A DNA stretch of 64,000 nucleotides from Protoeuglena noctilucae. Its lineage: Eukaryota. A program made the position numbers and the translations under genes. A model generated the notes under the pieces. The model was not told the DNA's origin. It saw only the letters and a program-made list of their open reading frames with translations, and made no database searches. This document shows positions 1 through 64,000 of this stretch, one piece after another (the stretch's first letter is position 1; each line of letters begins with the position of its first letter). The DNA lies in NCBI GenBank assembly GCA_958009085.1, contig OY253685.1, positions 434,001 to 498,000 on the forward strand, written 5' to 3'.

Positions 1-263
1 GTGCCTGCCAGCGAGCGCAAAGCACGAGCAAGCGCAGGCCCTGGCGCATGCTCGCACGGTCGGATCGAGCCGGCCTACATTGTCGGCGAGAAGGGTGGCG
101 GCTGCGCTGCGACCTCGGTTCGTCGGCCGGCAAAGTTCCGCATAACCTGCTTTCACTCGCTGGTGTGGCCGGACGCCGTTTCAAACTCTTGCGTCACGAG
201 GGCAAGATCGAGGGAGGAAAGGACGAGACCAAGACATTCCTTTTTTAAGGTCATTCCAGACAA

Positions 264-1476
264 CTAGTCCAGAAGGCTCCCCGCACTGCCAAAGAGTCTC
301 ACCGCCCCCTTCTTTACCGCAAACTCCAGGGCAGCTGCCGCGAACAGGAAGGTCAGCATGGACTCCCCCACTTGAGCAAGGGCCACCACGGCACCTATCC
401 TGTCCCCACCTCCCAGGACCTGCCGCGTGGCATACGAGACTCGACCGCGTCATCGTCTCAACGGTGTCGCAGGGCCCAAGTGCATGTCTCAGCACCCGTC
501 AGCAAATCCCAGGCGTTGTCACCTGGGATACCGTGTCCTGCGCTTCCGAGAGCCCCCGCACAATCCCAAATGCTCCCACGACTCCTGAGCGCAAATGAGG
601 GTTCTCGAGGTCCTCCCGCACCGCATACCTCCACACGGGTCCGAACAAGAAGCACGACATCGCCACGATGAGGGCTCCTGCCACGGCACCCGGGCCTGCG
701 CGAATGCGACAATCACGGGATTGGTAAGGCTCGCACCCAGTCTGGCACGGCCCAACACGCTATGCCGCGCTTGCACCTGTGCCACTCGTCACCACGTACG
801 GCAGGGAGCCCAGCGTCCCACCCACGGCAGCGACGAGAGCGGCCTTCACGCTCTCCACCCTCTCAGCGTCGCTCCTTGCGCTGGCCTCAATCTGGGTGCG
901 CGAGGCTTGCGCCTCCTGCACCGCCAGCTCCGCCGCGCGCATCCTGGGGGCAGAGTGGCCTGGAGATGCGCGCAAGCTCCCACCCGTCGCATCATGGAGC
1001 ACGCAACGCAACTATCCTCACCTCTGCTCAGCCTGGGCAACCGTGATGTCAGCGAGCCGGTCCAAGACCCTCTGCCCGGCGCGGTCTGCCTCCTCCGCAA
1101 TCCGCCTCTCCTCCTCGGCGCCACGCTTCCGGACCTCGATGATCTCCATCTCGATCTCCGCAGATTGCTTCTGCAGCTCGGCGACCTTCTCCGCCGCAGC
1201 GGCGATGCGGTCGAGCCGATCCCTCACCTGCAGCGAGGACAACGGGAGGAGATTGTTTTGTCACGGGCCATCCTCGCGAAGCAGATGCGTTCACCATGCG
1301 AACTGCACCTCGGGGTCCTGCTGGAGGATTCGGCCCGCCATGTCCGTCATCTCATCGTCCGCCGCGCTCCCAGACCCCGGCTGGGCCATCGAGGGCCGCC
1401 ATCTCCTCCGTCCAACCGCACCCCTACATCCCGTACATGCAGATGTACGCACTGGCAACCGTGTCCACGCGCTCAT
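264..1476 (-). CDS. Conserved uncharacterised plant/algal membrane protein, probably plastid-targeted; about 5 exons
   Basis: Spliced exons read ...ERVESVKAALVAAVGGTLGSLP...SCFLFGPVWRYAVREDLENPHLRSGVVGAFGIVRGL...GESMLTFLFAAAALEFAVK. I recall this pattern from a family of plant/cyanobacterial hypothetical proteins. GT-AG junctions are phase-compatible; the start codon is tentative. Confidence 0.7.
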
Positions 1477-1750
1477 GCCGCTTTGGGAGATAGAAAATTT
1501 GGATGATCCCTTGGTACCAGGAGAAAGGCAGCGGCAGGAAGAGGCGTGACTCGGGGGCACCACAACATCAAATCGAATGCGCTCGGTGCTCGAGATATGC
1601 TGCCATTCGCGCTGCCGGCGTGCCAGGCTCAAGTTGCAAGCTGAGTCAGTGCGAGGGAGCAGCGGAGGGCCATCTTCCCCGGCGCGATTCCGTTCACGTC
1701 GACACAGGAAGGCTCTGGTAGCTCGGCTTCGGGGGGGCAGGCGGGCATCG

Positions 1751-3686
1751 ATGGCGAGCCACCTCCGATATGCTCCTGGGGCCGCGAGCTCGTCTGCTGC
1801 TGCGCCTCACAATGCGCTCAAGGTGACCAACAGTGGGCTGGGCCGGCCATCGGTCGCCCATCACGCCTCGGGAGCGGAGCCGGGCCCCCGGCAGTCTTCT
1901 TCGCTGTGGAGCGCGCCGGTGCGCGTTTCGTCCGGCCCTGCCGTCTCCTCCGTCAACTTGGATAGAGATCGGTCGCGCACTGACGCGGGCGCCCGTGGGC
2001 AAGGCCTGCAGGCGGCAAGAAGCCGCCGGGCTGGCCCAGTGCTTTGCTTCACCATTTCCCTTGATTGGACGTTTGCTGCGCTCGCATCACTCATCCCTGC
2101 ATCTCGACATCCATTAGAGAGCCCCTGGGTGGTCGGGAAAACACTCGCGCTCCGCGGGGAGCGTGAACAAGAGCGCGCTTTGCCGGGGTGCCCTCCGTGT
2201 GTTTCCACGAGGCGCCCGTCTCTTCTCTGTGCCTCCTGGAGTAGGCTTTTGGATATCTGGATGCGTTTCCTCAAGTGGGAGCCACGATAGCATGACATCG
2301 GGCCTTTTGACTTCTCGCAGCTGAGGACCCGCCCATCCTCATCCGCCTGGGTGTCTTCTGCGCCCCGGATGGTCCGCCATCAGGTCTCCGGTGGCATCTC
2401 GCGGAACCTGCAGTCTCTGCGGAGTAGGGCGTCCAGCTCTGCCGCGCTGGATGACGCGGGCGGCGGTGGCCCGCCCGGCGGGGGCCGAGGCCCGTGCAAG
2501 ACGGGGGGCAGCGGGGGTAACGGGGGGGACGGGGGCGCTGCGGGCGAGAACAGCGGCGACGATGACCGCGTGGAGCTCTTGAACATGTCGGAAGCGTCGG
2601 CCATGGCCCAGCGAGCGGGGGTGGAGCTCCCCGCGGACTTTGTGGAGGCCGCCCAGGTGATGGCCGCCGGGCTGGGGTGGCAGAGGTGGCGAGTCTTGCC
2701 TCTACGGCAAACCCGATCTCGGAGGCGCTTGCTGATATAGCCCTGGTCCTCCGCACGAACGCAGGGAGGAGGGCTGTGGGCATCGGCTCTCCAGTCCTAC
2801 CTCGCTCTCGTGTCCGGCGGGGGCCTCCTGACGGCTGCCGTGATGCGGTTGTTGCCGCCCATCCGCGACCGGCTGCTCCTGGACCCCCGGTTCCTCTTCA
2901 AGGTCGGCGCGGAGGTCCTCATCGACACGGGGTGCGCCACGATCGCCGAGGTCCGCAAGCGGGCCGAGCACTTCTGGGACGAGTTCGACTTCTACATGAG
3001 CGACATCGTCGTGGGCGTCGTCCTGGACGCCGTCCTCATGACCCTGCTGGCGCCCAAGGCCGTGGTGGGTGCCCGCCCCAAGTCGGCGACGGCCAGTGGT
3101 CTCCTGGCCCCCATCCAGCGCCTGGCCGACTCGGTCCCGTCCGCCATGTTCGCCAAGTCGGTCCCGGGCATGAAGCCCTACTCGGTGTCCGATCGGGTCG
3201 TCGGCTTCGTCCTCAAGGGCCTCGAGTACTCGCTGGCAGGTGGGTGGGGAGCGAGAGGCAGTGACAGCGAGGGCCTCGTTCCCTGCGACTGGCTCTCCAC
3301 GCCGCACCGGTGGAGCTCGCACGGCGCCGGAGTCCTGAGGTCCTGCCCCCCACTGGCGCAACGCAGGGATGGCCTGCGGCCTGGTGGGCCAGGGCGTGGC
3401 CAACGGCCTCGTCATGCTCAAGCGGCACTTCGTCCCCGACGGCAGCGCCGACAAGGACCTCCCCGACGTGCTGAGGACGGCCCTCGTGTGGGGCATGTTC
3501 ATGGGCATTTCGTCCAACGCGAGGTACCAGGTCGTGTTTGGCCTCGAGCGCGTCATGGAGAGCCTGCCGCTCATCCAGAAGATGCCCGCCGTCCTCAACG
3601 CGGGCTCCGTGGCCATCCGCTTCGTCAACAACGTGATTGGCGGCGAGCAGTTCATCGACATGGCGCGCTGGGCCGGCGTGCAGTGA
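1751..3686 (+). CDS. RETICULATA / RETICULATA-related plastid envelope protein (DUF3411)
   Basis: Ser/Arg-rich transit-like N-terminus, a poly-Gly tract, then ELPADF and RDRLLLDPRFLFKVGAEVLIDTGCATIAEVRKRAEHFWDEFDFYMSD, ending TALVWGMFMGISSNARYQ...RFVNNVIGGEQFIDMARWAGVQ*. Introns 2657-2764 and 3240-3366 are GT-AG. The first exon boundary is unresolved. Confidence 0.9.
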
Positions 3687-4077
3687 CGCGTGCTTCTGGT
3701 GTAGCCCCTCTTCAAACGCCTTCCGCATTGAAAGGAGCCTGGTCAAAGGCGGAAGGAGAAGGTGGGAGGCGTGTGGAGACAGTTTAAGAGACGGCGGTAG
3801 AAGACATGACGTCCTGGGGCACCGGCTGTGCCCTGGCTGTGAACCCCGTAAAACCCTTGGCAGGGTAGCGCACCCGGAGCCACCTTTTCCACCCTCGACG
3901 GGGCTTACCGAGGCCAAATGTATAGCCCGTCCCAGGGTATGTGCGGCCCGCACTGCCGGGCCGGCGCCCGACGATCCATCTAACGGCATGCACTATGTCG
4001 ATCGAGTGGCGTGGCCCGGCCCGGCCCAGCGGCGATGATGTCCATGTAGAAGTAAGTTGCAGATTGTCGCAGTGCCG

Positions 4078-7000
4078 ATGAGAGGAAGCGCAAACGTGTC
4101 CGGGCGCTCGAGTTTTTGGCTATGTGTCTGGGAGCTCGAGTTTTTTGCTTACGCCTGCAGTTGAAGCCGTTCCAGCGCGGTAAGCTGCTGTCAACGAAGA
4201 GTTTGGAGCTCTCGGCTACGCCTTCATCGAAGGCTCCGAGGCCACAGCCGTCCAGGAGCTGCGATGGTCGGAGCTCCGGGCCTGCCCTGCTTCAGGGCAG
4301 TGAGGAGTTGGCCAGCCCGGACTCGGGCTCTCTCATGACTGCTACCACAGCAAGGCCTCGGTTGGCACTGCCGATGTCTCCCACGAGTGTCTCGAGCGGC
4401 ATTCTCTGCAGCCCAGATCAGGAGCAACTGTGGGCCTTGTCCCAGCTGGGGCAGCGCCATCACGCCAAGGTCAGCCCGGGAGGTATCTTACACCTGCCTG
4501 CCTCATACGACGACATCGACTCCAGGCGCCGCAAGGTCGACGGCCGACTTCGGGACCATAGTCCCCACGGCTTGCGGTTCACTGGCAAAAGGTACTCCCC
4601 CAGGTGACGTGCGCTGCGGAAGGAGGTATCCTGTTGCACATCTCGGCGTCACCTCACCACCATGTGAAATCCAGACGTTCATCTCACCGCAGGGATGCTT
4701 TGTGGCGCACCGTGACGTCGTGGCCATGGACAGGCTTCGTCGTCACAAGCGCGCTCTTCATGACATTCCTGCGCGCGGTCATGTGGTTCGCCGTTCAGGG
4801 GCCTGGCAACCGGGCTCACAGCGCATCCGACCTGTGAGCGCTGTCCACGCGGCGCTGCGGTCAGGCAGCGTGCCGCCCGTCGCTGGGGTGCACGGACTGG
4901 CCCCGCCAGTGATCGCAGGTCCTACGTGGCGACCGCCCTGTTCCTTCCGACCCTCGTGAGCATCGTCGTGTTCCACGTGGAGGCGCCACGGCACCTGGAC
5001 AAGATCCGACTGGTGAGATGATGCAGCGGCAGGCGTTAAGGAAAGAGGCGTCGCAGCAGCTAGCACAGACCCCAGACGGGCTGCGACGTCGCCCACCCCG
5101 CAGGGCCTGGCTCGCAAGCAGCTCCGGCACCAGCTCGTCACCTTCGTGTGCGTGGTGGCCGTGTATGCGGCGCTGCTAGCGACAGTTTTTCTTGGTGATC
5201 CCCTTGGCATTGCGGGGCCGGACCCGCGGGCGGCGGCGTTGCGAACGCCAACGTCCATGCATCGATTCCTCCTGCTCGCTGCAGCTTTCCACTCTGCGGC
5301 TGCGAGGACGTACACTTCAGGCCCCAACAACACGATCATTTACGTCAGCGGCACTGTCGTGGAGCTCTTGCCTGGAACAGGTGATGAGCTGTGCCTGCGC
5401 ATCTAGGCTGCCGGTCGCGGCGTGGCTGGGCTGATCTGGAGACGGTCTGGTCCTGCCGCACCTGTCGTGCACGCATGATTTGGATGACGGCGCTGGTCTT
5501 TTCCCTGTTCTGCGTGAGCAACACGGCTGTGGCTCAGAGGGAGGTGGCGGACCCGCTAAGGTAAGCATCGCTGTCGCTGTCACCGGCGAGCGCCTCTCCG
5601 TCCTCACCTCTTGGCTGACTTCCCTCCCGAGCCCTGTGCCCTGCAGCCCGCTTTGGCGGAGTCGCATGATGCTGATGTCAAGCGCCCCCGCGCTCCTCTT
5701 CCTCGTGGGAGCGTCGTGCTTTGCAATCTGCATTTGCACGGCGTTCCTGCCTTTCATCGGCTCACAAATGGTCAATGTCGCGGATATGAGCTTGCCGTCT
5801 CAGGCGTCCACTTTGTGGTATCGCTGCCAGTCTGGCTGCGATATCGACGAGTCCTTCCTTGCGGCGGGGTTCGACAATCAGAGCAGCAGGCTGTTGCGCG
5901 TCGACATGAGCAACAGCAGCGTTCCGTTCGTCTGGGAGAGCACAGACTTCGCAGACGGCCTCGTGGCGCGCGCTGTCCAGGTGCGTCAGCATGATGCTGA
6001 CCACCGACCGCATCCGAGGAGACGCAGCTACTAGGAACCTCCATGGGGGCAGTTGTCGCCTCGGCCTGCAGCAGCAGCCACCCCCCCTGCCGTCGCCGCA
6101 GGTGCCCTACAATGGCGCTCAGTTCGTCTTCTCCCTGGACGGCGCAATCGCCTGCACCGTCGTTTTTGAGCTGGTCACCATGCTCGCCTTCGTGGCAGTG
6201 GCTGCCACCGTGCTCCTCTCCTTTCGACTCTCGGCCCACTGGCTGATCGTGGAGCCTTCCGAGGGCATCTTTGCCACCATCCGTAGCTCGGCGGTATGTC
6301 TGGACGACTCGGGCCACATCGCCATTGGCCCGACGCCGCCCCGAGGCTCGCGCGAGAACCGTCCCTCCGCTAGCCCAAAGCAGGGCGTCCCGGCGCTCGA
6401 CCTCTTGCCGCTGAATCAGGCAACGGCCCCGACCATTGCGGCCGCCGTGCAGCGTCTCCTGGCTCACCTCAGGGAGTCCATGTTGGCGTACATCGCAGTC
6501 ACCAGCAACAACACGTGGTCGGTGGCGCGGGCCAACTCCTCCGCCGCGGAGGGGCTGCAGGCGGACCGGGGGATGGCCGGCAACCGCGCATCAGTCCGGG
6601 AGCCGCCCGACGAGGCGTGGGGCGGGATCGCCAGCGAGCACTCGTCGGACGTGTTCGCAAGCAGGGGTGGTCCCAAGGCCACGGCGGGGCGCCGCGTGGT
6701 GGAGAAGCCTGTCAGCACGCCCGTGAGCAAGCGCTTCAAGCCCAGCGTGGTGAACGGCATGGGGACCCTCGACTGGTCCGTCCTGACCCTGAGCGGCGAG
6801 GACCTCCCGTCCGCGTGCGTGGCGATCTTCATGAAGGCCCGCGTCTCGACGATCGTCAGCCTCGAGACCTTCGCCAACTGGTCGAGCGCCGTCCTCGCAT
6901 CCCACCCCCGGCTCCCGTTCCACGGCCCAGAGTGAGCCCGCGCGACGCTGCAGCAGACCCGCGCCCTGCCCTGCGTATACACTGCAGCTTCAAGGCGAGA

Positions 7001-7994
7001 CGGCCTCGCTCTGCCCGCAGGCGTGCCGTGCAGCACATGCACGGGGTCTTCTGCGTCCTGCGGGCGCCGGAGCTCTCGGACGCTCCGCCCCTGTACCGGT
7101 TTGCCCTGCTGGTGGCCGCGCTGGGGCAGTACCTGGGTTGCCTTGGCGTGGACGATGAGACGCTCATCTCCCGGAGAGACTTCCTCTGGCGGAAGCACGG
7201 CGGCGTGAGTCATCCCCAGGCCTCCGAGAGCATCGCCTCTGTCTTGCGCATCGCGTACGAAGAGGAGGGCTGCAACATCTTCTCCAGGCTGTCGAGCGAT
7301 GACCTCGAGACTGCTCTCGGTGCGCATGTGCCGGCGACGGCAGTGCAAGCGGCTGGTCGTGTCTTGAGCGACCGGTCGCCCTTCGGTCTTGTCCCCAGAC
7401 CTCATCTCGCGAGCCATCGTCGACGGCGCCCCAGAGATTTCCGAGAAGCTCGTGTGGATCGTGCGCGTGGTGAAGAGCAAGCAGGACGCCCGGCACGCGG
7501 GGGAGTTCCTGTCACGGGTCGCACCCGCGGCCGCTGGGAAGCTGCAGGCGGGGGACCTGCGGGCCCTGGCAGGGCCTCTCGTGAAGGCCGGCCTGGTGCT
7601 TGACCTTGTTCAGAGCGTGGCTCGCACGACGATTTGGGTCCAGCGCATCACGGAGGAGGTCAAGCGAGGGCACAAACTGACCGGCACGAGCGCCCTGGTG
7701 AGCCCGCTCGCCGCACGCATGATGCCTGCTCGTGTGGGCGAAGGGTTTGCCTTGCGCAACTTGCGCTGCCTCTTCTCGCAGGACCTTGTCGACCAGACGA
7801 GGCGGCGCATCGCCGGCAAAATAGCGCAGTTCACCGAGCAGTTTCACCACGTCATCCCGTCCCTCGGCCTGGCGAACTTTGCCAGCCGCATCCCTTTTCA
7901 GTTCGATCAGTCACCCTTCCAGGAGCGCGAGTCTTGGGAGCAGCCGTCGTCCAAGGAGGCACCACAGAGCGCCGCCCATTCCAATATTGGGTAG
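4078..7994 (+). CDS. Multi-pass membrane protein with a C-terminal, degenerate class I cyclic-nucleotide phosphodiesterase-like domain
   Basis: Several hydrophobic helices at about 4690-6250. The C-terminal part aligns by eye with PDEase_I: PFHGPERAVQHMH, ALLVAALGQYLGCLGVDDETLI, CNIFSRLS, LVKAGLVL...WVQRITEE...SPLAAR. The 5' exon structure is only partly resolved. Confidence 0.65.
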
Positions 7995-8350
7995 GAATGA
8001 GGCAGGCGACGTGGCCTCCGAGTAAACTCGCTTCTTTTTCCTTCAACAACTCCGTTTTTCCCCCCTGCCTCAGGGAAATGACGGGTAGGGAACCCTCAAA
8101 ACCCTGCCATGTCCCGTTTGTCGCGCCCCTGTGCCATGGCGTGCCCCATGCATTTGCGCTTTGGCGGGCACTGGCGCCAGATGTGCAGCACGTCCATAGC
8201 GATGCGTTGAAATGAATGAAACGTCGCCGCTGAGCCACCGCAATTGCGAAAGTACTGTGCGGTGGCGGCCTGCATCGCTTGTCGCATCGGGGCGTTGAGG
8301 CTCCACTGCAGCGCCTGCGTGCCCGCAATGCGTTGGGAGGGCGCTGGAGA

Positions 8351-11300
8351 ATGAGCCCTTCCGCTGCTGGCGACCTCGTCGTCGCCACGTTCCCACGGTG
8401 TGTGCGCTTGGCAGGCGTCCCAGTCTCGCGCCGAACCCGCACGGGGCGGCAAGAGCCAACATCGCGCAGCACTAACAACGGCCCTGGCCCGCGCCGTCCG
8501 GGGCCGTCATGGGCATCCGACGCGTTTGCTTCATCGTTGCGGTGGATCAATAGATTGAGGCACGCTGGGTCGGGGGGCTTCGTCCGTGAGTAGCGCGCGA
8601 ACATGTATTTTGTCCGCAGCGTTCCTGGTCCCGACGTTGCGGACGTCATCGAGGGCCGGCTGGCTCATCTCGAGGGTCTTAACAAGCGTTTATACGCCGA
8701 AAAGGCGGAGCTGGAGGTCGAGCTCGCCAAATGTCGGCGCCGCGAAGAGGAGACGTCGCGCCAGGTGTGACGAGGGCCGTGCGGGGCTCATGGGTGCTTC
8801 CGCCGCGCTCATCTCGCTTCGAATCTCACACTTGAAGCACCCATCACACACACAGCTGTCGCGCAAGACCCAAGAGGCGCAGCGCTACAAGCACATGTAC
8901 GAGGAGGGGCAGCACGCGCTGCAGGCCCAGGTCTCCACGCTGACGGAGGACAACCGCTGGCTCGAGTCCCTCGTGCAGCGCATGAACTCGGAGCTGGCGT
9001 CCATCAAGGCCGCTCACTCTGACCAAGGCAAGTCTCGCGGCCATGGCACGACCCTAACCCCGATCAACAACGACCCCAGTAGGGCATCCAGCGAGCTATC
9101 CCGTCCGCGCAGGCGAGCGAGAGGTCAAGCTGCGGTCCCTGCTGGGCCACGTCCAAGACGAGCTGCAGACGGCCGTGGGCGACATGACACGCAAGCTGGC
9201 CCAGGCCAAGGACCAGGCAGAGGCGGACCGCGTGAACCTGGAGCGGATCGTGAGGGACCGGGAGGCGGAGGCCGAGGCGGCGCAGGCACAGCGCGCGGCG
9301 ACGCTGCAGGCATGCGACGCGCTGGAGCGCGAGGTGGCGTCGCTGCACGTGCAGCTGGAGGACGCACGCCAGAATGGGGCGCAGCTGAGCCGGGCGCTCG
9401 AGCCCCTGACCCGCGACGCGGCGGAGGCGCAGGCGTCCGCGGCCCGGTCCCAGGCGCAGCTGGCCAACGAGCTGAGTGCCGCGCACCGCCGCGCCACGGA
9501 CGCCGAGCGTGCGGCCTCCGAGGCCCGCGACGCGCTGCTGCAGGCGCGCAGCCGGCACGAGGGGGAGGTGGCGGCGGTGCGCGGGGAGCTGCAGGCGCAG
9601 GTGGACGCGGTGGCGCGGGAGCTGCAGGCCCTGCAGGTGCGGTGGGAGACGGAGGTGCACCCGGCCATGAAAGCGCGAATCGAGGCCAGGGCACAGCAGG
9701 CGGAGGAGGCGCGGGCTGCGGCGGAGAAGCGGGCCAAGGCTGCCGTAAAGGAGATGCGTGGGATGGCCGAGGAACTCAAGACGATCCGGTGAGGGGCCTG
9801 TTGCTGCGTGGCCGCCCGCCGCGACGGAGGCGACCCGGGCTTGGCCATGGGGTGTACCACTGCATCTCGCTGCCACACGCGCCCGGGCTCTCTGTGCTGC
9901 AGATCCCAGTACGACGCGGCGCTGGCCGAGGCGCACCAGACGGCGAGCCAGGAGGCCCACCACGTTCTGGCGAGCGTGGCGCGGTCCGGGCATGGCGCGC
10001 TTGAGGCCATCCTGTCGGGGCTGCGGGAGGCGGGCGTGGGCCACGACGCGTCGCGCTCCGGGGCGCTGGACCGCTTCCGGGCGAGCGGCGTGACGGACGT
10101 GGGCGCGAGCGTGACGGTGATGGCCGAGGAGGAGGCGCAGCATGTGGTGGTGGAGGTGGAGCGACGGGCGCGGGAGCTGGCGCGGCAGGTGGCCCAGGCT
10201 CGAGACCGGCTGGCCATGCGAGAGGAGCAGCTGGTGAGAGCGCAGGGAGAGGCGGAGCAGCTGCGGGGCGAGCTCCGGGAGATGCGGGAGGCAGAGGCAC
10301 AGCGACAGGCAGAGGCAGTCAAGGTGAGCACGTGAGGCGTCGCAGATTAGGGAATGACTGGTGTCATCTATTGGTGCGTCATGTGCACTGTTCAGTAATC
10401 TACACACATGTCATGTGGTACGACACGGACACACGTCGCCTGCCGCGCGATTGTTGTGCCCCTCTGCGCCGTTGCAGCAAGAGAGCCGTAGCCTGATCTC
10501 TGAGGAGCGCTCTGCGGTGCTGGAGGAGCAAGTGTCTCAGATGCGGGTCCAGGTGGAGGAGTCGCGTGGCTGGCAGATGCGGGCGAGGAGCGAGAAGGAG
10601 GGCATGGGGGCGGAGCTGCAGCGAGCGAGGGAGGAGGCGGCGGCGCGGGCGGCGGAGGTGGAGCTCATGAGGGCGCAGGTGGGTGCAGCGTAGGTTGTAA
10701 GCGCAGGCAACGGTCATGGGAACAGGGGCCGATCAAGTCGGCAGACGAGGGTGCAGTTGTGGTGATGGTTTTATCTTGGCTTCTCCCGCAGGTGACGGAT
10801 GCGGAGGAGCAGCGCCTGCGTCTCGAGGGCAGCCTGCGTGACGCCGAGAAGCGCCTGACGACGCTGGATGCGGAGCTGAGGGACGCCACCCGCAAGCTGG
10901 CCGACGCGCAGCACGCCGAGGCGCTGCTGCGGGCCCAGCTCAGGTGAGCCACGGTTTGGGGGATTACAGAGCTGGCGCCTGGCTCGTCCTGCGTTTGCAC
11001 GCCGCAGTCTGTGTGGGTCGGTGCGAGAGGGTATCGTCTCGCCACGCACGTCTTGCTGTGCATCCCCGCTGTTGCAGGGAGGCCAAGGTGCAGGTGTCCC
11101 ACCAGGAGCTCGCGGCGGGGTCGGCCCGGTCAGAGGTGGATGACATGGCCATGTCCCTGCGTTCGCGGGAGGTGGAGCAGGCCCACTTGCACCAGGAGCG
11201 TGCCACCCTCAAGGCCCAGGTGACCTCTTCTAGCACACGGGGTGATGAATGAAGCAAGTGGACTGCCGTGACCCTGCATTCTTGCTTGGCGCGTTGCCGT

Positions 11301-14300
11301 CGTCGCGACCATGCGTGGCCACGCCCATGCTGCGCCTCGCTCAGCAAGACATCTCATCGGTGTCGCCAAGCCCATTGCAATGCTTCTCTCCACGCCTCTT
11401 CAGGTCGAGGAGCACGCCCAGCGCGCCGTGAAGCTGCGGGCGGAGCTAGACGCGGAGCACCGGGAGCGGGTGGCCGTGGACGCGGAGTTGAAGGCGAAGA
11501 GGGCCCGCGTCGACGACCTGGAGGCGCAGGTGAGAGGCAGCCAGGAGGACAAGGGCAGGGGTGGCATCTGGCACACGCGCCTCATCTGTGTGACTGCCCT
11601 CACACAGCCGCCTCCGCTCGCCATGCTGTCGGGCCTGGCCATGCCCGTGTGCCTGCACCTAGCTATGCTGATGTGCCTTGGCCGCAGGTGCGCCACGCGG
11701 CCCAGGAGCTCAGCGAGTCGCGGGCCAAGGAGTCGGAGGCGCAGAACGCGCTGACGGAGGCCAGGGAGACGGCGACGAGGCTGGGGAGGGACCTGCGGCT
11801 GCGGGACAAGCGCGTGGCTGACCTGGAGCGCGACGTGTCGGGGCTGGCTGCTTCCGTGGAGGAGCACCGGGTGCGCGCGGAGCGGCTCCGGCAGGACCTA
11901 CAGGCCGCGGAGGGCGAAGCGAGGAGGCTGGCGGACGCCTTGGCGGAGTGCACGACCAAGAGGGAGGAGGCGGAGGCGGCGGCAAGGAAGGCGTCGCAAG
12001 AGCTGGGGGCCGCCAAGCACAGGCGAGGGGCGGAGCGAGATGCAGCCACACAGCCATGCGTCTTTCTATACTTGGTGACTTGACCCGACTTGGTTCTCTT
12101 TAGCAGGCCACGGCTCGCTACTCTGCCTTATGACAAGCGCTGCCTACTCGTCCCTTCCACGCAGCGCCCTCACGATGGAGGTCAAAGCGGACCGTGCTGC
12201 GTTCGAGCTCCAGTCCATGCGGCAGGAGCTGGAGCGCGCCAACGACGCCGGGGCCAACAGCGCCGCGCTGCTGGAGGCAGCGACCAAGAAAGCCGCCGAC
12301 TACGAGGTCCGTGGGCCGCTGGCTGGCACAATGGGGAGGCGTGCCTTGGCATCCCAATCACGCACCATGGTTTTGTGCATACCATGCACAGGCGCTCGAA
12401 CCTGGCCCTCCCCGCTGCACCCACTCGTCGCACACCCCTCGTGTCCCTCCCTCGTCTCCCCCGCAGAAGCAACTCCTGTCCATCGACCGCGCCACTTCCC
12501 GCGCCACCACGGTTGCCAAGGCCCTGGCCGCACACCCCCCGGGGTCCCGCGTGGTCCCGCGGCTGCCGGTGCACGGCGTCGAGTCACGTGACCCCCCCGA
12601 CGCCCTGGTCGGCGAGCGGACGGTGGCGGCGCTGGAGCGCTTGGAGGGCCTGGCGACCGAGTACAGCGAGCGCATCTCGGCGGACGCGGTCAAGCTGGCG
12701 GAGGCGGCGAGGGCCAGGAACGAGGTGGTGGAGCAGCTGCAGGTGAGCGGGGAAGGCATGGAGCAGGCGCGACTGCAGGAGCGATGCCGAGACTTGCCGT
12801 GTACGTGCAACCACCAGTGGTGCTCCACTCGCATTAGTCCATCTCAGACAGCGATAGGGGCAGTGATAGGGGCACATGGTCATTGTCGCCGCAGAATTGC
12901 CGGGAGAAGTGCGCCAAGGCCCAAAGGGACGCGGAGACTGCGGAGCAGGAGCACCGGAGGGCGGCATCGGCGCTGGCGGACGTGCGCGAGGAGTGCCGCG
13001 GCCTGCGGGCGGAGGCGGGCGTGCACCTGCAGCAGCTGGGGGACCTGCGTGCACGGCTGGCGACGCTCGAGAAGCAGCTGGGCGGCCTGGCGGGTGACAA
13101 GGCGTTCCTGGAGCAGTCCCTGGCGGTGGCCGGAGAGGACCGCGCCAGGCACGCCGAGGAGGCGCGGACGCTGCGGGGGGACCTGGAGGCGGCACGGCGG
13201 GGCCTGTCCCAGCTGGAGGGACGCGCGGTTCGGGCGGAGGTGGAGCTGGCCGCGTGCCGCCGCGACCTGGGCGCAGCGCGGGAGGCAATCCGGGAGCGGG
13301 AAAGCGAGGTGGGCGCGCTGCGGGGCGCGCTGGCGGCGCGGGAGGGCGATTTGGAGGACGCCAGGGACCGGGAGACGGTGCTGTCGGCCGAGGCAGAGAC
13401 GTGCCGGCAGCGGCTGTCCGAGGCCCGGCAGGCGGCGGTGCGGGCGCAGCGGGCGGCAGCTGCGCTCCGGACCCGCGTGTCTGGGACGGCGGGGCAGGCC
13501 GCGGAGGGCCCGGCCGTCGCGGAGGCGGCGCTGGTGCCGGTGGGGTTGGCGTTGGGCGACACGCCGGGGGTGGTGGACGTGGCGGCGGCGGTGGCAGCGG
13601 CGGCGGAGGACTTTGCCCACGCGGCAGAGGCGGCGCGGGCGGCGATGCTGCTGGCACGGGACGAGGCGGGCGAGGCGGCGGCGGCTGCCAGCGCGGCGAC
13701 GGCGCGCGCACTCGCGGCGGAGGAGGCGGCGGACTCGGCGCAGAGTCAGGCCGCGTCACTGCGTGCGGAGCTGGAGGCGGCGCGCGAGGAGTCGCGGCAG
13801 CTGCGGGGGGCGTGCGAGGAGGCGGTGGCGGACAACCGTGCGTTGCGTGCGCGGGGGGAGCGTCTGAAGGAGAAGCTGCGCGCGCTGCAGTCGGAGCGCG
13901 CGGCCGTGGCCAGGGCGCTGGAGGGGGCGGAGGAGGAGCTCGTGCGGGCGCTGAGGTGAGGGGTTCCAGGGTCAGGGGTCTCGCCTTGCAGTGCCGTGCT
14001 GTCCGGTCCCTGCCTGTGCCTGCTTAGGGGTTCAGGGCTGCAGCTTGCTCCCCGCCCCTGTCTGTCTGGGATTCCTTTCATCAGTGCCACTCGTCATCGC
14101 TCTCACGCAGGCACGCGGAGGAGTTGGAGGAGACGCGGGGCCGCCTGACTCGTGAGCTGGAGGAAGTGAGGGAGGCGAAGGGCCGTGCCGTGGCGGACCG
14201 GGAGGAGATGGCTCAGGAGCTGCGGACCACGCAGGGACTGCTGGACACGACGAGGGAGGAGCTCGAGCGCCAGAGCGCGGCGGCCACCCGGCTGCGGGCG

Positions 14301-15221
14301 TCGCTGGGGCGCCTGGCGGGAGAGGGACAAGGGGGCGAAGAGGGCGCCGTGGGGTCGCCCGAGGGCGGCCTGACCGAGGCGGAGCGTGCGCTGGAGCAGA
14401 TCCGCGGGCAGAAGGTCGCGCTGGGCCGCACGGTGGCGGTGGAGCAGGCGGTGTCCAGCCGGACGATGCGGGAGCTGGCGCGGCACGAGGCGGAGGCGCG
14501 GGAGCGCGCGAGGGAGGCCGACCGAGGTGCGTGATGGGGTGTGCGAGGAGACGGTAGGCGTGTCGCATACCGCCGACTCTGCTGTCTCGATCTCTGCTCC
14601 CCATCGCACCCACTGCCTAGTGATGGATGTTGATATTAATGCCTGTGTCCCAGTGCCTGCCTGACCGTCTTGATCATTCCACCCCCCCCCGCAGCTGCCC
14701 GTGAGGCCAAGCACCGAGAGAAGATGGCGATCAAGTACGCGTTGGAGAACTCAGAGGCGGGACGGGAGGCCCTGAACCAGCGGCACCGGCTGCTGCGGCT
14801 GCTGAGGGAGGAGCAGGAAGCAAGCGCGGAGGTGGGGGAGCGGCAGCCTGAGGTGAGGCGTGGGTGTGGACGGGTGCATGTGCCTATGCTGCATGCGTCC
14901 ATGCCTGCATGCGCCTTGCTGCAAGGTGCTTCTAGGAACAAGCGTGGGTCGAACGTGATTTGCTCGTTGGGGGCGGCACTTGATGGCACCTGCCCTACAC
15001 CCAATGCCTCTCTCCCATCGTCGCAGAGCTCCGTGGCGCTGCGTCGGGAGCTGCTGAACCATTTGGAGAGGGAGGTGACCAACGCCCAGACGGCCGAACA
15101 AATCCAGAGGGCCCGCGGGGAGGTGCTGTCGATTCGGAGTGCAGCCGAGGGCATCTTGAGGGCCATGCTTGAGGAGAAGAGGGAGAGGAGGGCGCGCGAG
15201 ATGGCGCAGCAGCGAGGGTAG
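8351..15221 (+). CDS. Very long multi-exon coiled-coil protein of unknown function
   Basis: About 15 phase-compatible exons encoding E/A/R/L/Q-rich heptads (e.g. ORFs 9175-9792, 12883-13959, 14124-14534). Includes GC-AG introns 9028-9112 and 12023-12164. Start uncertain. Confidence 0.75.
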
Positions 15222-15952
15222 GGCGCGGTGTCACGTGGTAGTCGTGGAAAGGCTATGGGATAGGCAAGCAGCTGCAACGCGCACGCGTGGCAGCGTTAGG
15301 CGGGCACCGTGGAGTCGTGATTTCAAGCGGGGATCTTTGCCTAGAAAAGACCGTCGAGTCGTGTTGGCTCACATGCCTCCGTGGCGACGAAAGAAACGAG
15401 TATTGTTATGGCTTATGATGGGAGGAAGTGCAACCGGGGCCTTGGTGCATGCGAGCTGAGGCAGCCAGGCGCAGGCAGGGAATGGGCAATCCAACTAGGG
15501 TTGACCGGCGTATGAAGCCAAGAAGCGGAAAGGGACGAGGAAATCACTCACTGCTCGACATCAGCGGCACGACTGGATCCTCCCAGTCCTCTCAGTGCGC
15601 TCTTGCTGAAGCACGCCGCACGCCTAACCTCTTCGCTTACACCAACCCTCGAGGCTGGACGTGTGTCGCGTGCGCTAACCAGCTCGATGAAACAAAGGGG
15701 ATGTGCGAGGCTGCTCACTGGGGCGCCTCATTGCCCAGAAACAGGTCAAACTGTGCTCTCTCATGAAACTCTGGAGGCAGACACGGGGACATCTGCCGGC
15801 TGTCGACAAGGAAAGGGACAGTCACTGGGCAATGGCACTGGGGAGAAGAAACAGCAGGCCATGGCCAGCCGATGGTCGCGGCATCGGCATGGCAGAGTGA
15901 AGGGAAGAGTCGGGGGCAGTCCGACCGTGATTGTGTGTGATCGAGGACGCGG

Positions 15953-17446
15953 TCACCATCGCAGCAACTCAGCGAGGCCGGACCCCTGCGAGCCCTGGCC
16001 CTCCTGAGGGGCGGGCTCTGAGGTCCAGGCCCTGAGCAGGTCCTCCGCGGACGCACGGCGGGGCTCGGGGGGTTCACGCGACCCCGGGACGGCCTCCCGG
16101 GGCGCCTCCAGGGAGGGGCGGCTTTTGAAGCTGCGGCCGACGCGGCGCAGGACCCGCATGACCTGGTCCTGGGTCAGGGACTGCGCCAGTCCCTCGACGG
16201 CGGCATAGTCGGACCTGGGGAACTGCAGGAGCGCGTCGGCGTCGGGCTTGCAGTGCAGCACCATGACGTCGTGGGCCCTCACGGCGGACTCGAGCTCGGG
16301 GAAGCTGCCGAGGTACAGCTGCTTGCCGTGGTGCCTGCGGGTGCGGGTTTGAGCGAGCGCTAGCTGTGGCGTTCACGGGGACCGTGGCGGAAGGCACGAC
16401 ATAGCATTAGCAACGCACTCGCGTCTTCCCATTTTTGGGGATTGCGGGTAGCGTGGCCTCACCAGAGGTGCCCCTCGTACAGTCGCGTCCGCCGGTGGTA
16501 CGTCACGCCTTTGTAGCTGCCAGAGAGCGACTCGGAGGGGGAGTGGAAGACCGTCCGCAAGCACGTTTCATACAGACGGTCCATGTCATTCTTCGCGTCC
16601 AGCATCTCCAGAGGGGCTGAGTGCAGGGCGTACGTGGAACCCTGCGATCACGCAATGGTGCCGTCGGGTCCACCCCTACGCACGTGAGACGGCCCACGCT
16701 CGCTTGCGCACTCCTGTCGCCCTCCGCACCTGCCCCGCGAACATGGAGTGCCGCCCCTGCATGGCGGGGCTCACGGCGTCGGAATCGGAGGCAGGCCCGG
16801 GCCATGACCCCGCAGGTTGCAGTTGCTTGGATGACACGTCCGCTGGTCCCGGGCCCCAGATGCCAGGGGACCACACGAGCGGCGCCTCGGGCAGCAGCGG
16901 GGCTACAGGGAGCAGCGGCATCGGCAGCGTCGCCGGCGCATGCCCTGCCATGGTCCGCTGCATGGGAATGCTCAGAGACGGTGTCCTGGCTGCAGGCAAC
17001 GATCCTGGCACTGACACGCCCGGTATCATGCCCGCAGCAGCCCCGACCGTTGGGATGGCAGGATCGAGCCCGTACTGTGGCGCCATGACGACGGTGGCCT
17101 GGGTGGCTGGATGTAACGTGGGCGGGATGACGGGGGCACAGCGCTCCTGCGCAAAGGGATGCAAGAACATTGGGATCTGCAGGCCTTGGTATCTATCCCG
17201 GTTGAGCGCGGCGCGATGAGCAGGCACCTCGAACAGGTAGCGGGCGAGATCGGGATATCTCGTATCCATCGATGAGCCCAGCGCGAAGGTGGATAGCCAT
17301 TCGTCCCAGCATTCGATCTCGCTCGCCACGTCGCCCGCCGGAGATTCCTCTGCAAAGGTGGGGGCTTTCAGGTGCAGGCGCATGGCCTTGCCCAGGGCTC
17401 TGCGTGCTCGCGCTTTGAGCTGGCAAGAACGCACCCATCGATCCAT
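15953..17446 (-). CDS. AP2-domain transcription factor, paralogue 1 (single AP2 repeat plus linker)
   Basis: Spliced across intron 16335-16462: SYKGVTYHRRTRLYEGHLW|HHGKQLYLGSFPELESAVRAHDVMVLHCKPDADALLQFPRSDY, followed by the linker-like LTQDQVMRVLRRVGRSF. Start tentative. Confidence 0.85.
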
Positions 17447-17636
17447 CGCGCATTTTTACAGACGACCCGTGCATTCTTTGGATCTCTGCAGCCGCGCAAG
17501 AGGGCATCTCGGGGTCAAGCGGACGTCGACGCAGATGCTGCAGCAAGCACCGCCAACGAGGGCGCATGCGAAAGACATAGATGGCACGAATGAGCCACAG
17601 AGTGGTGGCCGCTAACCGATTCGCATCCAGCCCCAC

Positions 17637-17818
17637 TCGCAAGGTTAGCACAACTAACCTTGCGAAGGTGTGAATGACTTTCGCACGTCCCTGGAGCTGC
17701 GGGACCCTTCCCTACGTGCATAAGCACGAAGTGCGGCCCCTGTCCTCCAGCGACAGGGCCACATCTTGGGTGACCTCGTCCGCGTGGCACGCTAACCTTG
17801 CAAAACCCTAAGGGTTTT
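17637..17818. repeat. Cluster of short inverted repeats upstream of AP2 paralogue 1
   Basis: TCGCAAGGTTAG-cacaa-CTAACCTTGCGA (perfect 12-bp stem, 17637-17665), a third CTAACCTTGC at about 17792, and the palindrome AAAACCCT-A-AGGGTTTT at 17802-17818. Confidence 0.8.
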
Positions 17819-18662
17819 TCAAACCTCGGCCCACTGCTGGGGCCCGGCGATGGCGAGCAAAGCAGGCCCTTGCATCGCCAGCTAGAAGACGACTAAGCGG
17901 ACTAACCATGTGGCGACTGCAAACGCCCACGTAACTCATAACTACGCTGCAGAAACGGCAGCTCGCATCTAGTAGGGGTTAAGCCAGGCCTGCACAGGGA
18001 CTGGAACGCATTGGCCTGCACCCAGTGGATCCATCGATGGGGTTGGGGCACGAACACAATGCTACCGTCCGGCATTGTGCACAGCTGGTGTCGCGCCACG
18101 CCTACGGCAGCTAACGCGTGGCAGCGCGTGTGGTATGTGGAAACGTCTAAGATCGGGCACCGCCCTACTGGGCCACGAACTAGGGCTACCGGTCAAAGGC
18201 CGTGGGCCAGCTGGGCGGCAACGCGCAGGTGCGGCACGGCGCCGACCGCGGCCCAGCTTGGCCACTCCGGCGTCCTGGGTGCCCGGCTAGTGAGCTAACG
18301 AGGAAACAAAGGTCTTTGCTGTCCTCTCGTCCTGGGAGCAGCCGCAAGGCGCAGGGATAGGCGCCGCAGGCTGGGGGGAGGACTGGACTACGGGCATGCA
18401 TCTGTCTAGGATGGTGACAGACACGGGAGGGAGAACGCATAGGCACAGGGACTGCATGGCACGCTCTGATGCACGGGCATGGGAGCTGCTGAGTGCTACT
18501 GGGTTCGTGTGGGAAAGGGGGGATGGCACCAGAAACGACGCCCTCATACGTGGGACCGGCCCGCACATGAGGGACCCTGAGGCCTGAGGGTTCGGAGTGG
18601 GGGTCGCAGGGGGGTTAGGAATGGGGCATGGGTTATGGTATGGGAATCCTGATAAGGGATGC

Positions 18663-20200
18663 TTAGGAAACTGTGGTCTTGAGTTCACGGCCGGCGCGCC
18701 GGAGGAGGTGCATGAAGTCCTGCTGGGAAACGGACCTGGCGACGTGCTGCGGGGGAGGGTGGGAATGCGAGCGCATGCCCCTCACTCCAAGCAGCTAAGG
18801 TGCTGTCTTGCGTCATCGCCGGGCACGAAGAGCGCTGGCTGGATGCGTGGCCGGGCTCACCTCGATGCTGCTGTAGTCGCAGCGGGGGAGCTGCAGGAAG
18901 CTGCTGGGGTCGTCCTTGCAGTTGAGGCACATCAGGTCGTGGGCCCGCAGTGCCATTCCAAGGGACGGGTAGCTCCCGAGGTACAGCTGCTTGCCGTTGT
19001 GCCTGCGGGTGTGGGCCAGGTGTCGTCTGGCCTTGCAACGACAGACGTGTACATGACGCGCACAGTCCATGAGTCAACAACGGCGCCTAGCACGCACATA
19101 GTCCATGAGTCGACAGCAACACGTAGCGCCACTCACCAAAGGTGACCCTCAAAGAGCAGGGTGCGGCGGTGGAAGGCGACGCCCTTCCACGGCCTGCGGT
19201 CCAGGTCCAGCTCCTTCCCGGCCGCGATCACGTCGCGGCACGTCTCGAACGCGCGCTCCAAATCCGCGTCCGCGCCCTCGGCCGCCACCGCCAGCTGCAC
19301 CGACCCGGGCGTCTGGGGCTGCCCGTGCTGCAACTCAAGCGCAGGCGGCGGGAGGCCGTCCGTGAAGTCCTCGCGCCTCCATCGCTCGTGCAGCGCCCGG
19401 ATGTCCTCCAGGTGCGCGTCCGGCACGTTGGGCTCGTGCGTCACGCGGCGACGCTTCTCGGGCGGAGCTGTCTCGTGCTCTGATCCCCAAGCGGCTGCGG
19501 CGTCGCCCTTGGCCACCGCCCCGCCCAGCACCGTGTCGGACACCGTCTCTGCGGAGCTCCCCGCGTGGAGCGTGGGGCAGCTGTGCCGGGTGCCCAGCAT
19601 GTCGGCGACCTCCGGCCAGAGGTGCGGCGTGCCGTCGCCAAAGTCACACGCGGTGTTCAGGCCGAGGCACGGAGCGGGGAGCGCGATGGCGGGGAGGGCG
19701 AGGTAGAGGTCTGAGAACGTGCGCGCACAGAGGGCCATCGGGACGGGCTGCGGGCAGGGCAGAGAGCTCGGGATGAGCTCAAGCAGGGCTGATGAGGCAA
19801 TCGGCGAGACGCGCTGCGGATAAAGTGGGGAAAGGACGTGACGCGAAGCTCACCTTCTGCCCTGGGGCCAAGAAACGACGGACGTCGGGGTACTTGGCCG
19901 TCTCCACAAGGTCAAGCTCGTCAACGGAGGGGTACCTGGTCGTTTCGCCGCTGCTGCGTGTTGATTTGTCGGCGTGGAGGGGAGCGTCCCAAGCGTCCGG
20001 CAGGGCGCTGCGCTCGTGACCCACGAGGAGAGCAGACAGGCCCCTGGGGCAGGATTTGACGTCGCTAAGAGCATATGCTGCAGACAAGGAGGGTCCATAT
20101 CATTTTACAGCATACATTTTATCTGTATCAGCCATTACCTTGCCCTAAGGTCGCACGGGCGCGCCGAATACCGCCCAACTTCCCGCCTGTAGAAATGCTC
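18663..20200 (-). CDS. AP2-domain transcription factor, paralogue 2
   Basis: Exons 19137-19747, 18861-19002 and 18663-18746 give WKGVAFHRRTLLFEGHLW|HNGKQLYLGSYPSLGMALRAHDLMCLNCKDDPSSFLQLPRCDYSSIE|HVARSVSQQDFMHLLRRAGRELKTTVS*. An upstream exon ends at 19854; the 5' end is uncertain. Confidence 0.85.
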
Positions 20201-20476
20201 GGCATCCTCTCCGTCCAGACCATAGACCGTCCGCTGTCTAGCTAGGCAAAGATATTGCGCGCTTGTGTAGCACCTAGCTGTAGCGCGTACCGCTCCAACC
20301 GGGTGCACTGGCTGTCTGCAGTGTGTTGACCTGGTGTGTGTTGGCCAAGCGCTTCCAGCTCAGTCAGGCAGCATCATGAGCACGATTATTGAAAAAACGA
20401 GCCGTCTATGTTGAACTACGGGCGATTACGCAAGCCTATGTTCGCAGGCAGCTGACAGTCAACCGCCAGACATGTC

Positions 20477-22700
20477 TCACGCCTCCCCGGCCAGCTTGCG
20501 CAGCTCCCGCGCCTCGTGCTCCGCCTCTCGCAGTCGGCGCTTCATGCGTGCCATGAAGGCGTCGAACTGGGCGATCGACTCATCCGCCGCACGCCGCTCG
20601 CGGTCGCGGGCCTCCTCGCTACGGCGCGCCTCCAGCGCTTGCAGGAGCGGGCTCGCCGCGATCCCTGCGCCACGTTGCGTGCCGTGGCGCCGGAACACCT
20701 CCCGCGCCAGCCCCGCCAGCGTGTCGGCCATGTCCGCCAGGTCGCGCGACCGCTCCTCCAGGCACCGCCCCATCCGGCCAAAGTGCGCCCGGAGTCCCTC
20801 GACCTCCCGCGCCCGGCTCTCCCGCTCGCGCTGCAACGCCCGCACCTGCCGCGACAGCTCCTTCGTCGGGGACACCGCCCCCTCCGCCCGCGTGCCCCGC
20901 ACCCCCGCCTGCACCACCTGCCCCTCCAGGCCGGCGACCCTCGCCTCGAGAGCACGCAGCGCGGCGAGCGCCGACTCCTCCCGCTCGACCCGCAGCTTCC
21001 CCGCCGCCTCCCCCGCGGCCTCCGCCGCCGCCGCCGCCTCACGGGCCCGCATCTCGGCCGCTTCGGCGCGCCGCTCCGCCCCCGCCGCCTCGTCGCGCGC
21101 GGCCCGCACGTGCTGCGCCAGCTGCCCCAGCATATCCGCCACCTCCCCTCGCACCGACGTGCCCACCGCCTCCGCCACCTCCTGCGCCTCCCGGGCTCCT
21201 TGGGCCGCCGCCTCCGCACCCTCCTCCCGCAGACGCGTGACGGCGCCCGCCAGGCGCTCGGCCCACTGCCGCTCCGCCCGCTCCGCTGCCCGGCGCGCAC
21301 GGTCAGCCCGGTCCTGCGCCCCCTTCACCTCCGCGGCCACCGCCGCTTGCAGTGCAGTGACCTGCTCCCCCACGTGCGCCGCCACCGCCTGCTTCACCGC
21401 CGCCACGCGCTCCGACACGTGCTGCTGCAGCTCCCGCCGCAACGCCGCCGTCGCCTCCCGCGCCTCCTCGCGACCCTCGCGTGCCTCGTCCCACGCAGCA
21501 CTGGGGTCAAGACCCGGGCAGCCACTGGTCAGGGCAGCCACGTAGCAGAGACTTCGCCCACAACGTTCTCGTTCTCTTGAAACACCTCTCGACACCCTCG
21601 AGAGACGCAGCATGAAGCGCCGGCATTCGCGACTCGCCTGGCTTGTCCCCCCGCGTCAGCCGCGGCACGCTCCAAGGCACCCAGCGCACGCAGCGCCAGC
21701 TCCAGCCGACGCTCGGCCTCGTCTACGCGCGCCGCGACGCCGTCCGCCCTCGCCACGGCCTCCTGCGCCCGCGCCCCGGCCTCCTCGGCGCGCTCCCCCG
21801 CCGCTGTCGCCACCCTCCTCCCCGCCGACATCTGCTCCGCCATGTCCATCACGCGCGACCGCGTCGCCTCGAGACCGGCAGCCTGATCGGCGACCGCGAC
21901 GCCCAAGGAGTCCAGTTGGCCCAGCACCTGCGGCCCGCAGCAGCCCTGGCTTTCAGCGCATGTACCCGGGAGTGGCGTGGGGGGCGACCCAAGCCAGGCG
22001 TTGAAATGCGAGACACACACGCAGGCTGACCTCCACGGGCCCTTACCTCTTCCATCCGGCCGTCCTGGTCCCGCTCGCGGGCCGCTGCTGCCAGCTGGTC
22101 CGATACCCACGCGCGCAGCTGCGCGGCGGACGAGCCCGCGTCTTCCTGGCGCTTGGTCGCTCGCGACATCTCGTCGCGGACCGCTGCGATGGACGACTGC
22201 GTGTCCTCGTGCTCCTTGGCCACCAGCTGCACTTGCGCGTGCAGCTGCCCAAGAGCCTTGCGCGCCGCGTCGAGCTCGGACCGCACGTCCAGTCCACGCG
22301 CAGGCGCCAGCGCGTCCATCTCCTGACGAAACGCAGAGGTGAGGTCCGCGACTTGCCGGGCGAGCTCTGCGAGGCGGGAAACATGTGTGCCATGGCACGC
22401 CCGCCCTGGGCCAGCATGCCTCGCCCGATACACGTGATAGATGGAGAGTATGTCAGGTAAAAGCGGCATCGCGCTGCCGAGAACGTTGCATGAGCGCTTC
22501 CTCGCCGGCGATTTTCACGTCTTGCTCCCGCACATGCGCCTCATGCTCGGTAACCAGCGCCAGGACGCGGTTGAGGCGGTCGATGGACGGAGAGGACGGG
22601 ACAGACGGGGGCGCGCCGGCCCGCGGAATCGTCCGTGAGGCTGCGCGCTCGGCAGGGGGCAAGCCATGTCATGACAACGTGGGGGAGAGACGCCGCACAA
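20477..22700 (-). CDS. Coiled-coil protein of unknown function, multi-exon
   Basis: ORFs 20477-21613, 21529-22398 and 21849-22469 supply A/E/R-rich heptad exons with compatible junctions. Probable GC-AG intron 22367-22505. Start uncertain. Confidence 0.7.
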
Positions 22701-23371
22701 AGCCACGAGGGACGCGGACTCACGCGTTGTGTAGCTCATCCTGACACACGGCAAGGGCGTACAGGCCCCGATGCGGGCGTGGCTTGTGGGAAAAGACTCG
22801 CCGGGTTGGCTGACGACAACCGCGTCGCTCTGAGCGACCGAGTCAGCGTTGTTCTTAAGCCCTTCTCTGATGCACGTGCCACCGCACATGCAATGAGAAG
22901 GAAGAAAATGCGGGCGGCAATTCCTCGTGCCCCGGCCAGGCTCGGCAGCTGGCACTCAAAACGTCAGTACCGCGTCTCCTCCTTCCCTGAGGGGCCCCGC
23001 GGATGGCTGCTGTCACCATTGCACCGCCACGTCCAAGAATACCTCGCGTCTCTGCGGCAGGACGGTAGCGCGGACCTGGGACGCATGCTGAGGTGGGCAC
23101 CGACAAACGCGTGCGTTTTGTCGCATGTTGGCCGCGCACGCCGTGCCCCCAGTCAGTCCGATGAAACACATCGACCATATGTTGCGGTCTCCCGGGCTCT
23201 TCATGACGCTGAATGGGTTCGTGGCCCCACATCCGCTCGCAGTAGCACGCGCAAGCGACTTCGGACGCCTTCCGCATCCCCTTCGACGCCAGGTGCGGTG
23301 CCGTGGCGGAGCTGCTTGCTTCGCATGCAGTACACTCTCGGGCATCGTCGACATCTTCCCGCGGCATCGGC

Positions 23372-26108
23372 ATGCTCGCAGCCCAGGTCGTGGTGCCGGA
23401 GGGAGATGGGGACGACGGCCGGCCCGACATCATTGGCTTCCTGACGGAGCGGAGCCAAAAGATCGAAGCGCTGAAACAGGAGCTTTCGGTGCTGAAATTC
23501 AAGTGAGATCGAGGGGAGATTGGATGGAACCGCGATGTCGTGCCGCGATGTCGTGCCACGAATCGAGAGAATTTCTTCCTCTGTGCGTCGGCGATGGGTC
23601 TCTCTTCCTGTGCGCAGGAGTGAGGACCTGACGCGGCTTCTCGCGGCGGAGCAGGATGCCAGCGCGCGTCTCCGGAGCCGCCTGGCTGCGGCAGAGGACC
23701 AGCTCACGCACCGGCGGTCGAACGATCCAGGACAGGACCGGATGGACAAGTTGCTTCGATCTGAGAGGTAGAGGCTGCTCTGGCCCAGGCACCACGCTAG
23801 CCAGGATCCAGCAGGGTGCGCTGAGATGGGCAGCTGAGTAGGCTAAGCGGGCACAGACCCTTCACCAGCACCTCTGGTCGCAGCGAGCTGAGGGCGCTGG
23901 CCGAGCGCGCACAGGTGGCCGCAGAGGGTCGCGCTCAGCGAGCGGAGCAGGAGGCCCGCGCGCTGCGGGATGCGCTGGCCGAGCGTGAGGCGGCCCTGGC
24001 GGCGAGGGAGGCGACAGAGTCGACAGCCGCGGCGGATGCGCGGGTGGCTGCGGCGCGGGAGGAGGCGGCGCGGGAGGCGGCGGTGGCTGCGAGGCGCGCG
24101 GCGGCCGCGGAAGCTACGGCGGCGGGGGAGCGGGCGCAGCGCGTGCGTGCGGAGGCGGCGGCGGCGTCTGCAGCGCAAGAGGCCGAGTCGTGGGCGTCCC
24201 GAGCATCGGCGGCCGAGGTGGCGGCGGCGCGGGCGGAGGCGCGCGCGGCGGCAGCGGAGGCAGCACGGGGTGCCGGGGAGGGGCGGAGCGAGCTCGAGGC
24301 TTTGGTGGGAAGTTTGCGAAAGGAGATGGAGATGCGGGATGCTGAGGTGGAGGAGGCTCGGCGCATCCGGAAGAAGTGGGCCAACACCGAACTGCTCAGG
24401 TGAGCGCCGGTCGCACGGCACTGGCGAAACCGCATCGATGCTCCAACAATGGCTGACGGGCTCTCCCGGTCCGCCGCGCAGGGAGAAGCTGTCGGCGGCG
24501 GAGGCCCGCGCGGCGCAGGTCGAGCCGCTGCTGGCGCGCGTGGTGGCTCTGGAAGCGGAGGTGGAGCAGGCGCGACGGTCGCTGAGGCCGTGGGAAGAGG
24601 CGGCGCGGGCGGTGGGCGCCCAGGAAGCGACGCCGGCTGGTGAGGCTTTTGGTGGATGCAGCGCGCAGTCGACGCGACGGGATGCGAAGTGGGGAGAGAC
24701 GCGGACGGTGCGTCTGGCTTGCACCAGGGCTGCACCGTCCAACATCCTTGCTGGTCCCCTGCTTGCAGGCGTGCGCGGCGTCGTGGCTCAGAAGGACCGA
24801 CTGCTGCGGGCTGCCCAGGAGACCGTGGGGCGCCGCGAGGAGGAGCTGGCGTCGGAGCGGGCGGCGAGGGAAGCGGCGCAGGCGTTGGCACGAGAGGCGG
24901 AGGCACGGGCAGCGTCCGCGACGTTGCAGGCGTCAGCTGCCGAGGAGGCCGCGGCGCGGGCGCAGGCGACGGCGGGGCTGCTGCGGAAGGAGCGGGAGGG
25001 GCTGGTGGCGCTCGTCGCGACGTACGGGCAAGAGGACGCAGACGCGGGGGCAGAGAGCGCTGGGGTGGAAGGGGCGACAGCCCGGTCCAAGGCGCAGGCG
25101 AGCGAGCGAGAGGAGCAAAAGGTTGCTCGTCCTGCAGCGATGACTGAGGTGGTGCCTCGGGAGGGCGGGGACGCGTCACTCGCTGTGGTTATGCCCCGCA
25201 GGCCGCCCACATTGCCCGGCTCCAGGAGCAGTTGGGTCACAGCGAGGACCTGGCGCATTCTCTCCAGACGGACCTGGACCGGCGGGAGGTCGAGTGCGCG
25301 CGGCTGCGTGGGGCGGTGGCGGCAGCGGAGGCGAAAGCGCGGGAGCGGGAGCGGGAGGCCGCTGCGTCGACGGAGGAGGCGGCGCGCCTGGCGCAGCAGG
25401 TGGCGCTGGTCGAGTCCAGGCTGGGCCAGGGCTTGTTCGACCCAGCCACGACACGTGTGCTGCACCTGCGCGACAACCCCGAGAGCGCGGCGCGGAAGGC
25501 GGAGGCAGAGGACCGTGCCGCGCTCCTTGAGGCGGAGAACCGCGCCCTGCGCGCCCAACTCGACGCGGCGGGCACGGGCGGCGCGGGGGCGGCGGCGGCG
25601 GCGGCGGCAGCCGTGGCGGACGCCGAGAAGGTCGTGGCGGAGCGGCGGGTGCGTGAGGCCGAGAAGCGGCTCCAGCGGCTGCAGGAGGTGTTCAAGGATC
25701 GCATCGGGGCGTTTAAGGAGGCCTGCGCGGTGCTTTTCGGGTACCGGGTGGAGATGACGGCCGAGGGGGCGCCGGGAGCAGGGGAGACGGTGTGCTTCTT
25801 CACTTTGCGCCCCCGGCTGGCCAGCTCCCCTGCGAACGTCCTCACCTTCCGGTTCAGGGCGCCTTACAAGGCCGCCGACATGGAGCTAGGTGAGCAGAGG
25901 GCGCGGGTGGTGCTTATGGATGCAATGGGGCACCCTTGAAAGGGAAGGCTGATGGGCACGCTGTGTCTGGCACCCACCCGCAGTGCCTTCGGACTTCAGT
26001 AAGCTGCACCAGCGGGAGGTGGACACCTTCATCGTCCGATTCAAGAACGTCGCCGCCTTCACGGCCAACCTCACCATGGACCTCTTCCAAAAGGAGACGC
26101 AGACGTAG
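23372..26108 (+). CDS. MAD1: Mitotic spindle assembly checkpoint protein MAD1
   Basis: Long coiled coil, then the Mad2-binding region TRVLHLRDNP, then KRLQRLQEVFKDRIGAFKEACAVLFGYRVEM, ending VDTFIVRFKNVAAFTANLTMDLF. Confidence 0.92.
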
Positions 26109-26547
26109 CACAATTGCCATAGCACACGTATGCCGCGGCAGGCAAGCTGCGGCATGGCCATTGACGTTACCATTGCGCACAAAAAAGTATAGTTTGTCTT
26201 CAATCTCGGCGGTTAAACGACACTGGGCTCTCTGGCGTGGGCTGCCGAGCAAAAGCTCTCAAGCAAGGGCTCTCCGGGCGGTTTGCGTGAACGGGTCAAT
26301 GACGGCGCAAGTGGGGTAGCCAGTGGAACGGTGGAAAACGAAACGATTGAGTTGTGTTGTTCCCCTCGAGCGTCACCCTCGAGCGTCACCCCTGCTTCAT
26401 GCTCGCGTCCTCTCGCCCGTCCAAGCTGAGCTGCACCGACCGCGGCGACGGCAGGGCCACGTCCGGCGACCGACGCGTCCCCGGCTGCGGGTGCGACAGC
26501 AAGCCATGAGTCGGCCACGCCACGCCGGCCGTCGTGAAGCCAACCAA

Positions 26548-27852
26548 CTAGCTAGCTTGCCAACGCCACCAGGCGCTTAGATCAGTGGATGTGGCCATAG
26601 CAGGGACAGCTGAGTCAGTCCTTCTCGCCTTGTACATGACGGAGGTGATGTACTTGGACCGATACCTCCGCGTGAGGCCCAGGATGAGGGCGCGGTTGTG
26701 CTGGCTGCCCATGGCCTGCCGCTGGGCGTAGAGGTGCTGCAGGATCACGTGCTGTGGCCGGGGCAGCGAGGTGGTCGGGTCGAGGGCGGGCGGGACGTTG
26801 AGGAGCGTGAGGTGTAGGTGCTGGGGCAGCTGCGGGGCATCCTTCGCAAAGTCGTCTTGCGTTGGGAGAGGGCGGTTGTACGACTCGGGAGGAGACAGCG
26901 GGGGCTCGAATCCCTCGAGGCCGTCGAGGTTCTCTGGGACGAACTCGTGGACCTCGATGACGTTGTTGATGTTGCCCATCTCGTCGTACATGGCTGGCTG
27001 GTCGGGAGCGTACCGCCATACGCCATCCACTGCAGCCAAGGCCAGGGCTCGTGTAGGAGCGGGATCGACTTGGCGCATGCGTGTCTGCAAAAGGGTGGGA
27101 AAGACAGCGAGGCTGATCTTGAGCCAGCTCGCCTATGAACTTGTATTGGTAGACGCCGGGGGGGAGGAGTTTGACGATCGTGAAGTCCCGCCCGGAACGC
27201 TGCAGCGGCGTCCGCGAAGACCAGTTGTCGAACGAGCCCTCCACTTCCACATGCTGGCCCCCGTGCGCCTGCGGGGACGGGTCGCGGGCGCCCTCAAACG
27301 TGCCCGCGGCAGGCCCCGCGTTGTGCCACGGCCGCTGCCCCGCGCTTGCGCGTCGCCGCGCCCACCCACCCACACGATGACGGTCGGAACTAACATGGGC
27401 TGCGCGGGCCACCCCGATACGCCCTGGAACTCCACCGAAGGCCTGCGGGCGAAGCGTGCGCGCGATCTGCTTAAACTTCGGCATGAAGCTTTATTCCTCC
27501 ACTTACGCCCCCGATTGGACATGACTGTTCGATAATGGACCGACAGACGGCGCGGATGCCGCCACTGGCCGCGCAGCGGTGGGCGCTCGCCTGCCCGAAG
27601 CCGGCGAAAGGCCCCCAGCCGCGGTGGGGTCCATGGAGCCTTGGGGATTGAAAGACTGCGACAGCGGGAGCGATACGGTCAGTCTGGCTCGTGAGCCGCG
27701 TCACGAGCGATGGACGGCGAGCGGCGGGACCGCAGCCCCAGCCCCCGCACCATGGGCGAGCCTGCCAACGGCGACTGGCCCGGCGTGGGCACGCCCGACG
27801 TCTCCCCTCCGTCATGACCCCGTCCCGAGGCCCTCCCCGCCGTGTTTCCCAT
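26548..27852 (-). CDS. SnRK1/AMPK beta regulatory subunit
   Basis: N-terminal MGNT (myristoylation-type start). CBM48 domain [47 protein letters not shown] domain [39 protein letters not shown]. Confidence 0.95.
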
Positions 27853-28120
27853 CCTTGGCTCTCCGAGAGCAGAGTCGCAACCCCAAATGAGCCCAAGCTG
27901 CCGTTCGGCGCTTCGATGCAGGTGGTCGCTGTCAAAATAAACCAATTGGCACGCGACGGAGTGATGCTGACCAGGCCTGCGGGCTCCTTCCGGGCTTCTC
28001 GTCCAGTCTGACCTGACCACAGCTCTCCCGAAGCAAAAGCGGCGACTGAAATAGCCTGCCGCCTCATCGACATTTGCAGCTGTTGAGTCGTGGGAGACGG
28101 CGCTTGCTTTCGACGCCCCA

Positions 28121-28887
28121 ATGGTGGGCTCCTGGACTTTCCCGGAGTTCCACAGCTACCCTCCCTTTTACACGTGAGCTGATGGCTGGAGCAGCACTCC
28201 GCCTCATGGGGCGGTCGACCTGCCCAGGATGCGGGCACCCTGCCGTCGTGGGCCGGCCGCTTCCTCCTTGGCATGCCCCGTTGGCACCTTCGACGCCGAT
28301 TACCGGCGCTGGGAGGCACCGGGAGACTCCCGACACTCTCCATGCGACGCGCGGGACTGCGTTGTAACTGCACGTACGCCCCCTCGGCCCGCAGGTTGCA
28401 GCCGAACCCCGACAGTCGGCAGAAGCAGATTGCGCTTTGGAGTGACCTCGTGCTCGCGTACTGCCGGCAGCATCGCGTGATCACGCTCTCTGCCACGGGC
28501 CAAGAGGCGCCGGGCCTGTTTGAGAACCCCTCCGTCGCCCGGACGCTGGACGCCGCCGCGCGCGAGGCCGTCATCGACTCTCTCGTGGCCCAGAAGAGGG
28601 CGCGCTGGCTCCCCGCCGGCAAGAAGGCCCAGCCGCTGCGCGTGCTCGTGCTGTGGCGGTCTGTCGAGGACTGGGCCCAGGAGCTCCTGCGGTGGGCGCG
28701 GTCCGTGGGGCTGCAGGGCTCGGTCGAGTCGCTCGACGAGATCATCGACGGCGCCGCGTCCGCCGGCACGGAGCTGCACGGCATTGACCGGGAGCTACTC
28801 GTTCTCGCCATCCGTGCCCTCGAGTCCCGCGGCGCCGCGACGCTCTTCACGTCCGACGGGGGCGCCGAGGGCGTCAAGTTCGCCTGA
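28121..28887 (+). CDS. VPS25: ESCRT-II subunit VPS25
   Basis: [42 protein letters not shown]...GVKFA*, with the PPxY/F-TLQP start and GVKF end typical of the family. One intron, 28174-28394. Confidence 0.95.
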
Positions 28888-28961
28888 GTCGCACGCGGGC
28901 CGCGCGCACGGCCAAGCGCGGTCCGGGCGGAGCCCAGGCCTGCGACAGGCCCAGCCCCGCA

Positions 28962-31917
28962 ATGCCGAACGATGAGGCCACGACTCCGCCGGGGGACGAC
29001 GACCTCCCTCCCGCGCTGGCCTCGTCGGTCTTCGGGTCGCCCGCTGTGGACCGCTCCCCGCCGTACCTGGACGCGCGGCGGGGCTCTTTGGGGGACCTGG
29101 TTTCGGTGGGGGAGGCGTGCGCGGTGGGCACTCGGTGGGAGCAGTGGCGGCGCATCTACCCGTGCGCCCTCTCCTCGTTCCCCAACGGCCTCTCCTCCGC
29201 CCTGCAAGGGAAGCGGGTGGTGCTTTTCAGCGATTACGACGGCACCCTGGCCCCAATCGTCCGCGACCCCGACCAGGCACACATGTCCGAGCCGATGCGG
29301 CGCGTGCGTGAGTGGCCGCTCGCTGCCGCGCCATGGTGGCTACTGGGTCATTCTCTAGTCACTACCAGGCCCTGTGTAGTACACAGTGCGTGCTAGCACG
29401 CCTGCGCCTGTCTCTTTCGTGTGTCCACGCAATGAGGTGCCGTGTGGATGGACGCACTCGTGTTGCACCACACCACACCTCCCCGCTGCTCGTGTCCCTC
29501 CGCAGTCAACCTGGTGTCGCGTCTCTTCCCCACGGCCATCGTGTCGGGGCGCGCCAGGCACAAGGTCGAGGCGTTTGTGCAGTTGGACCACCTGATGTAC
29601 GCCGGGTCGCACGGCCTCGACATCGCGGCACCCACGATCGGAAACAACGGCGCCAAGGGTGAGGACGGTCACGCATTGGTTGCCCACGACTGCACGCATG
29701 CGCATCAACACATCCACACACTCCTGCGGACCTCGCCCTCTCTGCCGCGGCGTTCTTTGCGTTTCGTGACGCACTCGTCGCTTACCCTACCCCTAACACC
29801 ACCCCGCCCGCCCCCGCAGCGGCCCGCATGCTGTCGCACACGCCGGCGCAGCACTTTGCGCCTGTGATGGACGCCGTCTTTGAGGGGCTCCGGCAGCGCG
29901 TCAGCTCCGTGCCCGGGGCCGCGGTCGAGCACAACCAGTTCAGCGTGTCGGTGCACTTCCGCAACTGCGCCGAGGAGGCCTTCCCTGCAGTGCTGGCGGT
30001 GAGCATTGCTGCCAGCCACACCGTACGCATGCCCACTCCGCTGCTGCGTGGCGCCCACACAAGACGCGCTGCCTGCTGCCCCTTGCCTGGCCCTCTCAGC
30101 TCTCCGCTCAGCGCACCGCGTGCCGCTGTTCGCAGATTGTGGAGCAGGAGCTGCGCCAGCACAAGCACCTGCGCCTGTCGAGGGGGCGCAAGGTGATTGA
30201 GGTCCGCCCTGAGCTGGACTGGGACAAGGGGCGGGCGCTGCTCTACCTCCTGCGCCTGATGCAGCTCGAGGACGATCCCTGCGTGGTGCCCATTTATCTG
30301 GGCGACGATCGCACGGACGAGGACGCCTTCCGGGCCGTCGGGGAGCGCCGGGGGTACGGCCTGCTCGTGTCGTCGGTGGTGAAACCCACGGCCGCGCACT
30401 TTACGCTGCGGGAGCCGCGGGAGGTGGAGCAGTTCCTGCGGATGCTGGCAGAGGTGAGCCGCGCGTGGCGGGGATCGTCTGTGAAGCCACCTCACACGTG
30501 ACACGGCAGAGGCCTTGCGGACGTTTGGGGACCAAAGCGCATGTGACGCTGCCACCAGCGTGGCCCATTAGCGTGGTGCTTTACTAACTCGGTAATCGTC
30601 GCGCCGGTCGCAGTGGGGCATGGACGGGGACCGCAACCCGTGGCTGACGGGGGAGGGCCTCTTGGCCAGCATGGCAAGGGGGCAGGAGGTGACGGCCGCG
30701 ACGGCAGACCTGGTGCAAGGCCACGCGCCGCGGGGCGTACCTCGCGCCGTGAGCCATAGCGGGAGCGTCGCGGCGTCTATCGGGGGCGGGTCGACGACCG
30801 ACGGGTGGCTGGATGGGACGGGGGCGGCGTGGGGACTCTCAGCCGCAGCGGGGCCGTCCCTGCACGGCAGCATGGGATCTCTGGGCCTGGCTGCACATGC
30901 CGACAGGGAAGGGCAGGCGGGCGCGGGACCTGGCAGCTTTGGCGCGACGTGGTCAGGGCCGGTCGAGTCCACAACTGAGGGCTCTCTGTGGCGGCAGGGG
31001 TCGCTGGGGAATGGGGCGCAGAATGGGGCGGGGGCGCAGGCAGCGGGAGCTGCGCCGGAAGCTTCGGTGGGAATGGGGTCGCAAGAGGGTGGGCCCGAGA
31101 GCGCCAGCAGTTCATCGGACTTGGGTGAGTTGGATGTCTCACATGCGACGCATGCAATTGCACATGTGCTCTTAACACTTCACCGCATGCGCCAACCACC
31201 CCGTTTGTCTCGGCCGCCTTTGCAGTTGTGTTGTGGCGCCCGGGGTCGTCGGAGTCGATCGCGGCCCTGGCCGAATGCGTGCGGCAGGACGCGGCAGCCG
31301 CGCTCAAGGCGCCGCCAGCGACCGACACGCCCGGCTCGCCCACCTCGCACGCCAGCGCGGGGGCGGGGTATGGGGCGATCCCGGGTTCACCCCAGCCCCA
31401 GGTGGCCCAAAGTCCGGGGTTCCTGCAGGGCCTGGCTGCGAGTGACCGGCTGGGGGTGCCGGCCCCGTTACGCGCCGAGGGGTACGGGGTGGGCCCGTCC
31501 ACGAGCCGCCACCGCCTGGCCATGGCGTCCGCGCGGCGCAGCGCGGACTGGGGCGCGCGGCCGGTCAGCGACAAGGCGCAGACGGTGGGGGCGGAGGAGG
31601 CGGGGACGCCGGGGGTGTTGGGGTCCGCCACGTCGAGCTTGTGGGGCTCTGACGCGGCCGGGACGGCGGAGGGGAGCGAGGAGGGCGCGGGGCGGCGGCG
31701 GCAGAGTGCCTGGGCGGCGGGGAAGGGAGGCGGGCCGGGGGGAACGGGGTCAGCAGGGGGCAGTGGTGATGGGGGCGATGATGAGGACGGGCTAGCGCGC
31801 TCGGCCTCGGACACCGCGGGCCTGGAGATGTCCAGAGGGGTGTCGGGAGCTGGTCAGCGGGGAGTGTCTGTGGGACTGCGCAACACGCCCCGGCGCGCCC
31901 CGGGGCCTGTGGTATGA
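28962..31917 (+). CDS. TPP: Trehalose-6-phosphate phosphatase (HAD family) with a long low-complexity C-terminal extension
   Basis: Motifs [59 protein letters not shown] and [12 protein letters not shown]. Confidence 0.93.
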
Positions 31918-32124
31918 GGCGCTTGTCCTCATAGCACCATGGTGTGAGGCGCTTCTAGTGCCCAATAGTAGTTACTGGCTACGACCCGTGGACCTCAGTG
32001 GTTTGAATGGGGTCTTGGCGCACATTTGAACACACTCGGCGTCATTGGGATCGCCCGGCTGTCTCACGACCATGCAAAAAAGGGCGTAGATAGACAAGGA
32101 CACTTCGCAACGTGTCGTTGTCAT

Positions 32125-35100
32125 CTACCACATCTTCGCGCGCTGCCCTGGGGATCGCGCATGTCCCCGCCTCTGCTGCACCCACCGCTCCAGCGCCCGG
32201 GTGCCCAGAGCACAAGCCGTGTCTTGCGCCAGGTCCACCGCTGCGGCATGCGTGGCTGTCGACAACGCACTTGCCACCCGCTGCGACCACCACGCGTCAG
32301 GATCCGCACCGGCGTCCCCTGTGCGACTTCCCTTGTCCCGACCACCGCGATGGATCCGCAGCCAATCGCATGCCTCTGCCATCGCAGCGAGGCGCCCCTG
32401 CAGGGTAGACCACGCCTCCTGCGGATAACATCAAACAACAAAACCAAAATGGGGTCCAGTTGCGGTCCAAATGGGGTACATGTGGCTCAGTAACCACACA
32501 GCATGGTGTGCGCCTCACCAGCCTCTCCACCAACCCAGCGGGAGACTCTCTCTCAGGCTGCACGGACACCACCCTGGGCCAGCGACCCTCCCGGGATTCG
32601 ATCCTTTCCCCTGGCAGATCTTTTCCCATGGGACCTCCGCGTTCCAACCATGTCGTCTCCTTCCCCAGGTAACCAGCACCGCCACCGCCCCTTCCCACCC
32701 GCGTCTCCGCACCCGCCCCAGCGTTGTCAATGCCGCTCGCCCGCCCAGTCACAGCTCCAGTCGCGGCAACCCTCTTCTCCACTGCCACCACGCGCCCACG
32801 GCCTCCTCGCACCCCATCGTGCCCCGATGCCCCCACATCCCTGCCCCCTGCAGAGTCATCTCTACGCACCCCGCCCACATGTTCGTCGTCGTTCCCGTAT
32901 CCGTTGTCTGTCTTGTCTGCTTCAGGGGTAAGCCTGACGCGGCTCCCGCCAGTCACCGGCCGCACCACTGCCCCCACGTCTGCAACCTTGACTGCAGCGG
33001 CCAGCAGTGGCGCAGGAGCAGACCCCGACGATGCCACCAGAGCTGACGACACCCCGCGCGATGGCAGCGGCTTGCCGTGACCCATGGGAGTGGCGCAAGG
33101 GCTCTCAGACCCATCCCTTGGAGGGTCGACACGGTCGCTTCCCTCATTTAAGCCATCGCTGTCCCCACCACCATCCCGGCCCCCACTCTGCCCACTCCCA
33201 CTGTCAGCATGATGCACTTCGCTCCCACTGTCCCCACTCTCCCCGCCCCCATCGCCCTCACCCTCCCCACCACCTCGGCCCTCCCCCCCCTCACTCCCAC
33301 GCAGCCCATTCCTCGGAGTCTCATCACATGCATCGTCCGACTCTTTTGCACTCCCACGTCGTCGCGCCTGGTCCCATGGCCCCTCCTCTCCCAATGCACC
33401 CTCGCACTCCGCCAGTCGCGCCCCTGCCGTCCCCGTCTCTGTCGCACTGCTACGCTCCGCTCTGCGGTTACAGTGCGGGACCAGACATCTCAACACTCTC
33501 CTGAGCAGCACTCCCGAACAAAATTAACGTGCGCCCGCCAGCTGTCCCATGCCACGCCGGCCCCCACCTGCGCTGCTTGCGCAAAGCGCGTTTCTGGCGC
33601 TGACGCTCCGCGGCGGCGTCCGCCTCGGCTCTCTTGGCCTCTCGCTCCTGCGACCAGTGTGAATCGAAGCAAGCATCTCCCTCTGTGCCCGGCTGACGCC
33701 TGCCACACAACTTGCTGCCAAACCCTGCACAGCTCTGACCAGTTGTCTGCTGTGTACCGCATGCAGTCGACCCGTCTCTCACCTCTTCTGCGGCCATCAA
33801 TTCTTTGAAGGCTTCCTCTGCCCTCCTCGCCCTCTCTTCCTCATCTTCCTCTCCCGCATGCCCCCCTGCCACACCACCCTTCACGCCACCCCTCGCCCCG
33901 TCACCCCTGTCACCCTCGGCCAATTTTCCCTCTTTCTTGCTCCGCAGCCGCTCCCTCGCAGCCTCAATGCGGCTCTTCCGACTTGCAGATGGCTTCTTAC
34001 CGCCCCCATCCCCGTCCGCCAGCCCTCGCTCCCTCGCCCGCTCCCTCCCAGCCCCAAACGCCGTCGCCCACGCAGCGTCCAACGGAACGCCCCCCTCTGC
34101 CGTCACCCACGTCGCCTCTTGCGTGGTCACGGGCCCGGGCACCTCGTCAGCCACCCCAACGCCCTGCCCTCCCTCTTCTGCACTGCTACGCACCTCTACC
34201 CTCGCCAGCCGCAGCGACGGGGGCACGGCGCGCAGAGGGGGCAAGCGAGAAAGAGCGGAGGCGTGCGCATCGAGGGTCCCAGACGCAGCGAGGTCGTTGG
34301 GAAGGAGGGCCGCCTTGACGGGGAGGTGGACGGTGACGGAGAGGCGAGGCCCGCTGTCGGCTGAGGGGCCCCGAGTGATGCGCAAAGGGCGAAGGGAGTC
34401 GAGGAGGATCAAGGCCCGGGGCGGGGATGACCCTGGGCCCTTGCCCAGACACGCCAGCGATGTGGACACGACCTGGGCCAACGAATGGGCACCTTTGCTG
34501 GGCTGGCGCTGGTAGATGAGGGACTCCGCCTGCAGTCGCCACCAACAGGAGTAGTGGTAAAATGGTAGGGGCCATGCGAGGCATGGTGCACATGCGTTGC
34601 ACGCTGCGTGTGCGAGGGTGCAATGTGCACCTTGCAGCGGCTGCAGCGTGTATGCAGAGGTGTCACTGCGGAAACTAGCCATGCACCACGCAGCGCAGTG
34701 CCTCACCCAGGGTCCCATGAGAGCGTTGGTGAGGACGAGGCCGACATTGGGGAGGTGGTACTTGCTGGGCCCTTTGGAAGACTGGTCAGCTTTCAGCCAC
34801 GCGTCGAGGGAAGGGCCGACGTCGTGAGGCACGGCATCAGCAAACACCACGCCGCCCACCACGGCACACAAGAGGGCGAGCGAACCGTCGGGCCAGGGTG
34901 GGACGTCGTCCTTCGTGGGAGCGCGGCAGGCCTTCGGAATGCGGCACTCCAAAGAGACGGCCAGGCGCCGGACTGCGGGGGATTTGGCGCCGGGTTTGTC
35001 GATTAAAAAACTCCTTATCGATGAAACCATGTTGGCCGTCCATTGAGTGGGCGAGCCAGCCTGGATTCGCCGCCAATGCTTGGGCCCAGGTCACCTGGGC

Positions 35101-35440
35101 CTTTCCCAACCTCTGGTGATATTGTCAGGATGCCGCGGTCGCCGCCCGCCTTGACGTCTCCGCTCAGCCGCCCCTCGCGCACGTCGTCCACCGTCGCAGC
35201 GCACTTGGCGAAGACGAGGAGGCGCTCCCAGAAGTCGAGCGCCGTCCTCTCGGTGTCGACATCGTCCGCGGTTGAAGCTGAGCATTGTCGTGCGTCGCTC
35301 TGTGCGCAGGACGCGTCTGCAGGCACGCCCACAAAAACAGTGATGGCTGCAGTGTCCAGAGCGAGGGCCGCCAGCTTCCACGAAGGCTGCGGTGCAATTA
35401 ACGGACCTGTCATGTCACAGCCGGGCGACAGCGCCGGCAT
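32125..35440 (-). CDS. Hypothetical multi-exon protein with a charged coiled segment and a Gly/Glu/Asp-rich low-complexity region
   Basis: Long ORFs 33468-35030 and 32297-33511, plus a terminal exon EAWSTLQGRLAAMAEACDWL...*, joined by compatible splice sites. No family recognised. Confidence 0.55.
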
Positions 35441-35742
35441 CCTCGCTGGCCCCCTGGGTCATGCAAAGCCTTCAATGCACGGTGGCCTTGAAAACAGCCC
35501 CGATGCAATTATCCACAAGACATCCTGGCCAGCATCACTGTCGAACGTGATGCACCATTTCCGTTAGTCGAGGCGGGCAGGCAACGTGAAGAGGATCGTG
35601 CAGGTCAGTTTTTGCGCCAGTGTGGTGGCGCGTCGCTCTTGCTGCTGCTGATGGCGGGCCGTTCAGCCATTTCCTTCGACGCTTCCCATTTGCCCTACTG
35701 CTTGTCAAGCTTGCCAGGCCGCACTGGAGAACACGGGGACGG

Positions 35743-37315
35743 ATGGCGGAGGACCACGCGCGGGCCGTCGCCCGGATTGTGGTGGCGCAGATGGCCAGCG
35801 AATTGGACTTCGAGGTCATCCAAGACTCTGCTCTTGATGCGTTGGTGAGGCCAGCCTGCCGCGGTACCATCGCGGCGAGCAACGCGGCGGGTCGGAACTG
35901 CGTCACTGGGCTTTGGTCTCCCGCGCTCAACCGGCGTGCGATGCTGGGCCCCCGCAGTCGGACATACTCATCAAGTACATTGCGGAGGTCGGGGTGCTCG
36001 CGCACGACAATTGCGAGCACGCGGGGCGCAACGAGGTCAACCTGAACGACGTCCTCCCAGGCGAGGCCCTCGCCGTCCTGCTAAGCGCGCCCCGCCCGCC
36101 TGACTTTGTGCGCCGATGCAAAATGTGATGCATGATCGCAGCGCTGGAGGATCTGGGCGCCACGCCAGCGGACCTGTGGCGCTACTTCCGCGCGAACGAG
36201 GAGGTGCCGTTCGCGGCGCCGATCGCGCCGTTCCCAGTGCAGCGTCCCCGTCGAGTGCCGCCGTCGTTCGATTCGCGGGGAGAGGAGGCGCCGTCTCACG
36301 TCCCGTCGCACCTCCCCGCGTTCCCCGACACGCATACCCACCGCGCCACGCCCGTGCTTGCGCCGGGCGGCAGGGACGCGGCGGCCCGCCGCGCTGCGCT
36401 CGTCAAGGCCCGCCGTGCCGCGGAGCAGAGCCTGGCCGTGCAGGCACAGCAGCTGGCGAGCGCAGAGGGCACGGGGTCGCACCACCCGTTCCACCACTCG
36501 GTCACCTGGGAGGAGGCAGCCAAGGAAACCAGGCGCGTCCGGCGGCAGTATTACGTGTGCATGGACCATTGTTACTTGCGCACGACTCATGGCTGCATAC
36601 ATGTTCTTGCTAGTAGTAACTGAGCCACCGCGTCTGCAGGAGACCTGGGGCGGCCGGGGCAGCTGGGCTGACGGGCATGTCTGCGTTGGAGCTTTTCAAA
36701 GGCCTCCTCGACGCGAATGGCGACGGGGAGGGGCCCGAGGCGGGGCCCAGCGCGGCGCATGCCAGCGTGCAGGTGGCGCGAGGGGGTCAGTTTGGGGTGA
36801 TGGCGCCGAGTGGGCCGGCGGCACGGGGCATGCCCAACGCGGCGTCGGGTGACGGGCGGGATGCAGAGGGCGGTGCAGGGGCGTCTGAAGCAAACGGAGG
36901 GGCGGAGGACATGGATGTGGACCGGGACAGTGGGGGTGGCGGCGCGGATGGGGGTCAGGTGGGTTGGCATTGGCACAGCGATGGTGTGGTCATGGCAAGG
37001 CCGTGGCTGGACGTGGCGCTCTGTTGATACGCTCTGTCCTGGTCAGCAAGGCTAGGCTGTGCTGCCAATGTCACCTCCCTCTGTGCGGTGTGGCTGCAGC
37101 GGGGGGACGTGGCGTTGCCTCCACCAGCAGCGGCGGCTGCCGCGGACCGCCTGCGGTTCTCTCTGGATGCGGCGGCGGTGGCGGCGCGGCGGCGGCGGGT
37201 GGCGGCCGGGGCGCTGCCTCCCCCGCAGTTGGCGGAGTTCCAGGGTGTGCCCGAGAAGGACGCGCTGGAGGTGCTGGCCACGTGCCGGGAGCGCACCAGG
37301 GAGGAGCACGCGTGA
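35743..37315 (+). CDS. TAF8: TFIID subunit 8 (BTP/histone-fold plus TAF8 C-terminal domain)
   Basis: MAEDHARAVARIVVAQM..SALDAL|SDILIKYIAEVG..EHAGRNEVNLNDVL..LEDLG, then PSHVPSHLPAFPDTHTHRATP. Confidence 0.88.
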
Positions 37316-37584
37316 GCGAGTGTGAAGGAGCGCGCGTGAGGTAGCGAGGGAGGGGCACGCGTGAAGCATTGAGGGGGGCAGGAGCGCGCCTGAAGCAGTG
37401 AGGGAGGGGCATGCGGCTCTGGTGCATGGCCTCTGGCGAGGTTTGGCACAGCGTCGTCGCTGCTGTTGAAATGGACCTTTCTGAAAGTGCCGTGGGTTTC
37501 GTGGACGTCATTGACGCGCTAGAGAGCAACGTCGGTGACGCACAGTCCGATAGTTGTTCAATCGCACCGCGTGTCGAGCCCGTA

Positions 37585-40344
37585 TCAGCTGTGCTGCGGC
37601 GCGGGTGCCCCGTTGGCCCGGCTCCCCATCTCTGCCGCTGCCAGCTTCTCCTCAAGCTGCCGAACCTTCTGCTGCAGCAGCCACTCCCGCTGGCCCACCA
37701 CGTCCCCCTCCGATCCTGCCGCGATGTGCGACTTCGGATCCATGCCCGCCGCTGCCATCCCCCGCTGCATGGCCTGGTCGAGGTCGGCGATCAAATCATC
37801 GACGTCCTCGACTCCCGCCGAAATGCGGACGAGGTCGTCCGGCAGCCCGCGGGCTTTGCGGACCTGCAGGGGAGACGAGGATGGTGGTGTGCGAGCAGGG
37901 TGTTAAAGCATAGATATTATGGCATAGATATTATGATGGTGCCGTGCCAGCTGTGGCATGAAGCCATCGACTAACAAGCGGGTCACCTCGGCGGGGATCG
38001 AGGCGTGCGACATGAAGCACGGGAGCGAAATTTGGGACGTGACGGACCCAAACGACACGGTGACCTTGAACAGGCGAGCAGACTCCACGATCGCCTGCAT
38101 GCGAAACGCAGTGAACGTGGTGGCAAGCGAAACTAAACAACCACATTGCTAGGGAACACAGCTGGGATGCATGGGTGGTGCCACGCGCCCGCACGCATGC
38201 ACGCATGTGTCCCACACGCAGCACGAATGCGCAGCACTCGTGCAGCAGCAAGCCCCCACAGCAGCCCCCGGCAGCTTTGTCACCTTGGACGCCTGCAGGG
38301 AGCCCGTGGTGAAGGAGAGCAGGCATCCGCCCACGCTGGCCTGCCTCATGTGCACGGCGTGACCCCGGTGTGTCGCGAGGCCTGGGTAGTTGACGCGCTC
38401 CACGAGAGGGTGGGAGGCCAGGTATCGGGCCAGGCGGTCGGCGTTGTATGCCTGCCGCTCCATGCGCACCGCCATGGTGCGGATGCCCCTGCATGTTCAG
38501 GAGAGCGGCAAGGCGACGGTCGTGTCCGTTACTCTGTAACGGACTAAAGCGACAAAGGGTGCTCGCGGGCAAGGCTGCAATGCTGTCACGCTGATAAGGG
38601 TAGGCTGAGCGCCACTGTGCGCTTGTCACAACGACCCAACGCGTTCCTGTCTGGACCGCCAATCACATCACCACCATCGTGACGATATGTAACGATATCA
38701 CCATGCCAGCCTATCTCATCTCGCGTCTCGCACCTGAGCGCCAGCCAGCACTCGAAGGGCGCCATGATGGCCCCCTCGGCGTTCTGATGGAAATACATCT
38801 TGTCTGCCAACGCCTTGCCGCGCACGGCCAGGATGCCCCCCGTGATGTCAGAATGACCGCCGATGAACTTGGTGACGGAGGTCATGCTGATGTCCGCGCC
38901 CAGGTCGAGAGGGCGGCAGAACTGCAGAGGCCGTGTGAGACATGCGACGTCGCATCGTGGGGCGCTGGGTTATGAATTGATGTGGCAATGTTGGAGCAAC
39001 GATGGAACTTGACGCTTGGGGTCAAGACATTAGAGTGTCGTGGAAAGGCCCTTCACGTGTTCGAGTAATAGTAATCCACGCATTTACCAGGATGGGCATC
39101 ATGGAGTTGTCCACACAGGTGACAGCCCCTGCCTCCTTAGCCACGCGGATGCACGCCTCAAGGTCGCACACTTGGAGACGGGGGTTCGTGGGACTCTCAA
39201 GCAACACCAGCTTGGTCTGACCGGGGCTGCGGGGGCAAGGCACTCGGGGTGACACCGCCAGCAGAGGCAGCACCAAGCAAACGTGCACGGATAGACGGGA
39301 ACAGGACCAGCATTGTTCCAAATACCTCCAGCCGCAGCGCTCGAGCCCGCCGCTCGTCTGCAGAGCCCAGGGCGCAGCTTGCGCACCGGATGGCGGCGCG
39401 CAGGGCTTCGATGTCGGTCGTGTCCACGTTTGAGACCTCAATGCCGAGTTCGGGGGCGACGCGGGAGAGCAGTCGGGAGGTGCCGCCGTACAGGTCGTCC
39501 CCCGCCACCACGTGCCCCCCCGAGGGCACCACCCGCAGAATGTTGCTGAGGGCCGCCATCCCCGACGCAAACGCCAAGGCACGGTCCGCCTTCTGGGGAG
39601 CACAGTCGACGCGCAGAGGGTCAAGCATTTCTTTCCTGTTCTGCAACGACACTGTTGGGCTCCATCATACTCCCATGCATATCCGAAACAGCCCAGGTTG
39701 GCTGCCGCACCTCGAGCTTTGCCACGTGTTCTTCCAGCAGGGTGCGCGTCGGGTTCCCGGATCGCGTGTAGTCGTACTCGCCCGGCTCCGTCGCCGACGG
39801 CTGCCCGAACGTCGCGGTCTGCGCAGGGGCACGGCTATGTCAAGTCTCTCCGTGCTGCACGGCATCGAGGCTCAGAGATCCCTCCGCGCATGGCCACCGC
39901 ACGGACGCGAAGCGATGCGTTGTGCGTCACCTGATACATCGGAGGGCCCGTCGCGTTGTATGGGTCGTACATCCCGGTGCTCTTCGGGTGCACAACGAGC
40001 GTGGCCGGCTTGCAGCCCGCCGTCGCCTCGTCCCAGTCCCGCACGTAGCTCTGGTAGTCCTTCTTAGTGTCCATGCTTGCGTTCCGTCGCAAGGACCTCC
40101 TGAGCGGCGCGCGGGAGTTCTCGGATGGGGCAGAGTTGGCTGTTCACCGCGGCGGCTGGGCCCCACGTCACTTGTACGTGCGCGCTGCCCACCCCCAAGC
40201 TTTCATATCCACTAGAGCTCCCGATTGTGTCCAGAGCAGCCTCTGATCCCATGCGTGGACGCCACACCTGCCCGCCTGTGCCGGCGCGCTCTTGCAGACG
40301 CTCAATCCCCTCCATTCACCAAGGCGTGGCCTCGCCAGCGACAT
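37585..40344 (-). CDS. metC: Cystathionine beta-lyase (PLP-dependent Cys/Met metabolism family), probably plastid-targeted
   Basis: Motifs YQ|TATFGQ..EYDYTRSGNPTR, LAFASGMAAL, DDLYGGT, LESPTNP, SVTKFIGGHSD (PLP lysine), VSFGSVTSQISLPCFMSHASIP and LVRISAGVED. All introns are GT-AG. Confidence 0.93.
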
Positions 40345-40631
40345 GCTTGTTCCACCGCGACTCGGCGGGGATCCAAGTCAAAGGAATTGCCCGCAGCAAT
40401 CACAAGTGTGTTATCCCAGGCGTCCCCAAGAGAGCCTTGCCACCGTAGCTGCCTCCCACCGTTGTGAGAGATACGCATGTGCACATGTCATACGGAGGGG
40501 GCGCGAGTCATCGGCGCAGTGTCACTGTCAGGTGTGTAGTGGATGCGCCAGAGCGCAGGTGGTCCCTTTTCAACGTTTCCCGTGCTCACGCGCCGGCGAC
40601 GTGCCACGAGCTCCCGAGGGAGCAACCTGGC

Positions 40632-43600
40632 ATGCAGCTAGAGAAGATGGAGGAGGCTGGCGGGAGGTCAAGCAGGAGGGGCAGCCTGGACGGGCCTGGC
40701 GCCTCGACGAGCGAACCCTTCTGGAGGACCATGAAGGTGTGGCCGCTGCCGCTGATGGGGGGCTGAGACGTGCACGCGCAGCCGCGCACCTTCACATTGC
40801 CCCTAGCCGGCCTGAGTGGCATGCCGGGCCACGCGCCGGGCATTCTTGGCAAATTTAGCATTATTGTGCTGATGAAGAAACCGATGGGGCGGCGCGAGGG
40901 GCGCGTGGTGCACGGCAGCGCAAGGGAAACTGCTTTGGAATCTCGTGCGTGTCTCCGCCGCAGTTTCCGATCGTCGGCGCCTCCTGTCCGGTTGATCTCT
41001 ACGAGAACAGTTCTTGGGACCTAAAGAGGTTCACAGTGATTAGGAAGATTGCAGACACCAAGTTTGGAGAGGTCTTTGAGGGCGTCGACACTTTCTCACA
41101 GCGCCCGGTGGCCATCAAGGTGACCCCTGCAGAGCTCCAAGGCTCCAGAACGCCAGCATTCCGTCCCTCCCTTCTAACATCTCGCCTCCACTCATCCATA
41201 CCCCGCAGAGCGTCCGCAAGTTCCGCCTGACGCGCGCGATGGAGGTGTCCCTGGAGCGATTGATCTGCATAGGGTCGAAAATCGGGGCCCATCCGCACCT
41301 CCTCACGTTTTGGGCAGTCTTCGCCGACCTCACCGCAGTGCACCTGGTCATGGAGCTTTGCCAGGTGTGAGGGACAATCTCAAATGCCGTGACGCCTTTC
41401 AACCGGTGATGCCCCGCGGCCGGCTCCTGACTGCTCGCCCTCGCCCGCACCCGCAGTCGGCGTCTGACCTCCTCACACAGTGCCAGAGCGAGAGCAAGAT
41501 GTTTGTCACCTCGGTCCTCGGCCCCATCACCTCCGCGCTGGGATTCCTCCACTCCATGGGCATCCTGCACCGCAACATCAGCACCCGGGCCATCGTGAGT
41601 GCTGCTCGCCTCTCCTGTCTCTCTAATGTGTGCCTGCCAGACCCGGGCCCTTGGCAACGCCCCAAGCCCATCCTGCCCTCCCTCTCCGGCGCCTCTTTTC
41701 CCAGATGGTCCGCCCCTCCGGCGCCGTGGCCCTGGCTGCGTGGGACTGCGTCATCGACACCCAGGTGTCGCGGCCCGTCTCGGCCAACGTCGGCGTTCCC
41801 AAATTCTGCCCGCCCGAGGCCTTCGTGCACAGCCAGGGCGGCTCCTCTGCCGCCCGCGTCGACGTCCCTGAGGCCGTCCGGCGCCCCCACTCGGTCAAGT
41901 TCGACATGTGGTCGCTCGGGGTGCTCTGCTGCGTCGCCCTGGGCGGCAAGCAGCCCTTCATGGGCAGCAACGAGGAGCAGCTGCAGGCCAAGATCTGCGG
42001 GGAGGATCCCCAGATTCCGGGATTCATTGCGCCCCTGGAGCGGGACCTGATTGAGAGATTGCTGCAGAAGGAGCCCGCCGAGCGCCCGACGGCTCTCGAG
42101 GTCCTCGCGCACCCCTTCGTGACCAAATGCCTAACGCCGGAGGAGAGGTGCGCGATGCGTGACGAGCGGGGCACGAGGGATTGTAGCTCGGATTGTTGGT
42201 CGCTCCATGACCAGACGGGGGGGCATGCAGTTGTTCCCCGATCCTCTGATGTCATCGTCATCATCCAGGTATCACTTGGATGATTGGTATTTGTCTCGAT
42301 ACTCGCAGGGAGCTCTTTGTTGCCTTAGTGACGGACGGCGACGCGGGCACGTCGCTGACGCCGCAGCTCCCGACTGGCACCATCTCCGTGCTGCCCAAGC
42401 CAGCGGACGCCGTGACTCCCGCCCGGGCGCGCGTGGTGCCCGCGGAGGCGGCCCGGGCCGCGCGCAAGGTGGTGATGGCCGAGAGCCTCACCAGCGCCAG
42501 CATGGACGGGGCCTTCGTCGGCGCCGCCGCGGGCCCCGCGGCCCCGCACGCCGCGAGCGACAGCGTGATGACGCGCGTGGTCGAGTCGAGCCTCCCCAAG
42601 CCCCTTCTGGAGGCGGTGCTCGGCCAGGGCAACGTGCGGTACGACCCAATCGACAACCGCCGGCGCGCCGCGTCCTCCTTTTACCTCGAGGAGTCGGGCG
42701 GGGGTGCGGACGCCCCGGGGCCGCAGCGGGTGGGGGAGGCGCCGCGGCCGGCGAGTCACACGGAAGCAGAGAGCAAGGCGGGGCGTGGGGGCGGTCAACG
42801 TCTCAAGTCGATGCTGAGCCGTGCGGCGAATCCGTCCAAGGATGAGGAGCGGCAGGCGGAGCGGCGCGCCCCGGCCCCGGATCCCGGTCTCTGGGCCACT
42901 GACATCGCGACGACCTCGGCCGGGGGTGGGACGCCCCGGGCTGGCGGCCAGGGCTCAGAGACGAGCCTGCCGCTCCTGCCAGGCGGCCTGCGCAGGGCGG
43001 CCGGTGCGATGGGATCGGGTCAGGCGGCGGATGCGCTCGACTCGTGGGGCCGCTCGGTGAGGAGGGATTTTGATTTGACTTGCGATGGCAAGCATGACTG
43101 GTGCTGGGTAGGCCTGGCCTGCGTGTGGCTTAGGCCGACCAATCGAGACTCACGGCCGTGTTGCGAAACAGCGTATAATATCAATGCCGAAGTATCTCCA
43201 GCACAGCAGCATCACCAATACGATTCCCTCTTACCGCAACACAGGGGAGAGGGGCGCCGGCTTTGGACGTGGCAGCTTCCCCGCCGGAACCTCTCGCGTC
43301 TCACCGCCAGCACCTCCCTGCGATGGATACGCCCGCGTCCCGGTCCCCGGGAGCCGCGACGGCCTCGCCAGTGTTCGCCTTGGGCCCTCTGGGTCCGGCG
43401 GGCATGGTGCGCACGAGCAGCGATGCGGAGCCCTACGAGGTGGCCAGGAGGGAGGGAGCGGGGCTGTTTGCCGGGCACACCGCGCCCACTCACTTAGTGG
43501 ACAAGCTGCGCGCGGGCGTGCTGACCAGGTCCAAGCCAGAGGGTGGGACGCCTGGGACGTCGCGCGTGGCTGGGGCGCCGCCTGCGAGGGGCGCAGGTGG

Positions 43601-43889
43601 CGGGCACCCCCCGCTGTCGCCCATCCGAGGGCCTGCGGGCGGTGCGCAGGTGCCGGCGCGGCCGAACGCGCGTGGAGGAGTGGGCGGGGCTGTGCATGGG
43701 ATGCTGCCGTCAAGAGAGCGAGCCGGGTCCGTCGACAAGGGCGCCAAGGCTGCGGGCATGGCAGGCCCGCCTCATGTCGGTGGCGGCCGCGCGGTGACGT
43801 CCTCCACCTCTGTCAATTCTCCCATGGGCAGTGCGGGGATGCCCGGGCTCCGCAAGGGCCACCTGCCGCCCATGGCCACCAAACCGTGA
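40632..43889 (+). CDS. Aurora-like protein kinase-fold protein, probably a pseudokinase, with a long disordered C-terminus
   Basis: WDLKRFTVIRKIADTKFGEVF..VAIK|..HPHLLTFWAVF..HLVMELC|..LGFLHSMGILHRNISTRAI|..FCPPE..KFDMWSLGVL..LLQKEPAERPTALEVLAHPF. Confidence 0.85.
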
Positions 43890-44241
43890 CACAGATAACG
43901 CAGCAATTCTCAATCGACAGCGCTAATGGTTCCATTTCAGGTAGTTCACAGGACCTACAGCTCATCTATCACCTGTGCGATGGATGTGCTGACCTTTTGC
44001 GCCAGACCTTTTGCGCCAGCCTTTGAAGGACAGTGCCAGTGACGCAGGCGTTGGCGATCCGCTGGTGACCTGCAGCACACGTGGTCATATCACGCGTGCC
44101 GATCGCCGCCGCTACGGCGAAACTGTGCTGGGCAACTTGCTTGGTACGCGGAGCCATTCATCCGTGCGCCTGCCTCAGCTCGCCGGCGGCATTGCACTAG
44201 TTCAGGTCCTTCATGAGCCATTCATTCGTGTAGTGGGCTCG

Positions 44242-47233
44242 ATGACGCGCAGCAACGCGGCTGGGGCCGTCCCACGCGAGCTCCGCGCGCTTGGCGGGCG
44301 GGCTGCCCCTCCGCAGGACAGGTGTGCGGCGCCTGGGGGATCTGCAGATTCCACAGATCTTCTGCTTCGACAACAAACTGGATGGTGCAAAGTGCGGCGC
44401 CAAGTGCATCGTCCGCGACGAGATGCACTCTGCATCATGACGCAGACTGCCTTCCCCGCTCCGCCTCCGCAGCGATGAAGGCCATCGTCGCACGCGCCGA
44501 CGCATATGCGCTGCTACTGAGCCGCCAGCAAAAGACATCCGCGGCCAAGGAGCTCCTGTCGCGAAAAGCCCGCCCCAAGCCGAGCGCCCAGCAACCCGGC
44601 CCCGCCGCTCAGCCGCTCCTTTACGCCTCATAGATCGTCATGCGGATGAGGAGATGAGCGATGCTGAGGGAGGTGGTGCGAGCGACGGCTGTGGGGCGCC
44701 TGCGGGCTGGGAAAACAGGAGCTGTGACAGGAGCGGCGATAGCGGCGGAAGCAGCAGTGACGAGGACAGCGGCGAAGAGGCGGAGCTGGAGCCTGCCGTC
44801 GACAAAGAGGGCCGGAGCGCGAGCGCGGGGCTGCTTCACTCGCGCGCGGACGTGGTGGACGACCTGCGGCGATCGTGGCTCTTTGCAAGCGTGGTGCACT
44901 TCTGCAATGCGTTCAAGGTGAGTCGGAAGGGCGCAAGAGCGCATCTCCTCGTGGTCCATTGCCGTCGAACGACCCCATTGCAACTCGGTACCATCATCGC
45001 AGGCAACCCTGGACCTCCCCGTCTCTACCGGCGCCGACCGCCTCGAGCAATCCTTGCTCTGTCCCGACGCGCATCCCACGTTCCTGGCGCGGCTGCACTT
45101 GAGGCTGGTGGCGCCCGACGGGGGGATAAGCATGGACGAGGCTGGGTGGGAAGAGCGTGTGAAGCGTGCGTGGGGGTCGGTGTGGCGAGGGTTTGCGGAG
45201 GAAGACGTCATGTATGGCAAGTGAGTCGTATTGGTGCAAGGACAGGTGCAGTGAGTGAGAAAGCGATGCGTGAGTGGCTCTGGCGGATCCACCGGGGCGC
45301 CCTGGCTGGGCCGAGCATGGCTGCCCTGTCGTCACGTCACCACTCGCCCACCCTCGCTCTGCACCCCAGGCGCTACGCGGACCTCTCCCCCGGCGAGCGC
45401 TGCCTCGTCCTGCACGTCCTTTGCGAGCACCTGGCGGGCACTGACCCGGCGGTCGGGAGGGCACTGGCACGCGATCGACGCGCGACGGTGTCCGGGCCCC
45501 CGTCGTCCCGGGCGTCCTCACGGCGAGAGAGCGACGCCCCGCGGTTGAGCACCAAGGAACGCAGCGGCGAGGGGCCTGCGCCTGGGCCGGCTGAGTCCGT
45601 CAGATCTGACGTTTCGGAAGCAGGGGGCGCGGCGCCCGTGCTGCCCGCGCCTCTGGGGGAGGACGCAGCGGGGCGTCTGTACTACCATCTGGGTCCGAAC
45701 GAGTGCTGGGTGTTTCGGGTCGATCCGGGTGGCCGGCGCGGGCGGAGGCGGGCGGTGGGGGCGGCGGGCGGGGCGGCCGTGGGCACGGTCGAGGTGGTGT
45801 GCACCGACGCCGAAGGGTGCCGGGCGGTGGGGCGGGCGCTGGAGGGCCGGGAGTCGAGAGAGCGGGCGTTGAAGGAGCTGCTAGAGGGCCCCTTGAGTGA
45901 CTGGCTGGAGGTGGTGGGGAGGGACGTGGAGCGGCGCGCGGGGCGGGATGTGGTGAATGAGGCGGGGCCCAGCAAGCGCAGTGGGCGGCTGGCGAGGATC
46001 CAGGCAGAGGCGGAAGCCAAGAGGCGGGCGGAGGAGGTGAGGGGGATGAGAAGTACGACTGCTATTAATCTAAGTGGGGTGGTTGGTGCTTGGTTGGTCG
46101 GCCCTTGTACCCTGGCTGAGACGGCAGCGGGGGAAGGTGCGGTGTCGTGGACAATGCTCCCCTGTTGCGTACCGACATCGCATCAAGTCTTTAGTGTCGC
46201 AGTCGTTATCATTTCAGTCGTTAGCATCTATCGCATATTCCATCCACAGGAGCGCTGGGAGGCCGAGTGCCGTCGTCGCCGGGAGGAGGAGGAGGGCCGG
46301 CAGACGAGGGAGAGGGAGGAGCGGCTGCGCCTGCGGGAGGCGGAGCGGGCGCGGCGGCTGGCAGAGGAAGCGGAGTGGGAGCGGCGCATGGCCGAGGAAC
46401 AGCGGAGGTGAGAGGGGGTTGGGGAGGGGAGAGGTGGGGGGGGTTCGGGGAGGGTAGAGGTGAGCAGGGACTGGCAGACGCATGGATCGTAATCGTGATA
46501 TTGTTATTACATCAGTGCGCGATGGTCATCTCAACCATTTCGACTGCTTAATTCATGACTTTCTCCCTGCCCCAGGGTGGCCAATGGCGAGGTCGGCACG
46601 GTGAATGGCGATCAGGGCGGTATGCCAAACGAGGAGCGGGGTGTCAACGGGAGCGCAGGGGATGCGCGGGCACGCACCAGCACAGCTCGGGATGAGGTGG
46701 GGTCAGCGGAGAGGCGGGGGGTCGATGGGAAGGGTGGGGGACGGTGGGGACAGGACTTTGAGGGTCTGCCGGCTGACTTGGCGGTGGTGTTTCGGAACAA
46801 GAAGAGTCGACAGGCTCGGATGGCGGAGCGGGAAGCGCGCATGAGTGGCGGTGGGAAGGACGAGGTGACTGTCGGGGTGGCGGTGGGTGGCAAGGACGGG
46901 CGGAAGGCACAAGGGGGTTCAAATCGGGATGGGGACGGCGGTGCTGTGGGTGTGTTGGCGATGGGTCCTGACAGTGGGGTGGTGATGGGCAACGGGGTGA
47001 AGGAGTTGAGCAGAGAGCGCGGGGTGGGTGGGGTTGGGCAGAGTGGGCTGGAGGCGGGGGCAAAGGTTGAGAGGGGCGAGGGCGCTGTTGAGCGAGAGAG
47101 GCAAGAGCATGTCATGAACGGGAACCATGGGGGCGCAAGTGTCAATGTAGTGAAATGCGGAGAGGCTGCCGTGGGGTCGCTTGCGCCTCTGGGCGGGCGA
47201 ACAGCGGCGGTTGGGGAGGCAGAGCAAACATGA
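44242..47233 (+). CDS. DDT/WHIM-domain chromatin-remodelling (ISWI partner) protein, DDR4-like
   Basis: DDT-like LRRSWLFASVVHFCNAF..LEQSLL..FLARLHLRL; WHIM1-like YADLSPGERCLVLHVLCEH; WHIM2-like PLGEDAAGRLYYHL. The first exon MTRSNAAGAVPRELRAL splices in phase into the exon at about 44473. Confidence 0.75.
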
Positions 47234-47401
47234 AGCGGCTGTTGTCGCATTGCAGCTTTGAACGATGGTAGCCTGGAGAAGCAATGAATCGACTCGTTGC
47301 TGACCATACATGCAGCCAACGGCGTCTAGATGTGTCGTTCGACGAATGTCTCAACCGGCCAGTATCCTGACTCATGATCCTCCAACAAAGGGTATCCACT
47401 T

Positions 47402-48947
47402 TCAAACAGCGAGTCCCACGAAGAAACCCGCGAGGACGCTCAGCAGAGAGAGCGCCGTGCACACCGCCCAAGCGTAGAACGGCCACCCCACGACATCGAC
47501 AAACGATGCCTTGTCAGCTGCCCCGTCCCCATTGATATGTACGGCATGGTGCGCCCACCGTCCCCCGGCCACCCCCATGGTCACCAGCACCGCCACGGAA
47601 AGAGCCAGGCACGCGAACTGCATCGTGTATGCCAGAATGGACCACACGGGATTGGGGCGGGTGGGGCGGCATATCAGAGGCACCACTGCGGGCAGGAAGG
47701 CCGGTGCGACTATTGATGCGGCGGCAGCGTCACAGCGCCATTGTGATAACTGTGGGCGTCACAACAGGCATGACCACCTTCCCAACAAGTGCGATGACAT
47801 GTGTCCAAAACAGGTACGATAAGATGCATCCAGCATGTGCGCACACACGCAATGAGCCCGCATCTCTTCTCACCAAAGACGGCTTGGAGGAGGGCGAGGG
47901 ATGCGGCTGCCACCGCGACCCACCGCACCACCCGGATGCGAGACCAGTAGTCGTCGCCAGGCAGGCCCCGCCAGAAACGAGCCACCGCAGGGTTGCCCAC
48001 GCCACCCGTGCACACCGACCCTGCGCACGAGGGGCCAGCTGACGCCTTAGAACCTGGCATGTTGGCCCATCAAGTGGGCAGTCCGCTAGGCAGACCGCTG
48101 GGCTCGACAGGTCACCTGCGGCGGGCTTGAACACCCCCGCTGCATCGTGCTTGACCGAGTGGAAGGGGAGCGTGATGGCCGCGAAGGGAGATTCTGCGAC
48201 CGCAAACGTGCTGGCGCATTCGTGCCGCGCCCAGCTGCCGCACAGCCACCTGCGGCCATCTGCGACCATCGCCAGCCTCACTCAGAGCTCGTCGAAGGAT
48301 GTGTAACCCTTCTGGAGTGCTCGACCCATCGCGCGCCGCAGGGAACGCAAAAATCTCTTCAGGGCCGGAGACGCTTGCTGCTACCGCGCCCATGTCCGAC
48401 GCAACGGGCTTCCCGCAACCGGCGCCGTAGTTTGCAGTGGAATTGTTTTGACAGGGAGGCGTCAAATCCACGCCGCCCGGTGGCATGGCTCCTGGAATCA
48501 GGGTGCTGGTGGGGGCTGCGTGAAAGGCTTGCCCTCGGCGCGAATTGGCGGCTTCGGCGACAACGTCAACGGGTTCATCAGGATGATATATATGAAATGT
48601 TACCTGTGATGGGGTTGCGCCGTAGGGCCTGGCCCGGACTCCCGTCCGGCCCCGCGTCTGAAGTCACTGAGCCCTGCACACAGACCTGCCTGCGCAAGAC
48701 GCGGGCGGAGATGATTGGCAAACAAGCAATTTGCATTTTACATAAGCTGTCGAGCATGGAAATATCGTCCGTAGGCTCACCAAAAGCCCGCCGCGGAGAC
48801 GGCCGCTCCCGAGGGCACGCCGCTCGTCTCCAGAAAGACATTGCTCGCCGGATTCAGCCACAGCGAGGAGGCGAGACAGCCCGTGAGCAACGCCGCGATG
48901 GCTATGCCTGATATCGCAGAGGCAATCGCCCCCGGGACCACTTTCAT
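47402..48947 (-). CDS. Claudin/PMP22-superfamily-like four-TM protein with a large Cys-rich first loop
   Basis: TM1 AIASAISGIAIAALLTGCLASSLW, spliced signature GFW|QVC, later TMs WVAVAAASLALLQAVF and LAYTMQFACLALSVAVLVTM, and VGWPFYAWAVCTALSLLSVLAGFF before the stop. Middle exons not fully resolved. Confidence 0.6.
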
Positions 48948-49148
48948 ACCGCTACATCAACAGGGCCGGTGTGGGTTAGGGGGATGGCGGCCTGAAGTCA
49001 TAGGCAGCGAAGTCATGGTCTATACCACGCTGAAGGTGACCTTCAACTAGCAGATGATCAGAGGCGTGCAAAGGCCCTAGTCTGACGCGCGCAAGAGCCG
49101 GTGCGCTGGCCTGGGGGACTATTCATCTCAAGCTCGCAGATGACAGGG

Positions 49149-51208
49149 TCACTTCGTCTCGAGGACCTTGTTCAGGCCGTGCAGTTTCTCCGGCTTCATC
49201 CGGAACAGCACGGTCCTCTGCTCCATCTTGGTCTTCTCCCCGACCGTGTCTCGGATAAACACCGTCCCCACTCCCTGCAGCCACATTTGTCCTTTTTAGA
49301 AGCACTTAAATACACGCGCGCACACATCTCTTCCGCGCAGCGCCGGGCGGAGAGGAAATTTCGCTGAAAGAGTGCAGCTGGCCACTCGCGCCAGCTTTGC
49401 TCCGATGCGCGGCCCTCACCTTCCCCGGCTGGTCGGGCGTGCACAGGAACTTCATGTTGTCGTACACGGGCGTGTTCAGTACGACCCGGCCGCCCTCGAT
49501 CTTGCGGAAGATCAAAAAGGGCTTCCCGCCGGCCTTCGGACGCTTGACCACCACCAGCCCCAGCGCCACCTCGCACCACTCGTTGTCCGTCTTGTTCTTG
49601 ATGTAATACTTGGCCTTGGCCTGGAACAGGTTCTCGTTCTCCGGGTCTTCCGGCTCCTCCTCGACCCTGCATCAAACGAGATGTGGATCGCACTTGAGTT
49701 ATACGCGGCATAAAGCTGTCTCCTACACCGCCATCACCCTCCAATCCACCCTTCCCGCAGCAATGAGATAGAAGCCCTCACCTGACGCGCTTGCTCTTCT
49801 GCTCTTCTTTCTCCGCCTCCTCGTCGCCCTCCTCGCCATCGCCCTCACCCCCGTCCTCGTCTGCGGGTGTGCCAGGTGCAAGAGACGCAGTCCCATGCCA
49901 GCCGCGAGCGAGTGCAGCAGTTGAAGGTCACAGGCATCGAGCATTTGGCTAAAGCACACAGCACCCACTGCATGTCCATCCATGCACCGACTCCATAGCC
50001 CACACACGTTGCAATCCCGTGTGGTGCTGCCGGCATCAGCACTGTCAGATACAGACCAATCAACCCACGTCATCAACACCCACCTGCTTCTTCGCTCTTC
50101 TTGTTCGCGTTGCCCAGCCACCCGAACGACACCGGCCCAGACACATTGAAGCCCCCCAGGCCGCCGCCGAAGCCCCCGTTCGCCCCGCTCGACTGGAAGT
50201 TAAAGGGAGAGGGCTTGCTGGCATCCTTCCCGGCGTCTCTGTTGGCGGAGGAGGAGGGGAAGGCGAACGGAGTCGGTGACCCCGCTCCGCCCCCGGTCGT
50301 GCCGAAAGTGAACGCCTTCTTCTCCCCGCCCTGGTCGCCGGACGTCGAACCGAAGCTGAACAGCGACTTCCCCTGCTCCTTCGCATCACCGGTGTCCTTG
50401 TTCGCAGCGGAAGGGGCCGGGAAGGAAGCCTTGCCGCCCGATGCCTCCGCAGTCGTGCTCACGGCGGCGCCCCCGAAGCTCAGGGGCGTGCCAGAGCGGG
50501 TCATGAGAGGCGCAGATACCTTGGCGCCCTCCGATTCGGAGGCATTGTCGTCCGCTTTCTGCCAGGAGAACGCAGATGGCCGAGCCTGGTCGGACGCGCC
50601 CGCCGCGCCGGCTCCCCGGCCTTCGTCTGGCTGCGGCGCAGCAGCGCCGGTCGCATGGGATGGAGAAGAGTCGGTGCTGGCGAGGACATCGCGGAAATCG
50701 CTCCGGATTTTCTGCAGCCAATGCGTCGGGGGAGAGGGGAGTGCTCGCGCGACCTCTGGCCTCTGCGCCAGGCGCGATGCGCAGATGGGATGCTGAAGGC
50801 TGCATACAGCACGGCGACACATCGCTGCGAGCGGCGATCCCGTCACCTCGGCGTGCCTGGCGTAGTCGAGGACGCCAGCCGACCAGAGCTCGTTGGGCGC
50901 GCTGACGCTCTTCGCGTTCACCCACGCGATAAATTGGCTGTTGAGTGCCTGCGCATGAGACTTAGAACAGCATCGCTCTGCATCACACGGACGATGCAGG
51001 AGCCGGACCACGTTGAGAGGCTGCACCGAGCTTCCCGACCCTACTGTCCCATTTCCAAAATCACCTTTACGTGAGCGAGAAGTTCACCACGCCTCGCTTC
51101 GCCCGTCCCGTTCGCAGCGCCGGCAGACGCGCCGGACGCAGCGCCAAAGGCTGCCCGCTTCGCTGGCTCGCCATCCTCGTCAGATCTCACTCTCTTCGCC
51201 GGCCCCAT
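49149..51208 (-). CDS. NUP50: Nucleoporin NUP50/Nup2-like (Nup50 helical region, FG repeats, C-terminal Ran-binding domain)
   Basis: HVK|ALNSQFIAWV..GVLDYARHA, then FSFG/FTFG/FNF repeats, then RanBD-like ENENLFQAKAKYY..EWCEVALGLVVVK..LIFRKIEGGRVVLN. Confidence 0.85.
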
Positions 51209-51479
51209 GGCACCGGACACAGGGTAAGACGGCAAGGCGGGGTCGCAGCGCGAGCTTTCTTGAGCGGTGCGACTTCGCACGTGAAGTGGGCCAGGCGGTC
51301 GATTATGCCAAATCCCGGTGGGCAAGCAGCTTGCAGGAAGCTCGCTCGTGTGTCACTGACGGGCTGCTTGACACATCGGCGAGCGTTCGATCGCTGCAAG
51401 CGCCAGCAACATGAGCAAACCAAACGTGCTCTGCAAAGAGCCGCTAACCATGCAGGAGAACGGCCCACTGTGGTGACAC

Positions 51480-54400
51480 TTATGTTGCCAAAGCATCGCG
51501 ACCCGCAGAGCCCAGCAGCCGGTCCACCGACAGCCCCCACACGACCGCCAACGTGCTTGGGGCGCCCTCCACGCACGCCCGCAGCTGCGCGCGAACAGAG
51601 ATCGAGGTTATAGGATTCCTGCATAATCCATCCACAACTCCCGACAGCCATCTCGCGCGCTCATTCGCTGGGGCGCGTGCTTCGTCACCTGTTGCGCCGT
51701 GTCGGCCACTCCCGCGGGTCCCAAAGCGGCCACCCACTGAAGAATCTGCATCCCCGTCGCCTGCAAAACTCCTGGACTTGCGCGGTACAGCGCGAGGCCC
51801 GCAGCAATGCGCGACACCTCCCCCAACAGCCCCGCCAGTGCCCGGGCGACCGCTGCTGCCTCCGCCCCCGCCACGCCACGGCCCGCGGCCTCCCCCGCCG
51901 CCCGCACCACCGCGGCGGCTCTCTGCAGCAGAACGCGCGTCGCCTCCGCCCACGGCCCCTCCGCGCACGACTCCTCCTCGCTCATCCCGGCCGCCAGCAC
52001 CGCGCCCCACCCCAGCGCCCTCAGCGGCACCTCGGCCTGACTCAGGCCGGCCAGGAGCGGGGACGCCGGGTGTAACGAACCTCGCAGCAAGGACTTGCCG
52101 TCCCACCCTCGCCCTCCGGCCAAGGGGACAAAGACCTTGGCCACCACCCGGTGCATCTCTGCCTCCGAAAGACTGCAGATGAGGACATGAGATTATCATC
52201 AGTTATATAGCTTTTGCATTCTTTCTAGATGCAGCGCAAGCATGCAGCGGCACTGTCATCTCATCCCACCTGGGCATCAGATGGCTGGCGGTCGTCACGA
52301 GGGCGGCCCTCACGACACGCCAGTCCACTCCGCTGGGCAGCGAAACGGCGCACTCGGCCCCGACTGCAGGGCCCCAGTCCAACGCTGCCTTAACGCACGA
52401 CGCCCACACCTCCCGCAGCGCCCGCACGGCAGCCTCAGAGCTTTCCTTTGACCTGTCTTGGGGCCCATGTGTGTCCCGATCTAAGGTAACGCCATCGAAG
52501 GGGCACAGCACACCCTCCGCCACCTCCGCAGCACGTTGCATCGACGTCAGCGATTGACCGCTAACACCATCCGTATCCACCTCCGCCTCTGCCACCGCTG
52601 CAGCTGCCACCTCGGCCACCTCCGCCACCTCATCCACCGCAGGTGCAGGCACCTCCAAGGAAGCCCTGTAATGCGCCAGGCACTGCCCCAACAGCGCCGC
52701 CGCGACTTCCGCGGACGCCTCGCCCTGGGGAGTGTCCAGAGGCGCGCCCGGGCGACCGGCAGCTGGGCTGCCCATGCGCATAGCGGTCAGTGTTGCCAGA
52801 GACAACGCGACATCCCCCACGGCCGCCAGCGGCCCGAAAACCCACGAGACTGGCCCGGCACCACCAGCACCACCTCCTGTGGCGGCGCTGGGGCCACCCG
52901 CACCCTTGCTGCCGTCTGCGGGGCTTCCCAGCAAGGCGGGGACCACAGCGCGGCAAATGGAGAGACAGGGCAGCAAGCCGTGCAACACGGCGGGTAGAGC
53001 ACGGCAGGGGTCGCGGGACGCCTGCTCGCATTCGTCTCGGAGCACTGGACCCAGTACTGCTGCCAACATGTCGTGGGGAGGCATGGGCGATGCGATGCTC
53101 GCACGCCGCCCGCCCTCGGCAACTGAAGTGGTCCCAAGCGTCAGCCCCCGCGCCAGGCGCACCACGGCCTGCTGTTCGGCCTGGCTGGCCTGGACGATCT
53201 GAGCGGGCGCCAGGGCGGCGCGCAGGTGCCTCGACACCGCCTCTCCGGCGGGCGTGTCGGACGCCAGAATGCCCGGCCACCGCCCCAGCCACGCCACCAC
53301 CCAGGCCGCCGACTCCGCGCTCTGGCACGCCAACGTTGCCATCTGTTGGCAGGTGGCTACTGGGTCTACGACCAGCCCCAGGCACAGCACCGTACGATCC
53401 TCTCTCTCCCTTAATTGTTGAGCGTCGTTTGCCCGCGTGAGCCCATGGGCGCTCACATCCGCACCCCAATGCGCGCTGTCCTGGTTTGCAAAGGGCGGAG
53501 CCTGCCTGAGAGGCCCAGGGGGAGGGGCAGGCTTCACAGGGCCAGGACTTGTGGGCGGGTGGGGCCTTGGTGTCGGTGTCAGAGCAGTGGCAGGCGCTTG
53601 CCGCCAGGACAAAGCGCCCGGGCCCGTTGCCGCGGTTGGCGCAGTCGCATTCCCGTTGCGCCAGGACGGGGCGTCCGCTCCCTTGGCGGGGACACCCGCA
53701 CTCTTGACCCAAACGTCTGCACCCTTGACAGGCGCACCGTCACCCTTGGCCCAGACATCTGCACCCTTGATGGGTGAATCTGCACCCTTGACCCACTGAT
53801 CTGCACCCTTGATGGGTGAATCTGCACCCTTGACAGGTGAACCTGCGCCCTTGTCCCACTTATCTGCACCCTTGGCTGTCCCATCCGCACCCTTGATCCA
53901 CGTATCTGCACCCTCGACAGGCTCACCCTTGACAGGTGAGCCTGCACCCTTCATCCACGCATCCGTACCCTTGACAGGTAAGTGTGCACCCTTGGTCCAG
54001 GCATCTCCACCGTTGTCCCACTTATCCGCACCCTTGGCTGGCACACCGGCACCCTTGGCTGGTGAACCTGCGCCCTTATCCCATTTATCTGCATCTGTGG
54101 CAGACGCACCATTCATCGGCGCATCGGCACCCCTGCCTGCCCCATCTCCACCCGTAACACCAGGCGCATCCACCTCCACGTCCGCCCTGCGCCACGACGC
54201 CGCATTTGCGCTCGTCGCAGCCACCCCAGCCCCGTTCTGCCGCCGCGCACTCGCATCCGCCCTCTCCGCACCGCCTCCCTTGCCCCGCCCAGGCTTTGCA
54301 CCAGCGGGCCCTGCCCTGCTGCCGCCCTTTCCCGGCCCCGTCGCCTGCGCACCCGCTGATGCAGCAGCAGCAGCAGCAGCAGCCCCCTTGCCTCCCGCAC

Positions 54401-57278
54401 TACTCCCCGCCCCACCCTTGCCTCCCTTGCTGGCCCCTGGCCCCGAGGGACCACTTCCAGCCCCACGCGCTGCTGCGTGTGTCTCGCCAACCCCAGCCTG
54501 GCCCTGCTTGACCCCCACCGACGCCCTGTTAAGCGCCAGACGCACGCCCTGCTCCAGCTTAGCGCGGAAGGCGGCCAGCTCCGGGGCCGGGCTCGGCTCG
54601 CGTGCCTGAAACAGCCAGAACACCGCGTCGCGGAGCTCGGGGCACGATCCCAGGGCATACCCCACCCTGTCCTGCGCTGCGGTGGGTGCGCCCGCGACCA
54701 GGCCGCACACGAGCGCGCCCGCCTCGCGCTGCACCTCCCAGCTGAGGCCTTGCGGCAGGAGCGGGCTCTGCAGGAACGAGGGGCGAAGGGTGCGTGGTGA
54801 CACGTGTGATCAAGCAGCTAGGTGTGACAAGTTCCTAGTAAGTAAGTGACACCAGCATGTACCGACATGCCCAAGTCTCAAGTTGCACACCAGCGCAATA
54901 ACTATCGCAACGCACCGCGCCCACGCACCCCGCATCCCGCCCCGCTCACCGTATGCGCCGCGTGCGCCACGATCGCCACGAATGCCGCCACCGCCGTCGG
55001 CTGCCACACGCCGTACCCCTCCGCTTGCGGCCCTTCCAGCCACAGCCTGGCTGCCATGGCCCGGGCTGGGCCCTGGGGACACCGCAGCGCCGCCATGGCC
55101 CGGCCCAGCATGCAAACTCCCGCGCGAGACGGTGACATACTGACACCGCTTTCTGACTTTATGTCCCTGGCATCGGACGCGGCCTTGCCGGCTCCCGCGT
55201 CCCCCGCCGCGACCCCGGACTGCAGCAGAGTCATGGCGTAGTGGCTTGCACGGTCAATGTCGCAGGGCAGCTGCAGAGGGGCCGAGGGTGCCGCCGGGTG
55301 CAACTCATCGCCTGCCGCCGCCGGGGATCCCCACACGCCCGCAGCCCCGGGGGTGGCGTCGGTGTCGGCGGTGAGAGCGGTGAGTCTCTCGGTGAGCAAT
55401 GCGACCTGTGCCCGTGCGGCTGAAGACTCTCGGAAGAGCTCCTGGCCCCTGGGCTTGGCCTCGGGAGTCCCATTCAGCATCGCCTGCGGAGAAAAGCAGG
55501 GTACGCATGCTGTGGTATGCTGTGTTGCAGGATTGAAGACGTCCGGACACCAAGCACGGTCACTGCGCAGCTTTGCAACCACCGCTCGTCTTGATGCATT
55601 TCCCACGCACCTGCATGCCCTCCAGTTGCAGGTCGGCGAGGGCATCGCGCAAGGTGGCAAGGGGAGACTCCATCGCGCGCCCCAGCTCTGTCCAAGTCTC
55701 GCGATGCCCCCCATCGCTGCCCCATCGCCCCGCTTGCACCACTCGTCGCCTCGCTTCCTGGGCCAATGCCCTGATGGCACGCAGGGTCGCGCGGAGGGGC
55801 GAGGGGAGCTGGGGTGAGGGAAGCGGGGGCGAGGGAAGCGGGGCGACGTCCGTGGACGCTTGCGAGCCCTCGGCTGGATTGGGTGCCAATGCAGCGACGG
55901 GCCAGGCTTTGGCGACGATGGCAAGCGCGTCTGCCGCACTGCGGGCGTTGGGGTGAGACGCGAGTCAGATGGCTGGTGGTCGATGCCATTGGCAGCGAGG
56001 TGTCCACGTCATGAGCACAGCATGATTGACCAAACCTACCCCTCATCCCTCACCGGAGGATCGTCACAGCCAGGCACTCGTCGCTGCAGGCCCACGCCAC
56101 GGGATCCGCTCCTCCGTTCGCCAGCCCCATCTCCGCCTCCAGTGCCGCAGCCGCCCTCTCCGCGTGCCCCATCGCTACGGTTGCATCCAGGGCCACCCCC
56201 GGGTCCCCAGCCTCCGCCATCACCGCGCAGCATACCTCGGCCACCACGCATCGGCACGACCCACCCAGCATCTCCCCCAGCGCACCAGCAGCCCCACCGC
56301 TCTCATTGCTCTGCTCCCCATCTCGGCTCTCAGCACCCGCACCAGGTGTGCTGTCCGCAGCCCCTGCCGCTTCGCTCGCAGGTGCGACGCTTTCCTCCAC
56401 CCCAAGCGCCCCTTTGTCCGCACTCCCACCCACACCCGCACCCGCACCCGCACCCGCACCCGCACCCGCACCTCCCTCCCCCTTGCCGCCCGTCTGCGCG
56501 CCCTCCCCAGTCCAGTGGCCGGGCAGAGCAAAGACATCGTCCGTCAGTATCGCCTGCGCCAAGTCCCGCTCCCACCCCAGAGCACAGACCGTCAGCAGGG
56601 CAGCGGGCGGGCTGCTGAGGGGGCCCTCGGGAGACCCCGCCAGGGCCCTGCGGCGGCCCGTGAGGCCCTTTACGGGGTCTGACGGGAATCGAACCGCGTC
56701 AATGAGGGTCGAGAGGGCCAGGTGGCGGTGCAGGGGGGACCGGTCCTGCGGGAGAAGGGGGGGTGACCGCACGTTGCAAAGCACGTTGCGAGGCAAGGAG
56801 TCGACACGTATTGCCATCTATTGCCACCAGCCATTGCATGCCTGCAGTCACTCCATGCAACGCCACTACAGCACACGTCATATGACATGACCCCGCTCAC
56901 CAGGGCATGCATCTCGTGGACGGAAGAGAAGAGCACGGATGCCGGCCCGGTGCCCTCCCACCCCAGCACGTCCTCGGTCCCAGGCCCCGCCAATCGCACG
57001 CACTCCTCCAATCCCAGCAAACACACGTCCCGCGCGCGTGCTACCCCCTCCACCCCTCCCTCGTCACAACCTCTGCTGCCACTGCCTGGCACAGGCATCG
57101 CCCCCCTCGCCTCAAATGCCTCGGCGTGCATCGTGGTGCCCAAAGAGGTGCACACGGGCAGCATAGCACGTTCCACGCGCCACGCGCACGTCACGTCCCA
57201 TGCAGGCGCCACGCAATCGGCGGGGCGGTCGGGGGGGGCAGGGCCGCGCGTGGCGGCGAGGGTGGGGGTCCTCGACAT
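51480..57278 (-). CDS. Large hypothetical helical protein with an internal KGAD heptad repeat array
   Basis: ORFs 56670-57278, 56050-56817, 54902-55939, 52203-54803 and 51608-52156 contribute Leu/Ala-rich exons. It could be more than one gene; no family confidently recognised. Confidence 0.55.
53660..54135 (-). repeat. Coding 21-nt minisatellite (about 20 units of KGAD/KGAG-x-[W/P]-x)
   Basis: GCACCCTTGA recurs at 21-nt spacing, with a 36-nt exact repeat at about 53757 and 53799 (42-nt period). Confidence 0.9.
56427..56471. repeat. (CACCCG)n hexanucleotide microsatellite encoding a Gly-Ala run on the minus strand
   Basis: About 6 tandem CACCCG copies visible directly. Confidence 0.85.
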
Positions 57279-57925
57279 CGCTCAATGTCGGTGACTGTCT
57301 TATATACTGTGATCTGATGTATTGTGATGTCCTCCGATCTTTCCGAGGAACACCGGGTGCGGTGCGCCTGTCGCCGTCCCTGGTGCTGCCACGTCCCTTA
57401 CTGGCCCTTACTGCCCCTTGCGCTCGGTGTTGGGAGCACCTCGCTGCGCCACCCTCGCCCGGCCCCGGAGCCAGCGCTGGACGCGGACGGGGACCACGTA
57501 GACGACGAACGTGATGAGGAGGGCCCAAAGAACGAAGTCGAGGGGGCCAACCCGCAGCACGATGCTGTGGGCGACAGGGTCAGGAACACCCTGGGAGCCA
57601 GTGCTGGCAATTTCCGCAGCTGAGTCAGGAAGGCTCGAATCAGGGGCCGCGCTCGGAGTGCGGGCGGGCGCTGCGGGGGCCGAGAGATGGCTGGGTTGAG
57701 GGGAATGGAGCAGGGGCAGGGACGAGGGCAGCGGGTGAGGGATAGAGGGGTGCGCGCGTGCATGGCGTGGGCAGGGCTGCTATCTAGATGCAAAAAGCAA
57801 GCCGATGACTACACAGCAATGACCCGCAGGGGCCGCACCTGCTGGCGTATGGCCTGCCGACATCCGGGCGGAGGCGCAGCTGGCGAGATGAGGCGCCGCT
57901 TTGCAGAATAGCGAAGTCCCCGCGC

Positions 57926-58574
57926 TCAGAGTTCAATGCCTCGTGTCTTGGCGTTGCGTTCGTTGATCCTGCGCCACGCCACCTCCTGCTCGCGAGGGGA
58001 GAGGTCGGCCCAGCCCTTGATGCGCGAGAGCGTGCCGTCCTCGTTCACGATTACCGGACTGCGGGAGCGAGACGAGAAGCGTGATATAATGTCGTAATTA
58101 TATGAGATCGTGATGAGGGCGGCGGGTGCTCGCGGACTAGGAAATCCGGGCGCCTCGCCCTTGGCCGCAATTGAGCCCAGGCCACTCTCGATGGGGGGCC
58201 TGGATCGCAGATCGCGTCGCGGGTATACAGTCTTCTCACCCGAGATCGTCCAGCACGATGCGACTGCCCTCTGTGCCGAGGTCGAGGACTCTTCCGCGCC
58301 CTGTCCCGGGTGGCAGGGCCACTGGCCCCTCGTTCTGCGCCGGAGGGGAGACGTCAGGACGCGACTTGCCAATCGCGAGGTGGGTAGTGTTCATGTAATG
58401 GAACGCGGGCCAATACAGAGGCATCGGACGATCATGCGACGGGGGAACAGCGCGGCTGCCACACACCTCGTCCACCGCGGCACGCACGGGGAGATGGAGG
58501 GCGGAAATGGCAAGCAAAACTGCCAGGAGCGTAACAAGGATGCGTCTCGGAATCGCAGTGCGGCCAACGGGCAT
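57926..58574 (-). CDS. Small conserved uncharacterised protein with an N-terminal signal peptide; may extend to 57408 across a frameshift
   Basis: Signal-like ILVTLLAVLLAISALHLPVRA, then spliced LDDLG|PVIVNEDGTLSRIKGWADLSPREQEVAWRRINERN. This resembles a widespread eukaryotic unknown-function motif (LGP.VVN.DGTLSRI.NW) as I recall it. Confidence 0.75.
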
Positions 58575-58901
58575 TTTACGATGCCCGCTAGCTGTCCACG
58601 AGCCTTGAGCTCGTAGGTGCGCAAGCTGTCCCCTCTGATGGGGCTGCGATGTGCCGAACGAGGGGAGCACTTTCGTGTCTGTCGTGTTCCGCATCATCTG
58701 GGCCGCTTAGCTAGGCCAAACCATCGCCAGCGAGGCTGGCACGAGGGCAAGCCTGGCGCTGCACGGTTGAAGTCACCTGCGGGGATCCGCCGCTGCTACA
58801 GTCAGACGAGTCATTGACGGGGTGTCGCTCTCGGAAGACACGACCCTGCCTCATATCCAGCATTGCCTCCCTCGCCCTGGGAACCAGGCCTAGCCGCCGC
58901 A

Positions 58902-60563
58902 ATGGACAACTTAGACGAGAAAGAGCTGGCGCGGGCCATTTTTGGCGACGAGTCGGACGAGGAGGAGGAGAGGAAGGAGGTGGAGGAGGCCCAGGAGGAG
59001 CAGGGGGAGCCCAAGATCGATGAGCGAACGTTGGACCTGCAAGACGACTTGGAGGAGCCCCGCGATGCAGGTAGGACGCTTGCAACGAGGTTTTTATGGC
59101 TTGAAGCGAGGCCACGCGACGTCCTGGCCATTGCAGAGGGGCGCCAGGCGCGGAATCGATGGGCGCCGCGCTCGGCTCCATGAAACCCGGCCTCGGCCCC
59201 CGCGCTCTGTCCCTGTCGAGTTCCATGGCCTGTGCGTGAAGTCTGGTTCCTTTTCTTGCAGGGGAAGCGGGGACCTCGGAACCCGCGGACGAGCCGCGCA
59301 AGAAGCAGTTCAACCTTCGCATCAAGGCTCCGTTCGTGGACGGCGTCGCCGAGCGCGACCTCTTCGTGACGATGCCGACAGCCCAGTTCGACGTCTTCTG
59401 CCAGCCTTTCGACGGGACGATCGACATGAGCGACATGGAGTACGTCGACCGCAGCGGCCGCAAGCGCGTGCGTCTGAGCCACTACAGCGGCGTGCGATGG
59501 CGATTCGAGCAGGACGAAGACGGAAATCTTGCGCTCAGTGAGAAAGCGACTCGTGCAGAGCGTTGCGCGGCCCCTGCGGGCAGCAGACACGGTCGTGCGA
59601 CGCACGCCCTTGCGCTCTGGCCTGCAGAGAGCAACGCGCGGCTGGTGACGTGGAGCGACGGTTCGCAGCACCTGGTGGTCGGCGACACGTATTTTGAGGT
59701 GCAGCGGTACGACATGGGCGCGGACGCGGGTTTCCTGTACGCCAACGTCGGCCGGGGCGTCAGCCAGTGCCTGGGGCAGATGCGGCAGCAGATCAAGCTC
59801 ACGCTGCCGCCGGACGCGCGCGTGAGCCGGCTCTTGCTCAGCCGCGTGACCCAGGCGCGCGTCAAGGAGCGGGCCGAGGTCACGGGAGCCACGGCACGTG
59901 TTGCGGTGGAGGCCCGGGAGCGTGCGAGTGAGCGAGCGCAGTGTCGCGCACGCTGCGGCAACAAGACCGGCGCATTGTTAGCAGTGTCTCTGTATGGTTC
60001 GACTCTACACTCGCCTGCAGAGATCGAGCGCGAGCAAGCTGCGATGGCCGAGCGCCGCCGGCGCCAGGAGATCCTTCGTGCCCAACGGGAGCGCGGTGCG
60101 GCGGCGGCGGCCAGGCCGCGCCGGGAGCAGGAGCGTTTCGGTCTCACGGCGGAGTTTCTGGAGGAAGGGGAGGACGACGAGGACCGTGACTTTGTGGTGG
60201 GCGAAGACGAGGCGATGGAGGACCTTCGCCGCGTGGACAGGTGCGCTGCGATGACGCTGTGATAATGTGTATTGGATGTAGTCTTGGTGGGCCTGTCGGG
60301 CTTGTGAGGATTTGCATGGAAGCTCGTCGCGCTGTCTGCTATACCTTCGGGCCTTTGTCCGATACCTTGCTTTCATTCGATGCTTTGCTTGGGGTCGGTA
60401 TCTTGCCGTGACGCGATGCTTGACCCCGGTGTCTTGCAGGGACGACGAGCGGGAGCGTGCGCTCGAGAGCATTCGGTCCGCCAAGCGTGGCAGGGAGGTG
60501 GCAGCGGAGCCGGAGCAGAAGCGGCACAGGGGGCGGTACGTCATGTCAGACGACGAGGACTGA
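58902..60563 (+). CDS. LEO1: PAF1 complex subunit LEO1 (VIP4-like)
   Basis: Acidic N-terminus IFGDESDEEEE, core VRWRF...SNARLVTWSDGSQHLVVGD, and a C-terminal LTAEFLEE...SDDED*. Confidence 0.9.
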
Positions 60564-60699
60564 CGAGGCGAAGGGGCATGCTCTGACAGCGGCAGGGCAG
60601 CGAGGTCGCGTGTCTGCAACTGGGGCGCAGCGCTGTCGCCGGCTGCTGCCACGGCCTCCGTTGCAATGTCGAAGTGCTTCAAATGTCTACACGCAAGTA

Positions 60700-61398
60700 T
60701 CAGTTGTCCCTGTCCGACTGCTGCTCGCGCAGCCACCCTAGGCCCCCGCTGACGAGCGCCCCAGCCATGAGGATGCCGATGGCCGGCTGGAAGACGAAGG
60801 GCCACAGTTTGAGCCATCCCTCGACGAGCGTGTCGTCCTTCGTGGCCACGCTCACCCCCAGGCACACGGCAAGGCCCGCCAGCCCAGCCTGCACGCAGCA
60901 ACACCAGCAAATGTCGCTCGTTGGCCAAGGTTTGCCGCATGCCGATCCCCGCGATTGAGAGGGACTCACCAGGATGAAGAAGAAGTCCGCAATGAGGAAC
61001 TTCTCCACCAAGTCTTTCAGGCCTCCCTCCTGGTCACCCTTTGCCGCGCTCGCATCCTTCGTCGCTTGGAAGCGGTTCCGCGATGCCTCCTGGGCGCGTC
61101 TCAGCCGCTCCATGTCCGCTTTGATGGTGTCTTCTATGCTGCTCTGCCCCGTCTCCTCCGTGGCGCGGCGGATAAAGCACGTGCGCCCCACGTGCGGCGA
61201 ATGGATTACGCCCCGGCTCCGGAAGTCCTGCGACGATGGACAGAAGATGCAACGGATTGCTCCATGTTCTTCTCATTATCAGCGATGTGCTACAAGTGTA
61301 AAACTCGAAATCTCGCGGGCCATTCACGCGCAGGGGAGCTTCGCACGCACCACGAAGCGCCCGGGCCGCGCCAGCCGTGGCCCGCAAGCCAGCGCCAT
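60700..61398 (-). CDS. Small conserved plant/algal membrane protein, probably plastid-targeted
   Basis: Transit-like start, then LVEKFLIADFFFIL|AGLAGLAV...WLKLWPFVFQPAIGILMAGALVSG; two GT-AG introns. Confidence 0.75.
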
Positions 61399-61750
61399 TG
61401 GAAGGTCAGCGAGATGGCTTAGCAAAGCTGGGGCGATGTGGTATCGAGCTCGAATTGGCGAGCAGAAGAAATCCTGAGTGTTCCCTGCGTGTGGTATCGC
61501 AACGCCTTCACCAGTCCATCCAATCTGCACACTGACATGCGCGGCTGGGGGCATTGTCAAAAGCGGACAGCGTAACAAGCCCAGCTGGCACGCTGGCGCA
61601 CCGACTGCAGCACAAGCACAGCAGCACCACAGCACCCGCAAGCCTGATCCTGCTTTTGTTATCCTCCTCGCCAAAGTCCGCGTCACACTACTGCTCGCCA
61701 CCAGCTGTTGGCAAGACAACGCTCCATTGTCTCTGTGCCATGCATGCTGC

Positions 61751-62738
61751 AGAGCTGGCTCTCGCCGGGAGCGCCCGGATAGACGGCGACGTGGTCATAG
61801 CTTGCTGCGGACTCGCGGGATCTGGCGTCCGGGCGGCGCTGGCGGTGGAGGCGGGGCAAGGAGCGTGGGTCCCGGCCGAGTCGCCCGAATTGCTGGGTCG
61901 ATTGGATCCCGTGTTCCGTGCGCGTGACGGGTCTTTGCCTGGCGTTGCGGTGCACGCGCCGGAGGCAGGAGGGGTCGCCGTGGTGGCGCTCAACGTCGCC
62001 CCGAAGCCAGGGCAGGAGGGGATGCTGGCTGTGCGCGTGATGCGCATGCTAGAGTCCCAGGTTAGCTGGCGCAATGTGACGTTGACCTATCGCTGTCATG
62101 CCAGAAGCCCGCGGGGCTTCAGAGAAGCTGCAGCTGCATCATAGCGTCTGCGCCTCGCTCGCAGGGCTTCGGCAGTGGTCGAATGGTGGTGCTGTCGGAC
62201 ATGAGGCTCCCTTCGGAGCAACCGCTAGTCGCCCGCTTCGGGAAGGTCGAGGATTGCACCCCGCAGGCCAGCCCGTCCACGACTGTGACGGACGCGATGG
62301 CCGCAGGTGGGCGCTGCGCCTGCTGCGCGTCAAACTGGGTTCAAAAGATCAGCGTTCCTGCTAATGACTGTCTCGTTCCTACCACGCAGCGATGCTCCAC
62401 GTCTTCTCGGCGCGGGGTCACCGGGGAGCGCTCGTGGGTCTGCCGGCGTACCGCCCTCCTCTGGACGTGAGCATCGGCAAGCTGGGACTGTCCGACGGCG
62501 ACGCCATGAGCGCGTGGAAGGAGGCGGAGCGGGTTTTGAGGAGCAAGCTGCCCACCGTGGACAGGTGAGTGCGAGGCTGCAACATGCGGCATCATGAGTG
62601 CGTGCCCGCGACTGCTGTGCAAGGCCTTCGATGCCGCCTGCCCGCAGGCAGCTCCTAACTACCATCCTGCCCTGCCACAAGTGGTTTGCGAGCGCGGGGG
62701 ATCAGGCGGGTGTCCGGGACGTGCCTTTCTACCTGTGA
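61751..62738 (+). CDS. Putative proteasome assembly chaperone (PAC1/PAC2-like) ending in HbYX; 5' end unresolved
   Basis: Four phase-compatible exons: ...MVVLSDM...SPSTTVTDAMAAAMLHVFSARGHRGALVGLP...VRDVPFYL*. Confidence 0.45.
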
Positions 62739-63077
62739 TGCCCCCGCCGATCGACGTTGTGATGGACGTGTCGACAGATGTTGGTGCGTTTCGCTCCCTC
62801 CCTTGTCATTGAAGGACTCTCCACGTGTCATGTGCTGCAGCACGACGGAACAGAGACCCTACCGTCGCCAGCCTCGCCGTCAAGCAATTCTTGAGGCTTC
62901 CGATACGTGCAGATGTTTCACTTATGCATTATCTATGTCTGCTACCGTCTCTTGTGCCGCGTTATTCCCCCGTGTCCCTCGGGGTTTCGAAACGCCACGC
63001 GCGCTCGCCCTCGTTCCCGGAGCCGCACCGTGCCTCGCCGACCCGCGTGTGGCTTCTGTTCGCGTATTCCCGCCTTC

Positions 63078-64000
63078 ATGCCGCCTTCCAGGGCATCGCC
63101 GGCACCGGGGACGTCCGGCCGGCTCGTTCTCCTGCTGGCCCTCTGCCTGGGCCTCCTGTGCGCCCCCGCCCGGCCCGCCGTCGTGATCGCGAACAGCCAG
63201 CTGCAGACCTGCACGGCCGACGGCTCCGCGGGGGGCCAGGTCACGGGGTGCAAGGAGAAGCTGACGGCGACCGTGGCGGTGGAGAGCGGGGAGACGTTAG
63301 CCACCACGTCCCTGCAGGTGCAGGTGCAGTGCGTGAACCCCGACAAGGGGTCGTGTCCCTGCCAGTGCCAGTACGGCGTCAACGGATGCACATGCAGGTG
63401 AGCTTGACGCTTGTGCCGGGCATGCGTGCGTAGGAGCGGGGCCCACTTGCTTGCTCACCCTTGTAAGCTCAGCCGGCGGGGGCCACAATTGCGTGGGGTT
63501 GCCAGCAACTTGCCTTGACTGTTCCACAGGGACCTGAAGGACTGGCTCACGGTGGAGATATCCAAGGACCCCATAAAGGTTCAATACCCGCTGACGTACA
63601 ACAAGGTGTGTGAAGGGGTTCCCACATCAGGCTGCGTCTGTGCCACACGGGCAGTCAAAGAGAAACACAGCCGCGCCAAAGTGTGGCAGCGTGCCTAAGC
63701 GTCATGCTTAGCGGGCGTGACGTGGCATGTGGGAGAAAACGGCCTCCTTCATTTCATGCAGAGCTACCCCTCTCGCATGTTCGAGGTGTTCAAGCTGACG
63801 GGTACGGGGACGGGCGGCGGGCGCTTCTGCGACGACAGCCCCACCTCTAGTGAGTGCGCCATGACTCAGCCGTCGCCACACTGACAGTGATTCTGCCACT
63901 CTGCCATCAACAGCCCTCTCATGGTACACTAAACCACTTTTAGACGCCGTCAGGACATTTGAAACCCCCCTTGACACCCTCTCTTGTCCCTGCAGGCAGC
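63078..64000 (+). CDS. HAP2: Gamete fusogen HAP2/GCS1, 5' part (runs off the window)
   Basis: Signal peptide, then VIANSQLQTCTADG..CKEKLTATVAVESG..CVNPDKGSCPCQC..CTCR|DLKDWLTVEISKDPIKVQYPLTY|..FEV..CDDSPT. This is collinear with the Chlamydomonas HAP2 N-terminus as I recall it. First intron 63398-63529. Confidence 0.92.

Follow-up and report, generated by a model that had tools for sequence, protein, structure and literature searches.

The VPS25 gene and the gene for a trehalose-6-phosphate phosphatase (TPP) that follows it on the same strand are probably expressed from a single bicistronic nuclear mRNA that is read by leaky scanning. Both genes lie in the window, i.e., the whole 64-kb stretch of DNA analyzed here, which comes from a GC-rich marine green alga (mean GC of the window 0.665). 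One spliced mRNA starting near position 28087 and ending past 31917 would carry both open reading frames (ORFs). Ribosomes would load at the cap and first pass through a 5′ UTR of only about 30 nt. At the first AUG, where position −3 is not a purine, some of them would start translation of VPS25, while the others would scan on through the ORF and the 74-nt spacer, both AUG-free, and initiate at the second AUG to produce TPP. Single molecules presumably contain both ORFs with no internal poly(A) or start site, and translation of TPP by leaky scanning is suggested by analogy to the bicistronic loci of Chlamydomonas and Auxenochlorella. The parts of the locus are listed in Table 1.

Table 1. Features of the VPS25-TPP locus (positions within the window).
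Feature	Position	Strand	Remarks
Putative shared bidirectional promoter region	27924..28086		Between the SnRK1/AMPK beta-subunit gene (minus) and the VPS25-TPP unit; role presumed
Minimum 5′ UTR of VPS25-TPP	28087..28120	+	ATG-free; 25-34 nt, from contig 5′ ends
VPS25 exon 1	28121..28173	+	ATG 28121-28123, context ccaATGg; joint 28173>28395 in X1, X2 and X3
VPS25 intron	28174..28394	+	221 nt, GT..AG; five ATG inside; RNA splice joint
VPS25 exon 2	28395..28887	+	TGA stop 28885-28887; PF05871 match
Inter-ORF spacer	28888..28961	+	74 nt, 82% GC; contains no ATG, TGTAA or AATAAA
TPP exon 1	28962..29307	+	ATG 28962-28964, context gcaATGc; conserved ten-residue N-terminal motif and catalytic DYDGT
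TPP exon 2	29506..29658	+	Joints 29307>29506 and 29657>29819 (cut +1); PF02358, E 3.3e-07
TPP exon 3	29820..29998	+	RNA contig joints; reading frame unbroken
TPP exon 4	30136..30453	+	Eleven-residue motif; RNA contig joints
TPP exon 5	30614..31124	+	Low-complexity C-terminal extension begins; RNA contig joints
TPP exon 6	31226..31917	+	TGA stop 31915-31917; RNA contig joints
TPP 3′ UTR region	31918..32120	+	GC 0.547; overlaps or abuts a convergent minus-strand gene at its 3′ end

Identity of the two proteins and their host

The upstream ORF (181 aa, 546 nt) is, by homology, a subunit of ESCRT-II. Its exon 2 alone matches the Pfam ESCRT-II profile PF05871 with an E-value of 2.8e-32 (profile positions 10-138 of 138), and the protein aligns with its homologues end to end. 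The N-terminus of the model, YPPFYTLQPN, fits the PPF(Y/F)T-LQPN segment of the family, and the length fits the typical size of ~175-190 aa. A 181-aa member of its 90% protein cluster is recorded on 19 contigs.

The downstream ORF (six exons, 732 aa) is, judged by its motifs and domain matches, a trehalose-6-phosphate phosphatase of the HAD family. The HAD motifs DYDGT and GDDRTDED are found in exons 1 and 4, respectively, and the Trehalose_PPase profile PF02358 matches exons 1 and 2. Homologue searches yielded 747 proteins at E ≤ 0.001, with PF02358 present in all of the best 120 listed as well as in all homologues matching exon 4 at 50-66% identity, and exon 1 shares 58% identity over 76 aa with a metagenomic orthologue, starting from residue 39. 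Both ORFs are intact and keep their family motifs, and the two gene identities proposed in the preliminary description are borne out by PF05871 and PF02358.

Its proteins place the host in the green lineage. VPS25 has its closest named relatives in Chlorokybus and Pedinophyceae, TPP in Pedinophyceae, Chlorella, Coccomyxa, Parachlorella and Scenedesmus, and the window additionally contains a gene with a RETICULATA-like domain. The best non-self match of VPS25 was only 46% identical, and the libraries searched contained no close sequenced relative.

RNA contigs across the junction

RNA data were available as assembled contigs from four marine metatranscriptome runs (X1-X4) of one study. In all four runs the VPS25/TPP junction was bridged by spliced contigs identical to the window, each with more than 31 letters on either side of 28887/28962 (X1 record 1, X2 record 6, X3 record 11 and X4 record 18). 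The contig from X1 (1790 nt, about 28093-30759) has five introns removed and reaches TPP exon 5, and the one from X2 (1891 nt, 28087-30854) likewise runs through VPS25 and the gap into this exon. Joining of 28173 to 28395 confirmed the VPS25 intron in three of the four runs, and no splice joint, loose end, break or letter difference was listed within 28888-28961 for the contigs of any run. X4 also contained unspliced pieces (e.g., 28099-28250 and 30408-30860), which were treated as pre-mRNA or DNA and not counted as evidence for splicing. The earlier proposal of one mRNA for both ORFs is therefore supported as far as spliced contigs bridge the junction in 4/4 runs, but contigs from short reads prove no single molecule and leave room for a poly(A) site or a start of transcription within the unit. 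Since contig depth is flat per contig, the depths of VPS25 and TPP are not comparable.

Overlapping monocistronic transcripts would give the same picture of a contig spanning two genes. In this case the poly(A) site of VPS25 would lie inside or beyond TPP exon 1, transcription of TPP would start in the gap or in VPS25 exon 2, and the assembler would have merged the reads of two mRNAs. We consider this explanation unlikely. The genome is compact here, with divergent transcript ends lying about 165 nt apart, and the overlap of convergent transcripts suffices for an assembler to join them: record 14 of X3 extends from 31776 across the CT..AC intron (32418-32517) of the convergent minus-strand gene and thereby joins both genes. 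Moreover, contigs cannot show where transcripts start or end. However, two overlapping mRNAs would require a promoter within a coding exon or within the 82%-GC spacer as well as a 3′-end site within the coding sequence of the next gene, and neither a contig break nor a loose end is listed at the junction in the four runs. The junction also shows no compositional dip, unlike both real boundaries of the unit: the spacer falls within the top 2% of 74-nt windows for GC content, and the boundaries have 55-58% GC, so that base composition gives no hint of one gene ending and another beginning between the two ORFs.

The distance of 74 nt between the VPS25 stop (28887) and the TPP ATG (28962) given in the preliminary description was confirmed. 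Its statement that the gap is GC-rich and free of TGTAA and AATAAA is correct as well, but the poly(A) argument built on it carries no weight in this organism, because the 3′ region of TPP itself, up to 33000, contains neither motif on the plus strand. In the window as a whole, TGTAA is found 12 times on one strand and 10 times on the other, where base composition predicts about 17 for each.

Other routes to a second protein from this RNA were rejected. An IRES-like structure in the spacer finds no support, since the predicted fold (−41.6 kcal/mol, z −1.38) is no better than that of shuffled sequences (matched by 20 of 200 shuffles); scanning ribosomes would need to unwind this fold. Spliced-leader trans-splicing was dismissed as no loose ends are listed near 28888-28961, a weak argument given that the data are contigs, and read-through or a 2A-type fusion because a stop codon and a change of frame separate the two ORFs.

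ATG depletion, start codons and the translation of TPP

The spliced sequence contains no ATG in any frame within the 617 nt that follow the VPS25 ATG up to the TPP ATG, and the start codons of VPS25 and TPP are precisely the first two ATGs met past the 5′ ends of the contigs. The five ATGs of the 221-nt intron were all located (28182, 28206, 28229, 28273 and 28342), so that both counts of the preliminary description, including its ATG-free stretch of roughly 620 nt, hold. In 617 nt, 2.6 ATGs would be expected from a first-order Markov model, 4.4 from base composition and about 8 from the density in the window. Of the stretches of this length in the window, only 0.8-1.0% are free of ATG (mean 8.0 ATGs per stretch), and ATG-free runs of at least 620 nt occur five times on the plus and twice on the minus strand of the 64 kb. 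The TPP coding sequence, for comparison, has 25 ATGs in 2199 nt (11.4 per kb), six of them in its first 620 nt.

The VPS25 ORF contains neither an internal Met codon nor an out-of-frame ATG. When synonymous codons were resampled with the VPS25 protein kept fixed, 21-27% of the trials (P 0.21-0.27) had no out-of-frame ATG either, and among homologues of 150-260 aa only 8/129 have no internal Met (mean 3.0). Since avoidance of out-of-frame ATGs alone is not significant, the signal of depletion is mainly the Met-free VPS25 protein. Combined, the ATG-free state is estimated to arise by chance in about 0.5-1.3% of cases per gene pair, roughly 1 in 100. The AUG depletion is thus real, but only moderately significant and statistically weaker than it looks. 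With two overlapping mRNAs, a chance of this size would not be negligible over many gene pairs, and a long TPP 5′ UTR inside VPS25 would also favour avoidance of ATG; what would be left unexplained is that the ATG-free stretch starts exactly at the VPS25 start and that the removed intron holds five ATGs.

The contig 5′ ends at VPS25 lie at 28087 (X2), 28093 (X1), 28096 (X3) and 28099 (fourth run), with the closest ATG upstream of them at 27964. These ends give a weak hint at the length of the 5′ UTR, as contigs cannot define the true transcription start. The TPP frame is open from 28788. Because the spliced sequence has no ATG between 28123 and 28962 and the next in-frame Met falls after DYDGT, position 28962 is the only usable TPP AUG.

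With regard to the start contexts, position −3 is C in VPS25 and G in TPP, and the reverse holds at +4, with G in VPS25 and C in TPP. The letters at −3 are as stated in the preliminary description, which had called the VPS25 start weak, but the two starts differ only modestly in strength, since either one matches at a single key position, VPS25 at +4 and TPP at −3. In the one other start examined, that of the SnRK1 beta-subunit gene, these positions are A (−3) and G (+4).

A further alternative, which we regard as improbable and as less likely than overlapping transcripts, accepts the bicistronic RNA but has TPP translated by other means than leaky scanning, namely from a minor monocistronic TPP transcript serving as template, which would make the locus 'incompletely polycistronic', or by reinitiation after VPS25. 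The stable GC-rich spacer might indeed hinder scanning. According to the scanning model, however, reinitiation is inefficient after an ORF of 181 codons, and the complete lack of AUG across ORF 1 is a specific requirement of leaky scanning. Gallaher et al. (PMC7896298) report that mono- and polycistronic transcripts coexist at numerous loci, and a 2025 paper (PMC11892635) would allow AUG depletion to fit reinitiation in part. In the latter paper, in vivo changes of the Kozak sequence in Auxenochlorella led to an inverse relation, as predicted by leaky scanning and not by reinitiation. Leaky scanning on one bicistronic mRNA stays the preferred reading. As the stop of ORF 1 lies upstream of five exon junctions, this mRNA could be a target of nonsense-mediated decay; in Arabidopsis, read-through transcripts build up in decay mutants (PMC9768141).

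Relation to known loci and to the neighbouring gene

Bi- and polycistronic nuclear loci of green algae are known from Chlamydomonas reinhardtii, Chromochloris zofingiensis and Auxenochlorella protothecoides, with REX1-S/REX1-B as well as TOM22 and OST4 among the examples (PMC7896298, PMC11892635). The VPS25-TPP locus resembles these in having two unrelated conserved ORFs on one strand and in different frames, with continuous spliced RNA over both; it is known here from sequence and assembled RNA contigs. In comparison with the medians in PMC11892635, ORF 1 is longer (546 nt vs 357/291 nt), the inter-ORF distance is 74 nt (183/40 nt), the 5′ UTR has at least 25-34 nt (83/54 nt) and the observed/expected ratio of AUG in ORF 1 is 0 (0.71/0). 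The Kozak-like context of ORF 1 is weak in the published bicistrons, and here C occupies −3 with no purine at this position. With its short inter-ORF distance and 5′ UTR, the missing purine at −3 and the AUG depletion, the locus fits the green-algal type to which the preliminary description had likened it.

A likeness also exists to the conserved-peptide uORFs that form homology group 11 and precede TPP in angiosperms (PMC2075485), where the TPP main ORF is likewise located 3′ of another translated ORF of the mRNA. In such an arrangement, TPP output would hinge on what ribosomes do at the ORF that comes first. The angiosperm uORFs encode short regulatory peptides, whereas VPS25 is a full-length housekeeping protein, and no homology is claimed.

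Bicistrony in green algae is thus already known, but the pair of VPS25 and TPP is apparently unreported. The words VPS25, ESCRT and trehalose are absent from the text and PMC supplements searched of PMC7896298 and PMC11892635, although lists of bare locus ids in these could hide the pair. No report of VPS25-TPP was found in the literature searched, which is consistent with the earlier remark that the pairing had not been described.

Searches for the pairing in relatives did not find it conserved. The TPP exon 4 query gave 382 confirmed metagenome loci, and among the 80 listed none exceeded 57% identity. By tblastn with VPS25 homologues of <300 aa as queries, a VPS25 was found in none of these best 80 of the 382 loci (0/80), a weak test of synteny because most of the contigs are short, and none of ten long VPS25-containing predicted proteins had a TPP domain (0/10). 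The closest TPP orthologue cluster consists of P0153 plus nine more members, whose contigs are 8.6-26.8 kb long, and no VPS25 hit could be assigned to one of these contigs by its length. A single-protein query with VPS25 found no relatives in metagenome contigs, and a word-index search returned the window's own protein only. For both Pedinophyceae sp. YPF-701 and Chlamydomonas eustigma, the contig with VPS25 differs in length from that of the TPP listed.

As the phenomenon is established, the gain would be incremental. If confirmed, the locus would enrich the catalogue of green-algal bicistronic mRNAs, in which proteins of unknown function dominate, by a well-annotated pair (T6P phosphatase with an ESCRT-II subunit) and by an example from an environmentally present marine alga supported by transcriptomes of natural communities. 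It would also mean that a full-length gene upstream controls the translation of TPP, a key enzyme of sugar signaling whose plant homologues already have regulatory uORFs. Bicistronic loci are routinely mis-annotated, and a simple screen for them is to ask whether a spliced mRNA has the two start codons as its first two AUGs.

The next-door neighbour of VPS25-TPP is the gene for the SnRK1 beta subunit. In plants, trehalose-6-phosphate inhibits SnRK1. It is conceivable, but doubtful, that the locus represents a lineage-specific regulatory device in which a bidirectional promoter of ~165 nt drives both the SnRK1/AMPK beta gene and the VPS25-TPP mRNA, with the start context of VPS25 setting the split of ribosomes between VPS25 and TPP. 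Energy sensing, T6P turnover and endosomal sorting would then be physically coupled in one compact locus, and nuclear polycistrony would extend to a marine green lineage for which no report was found. The piece of the SnRK1/AMPK beta-subunit gene in X4 (record 16) stops at 27923, and the region from 27924 to 28086 is without coverage among the RNA contig pieces listed and has a GC content of 0.577, compared with the window mean of 0.665.

Gene models of VPS25, TPP and the divergent SnRK1 beta-subunit gene

The window has a GC content of about 66% and contains spliced eukaryotic genes. For VPS25 (ESCRT-II subunit), with a product of 181 aa, exon 2 alone matches PF05871 (ESCRT-II; Pfam, E 2.8e-32, profile positions 10-138 of 138), and the family segment PPF-T-LQPN is present at the N-terminus. 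Since 19 contigs are on record with a 181-aa protein of the same 90% cluster, the same model has been called by others too. The TPP (trehalose-6-phosphate phosphatase) ORF of 732 aa begins 74 nt past VPS25 and comprises six exons. Its DYDGT and GDDRTDED motifs are those of HAD-type trehalose-phosphate phosphatases; it matches PF02358 (Pfam) and is 50-66% identical to green-algal and plant TPPs among the matches listed. Its frame is open from 28788, the spliced sequence between 28123 and 28962 contains no ATG, similarity to the nearest orthologue among the matches listed starts at residue 39, and the next Met in this frame comes only after the catalytic DYDGT; the start is therefore placed at 28962 and nowhere else.

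Features of the VPS25-TPP locus and its surroundings, in window coordinates
Feature	Position	Strand	Remarks
Other ATG-free runs of at least 620 nt	12876-13645, 20730-21612, 45317-45948, 56022-56702	+	ATG scan
Other ATG-free runs of at least 620 nt	12965-14081, 23431-24206	-	ATG scan
SnRK1/AMPK beta-subunit gene	26548-27852	-	head-to-head with VPS25; AMPKBI (E 8e-21) and glycogen-binding CBM (Pfam)
Putative promoter	27924-28086		GC 57.7%
VPS25 exon 1	ATG 28121, 53 nt	+	ORF model
VPS25 intron	28174-28394, 221 nt	+	GT..AG; ORF model; splicing seen in X1, X2, X3
VPS25 exon 2	starts after 28394, TGA 28885-28887	+	ORF model and Pfam
Gap	28888-28961		GC 82%, top 2% of 74-nt windows
TPP exon 1	28962-29307	+	GT..AG ends placed
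TPP N-terminal motif	29076-29105	+	residues 39-48
TPP exon 2	29506-29658	+	GT..AG ends placed
TPP exon 3	29820-29998	+	GT..AG ends placed
TPP exon 4	30136-30453	+	GT..AG ends placed
TPP exon 5	30614-31124	+	GT..AG ends placed
TPP C-terminal extension	30614-31917	+	~330 aa
TPP exon 6	31226-31917	+	GT..AG ends placed
TPP 3' region	31918-32120		GC 54.7%
X1 record 1	~28093-30759		1790 nt, one spliced contig over the gap
X2 record 6	28087-30854		1891 nt, one spliced contig over the gap
X3 record 11	28717 through TPP exon 2		crosses the gap
X4 record 18	28755-29144		crosses the gap

Upstream of the HAD domain, TPP contains a ten-residue motif that is kept in the nearest metagenomic orthologue, P0153, and may resemble a site phosphorylated by basophilic kinases of the AMPK/SnRK1 or CDPK type. 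The Gly/Ala/Ser-rich C-terminal extension shares small conserved islands (22 residues) with P0153.

The divergent SnRK1 beta-subunit gene starts at 27852-27850 on the minus strand (A at -3, G at +4) with MGN, a myristoylation-like start. Judged from contig ends, its transcript and that of VPS25-TPP start within ~165 nt of each other. Since trehalose-6-phosphate inhibits SnRK1 in plants, the sharing of a putative promoter region by TPP and a SnRK1 subunit may not be coincidence.

RNA and base composition across the junction

Four marine metatranscriptome runs from one study (X1-X4) contain 39-58% of the words sampled from 27900-32100. Their contigs were aligned to 27000-33000 and showed zero differences from the window. 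The junction was bridged in 4/4 runs. X1 record 1 and X2 record 6 (a record being one RNA contig) extend from ~30 nt 5' of the VPS25 ATG via VPS25 and the gap to TPP exon 5. TPP introns 1-3 and 5, like that of VPS25, were spliced out in X1, X2 and X3, and TPP intron 4 in X1 and X2. The bicistronic locus proposed in the preliminary description is strengthened by this continuous spliced RNA, although the data fall short of proof, being assembled contigs, of which one over two genes does not show a single transcript. Over 31776-32764, X3 record 14 fuses the TPP 3' end with a convergent minus-strand gene across that gene's CT..AC intron (32418-32517); contigs in these data can thus join separate transcripts, and the 3' UTRs of these two genes overlap or abut.

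VPS25 and TPP might accordingly be read from overlapping monocistronic transcripts merged during assembly, a reading we regard as unlikely. No joints, loose ends or variants are listed at the junction in the X1-X4 contigs, the depth of which is flat per contig and does not convey the relative abundance of VPS25 and TPP. The reported lack of TGTAA and AATAAA in the gap is correct but does not discriminate, as the plus strand lacks both from the TPP stop to 33000 as well. TGTAA is the usual chlorophyte poly(A) signal. It occurs 12 (+) and 10 (-) times in the window, with ~17 per strand expected from base composition (our arithmetic); being no commoner than composition predicts, it evidently does not serve as the general signal in this alga, which probably uses another 3'-end signal. 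Composition is the better argument: the gap is far richer in GC than the putative promoter or the TPP 3' region, and the junction has no look of a gene boundary.

VPS25-bearing contigs start at 28087, 28093, 28096 and 28099, and the listed RNA piece of the divergent gene ends at 27923, which may place the 5' end of a transcript near 28087, with an ATG-free 5' UTR of ~30 nt (at least 25-34 nt); the nearest upstream ATG is at 27964. X4 is largely unspliced, with low-depth pieces over the locus (e.g., 28099-28250, 30408-30860), none of those listed covering the intergenic 27924-28098; these pieces look more like pre-mRNA than DNA contamination.

ATG depletion and the translation of TPP

The best-supported reading is that a bicistronic VPS25-TPP mRNA probably serves as template for TPP, which would be translated through leaky scanning past the VPS25 AUG. 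Counted from the apparent 5' end of the spliced RNA, the first AUG is the VPS25 start and the second the TPP start, which is a sharper, qualitative form of the depletion argument. The underlying observations of the preliminary description held on recounting, namely the 74-nt gap, C (VPS25) and G (TPP) at -3, five ATG inside the VPS25 intron, and none in any frame over the 617 nt that follow the VPS25 ATG once that intron is removed. ATG density is 13 per kb on each strand of the window, and only 0.8-1.0% of its 617-nt stretches are ATG-free; still, the 64 kb include seven ATG-free runs of at least 620 nt, five on the plus and two on the minus strand, several of those inspected falling in very GC-rich, repetitive coding sequence, e.g., a coiled-coil ORF (12838-13956) containing the run from 12876. 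The 2199 nt of TPP coding sequence include 25 ATG (6 within the first 620 nt), and the six introns together have 16 in 978 nt. When the VPS25 protein was fixed and synonymous codons were redrawn from local codon usage (20,000 trials), 21-27% of trials had zero out-of-frame ATG, so that their absence is not significant. The unusual part is VPS25 without internal Met, of which homologues of 150-260 aa have 3.0 on average and 8/129 none. The combined chance of ~0.5-1.3% per gene pair (product with 0.4-0.8 for an ATG-free 74-nt spacer; our arithmetic) is suggestive, not overwhelming.

Other routes to TPP translation appear very improbable. On general grounds, ribosomes are unlikely to reinitiate past an ORF of 181 codons. 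The predicted spacer fold (-41.6 kcal/mol) is unremarkable given the composition of the spacer (z -1.38), and no case for an IRES-like element was seen. Fusion, read-through and 2A-type processing are excluded by the different frames and the stop between the ORFs. A stop upstream of exon junctions triggers nonsense-mediated decay in many eukaryotes; as the VPS25 stop precedes five such junctions, termination there could bring decay, a complication for the bicistron. Read-through polycistronic RNAs build up in Arabidopsis decay mutants (PMC9768141).

Comparison with other algae and novelty of the pairing

Bicistronic mRNAs are already established in green algae; interest is added here by the two genes involved and by the putative upstream promoter region in common with the SnRK1 beta-subunit gene. 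PMC11892635 demonstrates leaky scanning on bicistronic mRNA by in vivo work in Auxenochlorella and infers it for Chlamydomonas. The medians given there (C. reinhardtii / A. protothecoides) are 357 / 291 nt for ORF 1 (VPS25, 546 nt), 183 / 40 nt for the inter-ORF (here 74 nt), 83 / 54 nt for the 5' UTR (here at least 25-34 nt, from contig ends) and 0.71 / 0 for observed/expected AUG in ORF 1 (VPS25, 0); the ORF 1 starts described there have a weak Kozak-like context, and that of VPS25 lacks a purine at -3 but carries G at +4. A relevant parallel is the conserved-peptide upstream ORF of angiosperm TPP genes (homology group 11; PMC2075485).

The synteny check gave no sign of conservation of the pairing among the homologues searched. 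VPS25 shares just 46% identity with its nearest non-self match, no VPS25 relatives were found in metagenome contigs, VPS25 was present at 0/80 metagenome loci of TPP homologues (80 listed of 382, mostly on short contigs), and 0/10 long VPS25-containing predicted proteins had a TPP domain. VPS25 and the listed TPP of Pedinophyceae sp. YPF-701 are carried by contigs differing in length, as are those of Chlamydomonas eustigma. The closest TPP orthologue among the matches listed, the P0153 cluster (66% identity in exon 4; metagenome contigs of 8.6-26.8 kb), is apparently intronless. 'VPS25', 'ESCRT' and 'trehalose' are absent from the main text and seven supplementary files each of PMC7896298 and PMC11892635, and further full-text searches returned only unrelated uses of the terms.

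Internal Met is also absent in the VPS25 homologues P0006, P0008, P0016, P0024, P0045, P0047, P0101 and P0138 of other organisms. The Ala/Gly-rich sequence of P0016 suggests another GC-rich alga, and VPS25 might be a first cistron in other organisms too.
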